NCBI GenBank assembly: GCA_907165135.1
Contig: OU015568.1
Coordinates: 16,193,208 to 16,257,207 of the forward strand
Origin: Oikopleura dioica
Taxonomy: Eukaryota; Animalia; Chordata
Length of the DNA stretch: 64,000 nucleotides
Reading direction: 5' to 3'
Position 1 is the first letter of the stretch. Every line of letters starts with the position of its first letter. Under the pieces are notes generated by a model. The model saw only the letters and a list, made by a program, of their open reading frames with translations. It did no database searches and was not told the DNA's origin. The position numbers and the translations under genes are program-made. Positions 1 to 64,000 of this stretch are shown here, piece by piece.

Positions 1-82
1 ATTTCTTGCCGAGGAACGAAAGAATCGGCTGCAATTTCGAACACTTCGCTATTTGTCGAGAAAAACGGGTGAAACTAAATCA

Positions 83-985
83 TTATTGAAGCGTTGGAAA
101 AAAAGAGCTTACAAAAGTATAACCGAGCGCAAGCGCTTTTTCTTCTAACTCTTGAATATATTTTTGGAATCTTCTTTTACCACCAAACCAAGGCATATCA
201 GGGTAGACGCCTCCATAGTAATAAGCCCGTCTCGAGCATTCTAATCGATAGTAATTTCCATAAACTAATCTGCAAATTGAAAGGTGATAAAGAAACTCAT
301 CTTGGGTTCCAAGTTGAGGATAAATTTCGTCGTAGGGAATTCCAATTTCGACCAAAAGACTCTCGATAAATGAGTCGATCGCTTTAGTGTCAGGTTCATT
401 GTCCAGTGTTTGGAAACGCGCATCTTTTTCCAACAACGAGCGAGCCCAAAGTTGTCCATATAGAACTATCAGTATACGAAACGGATACTCGGCATTTTTG
501 CAGGGATTTAAAGAATGAAAGACTTCTTTTAAATTAGGATATATGATTTTTTGGATGTTACAAAACGCATCTTCAGCCAAACTGCCATCATAGAAGAACT
601 CTCGCTGAACCATGCACATGTGTTCCGTTATGGCCCGCCGACCGAAATTTACTGCAGGACATCCGCTGTTGGCCACGCCGTAAGAAGTCATCGTTGGCAG
701 ATTATCATAAATTTTATTCTGATGCATATGATGAATGCAAAAAGATGGTGAATACTCGATCAACCACTCATGCTGTCGAACAATTACTCTCTGTTCGATT
801 TTTTTGGAGGTCTTATTATAGTAACTTTCAATAAAGAAAGATATTCGCTGCATTCGTTTAAGCACTCCTGTAGATTTTACGGATTGAAGGAGCGGATTGT
901 GGCAGAAACGAGAAGGTCTCTCAACCAGAAAACAGGGAAAATCAGACTTTACGTCATCGAAAAACTCCAAATTTTTTATTAACAT
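83..985 (-). CDS. Intronless 300-aa hypothetical protein (orphan)
   Basis: Long uninterrupted ATG-initiated ORF in AT-rich DNA with protein-like composition. No motif recognised. Confidence 0.55.
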   Translation of the reverse strand: MLIKNLEFFDDVKSDFPCFLVERPSRFCHNPLLQSVKSTGVLKRMQRISFFIESYYNKTSKKIEQRVIVRQHEWLIEYSPSFCIHHMHQNKIYDNLPTMTSYGVANSGCPAVNFGRRAITEHMCMVQREFFYDGSLAEDAFCNIQKIIYPNLKEVFHSLNPCKNAEYPFRILIVLYGQLWARSLLEKDARFQTLDNEPDTKAIDSFIESLLVEIGIPYDEIYPQLGTQDEFLYHLSICRLVYGNYYRLECSRRAYYYGGVYPDMPWFGGKRRFQKYIQELEEKALALGYTFVSSFFPTLQ

Positions 986-1205
986 TTTGCGAAATGAGAG
1001 AAAGTAGAATAAAATTTAGTATCAAATTGGTCACTGCCCTCGAGCGCCATTAACTTTCAAACGTAGAATCTAATGGAAACTCTAAGTGAAAGTTTAGCCC
1101 AAACGATGAGTAGATTGAAAATCGCGCGTTTTCTGAAAAATTCGTGATAAATCAAGTAAGAGTATAAAGAGACGAGCGAAAACGAAATGACACCAGTCTT
1201 TCGAG

Positions 1206-1614
1206 ATGGCCGACTTATCAGAAGAAGAGCGAAAAGCTTACGAGGAACAATATACACAAGGACTGCGAAAAATGAGAGATTTTCGAATCTACACAAAAGA
1301 CTTTGTGGAAGAAGTCGAATTCATAAGCAACGTCTGGCCAGAGAAAGTGGTGTTGCTTGAGCACAAAATACCCGAAGTAAAGAACGAATGAATTTAATTT
1401 AACTTATTCTTTCTAGCACTGCAAGCGGCTTGACGGAATGAAGACCCTGTTCGATCAACGCATGTGGGACGGTGCAGAAGAGCGAAAAGACGACATCGGC
1501 CGGAAAGTGCGAGATATGCGGACGCTTATGCAAGAACTGGAGAACACTCTGAAGATTCATTTTCGAACAGCTTATGACCGCTACTATTTCACATTGATGA
1601 ACACCTCATTTTAG
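1206..1614 (+). CDS. 122-aa hypothetical helical protein, 2 exons; paralog of the next gene
   Basis: A GT-AG intron at 1377-1416 joins ...EHKIPE to HCKRLD... The C-terminus ELENTLKIHFRTAYDRYYFT matches DLEFTLNVHYKVAVERYYFT of the 1718-2128 gene. AATAAA lies downstream. Confidence 0.7.
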
Positions 1615-1717
1615 ATCTACTCTTTCTTACTCCGTTTATTATTGTTAAATTTCTGCATGCTATCGATTAATAGTTTAATAAATAGGCAAATTAAAAAATT
1701 AACGGTTATTTTTCCAG

Positions 1718-2128
1718 ATGAGTTGCTTGACCAGACACGAACTTAATGCTTATCGTCAAAAAGTGGCGCAAGACCTTCACCAAATGAAAACATTCAATTA
1801 CATATCAAGGCTTTTTATTAACACCGTTAGACTGGCGTTTATCTGCGCCAATGACGAAATGATGCTTTACGAGCATTTGGTGCCAAATGTAAGTGACCGA
1901 CAAAAAATAACTAACTATTCTCAAAAGCATTGCATGCGACTCGACAAAATAAGAAAGAAACTAAATGAGCCGCTGTGGAAAGCTGCCCTTTTACGCGAAG
2001 ACGAATACGAAAAAACAGTTCGAAAAACACTGAAAGTGACCCGCGACCTTGAATTTACGCTCAATGTACACTACAAAGTAGCCGTTGAGCGCTACTATTT
2101 TACATCAGCAAACTCGCCTTTCGACTAA
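1718..2128 (+). CDS. ~123-aa hypothetical protein; tandem paralog of 1206-1614
   Basis: Probable in-frame 39-nt intron at 1889-1927 in the same position (EHLVPN|HCMRLD). Shared RYYFT terminus. Confidence 0.7.
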   Translation: MSCLTRHELNAYRQKVAQDLHQMKTFNYISRLFINTVRLAFICANDEMMLYEHLVPNVSDRQKITNYSQKHCMRLDKIRKKLNEPLWKAALLREDEYEKTVRKTLKVTRDLEFTLNVHYKVAVERYYFTSANSPFD

Positions 2129-2257
2129 CCTCTGTTTCTAGCGCTACTAATAAAACCTCAAATTTTCAATAATAAAAGACAGTTTCTAGAAATAAAATGT
2201 TTTTTATTTGCAGCTCGTTTCAAGCGCATAAAAGTTAGTCTTTTCATCGAGCAGACG

Positions 2258-3237
2258 TTAGTCCTCTTCTTCCTCTTCGGCGTCTTTTTCCCAGAGTGGA
2301 CCATCGACGTTCCAGGAGCGACCGCTTCGTGTTAAGAAGCTAACGCGACAGTTGCCCGACACCAAATCCGACCAAAATCGCCCGAAACGGGCTTCAAAAG
2401 CATCCTCTAATGAGGATGCTCTCTCCGCCAACGTCTCCTGATCTTCTGACGAGAGAAATTCGCCAAGGTAGCGGATAACCAAATCGTAGGGCAATTCTTC
2501 GCAGAAGTCAGCCTGATCCCGGGGAGCTTGATGGAATCGCTCTCCTAAAAAATATTTATACGCGACTATATGAGCAAAAACTTACGCTTTCCTCGCACCA
2601 TTTTCCCCATCTTCTTAAGCGAGCTGCTCTTTCCAGGAGTCTTCTTGGTGGTGGGGGTTTTGCCGGGAGTTTTTTTCGCCGACTTCTTGCCAGGCGTTTT
2701 TTTGCCAGGCGTTTTTTTGCCAGGCGTGATTGCTTTGAGCAATGTACGACCCGGGTTACGAGCGGCTTCTTCAACGGAAAGGAGGACCTCGTTTACGCCA
2801 CGATGGATGGCCGGACCGACACCGCCACGTTCGCCAAACCGCCCGCGACGAACTTCGGTATCAGATGGACCATCGCTTGATGGAGCAGCCATGTCCTGCT
2901 GAGTTCGTCGATTTCGCCGGTCAAGTCGATCTTGGAGCTCTCGTCGATTTTTCTCCGCAATCGGCTCGTCGCGCATAACGGCGGCTTGACGACGGATCTC
3001 GGCGAGCTGAGCCTCCCGTTGCTGCTCCTGAAGACGAGCTCGCTCGGCGAAGGGGTTTGATCGAGTTCTCATCGAGCCCAACTCGGTATAACGGAGCACG
3101 CCGCGATCCGTTTCGATGTCGGACATCATTTCGACGTCAGAGGTGCCACTTGAGGATGGAGAAGAAACTTCACTGCCGAGAAGTTCCAATCGAAGATGTC
3201 GTAAGTGGCGTTCAGCCTCGCGAAGATTGGAAGTCAA
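2258..3237 (-). CDS. 312-aa protein with TPGK(K) repeats and a C-terminal F-box-like motif, 2 exons
   Basis: A 41-nt GT-AG intron at 2545-2585 joins ORF 2566-3237 in phase to ORF 2258-2494 (939 nt total). Five TPGK motifs. EELPYDLVIRYLGEFLSSED resembles the F-box consensus. Confidence 0.7.
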
Positions 3238-3644
3238 CCGCGAAAAACGACGACTGATGGACCTTGTTTGCTAAAAAATCGAATAAACAATTGGCTGCAA
3301 TTAAAATTTTTAAGAATAAAAAGTAGCGCCAATCAATACGTACCACCATTTTGACGAAAATCGCTTTTTTGGTGTTTCCCCGACTGCTTGAAAAGACAAA
3401 CTGAGGATTTTTACTTATTTTTCAAAACAAGGGAAGGCATTCTAGAGATTCGATTTTCTTGGAAAACAACAGTATCTCTAGATAATCACGTTCGAGAGAT
3501 TTTCCGCCCAAATCACCCTTGGAGAAAATGTCAACACGCTTAAAGGATTATTTTCACTTCCTTCCGCCGCAGGTGTGAAGGAACATAAATTCAGCGGCGA
3601 AATCGGTTTGGTGTCCTTTTTTCGATAAAAGCGCAAAAAATCAA

Positions 3645-4178
3645 ATGACTGACGACTTCGAAATGAATATTCCCGCAACAACCTGCGGCTTTTCTTCGAC
3701 AAGCAACTGCGATCAACAACGAGCGCCGCATGTCCCTCCGCTCGAAATGACCGACAAGGAATACATTGAGAAATGCGAAAAACTCATTGGTGATGGGCGA
3801 AAGAACTTTACACCCTTCTTGGGATATCGTTTATGGAAGGTTACTGATGGTGAAGACTTTTTTATTCCAGCTGCAACGTTTGCGGAAATTATTAAAAGAA
3901 AAAACCTGAAGGTGCCACGAAAGTTGCGAGACAAAATCCGATCTGGGGAAAGTTTCGATAATTATACGATTATAATAAATGCGCGAGATTATAATTATTT
4001 CGGATCTTACCCAAACAAGGACAAAGATTTGATGCTTTTACGTCGAGAATTGCGATCAACTACTAAGATGCGCGAAGAAGAAGAAAATAAAGCTGCTGAA
4101 AGACTTCTTGGAGTTTTTGGAAACGAGTCATCTGAAAGCGACAACGAAGACGATAAAAAGAGCGAAGTCAAAAAGTAA
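3645..4178 (+). CDS. 177-aa hypothetical protein, acidic C-terminus
   Basis: ATG ORF divergent from the TPGK gene, followed by AATAAA-like signals. Confidence 0.55.
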   Translation: MTDDFEMNIPATTCGFSSTSNCDQQRAPHVPPLEMTDKEYIEKCEKLIGDGRKNFTPFLGYRLWKVTDGEDFFIPAATFAEIIKRKNLKVPRKLRDKIRSGESFDNYTIIINARDYNYFGSYPNKDKDLMLLRRELRSTTKMREEEENKAAERLLGVFGNESSESDNEDDKKSEVKK

Positions 4179-4567
4179 TTCTTTTATGAACATTCTGTTA
4201 GACAATCAAATGAAAAAATAAAAAGAAATACTTTTATTCCCGAATATTTCGTCTATTAATTTTACCGCAGAATTTCGCTTGAGTTTGAGGAAGGCTACTT
4301 GCTTTATTATACTTTACAAAGTAAATATAAATTGTTCATAGGGTCATTAAGGAGAAAAACTCATTAAGATTGTTCCAAGAAACAATTAAGATTGTAATCG
4401 AGCAAAATTAATCACGATTTTTCACAAATGGACTCCAGATGTTAAAAATCTGCTTGCATAAACAGCTGGAAAGTCCACATATAAGCGCTTAGGAATTTCA
4501 GAAAATCACAAAATCAAAAAATCAAATTTTCAGCTAAAGAAGAAAGAAGAAAAGAAGAAAGAAGAAG

Positions 4568-4786
4568 ATGAGCGACATTTTCAAGTATGGAATCATCTCA
4601 TTTGTTCTTTTGTCCATTTTCGCTGCCTTTGTAATTACTGCATTCTGGATCACACTCGCCTATCACATCTTCTGGATCATCATTTTCGCTACGCTTTTGA
4701 GAACTCTTGTTGTTCACTGCAAGAAGGCTTCAAAAGAAACTGTACAAAACATTCAGCTGCAAGTTGTAACTGTACATAACATATAA
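4568..4786 (+). CDS. 72-aa small membrane protein
   Basis: ATG ORF with a ~40-residue hydrophobic stretch. AATAAA about 20 nt after the stop. Confidence 0.5.
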   Translation: MSDIFKYGIISFVLLSIFAAFVITAFWITLAYHIFWIIIFATLLRTLVVHCKKASKETVQNIQLQVVTVHNI

Positions 4787-4899
4787 TTCATTCTTCCATT
4801 CCTGCAAATAAAAATAATTTGCACAATTCAAATTTTCTAAGTTTATTTAAAAAAATTTTTAAACAAAATGCAATTGTTGAATATGATATCGAACGTGAA

Positions 4900-6000
4900 G
4901 CTTCATTTCATAAAAAGCAATTAAGTTTATTAAAGAACGGAAATGACTAAACATGTTAAGTTTCATTTTAAAAACTCGAATGTATCAAAGAATGAATAAG
5001 ACTGACAGTAAAGTTTTCATTTTATTTATTGATAAAAACGTTGTTTATTACGCACATTGCAAGAATTTAGGATCATTTTATTTTTGACAACCTGCCTGAT
5101 TTATAATTTTCTTTACATTTTGTTTCATTTTGAAGACGTTATCTACCTAGCACAGTGTACAAATTTAGAATCATTTTAATATTAAAATAATACTCTTGTT
5201 GATTACGTTAGATACATAAGAAATTTTTTTGAATCATTTTATTTTGATAACTTTATTTTCTTCATAATCTACTTGCATTGAGTTTCATTTAAAAATTGCA
5301 TTTACTAAGCTGATTGTATTGATCAAGCTTCATTTTATCGAGTATAATTACAGTATTAAAAACAAATTTAGAATCATTATTAATTTAAATGGTGCCTTTT
5401 TTTAATGCCATTAGTTTCATTTTAAAACTTGTGTCTATGCAGCAAACTGCGTACTTTAAGATTCATTTCTTCAAAAGTTATAAAGTAAAAAGTTTCTTCG
5501 ATTATCTAAAAGCGGTCAGAAATCAAGGTTCATTTCATTAATGGTCAATCATTACATAGCAACACGTAGAAAATTTGCACTCATTTTTTCATTAACAGAA
5601 GCGGAAATCTTTAAGTTTCATTTAATATTAGTCGGCCACTTGCCAGAGTCAAAGAAGAAATAATAAGAGTTCATTTTAAAATAAACTAAACGGCTTGAGA
5701 GAATAGTCGATATCTTGAGGAGTTTAGATATAACATTTTATAAGAAGTATTTTTCTCTACGGCAAATCTTCAGATTTCGGTATAACTTTCGTATTCATTT
5801 TTTCATTTTTATCTAAAAGCCGCTTTAGAAAAATGATCAAAATCATGAAAGACTCACTTTTTTTTGGATTTTTTCTCTCAGTAGTGAAGAGGCTTCTTGG
5901 ATTCACGAAGATAAGCATTCAGAATCATTTCACGAAAATAATATTTTTTAAACCACCATCAAAACTCTTAAGCGTTTTTATAATTGCAGCTCATGGCTCA
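4900..6000. repeat. Degenerate AT-rich periodic array (TCATTT motif roughly every 45-55 bp)
   Basis: Recurring (g/t)TTCATTT(t)a and AGAATCATTT motifs, with no ORFs. Confidence 0.4.
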
Positions 6001-6633
6001 TTTTAAAATTGTGAAATAAAATTTTGCGCTGCTCTTAAAAAGGCTGAAAAATAGACTATAAAATCGCTACCTGGTGAGAACTTTAAAGTAAAGCCAAAAG
6101 ATTCGGGGGCATCGTATTTGAAGCTAGGACTTACGCCATCGATTCATTGACTTATGTATCCTAGAGCGCGAGAAAATAGGCGCTGGATAAAAACCATGAA
6201 ATTCCATGAATGCAATAGTTATTTTAAGGGAACATGTTTTGTAAAAGTCTGCACCTTTAAAATTGTTTCATTTATTCAATATTTTGAGGTTTATTTATTG
6301 ATAGGTAGATTAAAGTAGAAAAAGGGTTTAAGGTTTTTTGAAAGGAAAAGATAACGCGGCAATCATGCGGCAGGGGCGTGACGAATCCTTCTTGTTGGCT
6401 TTGCTTGAGAGTGAGCGCTTGTAGTTAGTCCCAGCGGCGAATCTGAAAGAATTGAAGATCAAAATGGTGCTCAACTTAAAAAGTACTTTGTGCGGTAGAA
6501 GGTCGATAAGAGCGGCTGATAGCATAAAGTGCAGAAGTGCGCAAGTTGGAAAGCACCTGCGCAAGGACATATAAGACGCAAATTTTGCTTTCGGGTATAA
6601 ACATTTGCAAACTGAGAAATCAAAAACAAGAAA

Positions 6634-6807
6634 ATGGCTACCAATTTTATTCAGGTTGTCCTTGAAAGCATCATCCTTGGATGCTGCTTTTGCGTCCTAA
6701 TGTCTGCCACTTTCGCTGCCGTCGTCTTCATTGTGATCACAAACCTGCCGCCCATTTATAGCGATGAGGAACTGTTCCCTCACCGTTTCACAACCATAAC
6801 ACCCTGA
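6634..6807 (+). CDS. 57-aa small membrane protein candidate
   Basis: MATNFIQVVLESIILGCCFCVLMSATFAAVVFIVITNLPP...; long hydrophobic segment. Below the ORF-track length cutoff. Confidence 0.35.
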   Translation: MATNFIQVVLESIILGCCFCVLMSATFAAVVFIVITNLPPIYSDEELFPHRFTTITP

Positions 6808-7420
6808 TACCTATACTTACCACATAAACTTACTAGAAATAAATGAATTGACCAAGTAAGAATCCTCTATGTTGGCAGCGCAAAAGTTGAAGCATATTCG
6901 AAATTAAAACTATTGTGAAAACCCCTTTTTATTATATATGAAAGTTAGAATCAAGGCAAAGATTTTTATTTTCTACATAAAAGAAATACAAATAGATGCA
7001 TTATGGTTAATGGCAATGAAAAAGCTCATGCAGCGGCGGCGTGGCTTGAGTCAGAACGCGCGGGGAGCAGCGAGTCGGAGCTGAATAGAAAGTAAATGGA
7101 ATGTTCGAGAAGAAGAGAACATACCGAATGTTCTAGATGTGGATGAGAGAAGGGAAAGCTGGATCGATGAAGGGACAAAGGGCGGTTAATCCTCGGGCGT
7201 GGATCGGCGCGTGAAAGCGAGCGCTGGGATTGGTGCACTGAACCGCGGGCCGCGAGAGAAAGAGCTCAGACGCTCAAGTAGCGTATTTTCTACCACTGAA
7301 AGTTGTTTAGCTAGGGTTAGAGTTAATTTAAGAGTAAGGGAATAGCAGAATAGCGTTCAGTAGCGTTTAAAACGGGGGTAGAGTGAAAAAAATAATTTTT
7401 TTCGTTTAAAACCGCTAAAA

Positions 7421-7699
7421 TAGTAGTGACTGACCATTAAAAGTGGTTAAAAATGGCTACAGTGGAGTGGCCGAAAAAGCGCCGCGCCCTACAGTGTATA
7501 TTTGTTGCATGCATATTATGCATGTGCATATTCACTGGTGGTGGTGGTGTAAAATGCTCTCATCATATGTCTGAAGGTGTGGCAAGAAGGCCCTGAGGGG
7601 CCTTCCCCCCGCACTGAGCCGTGAGTCTTCCGGTTCAGTGCTCCACTGCTCTTATCCAATCGAGAACCAGGAAAATTGTCAAATGGTCAGTCACTACTA
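7421..7699. mobile_element. MITE-like inverted repeat
   Basis: Perfect 18-bp inverted repeat tagtagtgactgaccatt (7421-7438) / aatggtcagtcactacta (7682-7699). Internal hairpin gaaggccctgaggggccttc. Confidence 0.4.
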
Positions 7700-8189
7700 T
7701 TACTACTGGCGTTTTTCGGATTCTGCGCGAAAATAGCCCTTTACGCGCACTTCGGATTTCGTGACGATTTCGAGCATTTCTGATCGAATTTTAGGGTCTT
7801 TTGGAGAGTGAAGATTGGTTTCCAAAGGCTTGGATCTTGATATCTTAGGGTTCTTTATTTGAAAGAAATTATTTCCCAAGTTAGATTTTAGGGCGAAATA
7901 GTGCGAACTTTCGCCGAGTTTTTCGACTGAGATTTTTAACCCCTCGAGTCTAAGTCGACACTTTCAAGGAAGAGCTTATTTTGATTGACTAAAAATTCTT
8001 CATTTTCAAATGATTGCTATTTAATGTTATTTATACTGTTTATCGAATTAATATTTTGAGGAAAACTTAGGCAATCAACTTGTTCTCGTTTCAATCTAAT
8101 TTGTTCTCGACGCCCACGCGTTTCAGTCCGAAAAGCGACGTTTAGAATAAAGCGACGCCTGGAATAATACGCCGTTCAGAATAGTGTTA

Positions 8190-9245
8190 TAATCGTCGTT
8201 TTGTGTAAAACGTCGTGCATCCATATTGTTTGGCGCAGCTATATGACAACCAAAGCAAAATTTGTAACTTCCGGGATTCTTGTGACAGCACACCTTGCAC
8301 AGCCAGCAACCATCTTTGAGCCACCAACCCGAGGATAGTTTCTTTGGAATCCAGGCTTCTGCTTGAAGCTGCTGCCTGATTTAAGGACGCTCGTATATCA
8401 GCGCTTGTCGACTTTCTGCCAGTACAGATCTTCAATACCTCTTTCTCGTTTAGCTTCCATCACCCTTTGGAGATTCGGGTTCTTCTGGAATTTCTTCCTC
8501 TGGTTCTTTTTCCTCGTCGCTATCACTTGATTCTTGAATTTCCCCGGATTCGTAATCTTCCTGGCAAGCGACACTATCCGCATTTTTATAAGCATTCTCT
8601 TTGATTCTCTCTTCGAGAGCATCTTCCATTGGCAACGGTTGGTCCTTATCGAGATCCAAGCCCGGGTGAGACTCTTAAATTGACTTCATGAAATCTTGCA
8701 CCTGGAAGAACTGCATCTCGTCATCAGTCATGACAGGAACCTGCGACATCGCGTTTATGTATTTTAGCAAAGCGGGACCTCTCGCGAGCTCTTTGCCCTG
8801 TCGGATTCGCTCAAGGAATTCTTTTATGCGATCACGAATGGCATACTTTGTCTTTCTTCGCTCCATGCGCTCTTTTTAACGAGAATCATCTTCCTCAGCT
8901 TTCATGATATAAAAGAAGTACGGATCAGCTGGAGCTGCTTCCCCACAGCTTCGCCAAACAGTTCAGTCTAGTTGATTTATTCACAGAATCACATGGATAC
9001 CTAGAGCATTGCCACTCATCAAGCGACCATTCGGTCAGCTTCTTTGCTGTACGATTCGTCTTTGTTTTCTTGAAGAAACCATCTTTCAATTTCTCCGCTT
9101 GTGAAGTAATCAGGCCTCCGTGATGCATGGTGCAGACATTGACAGCGACTTTCTTGAATGAGGCGGCTTCTTTATTTGCAATCATCATGATTCCACGCGA
9201 AGCTGGATAATAGGTACTAAAATAAATTCTTCCCGAGGCCCACAA
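8190..9245 (-). pseudogene. Fragmented coding-like sequence of unknown family
   Basis: Consecutive protein-like minus-strand ORF pieces (8925-9245, 8675-8866, 8450-8659) separated by stops or frameshifts. The 5' end is cut by a hairpin element. Confidence 0.3.
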
Positions 9246-9522
9246 TTATAAAGGGTTCAATATACTTCCCTGGGCTCACTAAGTAAACGGGTTTCAGATT
9301 CTCGAAATGAATCGAGCGCCCATGGCAAACTTGCTCTTCGTTTTTTTTCCAGAAGTGCTATTTGGATTTTCTAGAAGTGCCAAGAACAAAATTCAATTGG
9401 TTCGCCGATTTCGAGTTCAACAGAGTTCGTACAATTCATTTTGAGAATCTGAAACCCGTTTACTTAGTGAGCCCAGGGAAGAATATTGAACCCGTTATAA
9501 TTGTGGGCCTCGGGAAGAATTT
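9224..9522. mobile_element. Hairpin MITE (~300 bp)
   Basis: About 85-bp inverted arms (aaattcttcccgaggcccacaattataa... / ...ttataattgtgggcctcgggaagaattt). Confidence 0.65.
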
Positions 9523-9683
9523 GCCCTTTATAATATTGGGCCCCCTTTTTGATTACGAATGTAAATAATTAATGGAGATTCCTTTACCTTGTTTCATTTT
9601 AGGTAAAAGTGATAACCTTACCCTTATGCAGCATAAGTTATGCTTATCGGCGCGGGTGCGCGTCAGTAGCTACGGTTTGGGGG

Positions 9684-11252
9684 CAGAGTTGCAAATTTTG
9701 TGAGCTAGCTGAGCTGAGCTATCTGAGCTAGCTGAGCTACAGCTCAGCTCAGCTCAGCTCAGCAATTTTGAGGTTAGTGTCAGCTCAGCTCAATTTTTCT
9801 GAAGAAAACTAGCTCAGCTCAGCTCAATAGATTTTCGAAAAGAGCCAGCTCAGCTCAGCTAGCTCAATTTTAACCTCAGCTCAGCTAGCTCAGCTCAGCT
9901 CAGTCTACTGAGCTGACAAAGATCGAACCACTTTTGATTGGTCTTATTTTCAAAAACTTACACGTATTTTCTATTGTGGCTTTCCTGTTGGTCAATTTTA
10001 GATAGAAATAATTCGAGTTTTCTTTGAAGCAAGAGAGAAATAAGATAAAAAATAGCTTCTTATAAAAAAAATAATAAGGTACAGATGGTAAATATGTGAT
10101 TGCGAATGTGAGAGACTGGTCTAGGGGTGTGCGAGGGCAGGGGCTCCCTGTCCGTCTACTCTAGAAGGTTGAAACATTGGCTCACCCACATAAATGATAC
10201 CACTGTATCATATATTGGAGGATTCCTTATTGTTAAATTACAGAATAAATTTTTTATGTCAAAAAGTGCGAAGTTGCGAGTGAGATGCTGGTCTAGGGGT
10301 GTGTGAGGGCAGGCGCTCCCCTGTCTAGGGTTCCGCACGATTGGGACAGAGACTTTAAATTTACCAAAATTTTTTAATTCTACTAAAAATGACTAGTAGA
10401 ATCCATTTCCGATCCTAGTTTTTCCTAAAAGCCATTTTTTCTGTCATTTTAAAGCTATTTAAAAATACAAAGTTTAATTAGCTTCTGCGCTCTGATTGGT
10501 CAGCTGTGCAAGGGACTTTTTCTAGACTGAAGATTCTTCCATCTGAACAACACAGTCAGAAATTCGACCAATCAGCGCGCGGGAAATGAAAATGTTAATG
10601 CTTATGAAAACTTTAATTGATCAGCCCACAAAAAGTTCGCTGAGTTATAATTTCATTTAAAAACAAAAACTACTATTTTTTGGTGTTCTTTTCAATGGGA
10701 GGGCGACTGAACGTGGGCGACAGAAATATACCGGAAAAACCGAGATAAATCGGCGAATTTATAGAGTTATCAGAGTATAAGTATCGTCATTTTCTTCGCC
10801 ATAGTCGAAAACCTCAATCCCATTCAAAACTTCAAAATCTGTTATAGTTTAATTTGGTTTTTGAAATTTGGGTCCTCCGATCGTGCGGAACCCTACCCCT
10901 GTCCATCTACTCTAGAAGGTTGAAATTCGCTGCAATACATTTTGTTGACATTTTTTGTAGTAAATAAAAATCAGCTTTCTCAGCTCAGCTCAGCTAGCTC
11001 AGCTCAGCTAGCTCAGCTTAAAAAAATGGTCAGCTCAGCTCAGCTAGCTCAGTTTGAGAAATCATCAGCTCAGCTCAAAAATTTTCAAATATGCCCCAGC
11101 TCAGCTCAGCTCAGCTCAATTTTTTTGAAAAAATTCAGCTCAGCTCAGCTCAGTTGTTCTTAAAGGGGGCCAGCTCAGCTCAGCTCAGCTCAATTTCGAC
11201 CTCAGCTCAGCTAGCTCAGCTCAGAAAAAATTTTCAAAAATTTGCAACTCTG
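9684..11252. mobile_element. Non-autonomous hAT-like element with (AGCTC)n subterminal arrays
   Basis: 15-bp TIR cagagttgcaaattt / aaatttgcaactctg. 8-bp TSD tttggggg (9676-9683, 11253-11260). AGCTC pentamer arrays at ~9700-9915 and ~10975-11225. Confidence 0.8.
10326..10895. mobile_element. Nested non-autonomous hAT-like element
   Basis: TIR tagggttccgcacgat / atcgtgcggaacccta. 8-bp TSD cccctgtc (10318-10325, 10896-10903). Confidence 0.8.
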
Positions 11253-13138
11253 TTTGGGGGGTTTGCGTCAATTGCTACGGTTGCGTCAATAGCTACGGTG
11301 CGTCAATAGCTACGGTTAAAAATGAGTCATAGAGAGCATGGAAATTGACAGACAGCTTAGGGTGGGCATCAACCTAGGTCGGGTCTGCCGGTAAATTAGA
11401 AAATTACAAGAATCTGAAGCTATCTAGGTCTGTTTGAAAGATAATGTGGTCGTTTAACGCTTACAAAAATGATACGTAAGAAAAATAAAGCCTCAGAACG
11501 ATCGATCACGCGTCCGAAAGGCGGACAACTTTCCTGTCCTTTATCGGCGGCTGTGGAGCACGACAGAATTTCGGATCTCGCGCGGATCAAATAGGTTTGG
11601 GACAAATAAGGACTGATAAGTTGGAAACAAATCATTCATGAAATGATCGATGGCTCCCTTTTTCTACTCCTTGTCTTCATCCCCCGCCGGAAGTTGAAAA
11701 AGAAAGAATCAGTAAAAGAACAAAATAATCGAATTAGAAAATCCGTTATTTTTAATTTGCATATTTTGACCGTGGAGAGCATAAAGAACGAAAAAGTTTG
11801 GTATTGCATTTCCAAAAATTGGTAATGTATTACCGAAATTGGTAATGCATTACCAATTGGTAATTTAGACGAGCGTTCCCCATCAAGAGGGCATAAAAGA
11901 GTCGGTTGAAATGTAAAGGTCTAGCGAGCAGATGGACGGGGATGAATATTTTACGCCAACTGAAATTGAGAAAAATGGAGTTAGGGCCCTGCAAATTCGA
12001 TTAAAGCTGACTCGAACTTGAAGACGCTTTCTGCCAACAAAATTAAAACAGATTACCTTTCTGACAGCTAGTTTCGCTCGAAATTCCACAAGGGGTTAAG
12101 TCCCTCTAATGGCCCTTTTGCCGATAACTTTTGTTGTTTACAAATGGTCGAGTTGTGTACTCTTCCGATAACGCGAAATAGAAAAAAACTGATAAAGGAG
12201 CTCAAGGCCAGCCGGAGACGGAGCGACGCGATTTTTGATTTTTGTCGTTTTGGCGGAAATTTGGACAAGATTAAAACTCAAATTCCAGATACAAGAACAA
12301 GCACACACACAGTAAGCAGTTTTGGTAATGTAGAGTGGGCTGTATCTACAAATTCTAGTCTTGGCATTTAGAATAAAATGATTTGGGTGGGTAACTTTTA
12401 TGGTTGGTATTCCGAACTTGATTTAATTTTATCAGCTGACCCGAATAAATATCACGTGATATTACGACGTCATCAGATAGAACTCGTCAAGCAGGTCAAT
12501 TTGATACCCGAATCTACTCCGGGAAACGACAGGAACTTATCGTATACACATTTTAAAGCTCTGACTTTACCGGAATTGACCCTTATTTGACCAAAATTTT
12601 TCAATTTTCATGATTTCTCAGATTCTCAAAGTATTTACCCGGAAGGGAACGGAGGTATTTGAGGGCTCAAAATGATCAGCGCAACGAGCTCTATCAGATA
12701 AGCTCAAAAAACAAAGCGTACAGAAAAATTATTTGAAAAGTGACCCACCCTAATAGTGATACCTCGAAAAAAACAATTTTCCCGAAAAATCCTATGGTAA
12801 TTCAGAAAAAATAAAAAATGATTCTTTTCGAAATTAAGAATTCTAAAAATGATGGAACTGGTCAGGCTTGACGCAGTTTGGCAGCGCTTTGCCTCTGCAG
12901 AATGCGAGTTTTTTGAAGTTGTCAAGCTCATCAATGACAAACAATCCTACGGGCCATCTTTGCTCTAGTGCATGTCCGAAATTTCAAAATAAGCTTGTGT
13001 TCGCGCATTTATCGAAAAGTTCCTTTACTACAGTCACTGCGGAGCTGGAAAAACCAGTCGTCGACTTTTCGTGGCACTCTTTTGCAGTCCAACTTAGTTC
13101 TGCTTCGTTGTGTTCTGGCAGCGTGACGTGTATCATTT

Positions 13139-13685
13139 GGGTGCGCGTCGATCGCTACGGTTTCGGGGTTTTGCGTCGATCCCTACGATGCGTCGATCGC
13201 TACGGTTGCGTCGATCCCTACGGTTAAAAATGACTCATGCCTAGGAAGGAAAGATAGGGTCTGCAACTTGTCTGCACGTGAACAAAAATACTTCTCAAAG
13301 ACATCTTTATGTGAATAGTTAATTGAATTTTCTTGTAACTCTAACGGTTTTTCGTCGAAGGGTTGGTATGCTCTTTATAATTTCGGGAAATATTTTGCTA
13401 AAATTTGTCATTTTTCTGGCAAAAACCCTAAAAGGCAAAAATAAATTAAGCAAAAATCAATTCTTTAAAATCACTTCTCATCAAAGAGCCAATAAAGTAT
13501 AAACAGACGATCACTCAACAAAGAAAAGCTGTAACCCATTAGATATTTAATGATAAGTTGCAGACCCTATCTTTCCTTCCTAGGCATGAGTCATTTTTAA
13601 CCGTAGGGATCGACGCAACCGTAGCGATCGACGCATCGTAGGGATCGACGCAAAACCCCGAAACCGTAGCGATCGACGCGCACCC
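13139..13685. mobile_element. Mutator-like MITE (547 bp)
   Basis: About 130-bp near-perfect TIRs starting gggtgcgcgtcgatcgctacgg. 9-bp TSD gtatcattt (13130-13138, 13686-13694). Confidence 0.85.
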
Positions 13686-14883
13686 GTATCATTTACCATG
13701 AAGTTTTACTCTTGATGGAGAAAGTCCCTGGCACTCTTCCCCGTTTCCCGCGCAATTCAATCTCGTGGGATTCTAGAAATTTTGTCAAGCCCATGTTTAG
13801 CTCTTTCTCGAATCTCGAAATTATGTACGGAAGAAAAATGTCCGCTGATCGACAAGTTTTAGATCTGTTCTCACAAACTAACCACAAAATCTTCATTCAA
13901 AATAAGTGCCAAACTTTCTCGTTCAATTCCACTCAACCAATTCGGCAACATCTGACTTTCAAACATTCTTGCTTCTTTACTATCACCCGAAAAACTGCGA
14001 CTGCTTCTCGGTGCGGAACCTGGCACCGACAGGGCGAAACGATGCCTGTTTGACAGGTAGACTACGTGGTACTCCTAATATTCGAGCGGCTGTTCATGCA
14101 CTCTTAGCATCTCCGTTATGTTTCCACTTCTTGATCAAATAAAACGATGGCCTCCGGTTTCTGAGCGTACTCAATAACATCCGATGGCCATTTTTATAAG
14201 ACTTTTGCGGAAACTGCTCAATGGCCCATTGACAATGGGAGTGATGTTCCATCGGAACTTATTGGTGTGGAGAATAATTCGTTTGCGATCGTTGGAGCCC
14301 TTCGTAGTATGGAAAAATGTTTCGGTAAAAGCGACCGAAATATAAATCACTTTCAAGGGGTCAAATATGATAAATATTTCGGCAGGCAGCCAAAAGAATT
14401 CTACAAATAAGGCTCGTTTCACGGAAAAATATTTCGGTACGGGCCGAAAGAAAAATCAGAATTTGATGTCTTTTGAGCGATAAAGTTTCGGTAGGTTTTT
14501 CCACTATCATCCTGATTTGCGCTGGTATAAGCATTCAATGAGTGTGCCTTATCAGAAGATCATCTCTGGCTTCATTCTTCATTTCGCAAAAATAAAGGAG
14601 GCCGATGATAAAAAAATGAAATCGTAATATTCGCTAAAATAAAGGTTAGGGTTAGGGGCCACCTGCAAAAATGACGGAACAAATTACCCAAGGGGGATAG
14701 GCTACGGTTAGTTAGGGTTACTGAAGGTAATGAGAGTATAGAAAGAGAAAACGCAGACACCAAACCAACATCACACGAGTTAGAATGGGCCTCCCGGCCC
14801 CGCAAACCCTTACCTTTATACAAAATTTGTTCTGATTTTATAGCCTTATTTTATCATTCTTTCCGCGAAAAAAGCTCTAACCT

Positions 14884-15090
14884 GAAACCGCGGAAAAATT
14901 AAGAACTGGCACAGTAAAGCAGCTCCAACCAGAAACCGCGGAAAAATTAAGAACTGGCACAGTAAAGCAGCTCCAACCAGAAACCGCGGAAAAATTAAGA
15001 ACTGGCATACAGAAGCAGCTCCAACCAGAAACCGTGGAAAAAATTAAGAAATGGTATAGTAAAGCAGCTCCAATCAGAAACCGCGGAAAA
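14884..15090. repeat. 48-bp minisatellite (~4 copies)
   Basis: Unit gaaaccgcggaaaaattaagaactggcacagtaaagcagctccaacca. Confidence 0.85.
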
Positions 15091-15359
15091 ATAATAACCG
15101 AAGTATGAGAGAAAATCCAATCAGAAAACACAAAATAATAAACGACGAATATAAAGAGTCGGTCCAAGGGGGATCAACCAAATAAATAAAAATATACCTA
15201 TTTGAAGGGACTCCATATACATCTCACGAAAAAAATAAAAAGTTGCCTACGGAAAGGTACATCAGAGAAAAAAAAGTTCCTCCACTTTAGAAACGAAAAA
15301 CAGAACTAACTCCAAAAAAAATGCTCCAACTCAACCTAACTCCAGATTTTGACCTGAGC

Positions 15360-16211
15360 CCGATCTTTGTGTTCCTATTTCTGTTTCTGTTCTTTTGAGA
15401 TGGGCGGCCAAAAATGATTTGAAAGTTGAAGATTTTGAATCGGGAGAAGATTTTTCTCTCGAAAACATTTTCACTCTTCTGACAATGATAGTTTACCCGC
15501 GCAGTTTGGCTGGCTTCAATCTCAATCCGAAAAAAGAAGAACAAAAATTTCAAACAAACGAAATTGAATTGCTTCTCAGAAGAATGAAGTTCAGAACTTA
15601 TTTGAATCCAAGTGGATGGGAAATTTTAAAACCGGGCTTGATAGACGCGAACTTTGATTTTGAAAGAGGTTTTTATAAATAGCTAAATTCACCAGTCATA
15701 AAATATCTGCATGTAGTCCTCCTGCACCGCAATTTCGCCTTCTTCCGCCCCCTAACCGTCACCGGCTGTTACCTGAATCCCGACTTTACAATAATTTTCC
15801 ACCAAATGGTGCTGGACCGAATCGAAAACTCGGAATTTATTCTCCAGAACACTTTAATCGACCATTCCGGCTCTCAAGTCAGAATTCCTCTTTCCAGAGA
15901 ATTCTATGCTTCTTACGAAACCATGGAAGATTGCTACAACTGCCACAACGATTTTGTCTATTTCGGTGAGAACAACGAGTTTTTTGCTTTGGTCAACGAG
16001 AATTTCAATATGGAGAAAGAAAAATGGTACCTTCTGCCTCAAGCTTATTCAATAACTCTTACTAAACTTTAAGAAGATTCAGAGAACAAGGTAAAATTCA
16101 ATCTAGCTTTTAAATTCGAATTTCAATCTCTAGGCATCAAGTTCGAATTCATTGGAAAGGAAAAGAGAAACTTCAATCAGCAGGACGCCGTCTCAAAAAG
16201 TTTTTCATTAA
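15360..16211 (+). pseudogene. 5'-truncated kinase-papain gene remnant (peptidase domain only)
   Basis: Homology to 19028 onward begins abruptly at DLCVPIS. Retains HQMVL and ILQNT. Premature TAA at 16070-16072. Confidence 0.75.
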
Positions 16212-16467
16212 AAGTTATTTTTGATTAAAATGAAACACTTATAAAGAAAGAGAATTTTTATCAGGTTTTATTCTGCAGTAATTTTCAAACGTCATAAATA
16301 CTTTTTACTTTTGCGTTTTATTCTCTCATCTCAGAGAGACAGACTGTAGTTCGTTTTCGCAAAAAAAATATTCTCTCGAAAGACATTTTTAATCATAAAT
16401 AATATTTATTAAAGAGCCGAGAAAAGGTAAAAATGCAGCAAAAAGGAATGAACAAAATACTATCTTC

Positions 16468-17095
16468 TCACATCGTAGCGCGAAAACTGTTTCGAAAGCT
16501 CCAGTTTCGTGTTTCGACTGACATCTCCAAGTCGCCTCGAGAGCGAACCCTTCTTGTCCAGCGTGAAACTGCGCGCCTCCAAACGAGCGATTCTAGCGTC
16601 GAAACGGGAACCTTCCGTTCGCTCTGTCGGGGACGCGTTATTTCGTGGCTTTTGCTTCGCTGGGGCGGCGCTGGTTTTTGCGCTTTTCCGTCCTGCTCTT
16701 TTATCGGGTGCAGCTTGCGCAGACGATGGCAGACCGTCGCACTAGATAGAGCACAGTTACACTTCAAGTCGACGTCGCTCGCACTTACGCAGGCCACTGA
16801 TGGATGATATTCAAGTTGCCATTGGCGTCGCCCGCCATCTTCGTCTTCGGCGGCAACATAACATTACTCTCCTCCTTCATCAAATACTCATTTTAGGTCA
16901 AAACATGCTTTTATTCCACGAAAATTGTACAAAAACTGCAAGAGCAAAAACATAATTTAATACATTCTTCGCGTAAGATTCGCCAAGACTTTGTATTTGT
17001 TCTGACCCAAACGTGGCTTGGAGTGGATCTCTTTGCTTGTGTGCGATTGCCGTGGCGATTGTTTTGATACTTTTTCGAGGTAAGAAATTACGGCC
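16468..17095 (-). pseudogene. Partial copy (exons 5-7) of the 475-aa partner gene
   Basis: Homologous to 24446-25088. A 10-nt deletion (tggacgttgc) frameshifts the last exon. Confidence 0.7.
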
Positions 17096-17484
17096 TTTAT
17101 ACTGTATTCTGTGCTCGGCACGGGGAGTTGGAAGTTGTATAGGCCAAATATGCCCAGATTTTCAAAATGATAACATGCGCAGCTTGCGAGAAATTATGAT
17201 GAAAGGGATAGAAACTTGTCTCGAAATTCAATAAAGAGGAACGTTTAAAATTAGCGATAATTAGCATGCGAAAAAGATGCATCAAAATAAAAGTGACTGT
17301 TTTTTGAAGAAAATTTTATTATCATAAATTATATTTGTCAAAGAGCCGGGAAAAGAAGCTCCTTGTTGGAAGACTCGTTTTGCTCCATGAGTTCAATCAA
17401 GTCTTCCTCTCTTTGACACATATCATATTTGCAGACTTCACAGTGCAATGACACTGTGTCCTTGCCGCGAAAGGTGGTTGGATG

Positions 17485-17506
17485 GTCACCGTTGATTGAG
17501 TAAATA
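17485..17506 (+). promoter_or_regulatory. Conserved upstream Myb-like (CAACGG, reverse strand) plus Forkhead-like (GTAAATA) motif pair
   Basis: Same two motifs with a 5-nt spacer upstream of all three kinase-papain starts (17489-17506, 21249-21266, 39320-39337). Function is inferred only. Confidence 0.35.
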
Positions 17507-17580
17507 TTTTAGTAATTCTCGGGCTGATTTTTTAGCATTTTTAACGGGAGATTTGCTCTAAGTCGTATCACATTGAAAAA

Positions 17581-19923
17581 ATGCAAGTTTCAACGCATCC
17601 AAAAGAATTGTCAAGAGAAGCTGTTGCGATATGGCTTGAAGATTTTAAAAAGAGATTGAAGAGAACGACGAGCAGAGATGATTTGGACAGATTGATTTTG
17701 TCGGTGGAGAGATACGAGTTTGAAAAAAGTAATTGTGCTGGATGGAAAAAGGTTATTTTTGAAAATGGAAAAGGAAAAATTATGCCGGAATATCTGAATG
17801 AAGAATGGGAAATAACTTCATTTCAAAAAATGATCCTCGACAAGAATCCGCAACTAGAAGGTCGAATAATAAAATGCTCAGAATTAAAAGAAGAGACCGG
17901 AGAATGGATTATCGACGAATTTCATCAGCAAAAATTAATTTCAGCCGGTGGAGAAGCGATTGTTTTTGAAGACAAATTTGGAGAATTTGAAGTCGCGGTT
18001 CGGGTTCAGGCTTTTGATTCGGCGCTTTTTACGGGGAAGAATGAAGAAATTGAATATGAAATTAATCTTTCGGAAGGTATTTTTATTTTTTTAAAATAGT
18101 TTGTCCTTTTTAAGACTACGATACCGCTCATAACGACGAAAAAGATGACGCTCAAGTTATCCCTGTTCATCAAAACGTTATCAAAAACTTCTGCAACATC
18201 GAAATTTACTCGAGCAACGACGAGAAAAGAGAAGACTGCCTCGGATGGATAACGATTATGGAGAAATGCGACGCAGATTTGAGGAGCAGATTGAAGAAAG
18301 AAGATTTGACCTTGGAAGAAAGGAAGAAAATTGCGATTGGAGTGAAAGAGGGGAGAGAGTATTTGAGGGACATTCGAATTTGGCATCTAGATCAGAAGCC
18401 GGAAAATATTTTGTTGAAAGATGGAGAATGTAAATGGATTGATTTCGGAACAATTTGGGAAGAGACTGGAAGGAAGAGCTATCGAAGAATGGGCTACGCG
18501 AGAAGAGGGAGCAAATATCGATATCCTGATTATTTATGTAAGTTTTTAATTGAAATTAGTTGAAAATATTTTGCTCGTGTTTAATTTTTTCTCAGATGCT
18601 GGATCTGCTGCCTTTTCGGAAAGTGATCAACTTTGTAAAGGAGGAAGACGAAGAGGAGATAGATCACCACTTCACATTTTGATTCTTTGCGATTGGAAGA
18701 CAGCCTGGAGTCTTCTTTTCAAACCGATCGAAGGGGACGGAAGAGAGAAAATTGAAGAAGAACTAAAGGTACGAGCTCGTTTCTGCAATTAAAGAAAAAT
18801 TTAAAGGCGTGCAATGCTGAGTGGCTCTCAAGATATTCCCCATCAACCGAAGAAATCGAAAACTTGTCAGGAATCATTTCTCTAAAAAATGCGCCTTCTG
18901 ATTTTTGCCTTGACGATCCAAATTTGACGAAATCTTCAGCAATGGCCGATCTCAAACAAAAACTTACGAAACAGATCAATTTGGACTTCGAAAACGTGAC
19001 GAAGAATGTTTTAAACCAAAGAGAAAGCGATCTTTGTGTTCCCATTTCAGTTTCTGTTCTTTTGAGATGGGCACTCAAAAATGATTTGAAAGCTGATGAT
19101 CGGAAAATGGAAAGTGATTTTCCTCTCGAAAAAATCTTCACAATTCTTACAATGATAATTTACCCGCGCAGTTTGGCTGGCTTCAATCTCAATCCGAAAA
19201 AAGAAGAACAACAATTTCAATCAAACGAAATTGAATTGCTTCTCAGAAGAATGAAATTCGAAACTTATTTGAATGAAAGTGGATGGCAAATTGTAAAACC
19301 CATCGGGATAGACGCGAACTTTGACTTTGAAAGAGGTTTTTATAAATAGCTAAATTAACCAATCAAAAAATATCTAGTCCTCCTGCATCACAAGTTCGCC
19401 TTCTCCCGCCCCTTAACCGTCACCGGCGCCTACCTGAATCCCGACGGTTCAATAATTTTCCACCAAATGGTTTTGGACCGAATCGAAAACTCCGAATTCA
19501 TTCTCCAAAATACTCTCATCGATCATTCCGGCTCTCAAATAAAAATTCCTCTTTACAGAGAATTCTATGCTTCAGAAGAAATGATGGAAGACTGCTTCAA
19601 CTGCTACAAGGATTTTGTATATTTTGGAGACAACAACGAGTATTTAGAGTTAGTCAACGAACAATTTAACATGGAAAGAGAAAAATGGTATCTTCTGCCT
19701 CAAGCTTATTCAATTACTCTTACTACGCCTCAAAAATATCCAGAAAGCTCTGAAAGTTCGGATTCAGAAAATCAGGTAAAATTTAATCTAGCTTTTATAG
19801 TCGAAATTCGATCTCTAGGCGTTCGACAAAGGAAATCATGAAGATTCGGACGAGTCGATTTTTCTAAAAGGAAAAAAGAAATTTCAATCAGCAGGACGCC
19901 GCCTCAAGAAATTTTTTCATTAA
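17581..19923 (+). CDS. Kinase-papain fusion protein copy A (~711 aa, 6 exons), apparently intact
   Basis: Exons 17581-18076, 18115-18537, 18596-18768, 18795-19335, 19378-19775 and 19819-19923 sum to 2136 nt in phase. Kinase motifs SAGGEAIV, VAVR, MEKC, HLDQKPENILL, DFG. Peptidase motifs VLNQRESDLC and HQMVLDRIENSEFILQN. Intron 3 is only 26 nt, so it is uncertain. Confidence 0.75.
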
Positions 19924-20182
19924 AAGATATTTTTGATTTAAATAAAATACAGAAAAAGAAAGAGAATTTTTATCAGGCTTTACCCTTCAGTAATTATCAA
20001 ATGTCAAACGTCATAATTAGTAGTTATTAATTACTTTTGAATTTTGCGTTTTAATATTTCAATCTCTTAGTTTGTTATTCGCAAAAATAAATATTCTCTC
20101 GAACGACATTTTTTAATCATAAATAATATTTATTAAATAGCCGGAAAGAGTAAAAATGCAGCAAAATGGAATGAACAAAGTA

Positions 20183-20775
20183 CTATCTTCTCACATCGTA
20201 GCGTGAAAACTGTTTCGAAAGCTCCAGTTTCGTGTTTCGACTGACATCTCCAAGTCGCCTTGAGAGCGAGCCCTTCTTGTCCAGCGTAAAACTACGCGCC
20301 TCCTGGACGTTGCAAACGAGCGATTCTAGCGTCGAGACGGGAACTTTGCGTTCGCTCTGTCGGGGACGCGTTATTTCGTGACTCTTGCTTCGCTGGGGCG
20401 GCGCTGGTTTCTGCGCTTTTCCGTCCTGCTCTTTTATCGGATGCAGCTTGCGCAGACGATGGCAAACTGTCGCACTAGAGAGCACAGTTACACTTCAAGT
20501 CGACGTCGGTCGCACTTACGCAGGCCACTGATGGATGATATTCAAGTTGCCATTGGCGTCGCCCGCCATCTTCGTCTTCGGCGGCAACATAACATTACTC
20601 TCCTCCTTCATCAAATACTCATTTTAGGTCAAAACATGCGTTTATTCCACGAAAATTGTACATAAACTGCAAGAGCAAAAAAATAATTTAATACGTTCTT
20701 TGCGTAAGATTCGCCAAGACTTTGTATTTGTTCTGACCCAAACGTGGCTTGGAGTGGTCTCCAAATTATGGTCTT
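20183..20775 (-). pseudogene. Partial copy of the partner gene (exons 6-7 intact, exon 5 carries a 53-nt deletion)
   Basis: 45-nt intron at 20475-20519. The last exon encodes the same protein as 24446-24737. Confidence 0.65.
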
Positions 20776-21359
20776 TTTACTGTATTCTGTGCTCGGCACG
20801 GGGAGTTGAAAGTTGTATAGGCCAAATATGCCCGGATTTTCAAAATGATAACATTCAAAACATGCGCAGCTTGCGAGAAATTATGATGAAAGGGATAGAA
20901 ACTTGTCTTGAAATTCAATAAACGAGTACGTTTAAAATTAGCGATAATGAGCATGCGAAAAAGATGCGTCAAAATAAAAGTGGCTGTTTTTGACGAAAAT
21001 TTTCTTATCAAAAATTATATTTGTTAAAGATATCAATATTATAAGTACTGGAATTTCTCCGGCACCTAGAGGAGTTCAAAAAAAGTGAGCTTCTCGTTTT
21101 ATTCATTTTGATGCAAATATTGCGACTTTTCTCAATGAATGGTTTAGTCATGCGGCATCACTGATGCCTTAATTGAACATGGAAAGTACAAAGATGAAAA
21201 AACTGCAATTGCAGTGTGTCCTTGGCGCGAGAGGTGGTTGGATGGTCACCGTTGACTGTGTAAATATTTTACAAATTCTCGGGCGGAGTTTTTAGCATTT
21301 TGAACGGGAGATTTGCTCTACATTGTAGAGTCTACATCATATCACATTTTAATTAAAAA

Positions 21360-24166
21360 ATGCAAGTTTCAACGCATCCAAAAGAATTGACAAGAGAAGC
21401 TGTTGAGAAATGGCTGGAAGATTTTAAAAAGAAATTGAAAAGAACGACAAGCAGAGATGATTTGGACAGATTGATTTTGTCGGTGGAGAGAAAAGATTTT
21501 AAATATCATTCTTATGCTGACTGGGAGGCGGCTATTTTTGAAAATGGAAAAGTCTCGTTTCCGAATAAATGGCGAGAAAATGGGGGGCTAACCAAAATCA
21601 GTAAGTCTGGAGCTAGGACATGACACCGTAGAACCAAATAAGAAAGTATCATACATTCAAGGACCGAATAAGAAAGTATCATACATTGAAGAACGGAATA
21701 AGAAAGTATCATACATCGAAGGATCGAACTATAATGGAAATCCAATCCAAGAACGATGCAAAATTGGATCGGGCATACATTTGAAAATCCATACGGATGG
21801 GTTTCTTATAGGCCGGTAGGCCTAATACGGCAATCTTATTGGTTCCAAAAAATGTGATCCTTTAATGCATGATACTAATCTAATTTGGTACTTGAATGTA
21901 TGATACTTTCTTGTTCCGTTCTTGGATGTCCCGTCCTAGCTCCAAACTTACTGATTTTGGTTTGAGCCTAAAATGGGCAATAACTTCATTTCAAAAAATG
22001 ATCCTCGACAAGAATCCGCAACTAAACGGTCGAAAAATAAAACGCTCAGAACTTAAAGAAGAAACCGGAGAATGGACTATCGACGAATTTCTTCAGCGAA
22101 AATTAATTTCAGCTGGAGGAGAAGCGATTGTTTTGGAAGAAAAATTTGGAGAATTGAAAGTTGCGGTTCGGGTTCAGGCTTTTGACTCGGCGCTTTTTAC
22201 GGGGAAGACTGAAGAAATGGAATATGAAATTAATCTTTCCAATGGTATTTATATTTTCTTAAAATAGTTTCTCCTTTTTAAGACTACGATACCGCTGATA
22301 ACGACGAAAAAGATGACGCTGAAGTTATTCCTGTCCATCCAAACGTGATTAAAAACTTCTGCAACATCGAAATTTTCTCGAGAAAAGACGAGAAAAGACA
22401 CGACTGCCTTGGATGGATTACGATTATGGAGAAATGCGACTCAGATTTGAGAAGCAGATTGAAGAAAGAAGATTTGAGCTTGGAAGAGAGGAAGAAAATT
22501 GCGATTGGAGTGAGAGCGGGATACGAGTATATGGAGAGCATTGGAATTTGGCATCGCGATCCGAAGCCGGAAAATATTTTATTGAAAAATGGAGAATGCA
22601 AATGGATTGATTTTGGAACTATTTCGGAAAAAACTGGAAGAGAGAGCTATCGAAGAATGGGCTTCGCGAGGGAAGGGAGCAAATATAGAGATTATAGCTA
22701 TTTATGTAAGTTAAAAATTGAAATTAGTTGAAAATAATTTGCTCGTGTGTTTATTTTTTCTCAGATGCTGGATCTGCTGCCTTTTCGGAAAGTATTCAAC
22801 TTTGTGAAGGAGGAGGAGGAGGAAGTTCACCACTTCACGTTTTCATTCTTTGTGATTGGAAGACAGCGTGGAGTCTTCTTTTTAAACCGATCGAAGGAGA
22901 CGAAAGAGATAAAATTAAAGAAGAACTAAAGGTACGAGCTCGTTTCTGCGGACTAAACCAATTTTTGGAAGTGTATATTTGGATTCCCAATAAGATTGCT
23001 GTATTTGGCCTACCGGCCAATAAAAACCCTTTCCATAAAATTTAGTTCCAAAAATTGGTTTTACCCGTTTCTGCAATTAAAGAAACATTTCAAGTCGTGC
23101 AATGCTCAGTGGCTCCCAAGACGGATTCCATCAACCGAAGAAATCAAAAACTTGTCAAAAATCATATCTTTAAAAAACGCGTCTTCTGCTTTTTGCCTCG
23201 ATGATCCTTATTTGACAAAGTCTTCGGCAATGGCCAATCTCAAACAGAAACTGACAAGACAAATCAATTTCGACTTCAAAAATGTGACGAAAAATGTTTT
23301 AAATCAGAAAGAAAGCAATCTTTGTGTTCCCATTTCGGTTTCTGTTCTTTTGAGATGGGCGGCCAAAAATGATTTGAAAACTGATCATTGGAAAATGGAA
23401 GGATATTTTACTCTCGAAAAAATCTTCACAAAACTGACGATGATAATTTATCCGCGCAGTTTGGCTGGTTTCAATCTAAACCCGAAAAAAGAAGAACAAG
23501 AATTTCAAACAAACGAAATTGAATTGCTTCTTAGAAGAATGAAGTTCAGAACTTATTTGAAAGAAAGTGGATGGGAAATTGTAAAACCCATCTCGATAAA
23601 CGCGAACTTTGATTTTGAAAGAGGTTTTTATAAATAGCTAAATTCACCAGTCATAAAATATCTAGTCCTCCTCCATCATAACTTCGCGTTCACCCGCCCC
23701 TTAACCGTTACCGGCTGTTACCTGAATCCCGACGGTTCAATAATATTCCACCAAATGGTGCTGGACCGAATCGAAAACTCCGAATTCATTCTCCAAAACA
23801 CTTTAATCGACCTTTCCGGCTCTCAAATCAGAATTCCTCTTTCCAGAGAATTCAATGCTTCTGAAGAAATGATGAAAGATTGCTACAACTGCCACAACGA
23901 TTTTGTATATTTTGGAGACAACAACGAGTATTTAGAGTTAGTCAACGAACAATTTAACATGGAAAAAGAAAAATGGTATCTCCTGCCTCAAGCTTACTCA
24001 ATTACTCTTACTAAAACTCAAAAAGATTCAGAAAGCTCTGAAAGTTCGATTGACGATGATGATTCAGAAAACCAGGTAAAATTCAATTAAGCTTTTATAT
24101 TCTAGTTTTTAACATAAGATGTTCGACAAAGGAAATTCTGAAGATTATTGGAGCAGTGACGAATAA
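21360..24166 (+). CDS. Kinase-papain fusion copy B; exon 1 interrupted by a MITE (possible pseudogene)
   Basis: Same exon layout as copy A. HRDPKPENILL, DFG, NQKESNLC, HQMVL and ILQNT are present. Insertions at 21585-21969 and 22949-23067. Confidence 0.65.
21585..21969. mobile_element. hAT-like MITE with internal 30-bp repeats
   Basis: About 35-bp TIR ggct(c)aaccaaaatcagtaagt(c/t)tggagctaggac. Probable 8-bp TSD aaaatggg. Three copies of aataagaaagtatcatacat. Absent from copies A and C. Confidence 0.75.
22949..23067. mobile_element. 119-bp mini-MITE inside intron 3 of copy B
   Basis: TIR cgg..aaaccaatttttggaa / ttccaaaaattggttttacccg. TSD tttctg. The internal segment is shared, inverted, with 21795-21850. 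Confidence 0.7.
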
Positions 24167-24445
24167 ATTTTGAAGAAACTTAAATCATCTTTATCATATA
24201 ACTATGTTGATTATATCATATTTTTGGTTAAAATAAAGAAAGAAGGAGAATTTTTATCAGTCTTTATTCTGCAGTAATTATCAAACGTCATAATTACTTT
24301 TGAATTTTGCGTTTTATTCTCTCAATTCCTTAGTTCGTTTTTCGCAAAAATAAATATTCTCTCAGACGACACTTTTAGTTATAAATAATATCTATTAAAG
24401 AGCCAGGAAAAAGAAGAAATGCAGCAAAAATAAATGAACAAAGTA

Positions 24446-26412
24446 CTATCTTCTCACATCGTAGCGTGAAAACTGTTTCGAAAGCTCCAGTTTCGTATTT
24501 CGACTTACATCTCCAAGCCGCCTCGAGAGCGAGCCCTTCTTGTCCAGCGTGAAGCTCCGCGCCTCCTGGACGTTGCAAACGAGCGACTCCAGCGTCGAAA
24601 CGGGAACTTTTCGTTCGCTCTGTCGGGGGCGCGTTATTTCGTGGCTTTTGCTTCGCTGGGGCGGCGCTGGTTTCTGCGCTTTTCCGTCCTGCTCTTTTAT
24701 CGGGTGCAGCTTGCGCAGACGATGGCAAACCGTCGCACTAGAGAGCACAGTAATAATTCAAGTCTGCATCGCTCACACTTACGCTGGCCACTGATGGATG
24801 ATATTCAAGTTGCCATTGGCGTCGCCCGCCATCTTCGTCTTCGGCGGCAACATAACATTACTCTCCTCCTTCATCAAATACTCATTTTAGGTCAAAACAT
24901 GCTTTTATTCCACGAAAATTGTACATAAACTGCAAGAGCAAAAATATAATTTAATACGTTCTTCGCGTAAGATTCGCCAAGACTTTGTATTTGTTCTGAC
25001 CCAAACGTGGCTTGGAGTGGATCTCTTTGCTTGTGTGCGATTGCCGTGGCGATTGTTTTGATACTTTTTCCAGGTAAGAAATTATGGCCTTTTTACTGTT
25101 TACTGAGCTTGGCACCCTGTGTAGAAAACCTGAGTCAGGGTCCGAAAAAGCTGAAACTAAAGCCGCGCAGCGGCTTCTTTTAAAAACGAAGCCGCGAAGC
25201 GGCTTTGCTTATATATTTTTCTATTAAATACTGGCGAAGCCGCTCTGCGGCTTCGTTTGCAAAAAAGCCGCGGTGCGGCTTTTGTTTTAGACTTTTCAGA
25301 CCATGACTCAGGTTTTCTCCACAGGTTTCCTAGCGCAGCTACTGTATCTCCATCTTGAAAATGATTTAAATTCTTACCCCTGCCTTGTATTCTCGGCGAG
25401 TTAAGTTTCCCTGGTGAGAGTTGGAGGCGATCGTTATTGCATATTAGCTTTTTCATATTCAATGGCTTCATTATGATCCTGTTCAGCGGCATTGCGTGCT
25501 GCTCTCCTGAATTCCATGTTAATCTCCCTTTCCCAATAATGACTTTACCTTTTGACGAGCGCTGCATCAGAAGATCGGAAAGGCGTTTCTTGAGTTCGAT
25601 AGGATCCACTGGAGCCGAGAATTGTTTATGCTGTGTTATGTCTAAATCCGAAATCAAGGAAGAGAATGAAAACCGAAAACTTACCGGGAATTACTTTTTG
25701 CTTATCATTGCTGTGTGGTATCTTTGCTGAAGCTGTTCGATTTTTCGTCTTTGATTCTGAGAATTTGCGCGATCGATTCGCCGCCGTCTGGTTTGGCGGG
25801 TTCGGCTTTGGTCGACGCTTTTTCGGAATCAGCACGACCGGCGGGTCGAAATTAGACGGCCGCTTCCACGGACCAAACTCAGTGTAGCACTCTTCTTCTT
25901 GAGGCATCCATTTTAGTTTACACAGACGCTTTGAAATCTCCACCACCATCTATCAAATAAATTATATTTTTGTCAATGGTTATCGAAACTGACCTTGGGT
26001 ACGGCAGCTTCCATTCGCTCCTTTAGCTCTTTTACGTCCGTTATTTTCGAGTAGTCATAAGGATTGTCCATGTCCTGGGAGTTGAGTAACGGCAGCTCTC
26101 GTAGCAGACGATAGTTTTCACCTTGTTTTCCATAGATATCTAAGAATTGCTTGGTAAAGGTTCTATGAGTATTCTTACGTATGTCAGGCTCCTTGTTGGA
26201 AGACTCGCTCTGCTCCATGAGTTCGATCAAGTCTTCTTCTCTTTGACACATATCCATGTAGAAATTTACGATGCTGCTTTTATCCTCTGATCCTTGGACT
26301 TCTTTGGCGGACCTTTTCTTTTTGACGCTCTCCTTGTTAATGATTATGGTCTGTACTTTTGACGCAGTCTTACCTTGATGGTCCGCCGTCGCGGCCCATT
26401 TTCATTTTTCAT
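24446..26412 (-). CDS. 475-aa basic hypothetical protein (convergent partner of the kinase-papain gene), 7 exons
   Basis: Exons 26412-26374, 26332-25994, 25949-25685, 25641-25378, 25088-24958, 24880-24783 and 24737-24446 total 1428 nt. All GT-AG and in phase. Divergence from the paralogous last exon is synonymous only. Confidence 0.7.
25105..25345. mobile_element. CCTGAGTCAGG-family MITE in intron 4 of the partner gene
   Basis: tgtagaaaacctgagtcagggt ... gactcaggttttctccacagg, with internal aagccgc..gcggctt hairpins. Confidence 0.8.
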
Positions 26413-26623
26413 TTTTCTTTTTATGTGACCGCGTTCTTTTCTAGGTCAAATTCATAAAAAGGCTCCTTCTCTGATTCTTTTATTTCAACTAATGAATTTT
26501 CACCTAAAACAACAAGTGTTCCAAGGTGTTCTAGAGAAATCTAAGTCGACCTTATGAATCTTTATTTAACCAAATCATTGCAAATTCAGTGTCATCAAAA
26601 AGGTATGAGGCCGTCAGCAGACA

Positions 26624-26841
26624 ATGGTACTATCAATTAGCTTATCTTCTGTGCTTATTTTTGCTTGTTTAATTATTCAAGTATTCAACCAATTATGGGA
26701 AGGTACTGAAGCTGCTCGCAGTAAAATATTTATTCCGCTGAAAGAGATTATAGTTATCTCTTCACAGATCGGTATTTTTGTCAAATAGAAGAGAAAAATG
26801 TGCCTTCCTGTCAAACCAGGTATGAAGATGGAAGTTCTTGA
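26624..26841 (+). CDS. Candidate ~56-aa secreted peptide (2 exons, 2 Cys in the mature part)
   Basis: Hydrophobic N-terminus MVLSISLSSVLIFACLIIQVF. A GT-AG intron gives ...NRYFCQIEEKNVPSCQTRYEDGSS. Confidence 0.3.
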
Positions 26842-26919
26842 GGATTTCTAATTACAGTCAATTTCATGGTAGGAGATCATACAACGAGAGTTTCATTCTT
26901 CGAAGCCCACACTCATTCC

Positions 26920-27105
26920 ATGACCCGTTTGCTTTTCTTGCCTCTGATTCTTATTGCTTTGCTGTTCGTAAGTAAACCCACTAAAGCACAAGCAGTACTT
27001 GAGATTAAGTTTGGAATGGTAATTTCACATTGGGCTTACAGAAGAAAATTGAAAATGGAGAAGTCTACTTCCACACATTCCGTTTTCACCACTACAATCG
27101 ATTAG
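26920..27105 (+). CDS. Candidate small secreted peptide
   Basis: MTRLLFLPLILIALLFVSKPTKAQA looks like a signal peptide. Confidence 0.25.
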   Translation: MTRLLFLPLILIALLFVSKPTKAQAVLEIKFGMVISHWAYRRKLKMEKSTSTHSVFTTTID

Positions 27106-27307
27106 TATTTCTAAAGAAAAATCCTTGTAATAAAATTTTTGAAAGCTCTTGCAAGCTTTTTTTCACCCATTGTTTTTTGAAAAGCAGTTTGGTTTCACCG
27201 CGGGGCGAGCGTAAGAGTCATCAATTTGAGTAAATATTTCACATTCTGTAACCGATCGAGAGAATAAATCAAATGAAGAATTGAACGGTGATTTGAAGAG
27301 GCAAAAA

Positions 27308-29076
27308 ATGGTAGAAGAGAGCAAAATTTCGTTTCTCAGCAAACTTAGTTTTTTCTCCTCGATTGGTGGGCTTTTATTTGGCTATGATACAGGGGTTGTT
27401 TCTGGGGCGTTACTCTTAGGAACGATTTGAAATCGGGGTTAATTTAACGGTGGATGATTGAAATGAAAATCGGAAAAAAGTAACCGAGGAATTCAAATTG
27501 ACAACGATCGAGCAAGAACTGGTGGTAACATCGACGATCGCGTTCGCGGCAATATTCTCCCTTGCGGCTGGTTTTCTCAATGCACAATTGGGACGCAGAT
27601 TGACCATTATTATTTCATCCTTTCTATTTGCTCTTGGTTCAGTATGCATGGCTGCTTCTTCTGGATTCGCAACATTGATGATTGGAAGAGCGATTGTTGG
27701 AACTGGTCTGGGAGTATCTTCCATGTCGATTCCGCTGTATTTATCCGAATGTGCGCCGTCGGATGTCAGAGGCAAAATTGTGACTGTAAATAACCTCTCG
27801 ATCACGGGCGGTCAACTTATCGCTGCTCTCATCGACGGGGCATTTAGTAAAGTCCCTGGTGGTTGGCGCTGGATGCTCGGTCTTGCCTTCATTCCTGCTG
27901 TGATACAGTTCTTGGGCTTCATATTTCTTATGCCGGAATCCCCCCGTTACATCATCGAGCACAAAACATACTACGAAGCAAAAGAAGTCCTTGCCAAGAT
28001 TCGAGCTGACGATGACGTCGATGAAGAGCTCGACGAGATGAAGCGGGAAGTAGAATTGAACAAGCACTCGAATTGGCGCGATCTTTTCAAAACAAAAAAT
28101 GGAAGACACGCGAGTTTCATCGGATGTTGCCTGCAATTATTCCAGCAGCTTGTCGGGATAAATACGGTCATGTACTACAGTGCGACTATTATTTACATGT
28201 CTGGAATGGTAACAAATCCATCCGCTGCAATCTGGCTCGCCGCACTTACAGCTTCAGTTAATTTCGGCGCCACTCTCATCGGCTTGTTTTCGATAGAGCG
28301 AATCGGTCGTCGAATTCTAGCTCTCATTTCTGTCGCTGGGAGCTTTGCTAGCCTTCTTTTACTCTCAGGTGGCTTTTACTGGAACGATTCTCTGGAAGAA
28401 AAAGTCACGAGCAATGGAACGGACGCACACTGCAACTCTTACTTCAATGAAATTTGTGGAAATTGCGTTTCCGACGCCTCCTGTGGATTTTGCTCTCAAA
28501 ACGGCGTACAAAGCTGTCTACCAGTCAACCAATCGACTTGCACAAATGATAATGGCTCGTTTTGGTCGGAAGAGTACTGCCCAAAAACTACTGCTTCGTG
28601 GATGCCTCTTCTCGGCATGATTTTATATTTGTTTTTCTTCGCGTCTGGAATGGGACCCGTTCCATGGGCAGTCAACTCCGAGATTTTTCCGCATAGTTGT
28701 CGGGAGGCAGGGATAGCCTTGTCAACTACAGGAAAGGGGTTTGTTTTTCAGCAATTAACAGTTCATATGGGACTTTTTATTGAATTATATTCACAAAATC
28801 AAACCCATAAAAGTCAACTGGCTCTCCAACTGCATCATCTCTCTGACTTTTTTATCCTTACTCGAAGCGGTCGGAACAGCTGGCGGATTTCTAGTGTACT
28901 CAATCTTCGCACTAGTAGCTCTTATCGTCTTGTTCTTATTTCTTCCCGAAACAAAAAGCGTGCCGCTAGAAGACATCGCCGAAGTCCTCGAAGAAGGATG
29001 GATCGTTCCTTTCAAAAGAAGCTGCAATCCAGAAGAAAACGACTTACAGGTCTTAGTTGATGACACTGACGACTGA
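27308..29076 (+). CDS. SLC2A13: MFS sugar porter, proton myo-inositol cotransporter (HMIT)-like, 3 exons
   Basis: GGLLFGYDTGVVSG, GRR, PLYLSECAP, PESPR, QQLVGINTVMYYS, GMGPVPWAVNSEIFP and PETK motifs. Cys-rich loop typical of HMIT. Introns 27420-27480 and 28732-28813 are GA-AG. Confidence 0.85.
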
Positions 29077-29352
29077 TCTCACAAAATCGCATTTAAAATT
29101 GATCGCCAACAAACAGTTCATGCACAAACTTATTTTCCTTTCAATAAAATTTCTTCATACAAGATTTTTTTTGTATATTTAAAATTATAAGCTATTACTT
29201 ATTTACTAATTAAGTAAATTTGCTTTATTGGAATCATCAGTAAAAAATTTAAGAAGACTTGCTGACTAAAGTTTCTTCGGCCTTTTACCGAGATTTGGCC
29301 TGTCACTGTTGGAAGAAGTTTCAGAATTTCTTTTTCCCGTGACCTTAATAGT

Positions 29353-29969
29353 TTAATGAGCTTTTGAAAGCGAGAATAAATAAGGTAGAACCTGGTTTGG
29401 AGTTAGAGTTATTAAATACGCTTGTGGCAGGAGATACCACTTTTCTATTTTCATATTGAAATTTTCGTTGACCAAAGAAAAAGACTCGTTGTTGTCTCCA
29501 TAATATACAAAATCGTTGTAGCAGTTGTAGCATTCTTTCATCATTTCTTCTGAAGCGTAGAATTCGCGAGAAAGAGGAATTCGGACTTGAGAGCCAAAAT
29601 GGTCGATTAAAGTGTTTTGGAGAATGAATTCGGAGTTTTCGATTCGGTCAAGCACCATTTGGTGGAATAATATTGAGCCGTCGGGATTGAGGTAACAACC
29701 GGTGACGGTTAAGGGACGGGAGAAGGCGAAGTTGTGATGCAGGAGAACTAGAAATGTGATGAATAATTAGTTTGACTCTTTAAAACCTTTTTCATAATCA
29801 AATTTCTGTTCTCTGTAAATGTATTTTATACTATCCCATCCACTTTTATTCAAAAAGTTCTGAACTTCATTCTTCTGAGAAGCAATTCGATTTCGTTTTC
29901 TTGAAACTGTTGTTCTTCTTTTTCGGGTTGAGATTGAAGCCAGCCAAACTGCGTGGATAAATTACCATT
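29353..29969 (-). pseudogene. 3' part of kinase-papain copy C (after the foldback insertion)
   Basis: Continues TM|VIYPRSLAGFNLNPKKEE and contains HQMVLDRIENSEFILQNT. Joins 37606 exactly when the element is removed. Confidence 0.8.
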
Positions 29970-30383
29970 GGGACGGAAAAATATAAATTTTCGGTTTTGA
30001 CAAAATGTCGAAAACGTAACATTTTCAAAATTCTAAAAGTGCAGTTATCTCAAGCCTGAACTGCGATTCAAGAATTTTGAAAAAATTTTGTGATTTCATT
30101 ATTACGAAGCGTGGGCGGCGCGATCTAAGAAAAAGTTATGAACTCGCCTAGGGACCAGGCGTACTTATTTTTCAGATTTTTTAGACTCAATTATTCTCTA
30201 TGATCCAAGGATTGTCACAATTGCTTCAGATCGAAAATTGCTCATCGCAATCCTGAAATATTGCGTAATTTGTTATTTTCTCGTATAAACTATTAAATTA
30301 TTAAACCAATACTAATTATATTGAATAAATGGCCATGCTCGGCCGTTATATGGCCACTTATGGTCGAATTCGGTCGAGTCTGG

Positions 30384-30830
30384 CCGGAGGACTTCCCGGA
30401 GGACCACCCTGGTGGAAAACTAACTGCTGGAAGACCAATATTAAAAAAAAATAATAAATAGCCTAAGAGGAACAATTATTGCCACTTTTGTCGAGCTTTG
30501 GTCATTTTCTGCCGGAGGACCTCCCGGAGGACCAACCTGGTGGAAGACTATCTGCTGGAAGACCAATATTAACAAAAAATAATAAATAGCCTTACAGGAA
30601 CAATAATTGACATTTTCGGCAAGCTTTGGTCATTTTCTGCCGGAGGACCTCCCGGAGGACCAACCTGGTGGATGACTTACCGCTGGAAGACCAGTTTTAA
30701 CAAAAATTTCTGGATGACCATACAGGGCCAATAATTGCCATTAATGGCTAGTTTTGGTCATTTTCTACCGGAGGACTTTCTAAAGGACCGCCCTAAAGGA
30801 AAAATAACTACTTAAAGACCAACATTTGAG
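30384..30830 (+). repeat. 128-bp tandem repeat x~4 (left arm; mirrored at ~36745-37190)
   Basis: ccggaggac units start at 30384, 30512, 30640 and 30768. Confidence 0.85.
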
Positions 30831-31039
30831 AAACATTTGAAAAACCGTTTGGACCCTTTTGCTAAAAACCAACTATCTCAGGGCCAATATAACAAAAATT
30901 GCCTAAACAGTCAAAAAAACTTTGGGATGCCATAAATCCATGATAGACACAACAGAAACTGCATGTTTCTTAAAACCGTTTTCTTCGATATTATGCGTAA
31001 ACAAAGCCTTAACATAAATTAAACTAAGTCTGAGAATCA

Positions 31040-32130
31040 AAGCCGACCCGAAGGGAAGGCCACGCCTGTTTATTAAATTCAGTCAGGAACAGGACGAAGC
31101 CGACCCGAAGGTAAGGCCACACCTGTTTATTCAATTCAATCAGGGACAGAGCGAAGCCGACCCGAAGGGGAGGCCACGCCTGTTTATTCAATTCAGTCAG
31201 GGACAGGGCGAAGCCGACCCGAAGGGGAGGCGACGCCTGCTAATTCAATCCAGTCAGGGACAGGGCGAGGCTGGACCGAAGGGGAGGCAACGCCTTATTA
31301 TTAAATTCAGTCAGGGATAGGGCGAAGCCGACCCGAGGGGGAGGCAGCGCCTGTTTATTCAATTCAGTCAGGGACGGGGCGAAGCCGACCCGAAGGGGAG
31401 GCAACGCCTGTTCATTCAATGCAGTCAGGGATAGGGCGAAGCCGACCCGAAGGGGAGGCCACACCTGTTTGTTCAATTCAGTCAGGGACGGGGCGAAGCC
31501 GACCCGAAGGGGAGGCATCGCCTGTTTTTACGATTCAGTCAGGGACGGGGCGAAGCCGACCCGAAGGGGAGGCAACGCCTCTTTATTAAATTCAGTCAGG
31601 GACAGGGCGAAGCCGACCCGAAGGGGATGCCAGGCCTTTTTATATAATTCAGTCAGGGACCGGGTAAAGCAGACCCGAAGTGGAGGCAACGCCTGTTAAT
31701 TAAATTCAGTCAGGGACAGGGCGAAGCCGATCCAAAGGGGAGGCCAGGCCTGTTTATTCAATCGAATTGAGAGGGAACCAAGCCGACCCGAACGGGGGCA
31801 GTCCCATTTATATAATTCAGTCTGAGACAAGGCCAAGCCGACCCGGAGGGGGGGCAGCTTCGATCAGACAAGTCAGTCTCAAGATGGGCCAAGCCGACGC
31901 GAAGGATCGGCCAGTCCCGATTAGACAATTCAGTCTGAGGTGGGGCCAAGCCGACCCGAAGAGGAGGCATGCCCTGTTTACTTTATCCAGGTTAAGACGG
32001 GGCCAAGCCGACCCGAAGGGAAGGCCAGTCCCGTTAATTCAATTTTGTCCGAGACGGTGCAAAGCCGACCCGAAGAGGAGGCAAGCCCTGTTTACACTAT
32101 TCAGTCTGAAACGGGGCCAAGCAGACCCGA
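31040..32130 (+). repeat. 57-bp tandem array, left arm (~19 units)
   Basis: Unit cagtcagggacagggcgaagccgacccgaaggggaggcaacgcctgtttattcaatt. Units decay toward the inside. Confidence 0.9.
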
Positions 32131-33764
32131 ATTATCTCCTCGATCGCAGCTAAGGCACGTTGCTTCTGCAAACAAGTCTTAGGCGCCTGGAGCACAAATC
32201 CACATGTCCGCCCTTGAAGCCCACTTTGGACAATTTGATTATAGCCCTGGCCGCTTGTCGGAGAAAGCTTGCCGCAGCTGCTGAGGGTAAAGTCAAACTA
32301 GATTTCATCTAAGCTTATGGGCACTGTCATGTCCCAAAAGAGCCGTTCAAAGTGATAGACTGCTTAATCGTCTTTTTCGACAGATATTTCTTTAAAATGT
32401 ATTCTAGTCATGTTTTTTTCTACAAGAATGCATTCAAGAACAAAATTCTTGCTTTTCAACAAAAAGTTTCTGCTGACTTTCTGAGTCGATAATGAACAAT
32501 TTTCTCCAGAATTTTGGTTAAATATCTTGAAAAAAAACACAAGAACCACTGAACTAACATCGGACACAGAAGTGTTGCTTCAAATAGTTGCTACTAGCCG
32601 TTTTGTGGTACAAGGGCTCGGGGTCTAGACAACCTGGTATGACACAACAAAAACTTTGACCTCGAAAAAATCTGAAGAAAAAAGAATTGAGCATGTCATA
32701 ATTATTAAGTTTTTGAAATTAAAATTATAAAAATAATAATAATAATTGGTCATTATAATTTTGAAGTGTCAATCGTATTATCTCTGTCTCTCTCTTATAT
32801 ATCTCTTCAAACTGTTTTTGTTTTGATTAAAAACTCATATTTTCAAGACGCTCTAGAAGAAAAAATAACAAACAAAATACTGCTTGATTTCGCAATATTT
32901 ATTTTGGTGCCAGGTTCTGATAAAAATCGGTCCGAACAAAGGGTCAACTTCCGCCGAGAACAATGGGCTCAACCCTCGGGGGGAACAAAAAGATCCATGT
33001 TGCTCGGACCCCGGCACTAAATTCTAACTACTGAGGTGAAATTCTTTCAGTGATGATTGCAGATTGTTAGTGTTCTTTTTCAGCTTCTTTTCGAATTCTC
33101 GGAAGCTTCTTGAAATTTTTGTACTGTTCTTAGGGCTGAAAATGATAGAAGTGACGAACTCGGAAGAAAAGCTCGAATTTCATTATTCTATGATTCAGTT
33201 TTAATAATTATATTGTAAAATAAATTTATCGCAAGAAATCAGAGTGTTTGAGAGGCTTGACTTAATCTTTGTTTCTTTGCATCCTCGGTAAATGACATAT
33301 TTTTTTGATCAATTCTATCCAAACATCATCAAAGATGCATCCTCGAAGATGGGAGTCTGGATTCTCCATCGGTCAAAGCTTCATATATGCAACATCGAAG
33401 AAAGAATCGTCGTTGATGCCGCGTTTCTTCATATAAAGTGTCGTCTTGCATCGACATTTGTTCAGCATTCTTTTTAAACATTCTATCCTAGTTTTTCAAG
33501 GAAACTCTTAACAGATTTGAAACCTCCAGCCCAAAATAAGTACAACGGGCGACATAAACGTTTATTCGATTCGAAATTTGAACATTTCTGTGGAACACTT
33601 GTTCTCGGACAAAGAGCTTGTTTTCTTATTTTCAGTCAGAAAGCGCAATAAATTCGACATGTACTCGTCGATCCATTACCATCATCATCAAATTCCTCAA
33701 ATTCTATTTTAATCGGTGATCTGAAGGAATTAAATAAACTGGACTGGCCGACCCTTCGGATGGT

Positions 33765-34199
33765 TGACGGCGGGAGTGAGTCTTTGTAAAGACTGAGTCT
33801 TCGCGCAAAGACTCAGTCTTTTTCTTCGGGCAGTGAGTCTTTTTTTTAGAAAAATAAAAGACTGAGTCTTTTTCGAACAATTGTTTACGTCTCTAGAAAA
33901 AAATTTGTTATTTCTTCTGAATCATTTCTATCCATCAGTTTCTTATTGAACATGAAGGAATAACCTAAAAGTCAGTAAAAATGACATTTCAAACCATTTT
34001 CTGACCGTCTGTGCGTTCCGCGCTTGTCTTAGAGGAAATTCATTGATAAAACAGGTTATACGTTTACCGCTTCGACTATATTTTCAAGTTGAAAAAGTTT
34101 CTAGAACAAAGACTCACTCCCGCCGTTACCGCGCGGTGACGGCGGGAATGAGTCTTTACAAAAAGACTCAGTCTTTACAAAGACTGACTCCCGCCGTCA
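33765..34199. mobile_element. Nested MITE inside the foldback element
   Basis: TIR tgacggcgggagt(g/c)agtctttgtaaagactgagtctt / aagactcagtctttacaaagactgactcccgccgtca. Confidence 0.65.
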
Positions 34200-36540
34200 C
34201 CCCTTCGGATCGGCTTTGCCCCGTCTAAGACTGTATTAAACAAATAAGACTGCCCCCTTCGGGTCTGCTTGGCCCCGTTTCAGACTGAATAGAGTAAACA
34301 GGGCATGTCTCCCCTTCGGGTCGGCTTCGCCCTGTCCCTGACTTAAAAAACAGGCATTGCCTCCCCTTCGGGTCGGCTTTGCCCCGTCCCTGACTGAATT
34401 ATATAAAGAGGCCTGGCCTCCCCTTCGGGTCGGCTTCCCCCTCTCCCTGACTTAATTTTATAAACAGGCGTTGGCTCCCCTTCGGGTCGGCTTCGCCCCG
34501 TCCCTGACTGAATTGAAAAATTAGGCGATGCCTCCCCTTCGGGTCGGCTTTGCCCCGTCCCTGACTGAATTATATAAGGAGGCCTGGCCTCCCCTTCGGG
34601 TCGGCTTCCCCCTCTCCCTGACTTAATTTTATAAACAGGCGTTGGCTCCGCTTCGGGTCGGCTTCGCCCCGTCCCTGACTGAATTAAAAAAACAGGCGAT
34701 GCCTCCCCTTCGGGTCGGCTTCGCCCTGTCCCTGACTGAATTGAATAAACAGGCGATGCCTCCCCTTCGGGTCGGCTTCGCCCCGTCCCTGACTGAATTG
34801 AAAAATTAGGCGATGCCTCCCCTTCGGGTCGGCTTTGCCCCGTCCCTGACTGAATTATATAAGGAGGCCTGGCCTCCCCTTCGGGTCGGCTTCCCCTCTC
34901 CCTGACTTAATTTTATAAACAGGCGTTGGCTCCGCTTCGGGTCGGCTTCGCCCCGTCTCTGACTGAATTAAAAAAACAGGCGATGCCTCCCCTTCGGGTC
35001 GGCTTCGCCCTGTCCCTGACTGAATTGAATAAACAGGCGATGCCTCCCCTTCGGGTCGGCTTCGCCCCGTCCCTGACTGAATTGAAAAAACAGGCGTAGC
35101 CTCTCCTTCGGGTCGGCTTTGCCTCGTCCCTGACTGAATTGAATAAAGAGGCGTTGCCTCCCCTTCGGGTCGGCTTCGTTCTGTTCCTGACTTAAAAAAC
35201 AGGCGTTGCCTCTCCTTCGGGTCGGCTTCGCTCTATCCCTGACTGAATTTAAATATAAGGCGTGGCCTCCCCTTCGGGTCGGCTTCGCCCCGTCTCTGAC
35301 CGAATTGAAGAAATAGGCGTTGCCTCCCCTTCGGGTCGTCTTCGTCCCGTCTCTGACCGAATTGAAAAAACAGGCGTTGCCTCCCCTTCGGGTCGGCTTC
35401 GCCCCGTCCCTGACTGAATTGAAAAAACAGGCGTAGCCTCTCCTTCGGGTCAGCTTCGCCCTATCCCTGACTGAATTTAATAATAAGGCGTGGCCTCCCC
35501 TTCGGGTCGGCTTCGCCCTATTCCTGACTGAATTTAATAATAAGGCGTGGCCTCCCCTTCGGGTTGGCTTCGCCCTGTCCCTGACTGAATTTAATTAACA
35601 GGCGTTGCCTCCCCTTCGGGTCGGCTTCGCCCCGTCCCTGACTGAATTGAAAAAACAGGCGTAGCCTCTCCTTCGGGTCAGCTTCGCCCTATCCCTGACT
35701 GAATTTAATAATAAGGCGTGGTCTCCCCTTCACGTCGGCTTCGCCCTATTCCTGACTGAATATAATAATAAGGCGTGGCCTCCCCTTCGGGTCGGCTTCG
35801 CCCTGTCCCTGACTGAATATAATAATAAGGCGTGGCCTCCCCTTCGGGTCGGCTTCGCCCTATCCCTGACTGAATTTAATAATAAGGCGTTGCCTCTCCT
35901 TCGGGTCGGCCTCGCCCTGTCCCTGACTGAATTGAATTAACAGGCGTGGGCTCCCCTTCGGGTCGGCTTCGCTCTGTCCCTGATTGAATTGAATAAACAG
36001 GTGTGGCCTTACCTTCGGGTCGGCTTCGCCCTATCCCTGACTGAATTTAATAATAAGGCGTTGCCTCCCCTTCGGGTCAGCCTCGCCCTGTCCCTGACTG
36101 AATTGAAATAACAGGCGTCGCCTCCCCTTCGGGTCGGCTTGGCCCTGTCCCTGACTGAATTGAATAAACAGGTGTGGCCTTACCTTCGGGTCGGCTTCGC
36201 CCTGTCCCTGACTGAATTGAATAAACAGGCGCTGCCTCCCCCTCGGGTCGGCTTCGCCCTATCCCTGACTGAATTTAATAATAAGGCGTTGCCTCCCCTT
36301 CGGTCCAGCCTCGCCCTGTCCCTGACTGGATTGAATTAGCAGGCGTCGCCTCCCCTTCGGGTCGGCTTCGCCCTGTCCCTGACTGAATTGAATAAACAGG
36401 CGTGGCCTCCCCTTCGGGTCGGCTTCGCTCTGTCCCTGATTGAATTGAATAAACAGGTGTGGCCTTACCTTCGGGTCGGCTTCGTCCTGTTCCTGACTGA
36501 ATTTAATAAACAGGCGTGGCCTTCCCTTCGGGTCGGCTTT
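34200..36540 (-). repeat. 57-bp tandem array, right arm (~41 units), inverted relative to the left
   Basis: Unit gcctccccttcgggtcggcttcgccctgtccctgactgaattgaataaacaggcgat. Confidence 0.9.
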
Positions 36541-37605
36541 GATTCTCAGACTTAGTTTAATTTATGTTAAGGCTTTGTTTACGCATAATATCGAAGAAAA
36601 CGGTTTTAAGAAACATGCAGTTTCTGTTGTGTCTATCATGGATTTATGGCATCCCAAAGTTTTTTTGACTGTTTAGGCAATTTTTGTTATATTGGCCCTG
36701 AGATAGTTGGTTTTTAGCAAAAGGGTCCAAACGGTTTTTCAAATGTTTCTCAAATGTTGGTCTTTAAGTAGTTATTTTTCCTTTAGGGCGGTCCTTTAGA
36801 AAGTCCTCCGGTAGAAAATGACCAAAACTAGCCATTAATGGCAATTATTGGCCCTGTATGGTCATCCAGAAATTTTTGTTAAAACTGGTCTTCCAGCGGT
36901 AAGTCATCCACCAGGTTGGTCCTCCGGGAGGTCCTCCGGCAGAAAATGACCAAAGCTTGCCGAAAATGTCAATTATTGTTCCTGTAAGGCTATTTATTAT
37001 TTTTTGTTAATATTGGTCTTCCAGCAGATAGTCTTCCACCAGGTTGGTCCTCCGGGAGGTCCTCCGGCAGAAAATGACCAAAGCTCGACAAAAGTGGCAA
37101 TAATTGTTCCTCTTAGGCTATTTATTATTTTTTAATATTGGTCTTCCAGCAGTTAGTTTTCCACCAGGGTGGTCCTCCGGGAAGTCCTCCGGCCAGACTC
37201 GACCGAATTCGACCATAAGTGGCCATATAACGGCCGAGCATGGCCATTTATTCAATATAATTAGTATTGGTTTAATAATTTAATAGTTTATACGAGAAAA
37301 TAACAAATTACGCAATATTTCAGGATTGCGATGAGCAATTTTCGATCTGAAGCAATTGTGACAATCCTTGGATCATAGAGAATAATTGAGTCTAAAAAAT
37401 CTGAAAATAAGTACGCCTGGTCCCTAGGCGAGTTCATAACTTTTTCTTAGATCGCGCCGCCCACGCTTCGTAATAATGAAATCACAAAATTTTTTCAAAA
37501 TTCTTGAATCGCAGTTCAGGCTTGAGATAACTGCACTTTTAGAATTTTGAAAATGTTACGTTTTCGACATTTTGTCAAAACCGAAAATTTATATTTTTCC
37601 GTCCC

Positions 37606-39223
37606 ATTGTCAGATGAATGAAGATTTTTTCGAGAGTAAAAAATCCCTCTATCTGATAATCGGTAAATGGGACAATTGTATCTTTTAAATCATTTTTTAT
37701 TGCCCATCTCAAAAGAACAGAAACCGAAATTGGGACACAAAGATTGCTTTCTTTTTGGTTAAATACATTCTTCGTCACGTTTTTGAAGTCGAAATTAATC
37801 TGTCTTGTCAGTTTCTGTTTGAGATTGGCCATTGCCGACGACTTAGTCAAATTTGGATCATCCAGGCAAAAATTTGGAGGCGCGTTTTTAGAGAAATTAT
37901 TTTTGACAAGTTTTTGATTTGTTTGGATGAGGGAGTTTCGTTTGATAGCCACTCAGCATTACATGCCTTGAATATTTCTTCAATTGCAGAAACAAGCTCT
38001 TTAAGAGGTAATACCTTTAGTTCTTTCTTGATCTTTTCTCTCTCGTCTTCTTCGATCGGTTTGAAGAGAAGGCTCCAGGCTGTTTTCCAATCACAAAGAA
38101 TCAAAACGTGTAGTGGTGAATACGCGTGTATTCTTCCTGCTCCTGCTTCACAAAGTTGATTACCTTCCGAAAAGGCAGCAGATCCAGCAACTGAGAAAAA
38201 ATATAACACGAGCTAATTATTTTCAAATAATTTCAATTCAAAACTTACACAAGTACCCATAAGCTCTATATTTTGCCCCTCTTCTCGCATAACCCATTCT
38301 TCTGTAGCTTTCCCTTCCAGTGTTCTCTTGAATTGTCCCAAAATCGATCCATTTGCATTCTTCATTTTTCAGTAAAATATTTTCCGGCTTCTGATCGCAA
38401 TGCAAAATTCCAATGCTCGCCAAGTACTTGTATCCATCTTGAACTCCGATCGCAATTCTCTTCCTTTCTTCTAAACTCAAATCTTCTTCTTTCAGTCTGC
38501 TTCTCAAATCGAATTCGCACTTTTCCATAATCGTAATCCATCCAAGGCAGTCCTCTCTTTTCTCGTCTTTGATTGAGTAAATTTCGATATTGCAGAAGTT
38601 TTTGATCACGTTTGGATGAACCGGGATAACTCGAGCGTCGTCTTCTTCGTAGATTTCAGCGATTTCGTAATCTTAAATTTGAGAAAATCAAAACATAATA
38701 AATAATTATAATAACCTTCGGAAAGATTAATTTCAAACTCAATTTCTTCATACTTCTCCACAAAAAGCGCCGAGTCAAAAGCCTGAACGCGAACGGCGAC
38801 TTCAAATTCTCCAAATTTTTCATTCGAAACAATCGCTTCTCCTCCGGCTGAAATTATTTTTTCCTGAAAAAATTCATCGAGAATCCATTCTCCAGTTTCT
38901 TCTTTCAGTTCTGAGCGTTGAATCATTCTCCCTTCGAGTTGCGGATTAATGTCGAGGATCATTTTTTGAAAAGAAGTTATTTCCCATTCTTCTGAAAAAA
39001 TTTTCTTCCAAAGCTTTCCAAAAACTTTTCCTTTTCCGTTTTCAAAAATGACCTCATCCCATCCAGCACAATCTTCATCTTCAAAGTCGTATCTCTCCAC
39101 GGACAAAATCAATCTGTCCAAATCTTCTCTGCTGGTCGTTCTCTTCAATTTCTTTTTGAAATCTTCCAGCCATTTTTCAACAGCTTCTCTTGTTAATTCT
39201 TTTGGATGCGAGGAAACTCGCAT
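37606..39223 (-). pseudogene. 5' part of kinase-papain copy C (inverted), disrupted by the foldback element
   Basis: MRVSSHPKELTREAVEKW..., VAVR, HCDQKPENILL, DFG, NQKESNLCVPIS. One-base deletion in a homopolymer at 37885-37889. Confidence 0.8.
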
Positions 39224-39518
39224 TTTTATAATTAAAATGTGATACGTCTTGGAGCAAATCGCCCGTAAAAAATCCTGAAAAATCCGCCCGAGAAATACAA
39301 GAATACCTTGAAGAATAGGTATTTACCCAGTCAACGGTGGACTATTCAACCACCTCTCGCGCCAAGCACACACTGCAATTGTTTCATCCTACTGTACTTC
39401 CCAAGGTCAATGAAGAAACCAAAAACCCGTTGAATGAGAAAAGTCGCAATGTTTGTATCGGGGTCCCTGATTCAGGGAAGTATTGAGAGTAGAGCTTGAC
39501 TGGCGGGCGGCCAGGTGG

Positions 39519-40125
39519 CGGCGCCACTCTTATCGGCTTGTTCTCGAATCGAGAATCTCGATAGAGCGAATTGGTCGCCGAATCCTAGCTCTGTTTTCTG
39601 TCGCTGGAAGCTGCGCTAGCCTTCTGTTGCTCTCTGGCGGTTTTTACTCGAACAATTCGCTGGAAGAAAAAATAACCAGCAACGGAACGGACGCACACAG
39701 TAATTCTTACGTCAATCAAATCTGTGAAAGTTGCGTATCCGACGCCTCCTGTGGATTTTGCTCTCAAAGCGGTGTACAAACCTGTCTATCAGTCAATCAA
39801 TCGGCTTGCAAAAATGGTGATGGCTCGTTTTGGTCGGAAGAGTACTGCCCAAAAACTACTGTTTCGTGGATGCCTTTTCTCGGCATGATTTTATATTTGT
39901 TTTTCTTTGCTTCTGGAATGGGACCTGTTCCATGGGCGGTCAACTCCGAGATTTGATGTGTACTCAATATTCGCACTAGTAGCTCTTATAGTTTTGTTTC
40001 TGTTTCTTCCTGAAACGAAAGGGGTACCGCTAGAAGACATCGCCTAAGTCCTCGAAGAAGGATGGATCGTCCCTTTCAAAAGAAGCCGCAATCCAGAAGA
40101 AAACGACCTGCAGGTCTAAGTTGAA
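39519..40125 (+). pseudogene. Duplicated 3' fragment of the SLC2A13-like gene
   Basis: Matches ~28265-29060. Internal deletion after NSEI and a GAA>TAA stop near 40046. No 5' half. Confidence 0.8.
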
Positions 40126-40141
40126 GACCCAGGCTCTAAAA

Positions 40142-40410
40142 GGGAAACGGTCGGACTCATTACCAATTGGTAACCCATTACCAATTGTGGTAACCCATTA
40201 CCAATTTTGAGAATGCATTACCAAATTCGTCAAAAAAGTGGCAATTTTTTTCATTCAAAGAGCGAGTGTGCGCTCCGCGCCTGTATAATAGAAAACTTGG
40301 TGGGTGTTTTATTCATAAACTTGGCGAAAAAGTTAAAATTAATTGATAATCGACTACCGAAAATTGGTAATGGGTTACCAAAAATTTTGGTAATGAGTCC
40401 GACCGTTCCC
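40142..40410. mobile_element. Mutator-like MITE (269 bp)
   Basis: TIR ggga(a)acggtcggactcattacca. 9-bp TSD gctctaaaa (40133-40141, 40411-40419). A related cattaccaattggtaat remnant lies at ~11810-11880. Confidence 0.85.
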
Positions 40411-40991
40411 GCTCTAAAAGGCTAGATACGTTGAAAAAGGCGTAATAAGATGACGTGCTTTCGGAAGCAACGTTCAGAGTAGGTACCAATTTGTTACCGA
40501 CCCAAAGATCCGACTATTCTGATTCTTACAAAATTCTCCAACTGACCGCGTCAACCAATTTCTAAACGCCAACCAATTTTCTAACACGATGTTATCTTCT
40601 AATCTCTCATTTCTACCAAAGTAAGAGCTCTTTGGCGCCTTTTTTGGCATAAATTTGAAAAATAAAAGTAAAAAAAAACTTATCACTTATAGAAGATGAA
40701 GAATATCTTTTTCTTTTTAGTTGCCATTGCATTTTGCGATCTAGCATGGCTCAATGCATGGGTGAGTAGAGATATTGATAGGGTTATCAATGATATGTGA
40801 TAACATTTCGTGGTGTCGTAACATCCTTCGGAGGACGTTCAAGTTTCCATGTACTTGATCCGATGATGGAGATTTTATCAACTGGATACACGTGGTTATC
40901 TCTTATACCTCGGTTTCATGATAATGAAAGCTCTTTTGCGCCACTCTCTCTATAAAACTAGTGAAGTTTTAAAGCACTTGTCAATTTAAAG

Positions 40992-42500
40992 ATGAAGAAC
41001 ATTGTTTTTATTTTACTTGAAATTGCACTCTGCGATCTAGCATGGGTAAGAAGAAATATTTTTATGCTATTCAAATTTGACGTAGTGTTGAAAACAATTT
41101 TGTTGTCTAGGCTTTGAACTTGGGCTTATTGAAATTTCAAACAAAAACGCTTTATAACAGTTTCTTTTTTGAAGACGCCGCCAGTTCAAGAAGCAACTTG
41201 CGAAGAAAATTTGATCGGAAATTTGCCAATCCGTGCATCAGAACTCCAACCTCCACCAGCGGGTATCATAGGAGCAAGGAAACAATTCTACCCTACCTGT
41301 GAAATCAGAGATACCGAAGAGTTTCAAATTAAAGTGAAAGTCGAGTGCAATTTTGCTAAAATACGAGCACATGGATTCAGGCGAGGGTTGAAATTTTAGT
41401 CTATAGGATGATTAGCGAGCATTATTGAAAAATTTATAATCTTCAAACATTATTAATTTATCCTCGTTTAGAAAATGGTCATACATTGTCAGAAGTTTTC
41501 CTGTTTTCGACATTAGAACCACATCCAATACATCCCCATTTTCACCGTTCTACTACTATGAAATTCTTGTCGGCAAGTTGAACTGGATCGATCCGAGTGC
41601 TGACACACTTCATTTTTTTGGAATAATAACGGCCAATCTCTAATTATTCGCGAGAATGATTGTTCTGAAGGAAGATACATGGAAATCGTCATCACTCAAG
41701 TATTCTAACTCAATTTTTCGAATTTTTACAGTGTTATTAGTGGTTCGGCGCTGATGGAAAAATTTTTAGAAGAATTGAAATCGACGGAATTTTAAGGGCG
41801 ATGCTCATTTCTGATGGCTTACCATTTACTCCTTCTATTATGCCTCATGTTCTCGGAGGCGACAGTGAAAAGAAAGAATTAGGAGGCGCTAGAGATTTAT
41901 ATGTTGTATCTGATCTTGGTGTCAAAGACTATGAAATCAAATCTTTCCGGCCTACAACAACAACAACTACAACAACGACAACAACAACAACAACCCCAAC
42001 TACAACCACAACAACAACCACAACCACAACAACAACAACAACCACAACCACAACAACAACAACAACAACCACAACCACAACAACAACAACAACAACAGTT
42101 GCAGAAAGAATATCGATTCTCCGTACACATGCTTCCGTAAGAGAGAAAGTGTATTTAGCAAACTTTTGTTTTTCTTCAGATAATTCTCGACAATATCGCT
42201 GGTACAGGTTTCGCCGAACGATACGAAGGAAGAACCAACAAAATTTTTGAGAAACTTACATTGTCCGCTACTGGAGAAGATTGTTACGAAGAAAATGGCT
42301 TCGATGAAGAGGACGAAGAATCAGCCGATTTGTCTGTTTTTGACAACAATGATATATGCAAACTGAACAAGCAAATCAATTCCGCGATTAACAGCCACGC
42401 TAGACATTATGCTTGCCAGGGAAGAGGCAAAGTGTATCGCCAAATCATTCGAGCCGCGAGGAAAGTCAAAGCATTCTTCCACGAACGAAACGATTGTTAA
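40992..42500 (+). CDS. Secreted protein with a poly-Thr mucin-like tract and a Cys-containing C-terminal domain (house/oikosin-like candidate)
   Basis: Signal-peptide exon MKNIVFILLEIALCDLAW|GT. ACN repeat of ~48 codons at ~41953-42097. Last exon ...CKLNKQINSAINSHARHYACQGRGKVYRQIIRAARKVKAFFHERNDC. Middle exons not fully resolved. A degenerate duplicate of exon 1 lies at 40696. Confidence 0.55.
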
Positions 42501-43179
42501 AAACATAGAAACTTCCCGGAAATTTCGAAAAAGAACATTTCTTGCACTATATTTCTCATCTGCCGCTTAAACAAATGCAAAAAACTATCCCTTATTCAAG
42601 GCAATATCGGAGTCGAATTAAACAGTATAGCTTCCCATGAATTAAAAGTAATTCAAAAGTAATAAATATCAAGCGAAGATATCGGTGTTGGAGATGGTGG
42701 AGGACTGGAAGGCTTCGTTTCACTTTGAGTTTTATAATCGAGGGGATTCAGTCGCCTTAAAATATCGATAAAACTGAAAAATCTTGATCTGCCGAACAGA
42801 TTTGAATAATTTTAGGGGCGAGACGACAATTCATAATAAAAAATAGTCCTCAGAATTCAAGAACTCCCAGTATTACCCTGAATTTAAAAAAGGTGAAAAA
42901 GGGTGGAGATTTGGGGAGCCGTGCAGATTATTTAATATTTAACTGTGAGATAGAATTGCCAAGCCGCGGGGCAGAGTTTGAGTTTTGTTATCGGCGAAAA
43001 TGCACTGAGCTATTTTTGTACACAATTCATGTCCTCTTCGGTGGACATGGTGATCACGTGAGTACTACAGTCAATTTTCTTGAGAAAATGATAAAAATAT
43101 CAAAAAGAGAGAGAAAATTTCTAATGAAAATTTCCAAAAACCAGTTTTTAAAAATGACCATTTTTGTTGCAGAAATTAA

Positions 43180-45602
43180 ATGAAAAAGCGCCTGACTTCC
43201 GGGTGGATTTCCTCGCACATGCACCGAAAAATCGTCACGTTATTCGTCAGCAGCATCGCCCTCGTCCTGATCCTCTTTTGCCTCGCTCCGTTAGAAAAAC
43301 GAACGCCCATCAAAAATTATCACACGAGAGGTAACATCGCCGTCGTTTTCGTCGTTTCTTTTTATATTTTTACCAGATAATATTTATCCACACCAGCCAA
43401 ACAGAGAATATCTTTTCTATCCAGCGAATGAAGAGCTTGACGATTTGCAAGGAAGAAGGTTTTTAAAAGTCAAAAATTTACGCACGCCAAAAGGTAAAAA
43501 TTATAGAATCATATTCCTACTGTCTTTCCTGGAAAAGCCCCTATTTTAAGCCTTATGTGCGGTTCTGGTGGGTTAAGGGGCGTGGTGGACCACCACTGGT
43601 GATTAGGTTTAGGTTTGGGTTCAGGAGCCTCGACTCGGCCCTGAACCTGAGTCATTGTCAAAAAGACTGAAAAGCCGCATTTGCCGCATATGATTACCGG
43701 TTTTTCAAAAACCAATGTCGATTTTCAAAAATAAAATTAACTGTTTATGTTGCAAAGAGGCTTCGCGGCTTCGTCATAATGAATTTCAAAAAGCCGCTAC
43801 GCGGCTTTCCATACAAGCCTTTCCGAACCTTAGTGAGGATATGTACACAAGAGCCTGGTTAGGGGCAGCTCAAAGCACAACTCCCTACTACCGAAACTCT
43901 CACAACCGAAACGAGGATCTAAGCTAACTAAGCCTGCAAGTAAAAACACACAAAAGTTGATATAAGAAATTGATTTTATTCAGGTAAAAAAGAAGAAAAC
44001 CGGCCAGTAAGGCAAAGAGCACATTGATTCAGAATATGCTATTCTGATGAGTTTGTTCGCTTCTTTCGAGTAACTTTCTTCTTCTTCTTTTTGAAGAAAT
44101 CTAAAGATAATTAAATATAAAAAAACATTAAATTTACCTATATTTGCTGCTTTCCGGACTGTGAACATCCGAAGACTGAAGAAATTCCCATTTTTGCCCA
44201 AACAACAAGCCACGTTCTAGAGACGAATTCTCAAAATTCCCAAAATTTGACCTTCAAATTCAGACGATGAGTGCCAAGCAGACCCGGACGGGCGAGAAAA
44301 GCGCAAATTACTGCCAAATGTCATCGGCTTAGGAGCTAAGAAATGCGGCACCACCGCGCTGCACTACTACATGACGGCGCATCCGAAAGTCAAAGTCTCT
44401 CCAGATCACGAAGAGCTCGCTTTCTTCGACAAAAAATGGGAAAACGGGATCGACTGGTATCTCGATCGACTGCCAGAAGTTGCAGAAGATGAAATCGTTT
44501 TTGAAAAGACGCCGAAATACTTTGTCTACCCACCAGGTTTGTCAACTAACAACTTGAATTATCCGATACAGCTCTTCCCTTACCCCTTTCTAGCGCTTGA
44601 TCGGATAGCAGAAACCGTTCCAAACGCAAAATTCATCTTGGTGATTTGCAACCCGATCGACCGCGCCTTTTCCGATTTCAACCACAAAGTTCGCAAATCG
44701 TCTGGCTTCAGAAATTTCCTCGCACAAAATCAGATTCAAAACTTTGACGATTTCGTGATGCGCACTTCGACCAGGCTGAGAATTTTGAAGGAAAAGAAGA
44801 TGACGGCGCTGTTGGAAAATGATTTGTACAATAGTACTACGAATAATGGTCATTTATCCATCCTAACAGGTATTTTTTCAAAACCTAAAACAATAAAACT
44901 TAACAGCCTGTGTAGGAAACCTGAGTCAGGGTCTGAAAGATCTCTAGTGCAAAGCCGCGTAGCGGCTATTTATTTAATGAAGCCGCAAAGCGGCTTCGTT
45001 TTCGAAAAAGCCGCTACCCGGCTTTGCACTAGAGATCTTTCAGACCCTGACTCAGGTTTTCTACACAGGCTCCCAAGTCTAGATCCCAGCATATCTGCCT
45101 GTGGAAATTTTTTTTCTGACAAACCCTCTTTTTTAGTCGGTTTCTATTCGTATTATCTTCAAAAATTCATCGCGAAATTCTCCCGCCAACAGTTTTTAAT
45201 CTTGACTGGAGAAGAAATCCGCCACTCTCCCCGAGAAGTAAGAAATGAACTTGCGCCGCTTTTTTAAATTAGTAATCAGGTTATGGACAAAGTACAGGGC
45301 TTCATGGACTTGCCGCGCTGCGTCACTGGCGACAACTTTGTGTTTAATTCAACCAAGGGCTTCTACTGCGTCGTTAATTACAAGGGCGAGGAAGTTTGCT
45401 TGGACTCCAGTAAGGGAACCAGCAGGTATATCTAGCACGAAAAGAATAAGGAATCAAATGTTTCTTTTGAAGGAAAGGAGAGGAGCAAAAATACTTGATA
45501 GAAACAGCCGAAGAATTGGCAAATCTCTACGGGCCCTACAATCGTGAGCTTTCCAAACTCGGCATCAATGTTTCCTGGCCCTTTCCAACTGAAGAACCCT
45601 AG
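43180..45602 (+). CDS. Heparan sulfate 3-O-sulfotransferase-like type II membrane sulfotransferase
   Basis: N-terminal TM segment. 5'-PSB motif LGAKKCGTTAL, EELAFFD..WENGIDWY, FEKTPKYF, NPIDRAFSDF, FNSTKGFYC. Several short introns and two long ones. Confidence 0.8.
44895..45085. mobile_element. CCTGAGTCAGG-family MITE in a sulfotransferase intron
   Basis: cctgtgtaggaaacctgagtcagggtctgaaagatctctagtgc / gcactagagatctttcagaccctgactcaggttttctacacagg. Confidence 0.85.
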
Positions 45603-45689
45603 AAGCAAAACACTATTTATACGATTATATTTACTATACAAACTGCCATACAACTTCAATTATCAATAAATGCACCTACTAGCAACAGA

Positions 45690-45800
45690 AAGCTCGGCAA
45701 CCTGTGTAGAAAACCTGAGTCAGGGTCTGAAATATCATAAATGAAAAGCAGCAACCCTGACTCAGGTTTTCTACACAGATTTTCGAGCCCAGCTTGAGCC
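45690..45800. mobile_element. CCTGAGTCAGG-family MITE
   Basis: gctcggcaacctgtgtagaaaacctgagtcagggt ... accctgactcaggttttctacacag. Confidence 0.8.
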
Positions 45801-46791
45801 CTTTTTAGTAATTTTTTATTCAAAATGTCGATGTTCTCGCAAGCAATGCTGATATCGGTTCTCTTCCTTGATTTCAAGCCAAAAAAGCTGGTCGATTGGA
45901 CTCGCATTAAAAGCGACAATGAATAGAAGTCGGCTCAGTATTATCAATTATTTTCTGAAGCCATCTTCTATCTTCATTGTGGGCTATTCTGCGGTAGAAG
46001 TCTTGCTCTCTGCAAATTTGAAATGACGGATGAGGGGAAACAACGACGCACTGAATTTTCATCTAGAGAAAAAGAAAGTTAAAATTATCGTTTTCGAAAA
46101 AGAAAGCTTTGCCGCTTTGGTTTTCATAACTGGCGAATTGGCTATTTTGTGCAGCAGGTGGCGCTTTGGGCACGCATGATGCCCTGGGGGAAGGGCACGG
46201 AAGGGGGATCAAAAAGAATGCCGATTGCATCAATGTGTCTTTGCCCAGAGGAGTAACTTGATTACTGGCCCGAGTTAATCAATGTATCGACGCACACGCG
46301 CCTCTCGGCTATTTTTCACTCAATTAAGCCGCCCATAAACTTGCATAATTAATTCACTCGCGCGATCATTAGCAGCAAAAAACGCTCTCTAATTAACAAC
46401 TAAGCAAATCCCAAGAAACTCGCTGCAAATGCCGCTCTCTTTCTCTCCTTCTCAAATGAGCAAAGAAAAAGTCGAAAAAGAGGCACGCAATTCCGCCGAG
46501 TTTCTCTCAGGGGAGTCGACCATCGATCTCATCCCTTATTTGCAGAGCGCAACTATCATTCTGCCTTCATGAATACTTTTCTTTGGCAATAAACGAATGC
46601 CTGATGAATAATTTGCATCAATAACTCTGCTGGTGAATTTTGCTCGTGGCTGGGACACGATCGGTCAAAACCTCTTCTCAAGATTTTCGACAAAGAAATG
46701 ATAGAATTTCCAAGTCTATTTTTGTCCATAAAGAATTGAAGAAAGTCCCAACATTGACGATTTTGATGATGAAAAGTCATTCTTCCCTCAG

Positions 46792-47041
46792 AATAGACGA
46801 TCATAGACGCGGCTTTCACAGCTTTATTGACAATCTTAGACTTGGTTCAGAATAAGCTGGGCTCGGCAACCTGAATAGAAAGCCTGGGTCAGGGTCTGAA
46901 TGATCTCAATGCGGTTGTTCAAAATAAATCTTTCAGAGCCTGATTCTGGTTTTCTACACAGGTTGCCAAGCCCAGCTTATTCTGAACCAGGTCTAAAATT
47001 GTCAATTAAGCTATGGAAGCCGGGTCCATGATCGTCTATTT
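46792..47041. mobile_element. 250-bp palindrome: family MITE core with extra inverted flanks
   Basis: aatagacgatcat...ttagacttggttcagaataagctgggctcggcaacctg is mirrored by caggttgccaagcccagcttattctgaaccaggtctaa...atgatcgtctatt. Confidence 0.75.
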
Positions 47042-48621
47042 TGTAATTGGAATTCCTAGGGATGCCCCTTTTATATAATAAAACACCTGTCGGGAAATAT
47101 TTCTGCTCATCTGAAACCTGCTTATTGCATATGTATGTTCAAATATGCAATAATAAATGTTCAAAGAGCTTTCAATTGTATTAACGAAAACCCTTTGATT
47201 CTTGGATTTAATTTTAACTAAATTCGAATTGTATTTTTATATCTGGGATGTAAAATTTTGAGGAATACTGGGATGTAGACAGTAGGCAGGGTAAAGCTCG
47301 TATACACACACGCAGTAGGACAGTAAGAATCAGCCGCTGGTATTAATAATTATTAACTTAGAATATTAATATTAAATTATTAATAAAGAGCAGGGCAACT
47401 GATTGGTTTGCATACAGACTTTAACGAGGGAGGAAATTTGACTAGCCAAAGAAAAGAGCTTTGACGCTAGAAATTAAGAATTTGAGGAGTAATTTGAAAT
47501 TTTCCTAATCTACGAAATTTTATATAATAGCAAGGATTTTCAGGTGAAATCAAGGAAGAGCGATTTTCCCGAAAATCCACGATTTTCCGAAAAATCTTTT
47601 TATTATTCTTTATCAATTTAATTTTCAATAATTTATCTTTTTTTATTCTTATCAGGCAGGCAGTTTTCGGAATCGAAGAAAAAATAGCCCTAAATTGGTT
47701 TGTTTTTGGTTGTTTCGGAGATTGAAAATTGCTCATTACTTTTTGAAAAGTAACGAAAGAAGAAAAAGACTTGAGGTCGAGCCGGGGTGACCTCCGAAAC
47801 AAGAGTGACCCCAGAATGACCTCAGAAGTAAGCTTGGTTGTTTTAGGGGCGCTGTGGGCAGGGCAGCAATTCTAGGTACAAACGGACCTAGTTGGTTAGA
47901 TCTTTTCACCGGCTGAATGACCACACAGGCCGAGAAGAGTTTTTGTTAACGAAGAAGATCGTTTTTACTTGTAAGAAATGTTCTTTTAAAAGAAAAGTTG
48001 TTCTGATGATTGTAAATCTGAACTTTCGCGGATATGAACTTGAAACGCGGGATCGACACAACACGTGGTTTCCACTTGAAGACAGTTTGGTTGAACTTGT
48101 TTTTAGTAAAATAGTAAAAATCAGAAAAATATGCAGCGACCCTTTGAAAGAATGACAACTAGAAACCATCTTCCGGTTTTTCGAAATTGATTTCTGGTCG
48201 TCGATCTTGAGAAGGGACGTTTGCAAAATGCGAGTAGGTAAAAGTTGGGTCACCAAGTGGAAATAAAATAAAAAATAGTACTTCGAAATGTAATTATTAG
48301 GAGAAAGAAATATGGGAAAAGTTTAACTTATCGGCGATTTGAATCATTTTATTGAAAAGCCGCTGTCTGGTAGACACCGCGGTCTTTGCGACTTTTTGAC
48401 TATTGAATTGTTATTTATTGAATCTGTTCGTATTGGTTTTGTTGAAATGACCGTTATTGAAAATTTAAACGCAGAGTTCTTTTTCGTTAAAATTAAAGCT
48501 GGGATTTGGGCGAAACAAAAGTAGTAGAGAGATGAATTAATTAATGAAAGAAAAAGTTGGGCGCTTTTTGCAAAAGTCCATTGATTGGAAAATGCAATTT
48601 TCAATCAAGAAGGAGAGACCC

Positions 48622-50442
<1,821 letters not shown>

Positions 50443-51109
50443 CGTCGTCAGAAAGAAGCGTCGAAGAAGAGTCTCTCGCTAGAAATCGTCTCTTTCTCTA
50501 CAAGAAGAGTTGTTGTTAATTGCTGCTGTTTGTTGTTTTGTTTGAAAATGAGCCCAGTCCGCCTAAGAAGAACTGTGGCCTCTTTAGCAAAAGCTTTTTT
50601 AAGCAAGTTTGTCGTTTATCACACACCGAAGTCTGAAATTTTTATTTTGCTCTTTTCGAATTCGCGGTTTTGAGATTTGGAGATTTCCTGGAGCGAAAAT
50701 CGGTTAGATCACAATCGATTTGAAAACAGCGAAAAACAAGTAAAAATATTCTCGCATTTATTTCCGTAATTACTGTAATTGCAAAAAGGGGAGGAATTGC
50801 AAACAAATGGAAATATTACAATTAATAGCAATGGCAGTAGATTTTAACTAGATTCAAGCAAAATCGCGAATTCGCTTTTTTATGATTCGAAAAAAATTTA
50901 TCAATAAGAGATCCCAAATGTTATTTTTACATGTGGCTTTTTGGTTAAGTTTCAGAAATAGTTTTTAAGAATTTTTTAGAATTTTGGTTTTTGATAACTT
51001 TGAGGAAAGAGATAAATGGGACTGAAAAGAAAAAAATTGACTAAAGAACGAACAGAATTCCCTAATAAAAAAAAAGAGAAAGAAAAGCGGAAACTGACTT
51101 TCTTCTTCT

Positions 51110-52050
<941 letters not shown>

Positions 52051-52204
52051 TTCTTTTCTTTTTACTTTCTGAAACAATACTTTTTCGTAAAGTGGCAAAG
52101 TTGGCTTGATAATTGGCTGAGGGATAAGGTGTGAGAGAGGAAATAGAGAAGGAAAATTAGTGGAGAAAAAAAAACTAGGGGAGGAAGCTTCGAGCGGCCT
52201 CGGC

Positions 52205-52380
52205 CCATAAACCTGAGTCAGGGTTCTGAAAGATCTTCAAGGAAGAGCGGCTCAGAGGCTTTTTTGAAAACGTAGCCGCGAATCGGCCTTGGCAGAATTG
52301 AGAAAAAGATTGGAACTTTCCACTCTTGATAATCCAGACCCTGACTCAGGTATTCTAAGCAGGTTTCCGTACCCAGCGAG
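52205..52380. mobile_element. CCTGAGTCAGG-family MITE (intergenic)
   Basis: aaacctgagtcagggttctgaaagatc ... cagaccctgactcaggt. Confidence 0.75.
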
Positions 52381-52513
52381 CAGCTGTGCTTGAAAAAGGT
52401 GACAAATAGAGACTATTTGTATCAAAAACACTGTCCCGCTACTCTACAGAAAAATTTATAATGATCAAGAATTATTTACAGGAATAAACAGTTTATTTTG
52501 CAGAAAAATTGCT

Positions 52514-53204
52514 CTAGAATTTTTTCAAGAACCCCGCAAGCGAGTTTTTTGGAGGCTTGTTCTTTTGCTTGCTTTGAGGATTCGGCTTATTCTTATTTTT
52601 TGCCTTTGCTTTCATGCTATTTAGCTTTTTCTCGACAGCTTTAGATTTTTGGTTTTTCGCAATTTTTCCTGAATTACTGTCTTTTTTCTTGATCTCTATT
52701 TTCTCAGTTGAAATTTCTGCTGCTGCATTGACTAAATTCTTATTGAGCCGGTTTTCGAGCTTCGAAGTTCTAGAAAAATGACAATCTGAGCAGTTTTGAA
52801 CAGTCACAAGTTTTCGCTCTTTTGTAAATCGTTTGGCACGGCCTTTTCTCTTCGAAATCGTGCGAATTTTCAACGCATTTTCGTGATTTTCGCAGCGTGA
52901 GAAGCAATTTTCACAGAATCGAGCCTAAAATTCATGGTTTTTCGAGACAAAAACGCGTAGGCGAGTTAAAAAGAAGTAGCATGATTCATCAGAAACGAGT
53001 CATTCTACTTTTGATGAGTAATTTCTGAGAATCGGGGATTCTAACCTCGGCTTTTTGGAATTCGGCAAGATGATCGATATCCGCGATGAGGGTTTTGGAG
53101 ATGATCTGGTGGAGTTTGTTGTTAGAGTCGAGCTCCAAGAGCTTTTGCGAAAGATTCCAGTGATGCTTCACGGAGAAATCTGCGTCCAGGACTCCTTCTA
53201 TCAT
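52514..53204 (-). CDS. Rpr2/Rpp21/SNM1-family Zn-finger protein (C18orf21/RMP24-like)
   Basis: Two CxxC pairs (RFCENC ... QNCSDC) separated by a basic segment. Lys-rich tail ending SLAGFLKKF. The upstream exon ends at a GT donor after KAE. Confidence 0.5.
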
Positions 53205-53247
53205 CGCCTGAATGATTGATTTAATGAAGAAGATTAAATAAGGAGGG

Positions 53248-53372
53248 CTGGGCTCAGTAACCTGTGTTGAAAACCTTAGTTAGAGTCTGAAAGATCTCCA
53301 ATGTGAAGCCGCTTCATTTTTGGTCCTTCAGACCCTGACTCAGGTTTTCAACACCTGTTGCCGAGCCCAGTA
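53248..53372. mobile_element. CCTGAGTCAGG-family MITE
   Basis: ctgggctcagtaacctgtgttgaaaacc ... ggttttcaacacctgttgccgagcccag. Confidence 0.75.
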
Positions 53373-54263
53373 AAAAGGATAACATCATCCTTTACTTCCT
53401 AAATACTTTATCTATTACACTCTTGCGAAACTTTGTTGAACACCTCTTATCAGCGAAACTCTTTCCTGGATAATTTGATAATACTTCTGATTAAAAAAAG
53501 CTCCTGCCAAGGTCAATTTGAAAATTAAAAACAATCCCATTACCGCTTATCACACAATAGATAAATGGTTCATATGCACATGAACATGGCGATAAAAAAA
53601 TACACCGCTTATCAGTTAACTTCTCAATGCACGTGGTCCAATGATTGGACCACGGCGACTTTGACCGCCTGTAATTCCCGTTGTAGTTATCTGTTTGACC
53701 TGAATTTTGTAATGTGAGCTGATAGGACGAAAACGAACCACTCTGTGAAGTTTCGAAGGAAAACTCAAAAGGTGTGGCGTTTTGCGCCAGATTTCTCTTT
53801 CGCTCTCTGGTGAAAAATCGGAACGGATTTTTCGATTTACAATGGTTTATTTTTATAGAAGAGGGTTCAAGCTTTCTAGCAATACATCTACGAGCTTTTT
53901 TACCCGACGGAAACGTCAATTAGAGCCAAAAGTCCTGAGCGCTGTTTTTCACACTCTGAATTTGGCGCGCCGCGCGGGGCTGGATAATGCATTGTGGTCC
54001 AATAATTGGACCCCGTGTTTTGAGCGCTTAGTCGCGCGCCCGTGTATTGAGAAGTTAAGCATTTGCGACCCGTTCTGAACTCGCGAAGCATTTTTCTTTC
54101 GTTTGCATAGAATGTTTGAGTTTTCCCAAGCTGGCGCTCGTGACGTTTCAGACCTTGTTCTACGCAAATAATAGAATACAAACACTTATCGTATAAAGTC
54201 AACGCCCAGATTTTCTTTCTCACAATTAAAAAAAAAATACACTACAAAACAAAAGTTTCAAAA

Positions 54264-55414
54264 ATGGAAGTTCAAAAACAACGAAACAACTGCTGCCCAG
54301 CCAAGTGCGATGGATGCAAAGATTGCCCACCAGGTTGGAAAATAACACTAGGCGAGAAAGCCGCTTGCGGCTTTTGAGCTAAGAAGAGGGCCTCTTGGAA
54401 AAGGCGGCGCGTCTTCTCGGCATTCTATGTACCAGAGTAGAAAACCTGAGTCAGGGTTTTAAAGAGCTTTAACAAAAAGCTGTGGCGGCTTTTATAAAAA
54501 AGCCGCAGAGCGGCTTCGCTAGAATTTGAAAATAGACGGCAATTCTAGCGAATCCGATAAGCCTTACCCTGATTCAGGTTTTCCTCGCAGGAAGAAAAAT
54601 GAATTTATCAGTTAAAATATCCGAAAATGACCTTCCCAATTCAGGCTGCGTTCCATGCAAATGCTTGACTGACGCCTGCACCAAGATCTGCAACAATTGC
54701 AAAAACTGTCCACCCGGATGTGACCCCTGCGGCTGCGAGAAATGCGCCAAGAATGGCTGCACCTGTGATTGCTGTGAACAACCCTGCTGCGAGACTTCTT
54801 GCGAGGGTTGCAAAAACTGCCCACCGGGGTGCAACCCGTGCAAGTGCGAAATGGACAAGTGCAAGAAAATCTGCAAAGAGTGCAAAACCTGTCCCAAAGG
54901 GGAAAATGGCTGTGATCCGTGCCAGTGCCAGAAATGCTCGAAAAAGGGATGCAAGTGCAGCTGCTGCCCGAAACAGCCCTGCTGTGAAGGTAAGAAGAGT
55001 TCAAAAATTTTTCAACTAAATTTCTTTAGCGGCTTTTTCTAAACGAAGCCGCAGAGCGGCTTCGCCAGAATTTTGAAATTAAATGGAAAGATAAATTCGA
55101 GAAGCCGTTTTTTAGGCCCTGACTCAGGTTTTCACATAGCCTATGTGACATAGGCTACCAAGCCCTGTTAAAAATAACTTTCAGTTTCCTGCGCTGGCTG
55201 CAAAACTGCCCGCCCGGTTGCAACCCGTGCAAGTGCGAAATGGCCAGCTGCAAGAAAATCTGCAGTGGTAATATTTTTTTTTAATAATTTGAAAAATTAA
55301 CCAAAAAATGCAGGCTGCGCTGATTGCCCACCTGGCTGCGACCCGTGCAAGTGCGCCAAATGCTCCACCAAAGGGTGCAAGTGCGACTGCTGCCCCAAGA
55401 AATCATGCTGCTAA
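54264..55414 (+). CDS. MT: Multi-module metallothionein (199 aa, 62 Cys; 3 x 20-Cys units), 4 exons
   Basis: Exons 54264-54333, 54645-54989, 55185-55267 and 55314-55414. Repeated CxxCxxCPPGCxPCxC motifs. Needs one extra A at 55202-55205 (the paralogous repeat at 54812-54816 has five A). Confidence 0.85.
54430..54585. mobile_element. CCTGAGTCAGG-family MITE in MT intron 1 (a second partial copy at ~55030-55135 in intron 2)
   Basis: gtagaaaacctgagtcagggtt ... accctgattcaggtttt. Intron 2 has gaagccgcagagcggcttcg and ccctgactcaggtttt. Confidence 0.75.
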
Positions 55415-57219
55415 TTATTGTAACAGAATCAAATAAGTTTATCTGCGAAAAGTCATAATTAAGATTATCCATCAAAAAATTGAAGTAAAAAATAATAAAA
55501 AAAAGATGAAGGACTTCAATCGCGATTTTTAAGCCGATTTTTTTGTTTAAAAAATAGATAGTGATACCCTTAATTTTACATTCGAATTTGAATTTAGTAT
55601 TTACGAAACCTACCTCAAAAATTCCCGTCTTGAGCTTCTGTAAATTTAGAAATCCCTTCAGTCACCTAAGAAGCTTTTCTAGGGTCCTCTAAAAGAAAAA
55701 GATAAGAAAGAAAAGATTTGAAAATTAGACATATATATTTCATATTGCTTTTAAGAACAGCAAAGGGAGCAGGTTTTTGGTTTATGAACAATCGGGAACA
55801 CAGTTCGGCGAAAGAAGAAATGGAGAATTTTTGGAGATTCTTCTGAAGTAGATTCAGTTTTTGACAGAAGAGGTTGCTTTTTAGGTTGTTTTTCAATGGT
55901 AAATGGTAACGGATTTATTTTTCGGAATCGAGTATTGTGAAGAATTGGTAAGTTTCACGGGGTTATGGTTAAGAAAAGATAATTGACCAATGAGAATCGA
56001 AGAGCAATTTGTTAGCGCTAGAGATCTACTGACCAAAAAAGGAGGAAGACAATCAGGATTCTGATTGGCCGGGTGGCCAGATACAGGTATCTTATTGGTT
56101 CTTAAAAATTCGAAATCTCAAACATTAAATTTTTCACAGAAATATCTTTTAGAAGTTTAAATCCAAAATTTGAAAGACAAACTTGAATTTCCTTTTTTTG
56201 TGGGATTTAAAAAGTCAATAATTTTATGAGCAGCATGCCATTATGCGATTAGCTTTTATAAAGCTTGCGGCACGGGGCTCTGAAATTTTCCGGTGAATCA
56301 AGGGCTCAACCTAAGCCCACAAGTGCCCTTTCCTTAATTTCCTAAATTTCGTCTCTTTCAAATCACTTCCCACGAAATCGACTTTCAAAACAGGAAATTT
56401 TCACTTTCAATTTTTGGAAATTTCTGGAAATAGAAAAAAATTGCGCCAGGAATAAATTTTTTATTTCTTTTCGGAAACAGCAGTTTTTGAACAAGATTTC
56501 TAAGGATTGAATGCACACGGAGAAGGGAGTAGAAGCTGGGGTTGCCGTATTGAGAAAGTTGAACAGGAAAGACAGTCAATGAAGAATTTTTTGAAAAAGT
56601 TTGCTTTTTCTTTCATTTTGTAAGCACCGTTGTGGCTGTTGGAGGCGAGTGATTATCATTTTTGAACGAGCTGAAAATTCTCATTAGCATTCATGGAAAA
56701 CCTGAGACAGGATTTTAAAGACAACCATTTTTCGCGGCTTCGTTAAAAAAAACCGCTATAGCGACTTTTCATTAAGGGAGGTCGACGAGAATCGGGATTT
56801 TTCAACCAAAATTCCGGAAAAACTAGCTTTGAATGAAAAATTCTGATTGGTCAGGTGAGTAGGAAAGGGTTTGAAAAATACTGCGGCGAAAACTAGAAAA
56901 ATTTTATCCAGAAAAAATGGGCGTAATCTCGTCTCAAAGTGGACCCCAAATCGCAATTTTGGCAATTTAGCGATTTTTTCGCTATTTTTTTATGCCACAT
57001 TTGGTAATGAAGTGCACGAAATTCCTGCAAAAACTCGTGAAACTCGTTGCCGCTGTCTTCTAAATACCCTTCTGTTCTCACCTGATAAGTCAAAATATGT
57101 TTACAGAATCGGGTTTTTCGGGAAAATTGGTTTAAAAATTCCGATTCTCGTCGACCCGCCCCTTTCACACCCTGACTCAGGTTTTCAACACATGTTGCCG
57201 AGCCCAGTAGTAAATACAA

Positions 57220-60200
57220 ACCTGGTATTTGGAGACCAGTGAGTGGAATTGCCGGGTCTTCTGGTTGCTTCAAAAGCGGCCAGTTCGTCGCAGACTTCGG
57301 TTATTTCTGGGCGGTCATATGGGTTGGGCCGCAAGCATTGCTAAAAATGCGAATCGGATAAGGATGAACATTCTTTCGAGGATTTTGACACTGACCTCAG
57401 CAATGTTGCGGATGCAGCGCAAATGAGGTTCGTAGTCGAGTCGGCTTCTGATTGACTGTCGCTGGATGTGCTCCAAAATCTTCTCCGGAAGGAACTTATC
57501 GAATTCGTCCCGGGAATATTCTGATGTGATGAAACTAGAAAAAACAGTTTTTAATTGGCTTAGATGGCAAGATATGGCTTCTTATTGGCTGAAATAAGCA
57601 AGCCTCTCCTTGGCCAAGATGGAAAATAGTTGCATCTGATTGGGCAAGAGCAAAAGTAAAAGCCCGATACGTCGAAACGAGAAATACAAGCTTCTTATTG
57701 GCTAAGATTGTCAATAGAGGCTCAAGAATTCGCTAGAAATTTACCTTGGCTCGCGGCTCGTGCCAACTTCTTCTGGATTCTCCATGAAGCTTTTGATTTC
57801 CGAAGTGTTGTAGTCCAAGTTCGCAAAAATCTCTTTCTCCGTCACTAGAATTCATCAATTGAACATCAATCATTTCAACAAGCATGAGTACCTGTTTTGA
57901 GAATGCTGAGAATGACCAGTCCGACCCCGTAAATGTCGTTCATTCTGTAAAAGCGGAAGATCTCCTTTGTGCATTTGCCACAAACATCCTTTACGATAAG
58001 CCTTCCAGCTGAAAACACAAAAATTATTGACGCGTTTCCGCTGTTTCCATTTTTAGTGAAAACAAGGAGGAAGAGAGCAAACTTGACAGGTTCTTATCGT
58101 GCATAAGGGGATTACCTTCGCTGTCGGATTTGTCCAGACATCCCAATTTACAGTGATACTCGTTCGAGAGCTTGAAGTAGTAATCTTTTGATGAGTAGAC
58201 GATTTCGGGCGCGCGCCAGCGATTTGTGCCTGGGGCGATGTGGCGGGTGAAGTAAGAAGTTTGACGCTAGAATTATTGTAAATTTCGGGGGTTCCACACT
58301 GCTGAGCTCGTCAATCTGTGTAGAAGATCTGAGTCAGGGTGTGAAAGATCTCTAATGAAAAGCCGTTACGCTTTCAAACCCAGACTCAGAGCTTCTACAC
58401 ATGTTGCCAAGCCCTGTTTCACTGAAATTACCTGTTCTTCTTTTTGAATAAATTCTAGCGCCTTGTTGTTCCACTGATTATTTTTGGAGAAGTACTTTAG
58501 CCACTCAATGTGCTGAGTAACCTGCTTGGCGACGGACTTGATATTTCCGATGGGGAAGCAACTTTGCTGCTTTTTTCGCAAATAATCGCGGCCCATATCG
58601 TTGATGCAGATTGACGAGAGTCCGAAATCGGCAATGACGGAGCAGTACTGTAATTAGTTTATTAGAGGGGTAGAGATGATGAGACAAGAAATTAGATGAT
58701 TTCAAAAAACTTTTTGTGCGGCCGGAAATCGTAAAAAAACTGCAAGTGCAGTTTTCTTCAGCTCGTCAAGACGAGTCGAATGATGTGTCTAACTCCTGAT
58801 AATTCTAAGGATTGACCGGTGTACCGGTTGGTTACCGGAAAATACGTTGTCACCGGCCGTTTTTGTTCTAGAAGTGATAGACTAATGTTTGACACCGGAA
58901 ATTGTTTCTTATAGTCAGTTCTCCTGCAGCCTAAAAGATGAAGGTCGTATCAATTCTCTGAAGAGAGTTATCACTAAAAACAGTAATTTTTACTAAAATT
59001 TTGTTGTTGCTGCACGTTCCTAATTTCTAGTCCCATTTTCGCCAAAAATAGTATTTTAGTGATAACTCTCTTCAGAGAATTGATACAACCTTCATCTTTT
59101 AGGCTGCAGGAGAACTGACTATAAGAAACAATTTCCGGTGTCAAACATAAGTCTATCACTTCTAGAACGAAAACGGCCGGAGACAACGTATTTTCCGGTA
59201 ACCAGCCGGTAAACCGGTAAATCCTTAGAGTTATCAGGAGTTAGACCCATCATTCGACTCGTCTTGACGAGCTGAAGAAAACTGCACTTGCATTTTTTTT
59301 TTTACGATTTCCGGCCCACAAGAAAAAAGTTTTTGAAATCATCTTACGCCTCAATTTTGGCCATAATAAAGACTGTAATAACGAAAACGAAAAAGGGAAC
59401 AAAATAACGAAACAGAAAAGAGCCAATTTACGTCATATTTTTACTTACAGTTCCATCTGGTGTTTTACGGACGCCGATATTTTTATTTTTATGTCTCTGT
59501 GGACAACACACTCGACATATTTTATAAATTCAGGGGCATCGGTGGGCCACTTTGGCGGGAAGTGAATTTGGCGAAGTCCTTGAATAAGTGAGCTAACTGT
59601 TTTTTGATTCCAAAAAGAGATTTTCATTTTTATCAAAAAACACAAAGAAAATCCGTCGCTGGCTCGAAATCGAAAAAAATGCGACAATTTTGAGCAAAAT
59701 TTTGGACCAATCAGATGTGAGCATTCGACCAAAAGCCCAATCAAATTTAACGACAATTTCTCTCAGAAATTTGATTGGCCTTTGGCCGACTGTTGACATC
59801 AGATTTGTCCAAAATTTTGCTTAAAATTGTTGCATTTTGTCGATGCATGCCTTCTCCCAGAAAATCTTGAAGCGAAAATTCGAGAATTTTTATCAATAAA
59901 ATTTTATTAATAAAAATTCTTTTGAATAAGGAACCGTGCCTACGTGCCAGACGATTTGGATGACTTGCTCTTCGTTCCAATACGCCGGGTCGTCCGGCTT
60001 CAACATCGACCTGTTCCGAACTTCCATCAGCAAATCGTCAAGATTTCGCTTGTTATTATCCCAGCCGTACTTTGTGAGTACAATCTCTTCGAGTCTATCC
60101 GCCGTCGCCACGACTTCTACGTTCGGAGAGTAGATTTGCAAAATAAACTCGTTTCTGTGCTGACTGAAATTATCCATTTTAGTAGAGAAAAAGAACTTAC

Positions 60201-63200
60201 AAAGCCAATTCTGACCGGAAATGAAAAAATAAACTTTGGTAAAGAGAACTTTTACATGGAACTTGAAAAACACGAGCTTGTTTTAAAAACAAGCACATTA
60301 AACCTAACGACCGGCAAAGATCAAGTTTTGTAAAGGATGTTTTGAGGAATGCTTTTTCCTGAATCAACTTGATTTAATCAAGCGAAACTCGAACAAAGTG
60401 TGCTTCCTCATTCAAAATGTAACTTACTTGAGAGTATGAAGAATGAGACATTCCATCTTCAAGCGCTCAGCTTTTCGCGAGTCACTGTAAATATCTTCAA
60501 CTTTGGATCAAAAATTATTAATATAATTCAAAAGAATAATTCTCTCGGAATAAAATTAATAAGTTTTTATCTAAGTAAAGTTTTTTTGAGCTTTCTGAAA
60601 TCTGATCTTTATGTTCTTTTCTAGGACTAGTCCCGCTTTCAAGTCTGAAAGTTGCTTTCGTATTCGATTTCAAAGTCTGCTTCTTAAAAGATTATCCCCA
60701 AGACTTCATCTTCTCTATATATTTCTCAATTTTTAAGGTTACATCGTTTTTCGACCCATTCCTATGACTTTAATTGCCACATTATTTCCTCGGAAGCGGC
60801 CGGCATAGACGCGACCGCATCCTCCCTCGCCCAAGATGTTCTCCGGTCGGGTCGAGTACTCCACCAATTCAGGCTGCTCGATGTTCATGATTAAATCGGT
60901 GCGCACGAAGGCGACGATCTTGCGGATCTGCTTGATGATCAGGTGAATCGTTACTGAAGGGAATGGTTAAAAAAGGATTTTTTTATTAAAACTTTTTTTG
61001 AGAACCCTGAGTCAGATTTCACCTCAGGCTACCTTGCCCAGAAATGGGTCTTCCTTCCAAACTAGAAGCGTAGTTGTACAGACTGGGCCTGGGCTCGGCA
61101 ACCTGAGTAAAAAACCTGAGTCAGAACCTACCAATTCCCTTCCGAAACCCTGACTCAGGTTTTTCATTCAGCTTGCTGCGCCTAGGACTGTGTTCAGCAA
61201 TCTATGAAAAACTTCCCCAAGTTCACGCTGAACTTCTGTATAACTACAGCCGGCAACTTGTGCAGAAAACCTGAGTCAGGCCCGAAAGAAATTAAATGAA
61301 AAGCCGCGGCTCTTTCAGATCCTGACTCAGGTTTTCTGCAAAAGTTGCCGGCTGTAGTTATACAGAACTTCAGGGTGAACTTGGGGAAAAGAAGAAGAAT
61401 GTTCTCAGCAGACCGCATTTTAAATAACTGCTGGTCATGTTATGCTGGAAAGAGCAAAGAGAAAAACAGAAGAAGGATGGATTAATACATTAATTTTATT
61501 CTTCGGTTTGAACATGCGTTCTATTTTTTATCCCAACACAAAGTCTTAAAAGATTAAACAAGGGCCTACTACATATGAAATAAGTGTTCGATAATATAAT
61601 ATTATTAATATTATAAGGTACTACTAATAACCTTGTTTCGCCGCAGTTCAGATTACTAAGACAAGTTTTTAAAAATGAAAATCGATGTTGAAAAAGGGGG
61701 ACAAAAGAAGTTGGAAACTTAAAAATACAGAATATATTTTAAGCCATGAAAACAACATATTGTCAGCGCAATAATTTTGCAATAGAATGCAACTTATCTA
61801 CGCGCAAAACACGGGGCCATAAGCTCCTCAGCTGGAGATTGTTCAACTCTTGGGATGAATATTCATAAATATAATTAAAATCTTGAGGTGGCTCTTCCCA
61901 GCTAAGTCCAAAAATTATCTGAAGTTCTCGAAGAGTTTATCATTTTGTCATAAGCACAAAAGGAGATCCTTTGATAAGGATAATTGACTTGTTTTTGAGC
62001 ACTTGCTCTTCGATAACATGCTAGATCTAACAAGTGGTGCCTTATTATAATCTTGCTATTTGAAATCGAATAAAATGACGTTTCATTTTCTCCGCTGAAC
62101 TCAGTAACCTGTGCATAAAACTTGAGTTATCCTTGAGTTGAGAGCTGCAGAGCGGCTTTTTGAATAAAGAAGCCGCAGTGCGGCTTCGAAAAGAGTACCA
62201 TAAATAATCTTTATCAAACTCTAGCAAAGCCTACCTTCTTTTATAAGCCACATATTTCAAAGCCACATATTTCATTTTGATATTTCATCAATTGTCAAAC
62301 TTTCATGTCATAAGTTTCTAGTAGAAATTAGAATATTAGTTCCGGACGGTGTAGTGGGTAAACCCTCGACGGCCAAGGACTTTTACCGTTGAGACCAGAG
62401 TTGGTAAAAAAGTATACTTCACTCGCCCTTCAGAATGAAGTATACTTCATGAAGTATACTTCAGGGCGTTGCAGGGCGTTGAAGGGCGTGAAGTGTACTT
62501 CCGCCCTTCCCTCTACTTCAACCGCCCTTCCGCCCTTCACTCTACTTCAACTTGATTCTGTCGGCCATCAGAATCCATCCGCCAGAATTTTTTCAAATTT
62601 TGCGCTTATTGGCTCTCAGGCCCCATGATTTAAATCACGCTAATTGTGGCAGATGAACCGATAGCTGAAGTATACTTCAGGGCTTTGAAGGGCGCGTGAA
62701 GTACACTTCACCGCCCTTCAAGAATGAAGGGCGCCCTGCAGATTTTTGAAGGGCGAGGGGAAGTATACTTTTTTACCAACTCTGGTTGAGACAACAAGCA
62801 TTAGAGGAATTATGCGATTATCTTGATCTTGATACTCACTTGAACTTCACTTCTACCCGGAAAGAATTTTAGCTTTATCGAGAAGATAAGAGAAGTAACA
62901 AGTGCGGATGATTAAATATAATTCAGATAAAAACCAGCTGAAAAACTACAAAGGCTTAGTCCTTAGGTGGGGGGTCCCGGAGGGGCGTAGGCCCCTGGGT
63001 TAGGTTTAGGGTTAGGAGCAGCGCGAATGATAACCCCCTACTACCTCAGGGTCAGACAAAGCTTGAAAGGTCGAGTTCAATAAAAATTTCTATTCAGCTT
63101 ATTCTTCAATGACCAGATTAATTACTGTTCAGAATTCTCGAACTAGAATATTCGAATTCTTCGACGAGCTTATTATTTTGATGTGAGGTTCTTTACAAAA

Positions 63201-63804
63201 TATGAAAATTACACCTTTTTGCGCGGCTCCACCCACGAAGGTTAACCACATTAGCTCGTTTTTAGAACATTATGCTTCCTCTCCCCAAAAAGCTTAGCTA
63301 CGAAATTTACTTACAAAAGAACAAGCCAAGACAACCCGTGATGATCCAGAAGTTTCGCCGCTTGTAGAAAGGGTATTTGCGGCTTGCTATTTCGCGGTTG
63401 ATTTGATCGTCGAAAATTTTCTGAAATTCAGGCGACTTTTGGCGAGGTTAACAGACTTAATCTCTTGTAAAGGCAGAATTTTTAACTTTGGAATTTGAAA
63501 TTTTTAAAGGCAACTCCAATTTCGCCTAAATCTGTAACCGTCCCGTAGAAACGTTGAAGATATCCAGGTACCACTGAGGAATGATTGGATCCGTGACATT
63601 TCCAACCTCTTGCTTCATTTTATTGTACTGAATCTCAGTCGGCAAGCAGTACTTGTAATTCCTCGGCCTGTTGTACTTGGGGTCGGAGTTGTACTCCCTT
63701 TTGGGAGGGAAGAGCGTGTCTGTTATATTTTTCGGAATTGCAGTTAATTCCGCGTTGTTTTCGCAGCGATCTGAGCTCCAAGATCCGTGGCTTTCGAATT
63801 CCAA
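57220..63804 (-). CDS. Divergent single-pass receptor kinase (TKL group, TGF-beta/activin-receptor-like catalytic motifs); 5' end probably beyond the window
   Basis: Exons carry the TM FWIITGCLGLFF|LTIHLIIKQIRK (phase-compatible splice 63313 to 60954), LGEGGCGRVY..VAIKV (~60760-60830), HRDIK (~59490), IADFGLS (~58620), GTNRWRAPE (~58210), DIYGVGLVI (~57925) and CLRPNPYDRP (~57320). Further 3' exons possible to ~56400. Confidence 0.7.
58300..58415. mobile_element. CCTGAGTCAGG-family MITE in a kinase intron (others at ~56690, 57168-57210, 61000-61190, 62095, 63935)
   Basis: tgtgtagaagatctgagtcagggtgtgaaagatctc ... cccagactcagagcttctacaca. Confidence 0.7.
58695..59343. mobile_element. 649-bp hairpin element, PIF/Harbinger-like
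   Basis: About 285-bp near-perfect inverted arms around a ~70-bp spacer. TTA on both flanks (58692-58694, 59344-59346). Confidence 0.8.
61215..61388. mobile_element. Family MITE with unique inverted flanks
   Basis: ttccccaagttcacgctgaacttctgtataactacagccggcaactt / aagttgccggctgtagttatacagaacttcagggtgaacttggggaa around a CCTGAGTCAGG core. Confidence 0.75.
62396..62784. mobile_element. hAT-like MITE (389 bp)
   Basis: 25-bp TIR cagagttggtaaaaaagtatactt. 8-bp TSD gttgagac (62388-62395, 62785-62792). Internal gaagggcg and gaagtatacttc repeats. Confidence 0.85.
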
Positions 63805-64000
63805 ACTCGGTAAAATGTACTTTGAAAAGCGACTTCTCCATGAATCCTTTGTCCGGCCATTTCCTTCATTGCCTTGTCCTGGCTTAATTTAGGGTGGGAA
63901 CAGATCTCAAATTTCCATGATAAATCTTTCAGGGGTCCCTGAATCAGGTTTTCGACAGGGGATACTGAACCTAGATTCAGTAACTAGAACGGCAGCATTC

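Follow-up and report, generated by a model that had tools for sequence, protein, structure and literature searches.

The 64,000-nucleotide window of the Oikopleura dioica genome analyzed here (contig OU015568.1, positions 16,193,208 to 16,257,207 of the forward strand) carries an intact member of a gene family, termed copy A, which encodes a single polypeptide of ~700 amino acids (aa) with a kinase-fold part, a linker and a papain-fold part (Table 1). In our judgment, the best overall explanation, and a probable one, is that this protein joins a divergent kinase fold through the linker to a papain-fold thiol hydrolase, with the kinase module serving as a switch. Both folds are familiar; what appears new, on the domain libraries and papers searched, is their fusion in one animal protein, together with the sequence family to which the peptidase-like domain belongs. 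The initial annotation had described this architecture as unfamiliar from standard gene sets, and we likewise found no description of a kinase plus papain-fold protein in the domain libraries or literature that we searched.

Table 1. Coordinates of family copies, exons, domains and motifs in the 64,000-nt window
Feature	Position	Strand	Remark
Remnant	15356-16111	+	5'-truncated inside exon 4; stop codon in C-terminal tail (tblastn, translations)
Copy A gene	17581-19923	+	Six exons joined into one open frame, 707 aa
Copy A exon 1	17581-18076	+	
Copy A exon 2	18115-18537	+	
Copy A exon 3	18596-18768	+	
Copy A exon 4	18807-19335	+	
Copy A exon 5	19378-19775	+	
Copy A exon 6 (last)	19819-19923	+	Subfamily-specific tail, acidic then basic (AFDKGNHED...RRLKKFFH)
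Divergent protein-kinase-fold domain	17941-18768	+	Pfam match on exon 2, paralogue model, family conservation
G-loop SAGGEA	17941-17958	+	aa 121-126
Beta-3 AVRV, Arg141	18001-18003	+	
MEKC	copy A	+	~aa 211-214
Catalytic loop HLDQKPEN	18384-18407	+	aa 256-263
DFG	18441-18449	+	aa 275-277; IDFG in copy A
Alpha-F-like CDWKTAW	18688-18708	+	
Linker motif FCLDDPNLTKS	18903-18935	+	Most positions kept in 40-45 of ~48 family members
Predicted papain-fold (clan CA) cysteine-peptidase-like core	19017-19775	+	Interrupted by intron 4 (19336-19377)
Gln435	19017-19019	+	
Cys441	19035-19037	+	
His569	19461-19463	+	
Asn585	19509-19511	+	
Copy B	21360-24168	+	Exons 2-6 open; exon 1 interrupted; tail shortened
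MITE-like insert in copy B exon 1	21590-21962	.	373 bp; inverted repeats
Copy C, 3' part (rest of exon 4 and exon 5)	29992-29383	-	Two further frameshifts
Copy C, 5' part (exons 1 to mid-exon 4)	39223-37605	-	Frameshift in exon 4

The C-terminal domain is predicted to adopt a papain fold

In papain, Gln19 precedes Cys25 and His159 precedes Asn175. The same spacings are present in the copy A product (Gln435 to Cys441, +6; His569 to Asn585, +16), as the initial annotation had pointed out. It had further noted that all four residues are kept in copies A, B and C, and that the remnant keeps Cys, His and Asn with its Gln cut off; our translations agree. Because the copies in the window are ~73-86% identical at the protein level, this retention constitutes little evidence, and family-wide counts are informative instead. 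Across 31 complete family domains with a mean column identity of ~40%, Gln and Cys were each present in 31/31, His in 30/31 and Asn in 27/31 (i.e., Asn is replaced in four domains), and Gln and Cys are two of only 11 invariant columns in the alignment of these domains.

As judged from sequence comparison, the peptidase-like domain is a family of its own. The C-terminal ~280 aa matched nothing in Pfam, NCBIfam, PADLOC or PDB sequences. More specifically, copy A exons, paralogues and 23 isolated domains yielded no match to Peptidase_C1 (PF00112) at E-values up to 10; copy A exons and paralogues gave none to the Pfam I29 pro-region, and the domain had no Pfam match to C39 (PF03412). A PDB sequence-profile match of the C-terminal domain to EsaI was discarded as chance (E ~1), the PADLOC matches of the family reflected generic kinase similarity only, and two HMMER matches (P0042 from Chitinophaga, and P0062) were rejected as spurious, resting on short repeated motifs without the Cys.

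For structural comparison, paralogues 44-52% identical to copy A were modeled and stand in for copy A. The AlphaFold2 model of one of them (P0083, residues 66-372) reached a pLDDT of 82.5, and a full-length paralogue model had a pTM of 0.85, which suggests a compact two-domain unit. The initial annotation had proposed a clan CA fold and a fold search, and the models bore the proposal out. Top Foldseek matches of the peptidase-domain model were nearly all clan CA, and in a wide structure search of 48,161 chains the best 50 were all papain-fold proteins, almost all of them cysteine peptidases. Comparison by VIA gave Z scores of 9-10 (maximum, 10.1) over ~150-160 residues against ficin, cathepsins S, K and L, and papain, and of 8.6-9.5 (rmsd, 2.8-3.1) over ~125-130 residues against the C39 domains of PCAT1, ComA and LahT; for PCAT1 and ComA, the direct VIA comparison gave 8.8-9.3 over ~125-128 residues. 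Further clan CA matches were UfSP (Z = 7.9), a CDI toxin (7.9), a phytochelatin-synthase-like protein (7.4), ATG4 (7.2) and ZUFSP (7.0). A Foldseek search of viral structures returned a single weak match, to an uncharacterized mimivirus protein (E = 3e-3).

Identity in the structural alignments to papain-family chains was 8-16%, and several of these alignments start at model Gln79 opposite residue 19 of the papain-family chain, in line with the earlier proposal that the Gln and Cys of copy A are equivalent to Gln19 and Cys25 of papain. In the model, Gln79 precedes and Cys85 opens a helix (residues 85-100), His218 lies within a strand (215-226), and Asn234 follows the next one (229-233); Gln borders a loop of low pLDDT. 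On these models, the C-terminal domain is predicted to have the two-lobed papain (clan CA) fold.

This fold is shared with the papain family (MEROPS C1A: papain, ficin, and cathepsins S, K, L and B), and the likeness extends to the order Gln...Cys...His...Asn, the spacings and, in the model, the Cys at a helix start and the His and Asn on a beta hairpin. Unlike C1A enzymes, the Oikopleura domain has no Peptidase_C1 or PDB profile match, no I29 match and no evident signal peptide, carries SDLCVPISV rather than a CGSCWAFS-type motif, and is placed behind a kinase-fold domain. The C39 domains of PCAT1, ComA and LahT are likewise compact papain-fold domains fused to another module within one polypeptide; they are cytosolic, as the Oikopleura domain may be. 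In contrast to these, the Oikopleura domain is eukaryotic, about twice as long, has extra helices and strands, lacks a Pfam C39 match, and lies C-terminal to a kinase fold, whereas C39 is N-terminal on an ABC transporter.

Thiol-dependent hydrolysis of peptide or isopeptide bonds is the most likely activity on the modeled fold. We propose it because an oxyanion Gln, a nucleophilic Cys at a helix start, a His and, mostly, an Asn are kept under purifying selection, and we infer that the peptidase is active. The N-terminus of copy A is hydrophilic, with no signal peptide evident by eye, pointing to an intracellular protein; some paralogues have a hydrophobic N-terminal helix. There is a modest chance that the domain is an active enzyme of another kind than a general protease, namely a deubiquitinase or Ubl protease, a C39-like processing enzyme of the leader-peptide type, or an enzyme of the transglutaminase, acyltransferase or deamidase type that relies on the shared Cys-His-Asn chemistry. 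Such an enzyme would suit the many clan CA functions covered at similar scores (Z, 7.0-9.3), the lack of C1 sequence membership, and the missing signal peptide and I29 match, which are atypical for C1A proteases; yet C1 peptidases give the highest Z scores and align over the greatest length, and the spacing Gln-x5-Cys and His-x15-Asn matches papain.

The kinase-fold domain is divergent and may be a pseudokinase

N-terminal to the papain-fold part, the family polypeptide has a helical region followed by a kinase-fold domain. Exon 2 of copy A alone matched Pfam Pkinase (PF00069) at 39.4 bits (cut-off, 31.7), with the match spanning profile positions 75-160 only and similarity to any kinase being low. 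The kinase motifs named in the initial annotation could all be located in copy A (Table 1). The paralogue model matched ePKs, CMGC kinases among them, with a Foldseek probability of 1.0 and VIA Z scores of 10-12; the top 50 chains were all kinases or pseudokinases, with ULK4 best (Z = 11.9), and the structural neighbors include RNase L, IRAK, RIPK, PKR and IRE1.

Across the family, the Asp, Lys and Asn of the catalytic loop are each present in 49/49 members, as are the Asp and Gly of DFG (Phe, 48/49). The position of the beta-3 Lys (VAIK), which in canonical kinases pairs with an alpha-C Glu, is occupied by Arg in 42 of 43 members, a residue found there also in KSR. The paralogue model has no canonical alpha-C helix, just a four-residue helix between beta-3 and the next strand. 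Given the Arg in place of Lys and the missing alpha-C helix, this domain could be a pseudokinase. An ePK fold with an altered VAIK Lys is common to KSR, ULK4, IRAK3 and the RNase L pseudokinase; the Oikopleura domain differs from these in keeping the catalytic-loop Asp/Lys/Asn and DFG invariant, and in a predicted alpha-C of four residues. The family also provides a naturally occurring set of kinase domains in which Arg stands at the catalytic Lys position and the remaining catalytic residues are retained.

The initial annotation had envisaged a cytosolic, kinase-gated protease or effector. In our proposal, the C-terminal enzyme would be switched by the kinase-fold module in a nucleotide- or phosphorylation-dependent manner, by analogy with IRE1 and RNase L, in which the effector fused at the C-terminus is under the control of a kinase or pseudokinase domain. 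IRE1, RNase L and the Oikopleura protein share a single-chain layout of N-terminal region, kinase fold and hydrolytic C-terminal effector; the Oikopleura effector is a predicted papain-fold thiol enzyme rather than a KEN RNase, and no sensor domain was recognized. Regulation by dimerization or nucleotide in the manner of IRE1 or RNase L would be pure analogy for the Oikopleura family. Should the peptidase prove active and under the control of the kinase-fold module, the protein would represent a new wiring of a switch to a protease. Copy A is tractable as a compact, intact 2.3-kb gene that is directly expressible.

Family distribution and fate of the copies

The family is large, comprising no fewer than 50 O. 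dioica clusters at 90% identity, with tandem arrays. All named relatives are O. dioica proteins, labeled only "protein kinase domain-containing" or "uncharacterized", and the remainder are marine metagenome fragments; to judge by the sequences retrieved, this distribution (O. dioica plus marine metagenome fragments) is so far that of the whole family. A search with exon 5 found no relatives on viral contigs. Oikopleura carries dozens of copies under such labels, which leaves an entire enzyme family of a model chordate effectively unannotated.

Copy A is the only intact copy in the window, and the window copies form their own clade within the family. The insert in copy B has 84-nt inverted arms (21590-21673 and 21879-21962; 86% complementarity) and internal 30-nt tandem repeats, and no canonical GT-AG pair restores the frame by splicing around it. 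The two parts of copy C are separated by ~7.6 kb of inserted DNA, and the copy has three frameshifts in total. An origin of the copies as mobile elements was rejected: their introns are at matching positions and intergenic DNA was duplicated along with them, indicating segmental duplication. A family-wide two-gene cassette was also rejected; although the partner exon on the minus strand is genuine, nothing resembling it was found beside three other family members. Selection on the copies is purifying, not diversifying (dN/dS, 0.16-0.34; A versus B overall, 0.34), and within the gene, constraint is tightest on the peptidase exons (0.21-0.27).

These data bear on whether the family could be a fast-turnover intracellular system of immunity or genetic conflict, an idea raised in the initial annotation, in which a signal perceived by the kinase-fold module would free a protease effector. 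One version would be a sensor-effector in which an atypical kinase-fold module, on binding nucleotide or oligomerizing, would unleash the fused papain-fold protease, and in which conflict with viruses or selfish elements would drive both the expansion and the turnover of the copies; if true, the protein would be an equivalent of IRE1 and RNase L with a protease as its output. We regard both forms as improbable. The big expansion seen in the Oikopleura lineage only, the tandem arrays with copies often killed by transposon insertion, the separate clade of window copies, and RNase L, IRAK, RIPK, PKR and IRE1 as structural neighbors would all suit such a role. Diversifying selection was not seen at the resolution of these dN/dS values, however; Pfam recognized no sensor or death-fold domain, the PADLOC matches were of the generic kinase kind, and birth-and-death evolution of a multicopy family also fits reproductive, digestive or house-building roles.

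The view that the family consists of pseudoenzymes or scaffolds, or is decaying, with a dead kinase and a Cys and His that are structural only, appears quite unlikely to us. It could accommodate the near-universal Arg at the beta-3 Lys position, the three broken copies among the four in the window, and two paralogues with lost residues, i.e., P0007, which has Ser instead of the peptidase Cys, and P0075, which has lost the kinase catalytic loop and has Phe for the peptidase His. Against this, alignments of ~30-50 paralogues, in which columns average 23-40% identity, show no variation at the kinase Asp/Lys/Asn, the DFG Asp and Gly, or the peptidase Gln and Cys, and constraint is strongest in the peptidase exons. 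The switch-controlled thiol hydrolase remains the reading that we prefer.

Kinase-fold and papain-fold parts lie in one reading frame

All five copy A introns (38, 58, 38, 42 and 43 nt) are GT-AG. The initial annotation had assembled a protein of ~711 aa with a 26-nt intron; that intron is unneeded, since the six-exon GT-AG model gives 707 aa. Its claim that kinase and peptidase are fused in a single reading frame holds by the gene model, by colinear paralogues, and by a relative encoded in one open reading frame (ORF). Two adjacent genes mis-joined by hand-splicing are very improbable: several public gene models (P0103, P0098 and P0007) do end after exon 4 or lose the frame there, but the intron phases fit with no stop and no start between the two parts, on a Tara Oceans contig (L001), the 449-aa ORF of a relative runs unbroken from DFG to where the peptidase domain ends, the domain order recurs in full-length public models (692-719 aa), and the copy A product aligns colinearly and gap-free with paralogues over exon junctions 1-4.

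The linker between the two domains is ~70 aa long, and its conserved motif (Table 1) lies immediately upstream of the low-confidence loop in both paralogue models. At the 3' end of copy A, an AATAAA is located at 19941, 18 nt downstream of the stop codon, and the tail encoded by the last exon is recognizable in the remnant and shorter in copy B.

A single protein joins a kinase-fold and a papain-fold domain

Copy A is a compact gene in which six exons give a single open frame of 707 aa. Its five introns (38, 58, 38, 42, and 43 nt) are all canonical GT-AG introns, Oikopleura introns typically being this short, and an AATAAA lies 18 nt past the stop codon. The 711-aa product and 26-nt intron of the initial annotation are unnecessary, and every motif quoted there was found in the copy A translation. 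The proposed kinase plus papain-fold architecture holds on the following grounds: (i) L001, a marine metagenome contig (Tara Oceans PRJEB4352, 1,543 nt), carries at 155-1504 a single uninterrupted, intronless 449-aa ORF that begins at DFG, continues across the linker, and ends with the peptidase domain, thereby providing independent evidence that the kinase and peptidase parts are one protein; (ii) the spliced copy A product is colinear with its relatives and gap-free at exon junctions 1-4; and (iii) both folds are present in paralogue models. L001 is a divergent relative, with a very long branch in the peptidase-domain tree. In the family alignment, the linker motif FCLDDPNLTKS nearly matches the catalytic residues in conservation, and a disordered stretch starts just after it in both paralogue models; we speculate that this motif may be a processing or docking site.

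Features of the kinase-peptidase genes and their surroundings (window positions; protein positions in copy A unless a P0083 model residue is given)
Feature	Window	Strand	Protein position	Basis or remark
Copy A, whole	17581-19923	+		open frame
Copy A exon 1	17581-18076	+		open frame
Copy A exon 2	18115-18537	+		open frame
Copy A exon 3	18596-18768	+		open frame
Copy A exon 4	18807-19335	+		open frame
Copy A exon 5	19378-19775	+		open frame
Copy A exon 6	19819-19923	+		open frame
SAGGEA			121-126	
AVRV			139-142	
HLDQKPEN			256-263	
DFG			275-277	
FCLDDPNLTKS	18903-18935	+	397-407	family conservation
Gln to Cys			435, 441	spacing +6
His to Asn			569, 585	spacing +16
Gln, P0083 domain			model 79	
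Cys, P0083 domain			model 85	opens helix 85-100
His, P0083 domain			model 218	inside strand 215-226
Asn, P0083 domain			model 234	directly after strand 229-233
Remnant	15356-16111	+		tblastn and translation
Copy B	from 21360	+		tblastn
MITE-like element, 373 bp	21590-21962			repeat search; in copy B exon 1
Inserted DNA in copy C	29992-37605			~7.6 kb
Upstream stretch, copy A	17444-17560			
Upstream stretch, copy B	21204-21320			
Upstream stretch, copy C	39225-39415			
Exon of unrecognised gene	20315-20479, 16582-16746, 24578-24742	-		protein-identical 55 codons
Sugar-transporter (MFS) ORFs	27498-29060, 39483-39956	+		one adjoins each part of copy C
Sulfotransferase-like ORF	44371-45267	+		flanks array

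The C-terminal domain is predicted to have a papain fold

The C-terminal domain was recognised neither by Pfam (E up to 10; copy A exons, seven paralogues, and 23 isolated domains) nor by NCBIfam, PADLOC, or PDB sequence profiles. We report its structure from a model, built not for copy A but for residues 66-372 of the paralogue P0083 with an 85-row family alignment that included the copy A exons (mean pLDDT 82.5, core >90). Foldseek against PDB gave weak E-values (0.06-0.4), and the best matches were nearly all clan CA enzymes, i.e., C39 domains, cathepsins, AvrPphB, and staphopain. VIA-align gave Z of 9-10 over ~150-160 residues for ficin, cathepsins S, K, and L, mexicain, and papain, and of 8.8-9.3 over ~125-128 residues for the C39 domains of PCAT1 and ComA. 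In a wide search of 48,161 chains, independent of Foldseek, the best 50 were all papain-fold and nearly all cysteine peptidases; they included xylellain (Z 10.0), Der f 1, cathepsin B, PCAT1, PeiR, staphopain, and UfSP, as well as ATG4, ZUFSP, streptopain, IdeS, and viral PLpro. The three structure searches concur, and the clan CA fold claimed from the sequence, for which a model and Foldseek had been the proposed check, was borne out on the paralogue model.

The modelled positions of Gln, Cys, His, and Asn are consistent with papain. At the start of several structural alignments, the Gln, which borders a low-confidence loop, faces chain residue 19, the oxyanion Gln of papain. Across 31 complete domains, Gln and Cys are kept in 31/31, His in 30/31, and Asn in 27/31, and Gln and Cys are among the 11 invariant columns of an alignment with 40% mean column identity. 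The domain is likely to be a protease; alternative thiol chemistries on a papain fold are possible.

The kinase-fold domain is divergent and keeps its catalytic loop

Exon 2 by itself exceeds the Pfam threshold for Pkinase, with a match confined to profile positions 75-152. The full-length model of the O. dioica paralogue P0127 (pLDDT 84.6, pTM 0.85) matches ePK kinases with a Foldseek probability of 1.0 and VIA Z of 10-12, its neighbours including ULK4, PINK1, BRAF, RIPK, RNase L, and IRAK3. Such Z values are low between kinases, indicative of a very divergent domain. The family G-loop reads EGGEA, the beta-3 Lys position is Arg in 42 of 43 members, and the alpha-C site of the P0127 model holds a four-residue helix only. 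In the family alignment, 49/49 members keep the catalytic Asp, Lys, and Asn, as well as Asp and Gly of DFG (Phe, 48/49), and the invariant catalytic loop argues against a purely dead kinase domain. Possible roles of the domain are those of an atypical active enzyme or of a nucleotide-binding switch. Kinase gating of the protease, as proposed in the initial annotation, is conjectural, based on the fusion, the high pTM, and an analogy with IRE1 and RNase L.

Members of the family are found in O. dioica and marine metagenomes

With exon 4 as query, HMMER returned 69 matches among 1.84 billion representative proteins, and word-indexed searches returned 40 and 53 with two paralogues and 150 with an isolated-domain profile. 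The named matches are without exception O. dioica proteins, labelled "unnamed protein product," "Protein kinase domain-containing protein," or "Uncharacterized protein"; the remainder are short marine metagenome contigs. Three apparent non-tunicate matches were checked, and the two that were compared proved spurious, being short repeated motifs without the Cys. Many paralogues have 690-720 aa and the same domain order, and none exceeds ~48% full-length identity to copy A, copy A's own protein being absent from the protein database searched. Public gene models often mishandle intron 4, running out of frame or ending there. We found no paper on the family or on its architecture in the literature searched, and public entries for its proteins carry no peptidase-domain annotation. 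Two paralogues are degenerate: in P0007 (CBY13560.1) Ser replaces the nucleophile Cys, and in P0075 (CAG5107870.1) His is replaced by Phe and the kinase catalytic loop and DFG are missing.

Some subfamilies have a hydrophobic start of ~20 residues (MLEFSILAILATCIAGMIQIA...), predicted to be a helix, as within residues 1-27 of P0127 and of another O. dioica paralogue, P0082. This segment is absent from copies A, B, and C, so localisation may differ between subfamilies. In contrast to the long hydrophobic helix of some paralogues, copy A has a hydrophilic N-terminus, which makes the cytosolic reading of its product plausible.

The copies arose by segmental duplication and some were probably disrupted later

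With the copy A product as query, tblastn located four copies in the window, copy A being the sole intact one. The remnant starts within exon 4 immediately before Cys, and its tail contains a stop. Copy B has exons 2-6 open and exon 1 interrupted by a MITE-like element. The inverted arms of this element are 84 nt long (86% complementarity), and it contains three tandem units of a 30-nt repeat; on reading copy B, we found no canonical intron that would restore the exon 1 frame. Copy C, on the minus strand, has three frameshifts and lies in two parts, foreign DNA having broken its exon 4 between ...EKIFIHLTM and IYPRSLAG.

Intergenic DNA was duplicated along with the genes (85-89% identity), indicative of a segmental tandem array with one inverted copy. 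In the peptidase-domain tree, the window's copies form a separate clade (support 89/100) on a long stem apart from annotated paralogues. Values of dN/dS were 0.34 for A versus B and 0.16-0.22 for the remaining pairs, with a minimum on the peptidase exons (0.21-0.27), indicating purifying selection through most of the copies' history; the lesions in copies B and C are probably recent. The conflict or immune role proposed earlier is a surmise from how numerous the copies are, from their tandem arrays, and from the transposon hits among them; selection, as measured in the window copies, is purifying. Upstream of the start codon, copies A, B, and C share a conserved stretch of 120-190 nt (A versus B, 90% identity; versus C, 72%), which may represent a common promoter, a 5'UTR, or a region of trans-splicing.

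Another gene, running convergently to the kinase-peptidase gene, has at least one minus-strand exon between the copies. The 55 codons of this exon are protein-identical in all three repeat units, the 25 pairwise nucleotide differences all falling at third codon positions, and the exon has no relative in Pfam or PDB. We looked for it next to three further family members, on different scaffolds, without finding it, which marks it as a local passenger of the duplication rather than a family-wide partner. Ordinary host genes lie in the wider neighbourhood, a sugar transporter and a sulfotransferase-like ORF among them.
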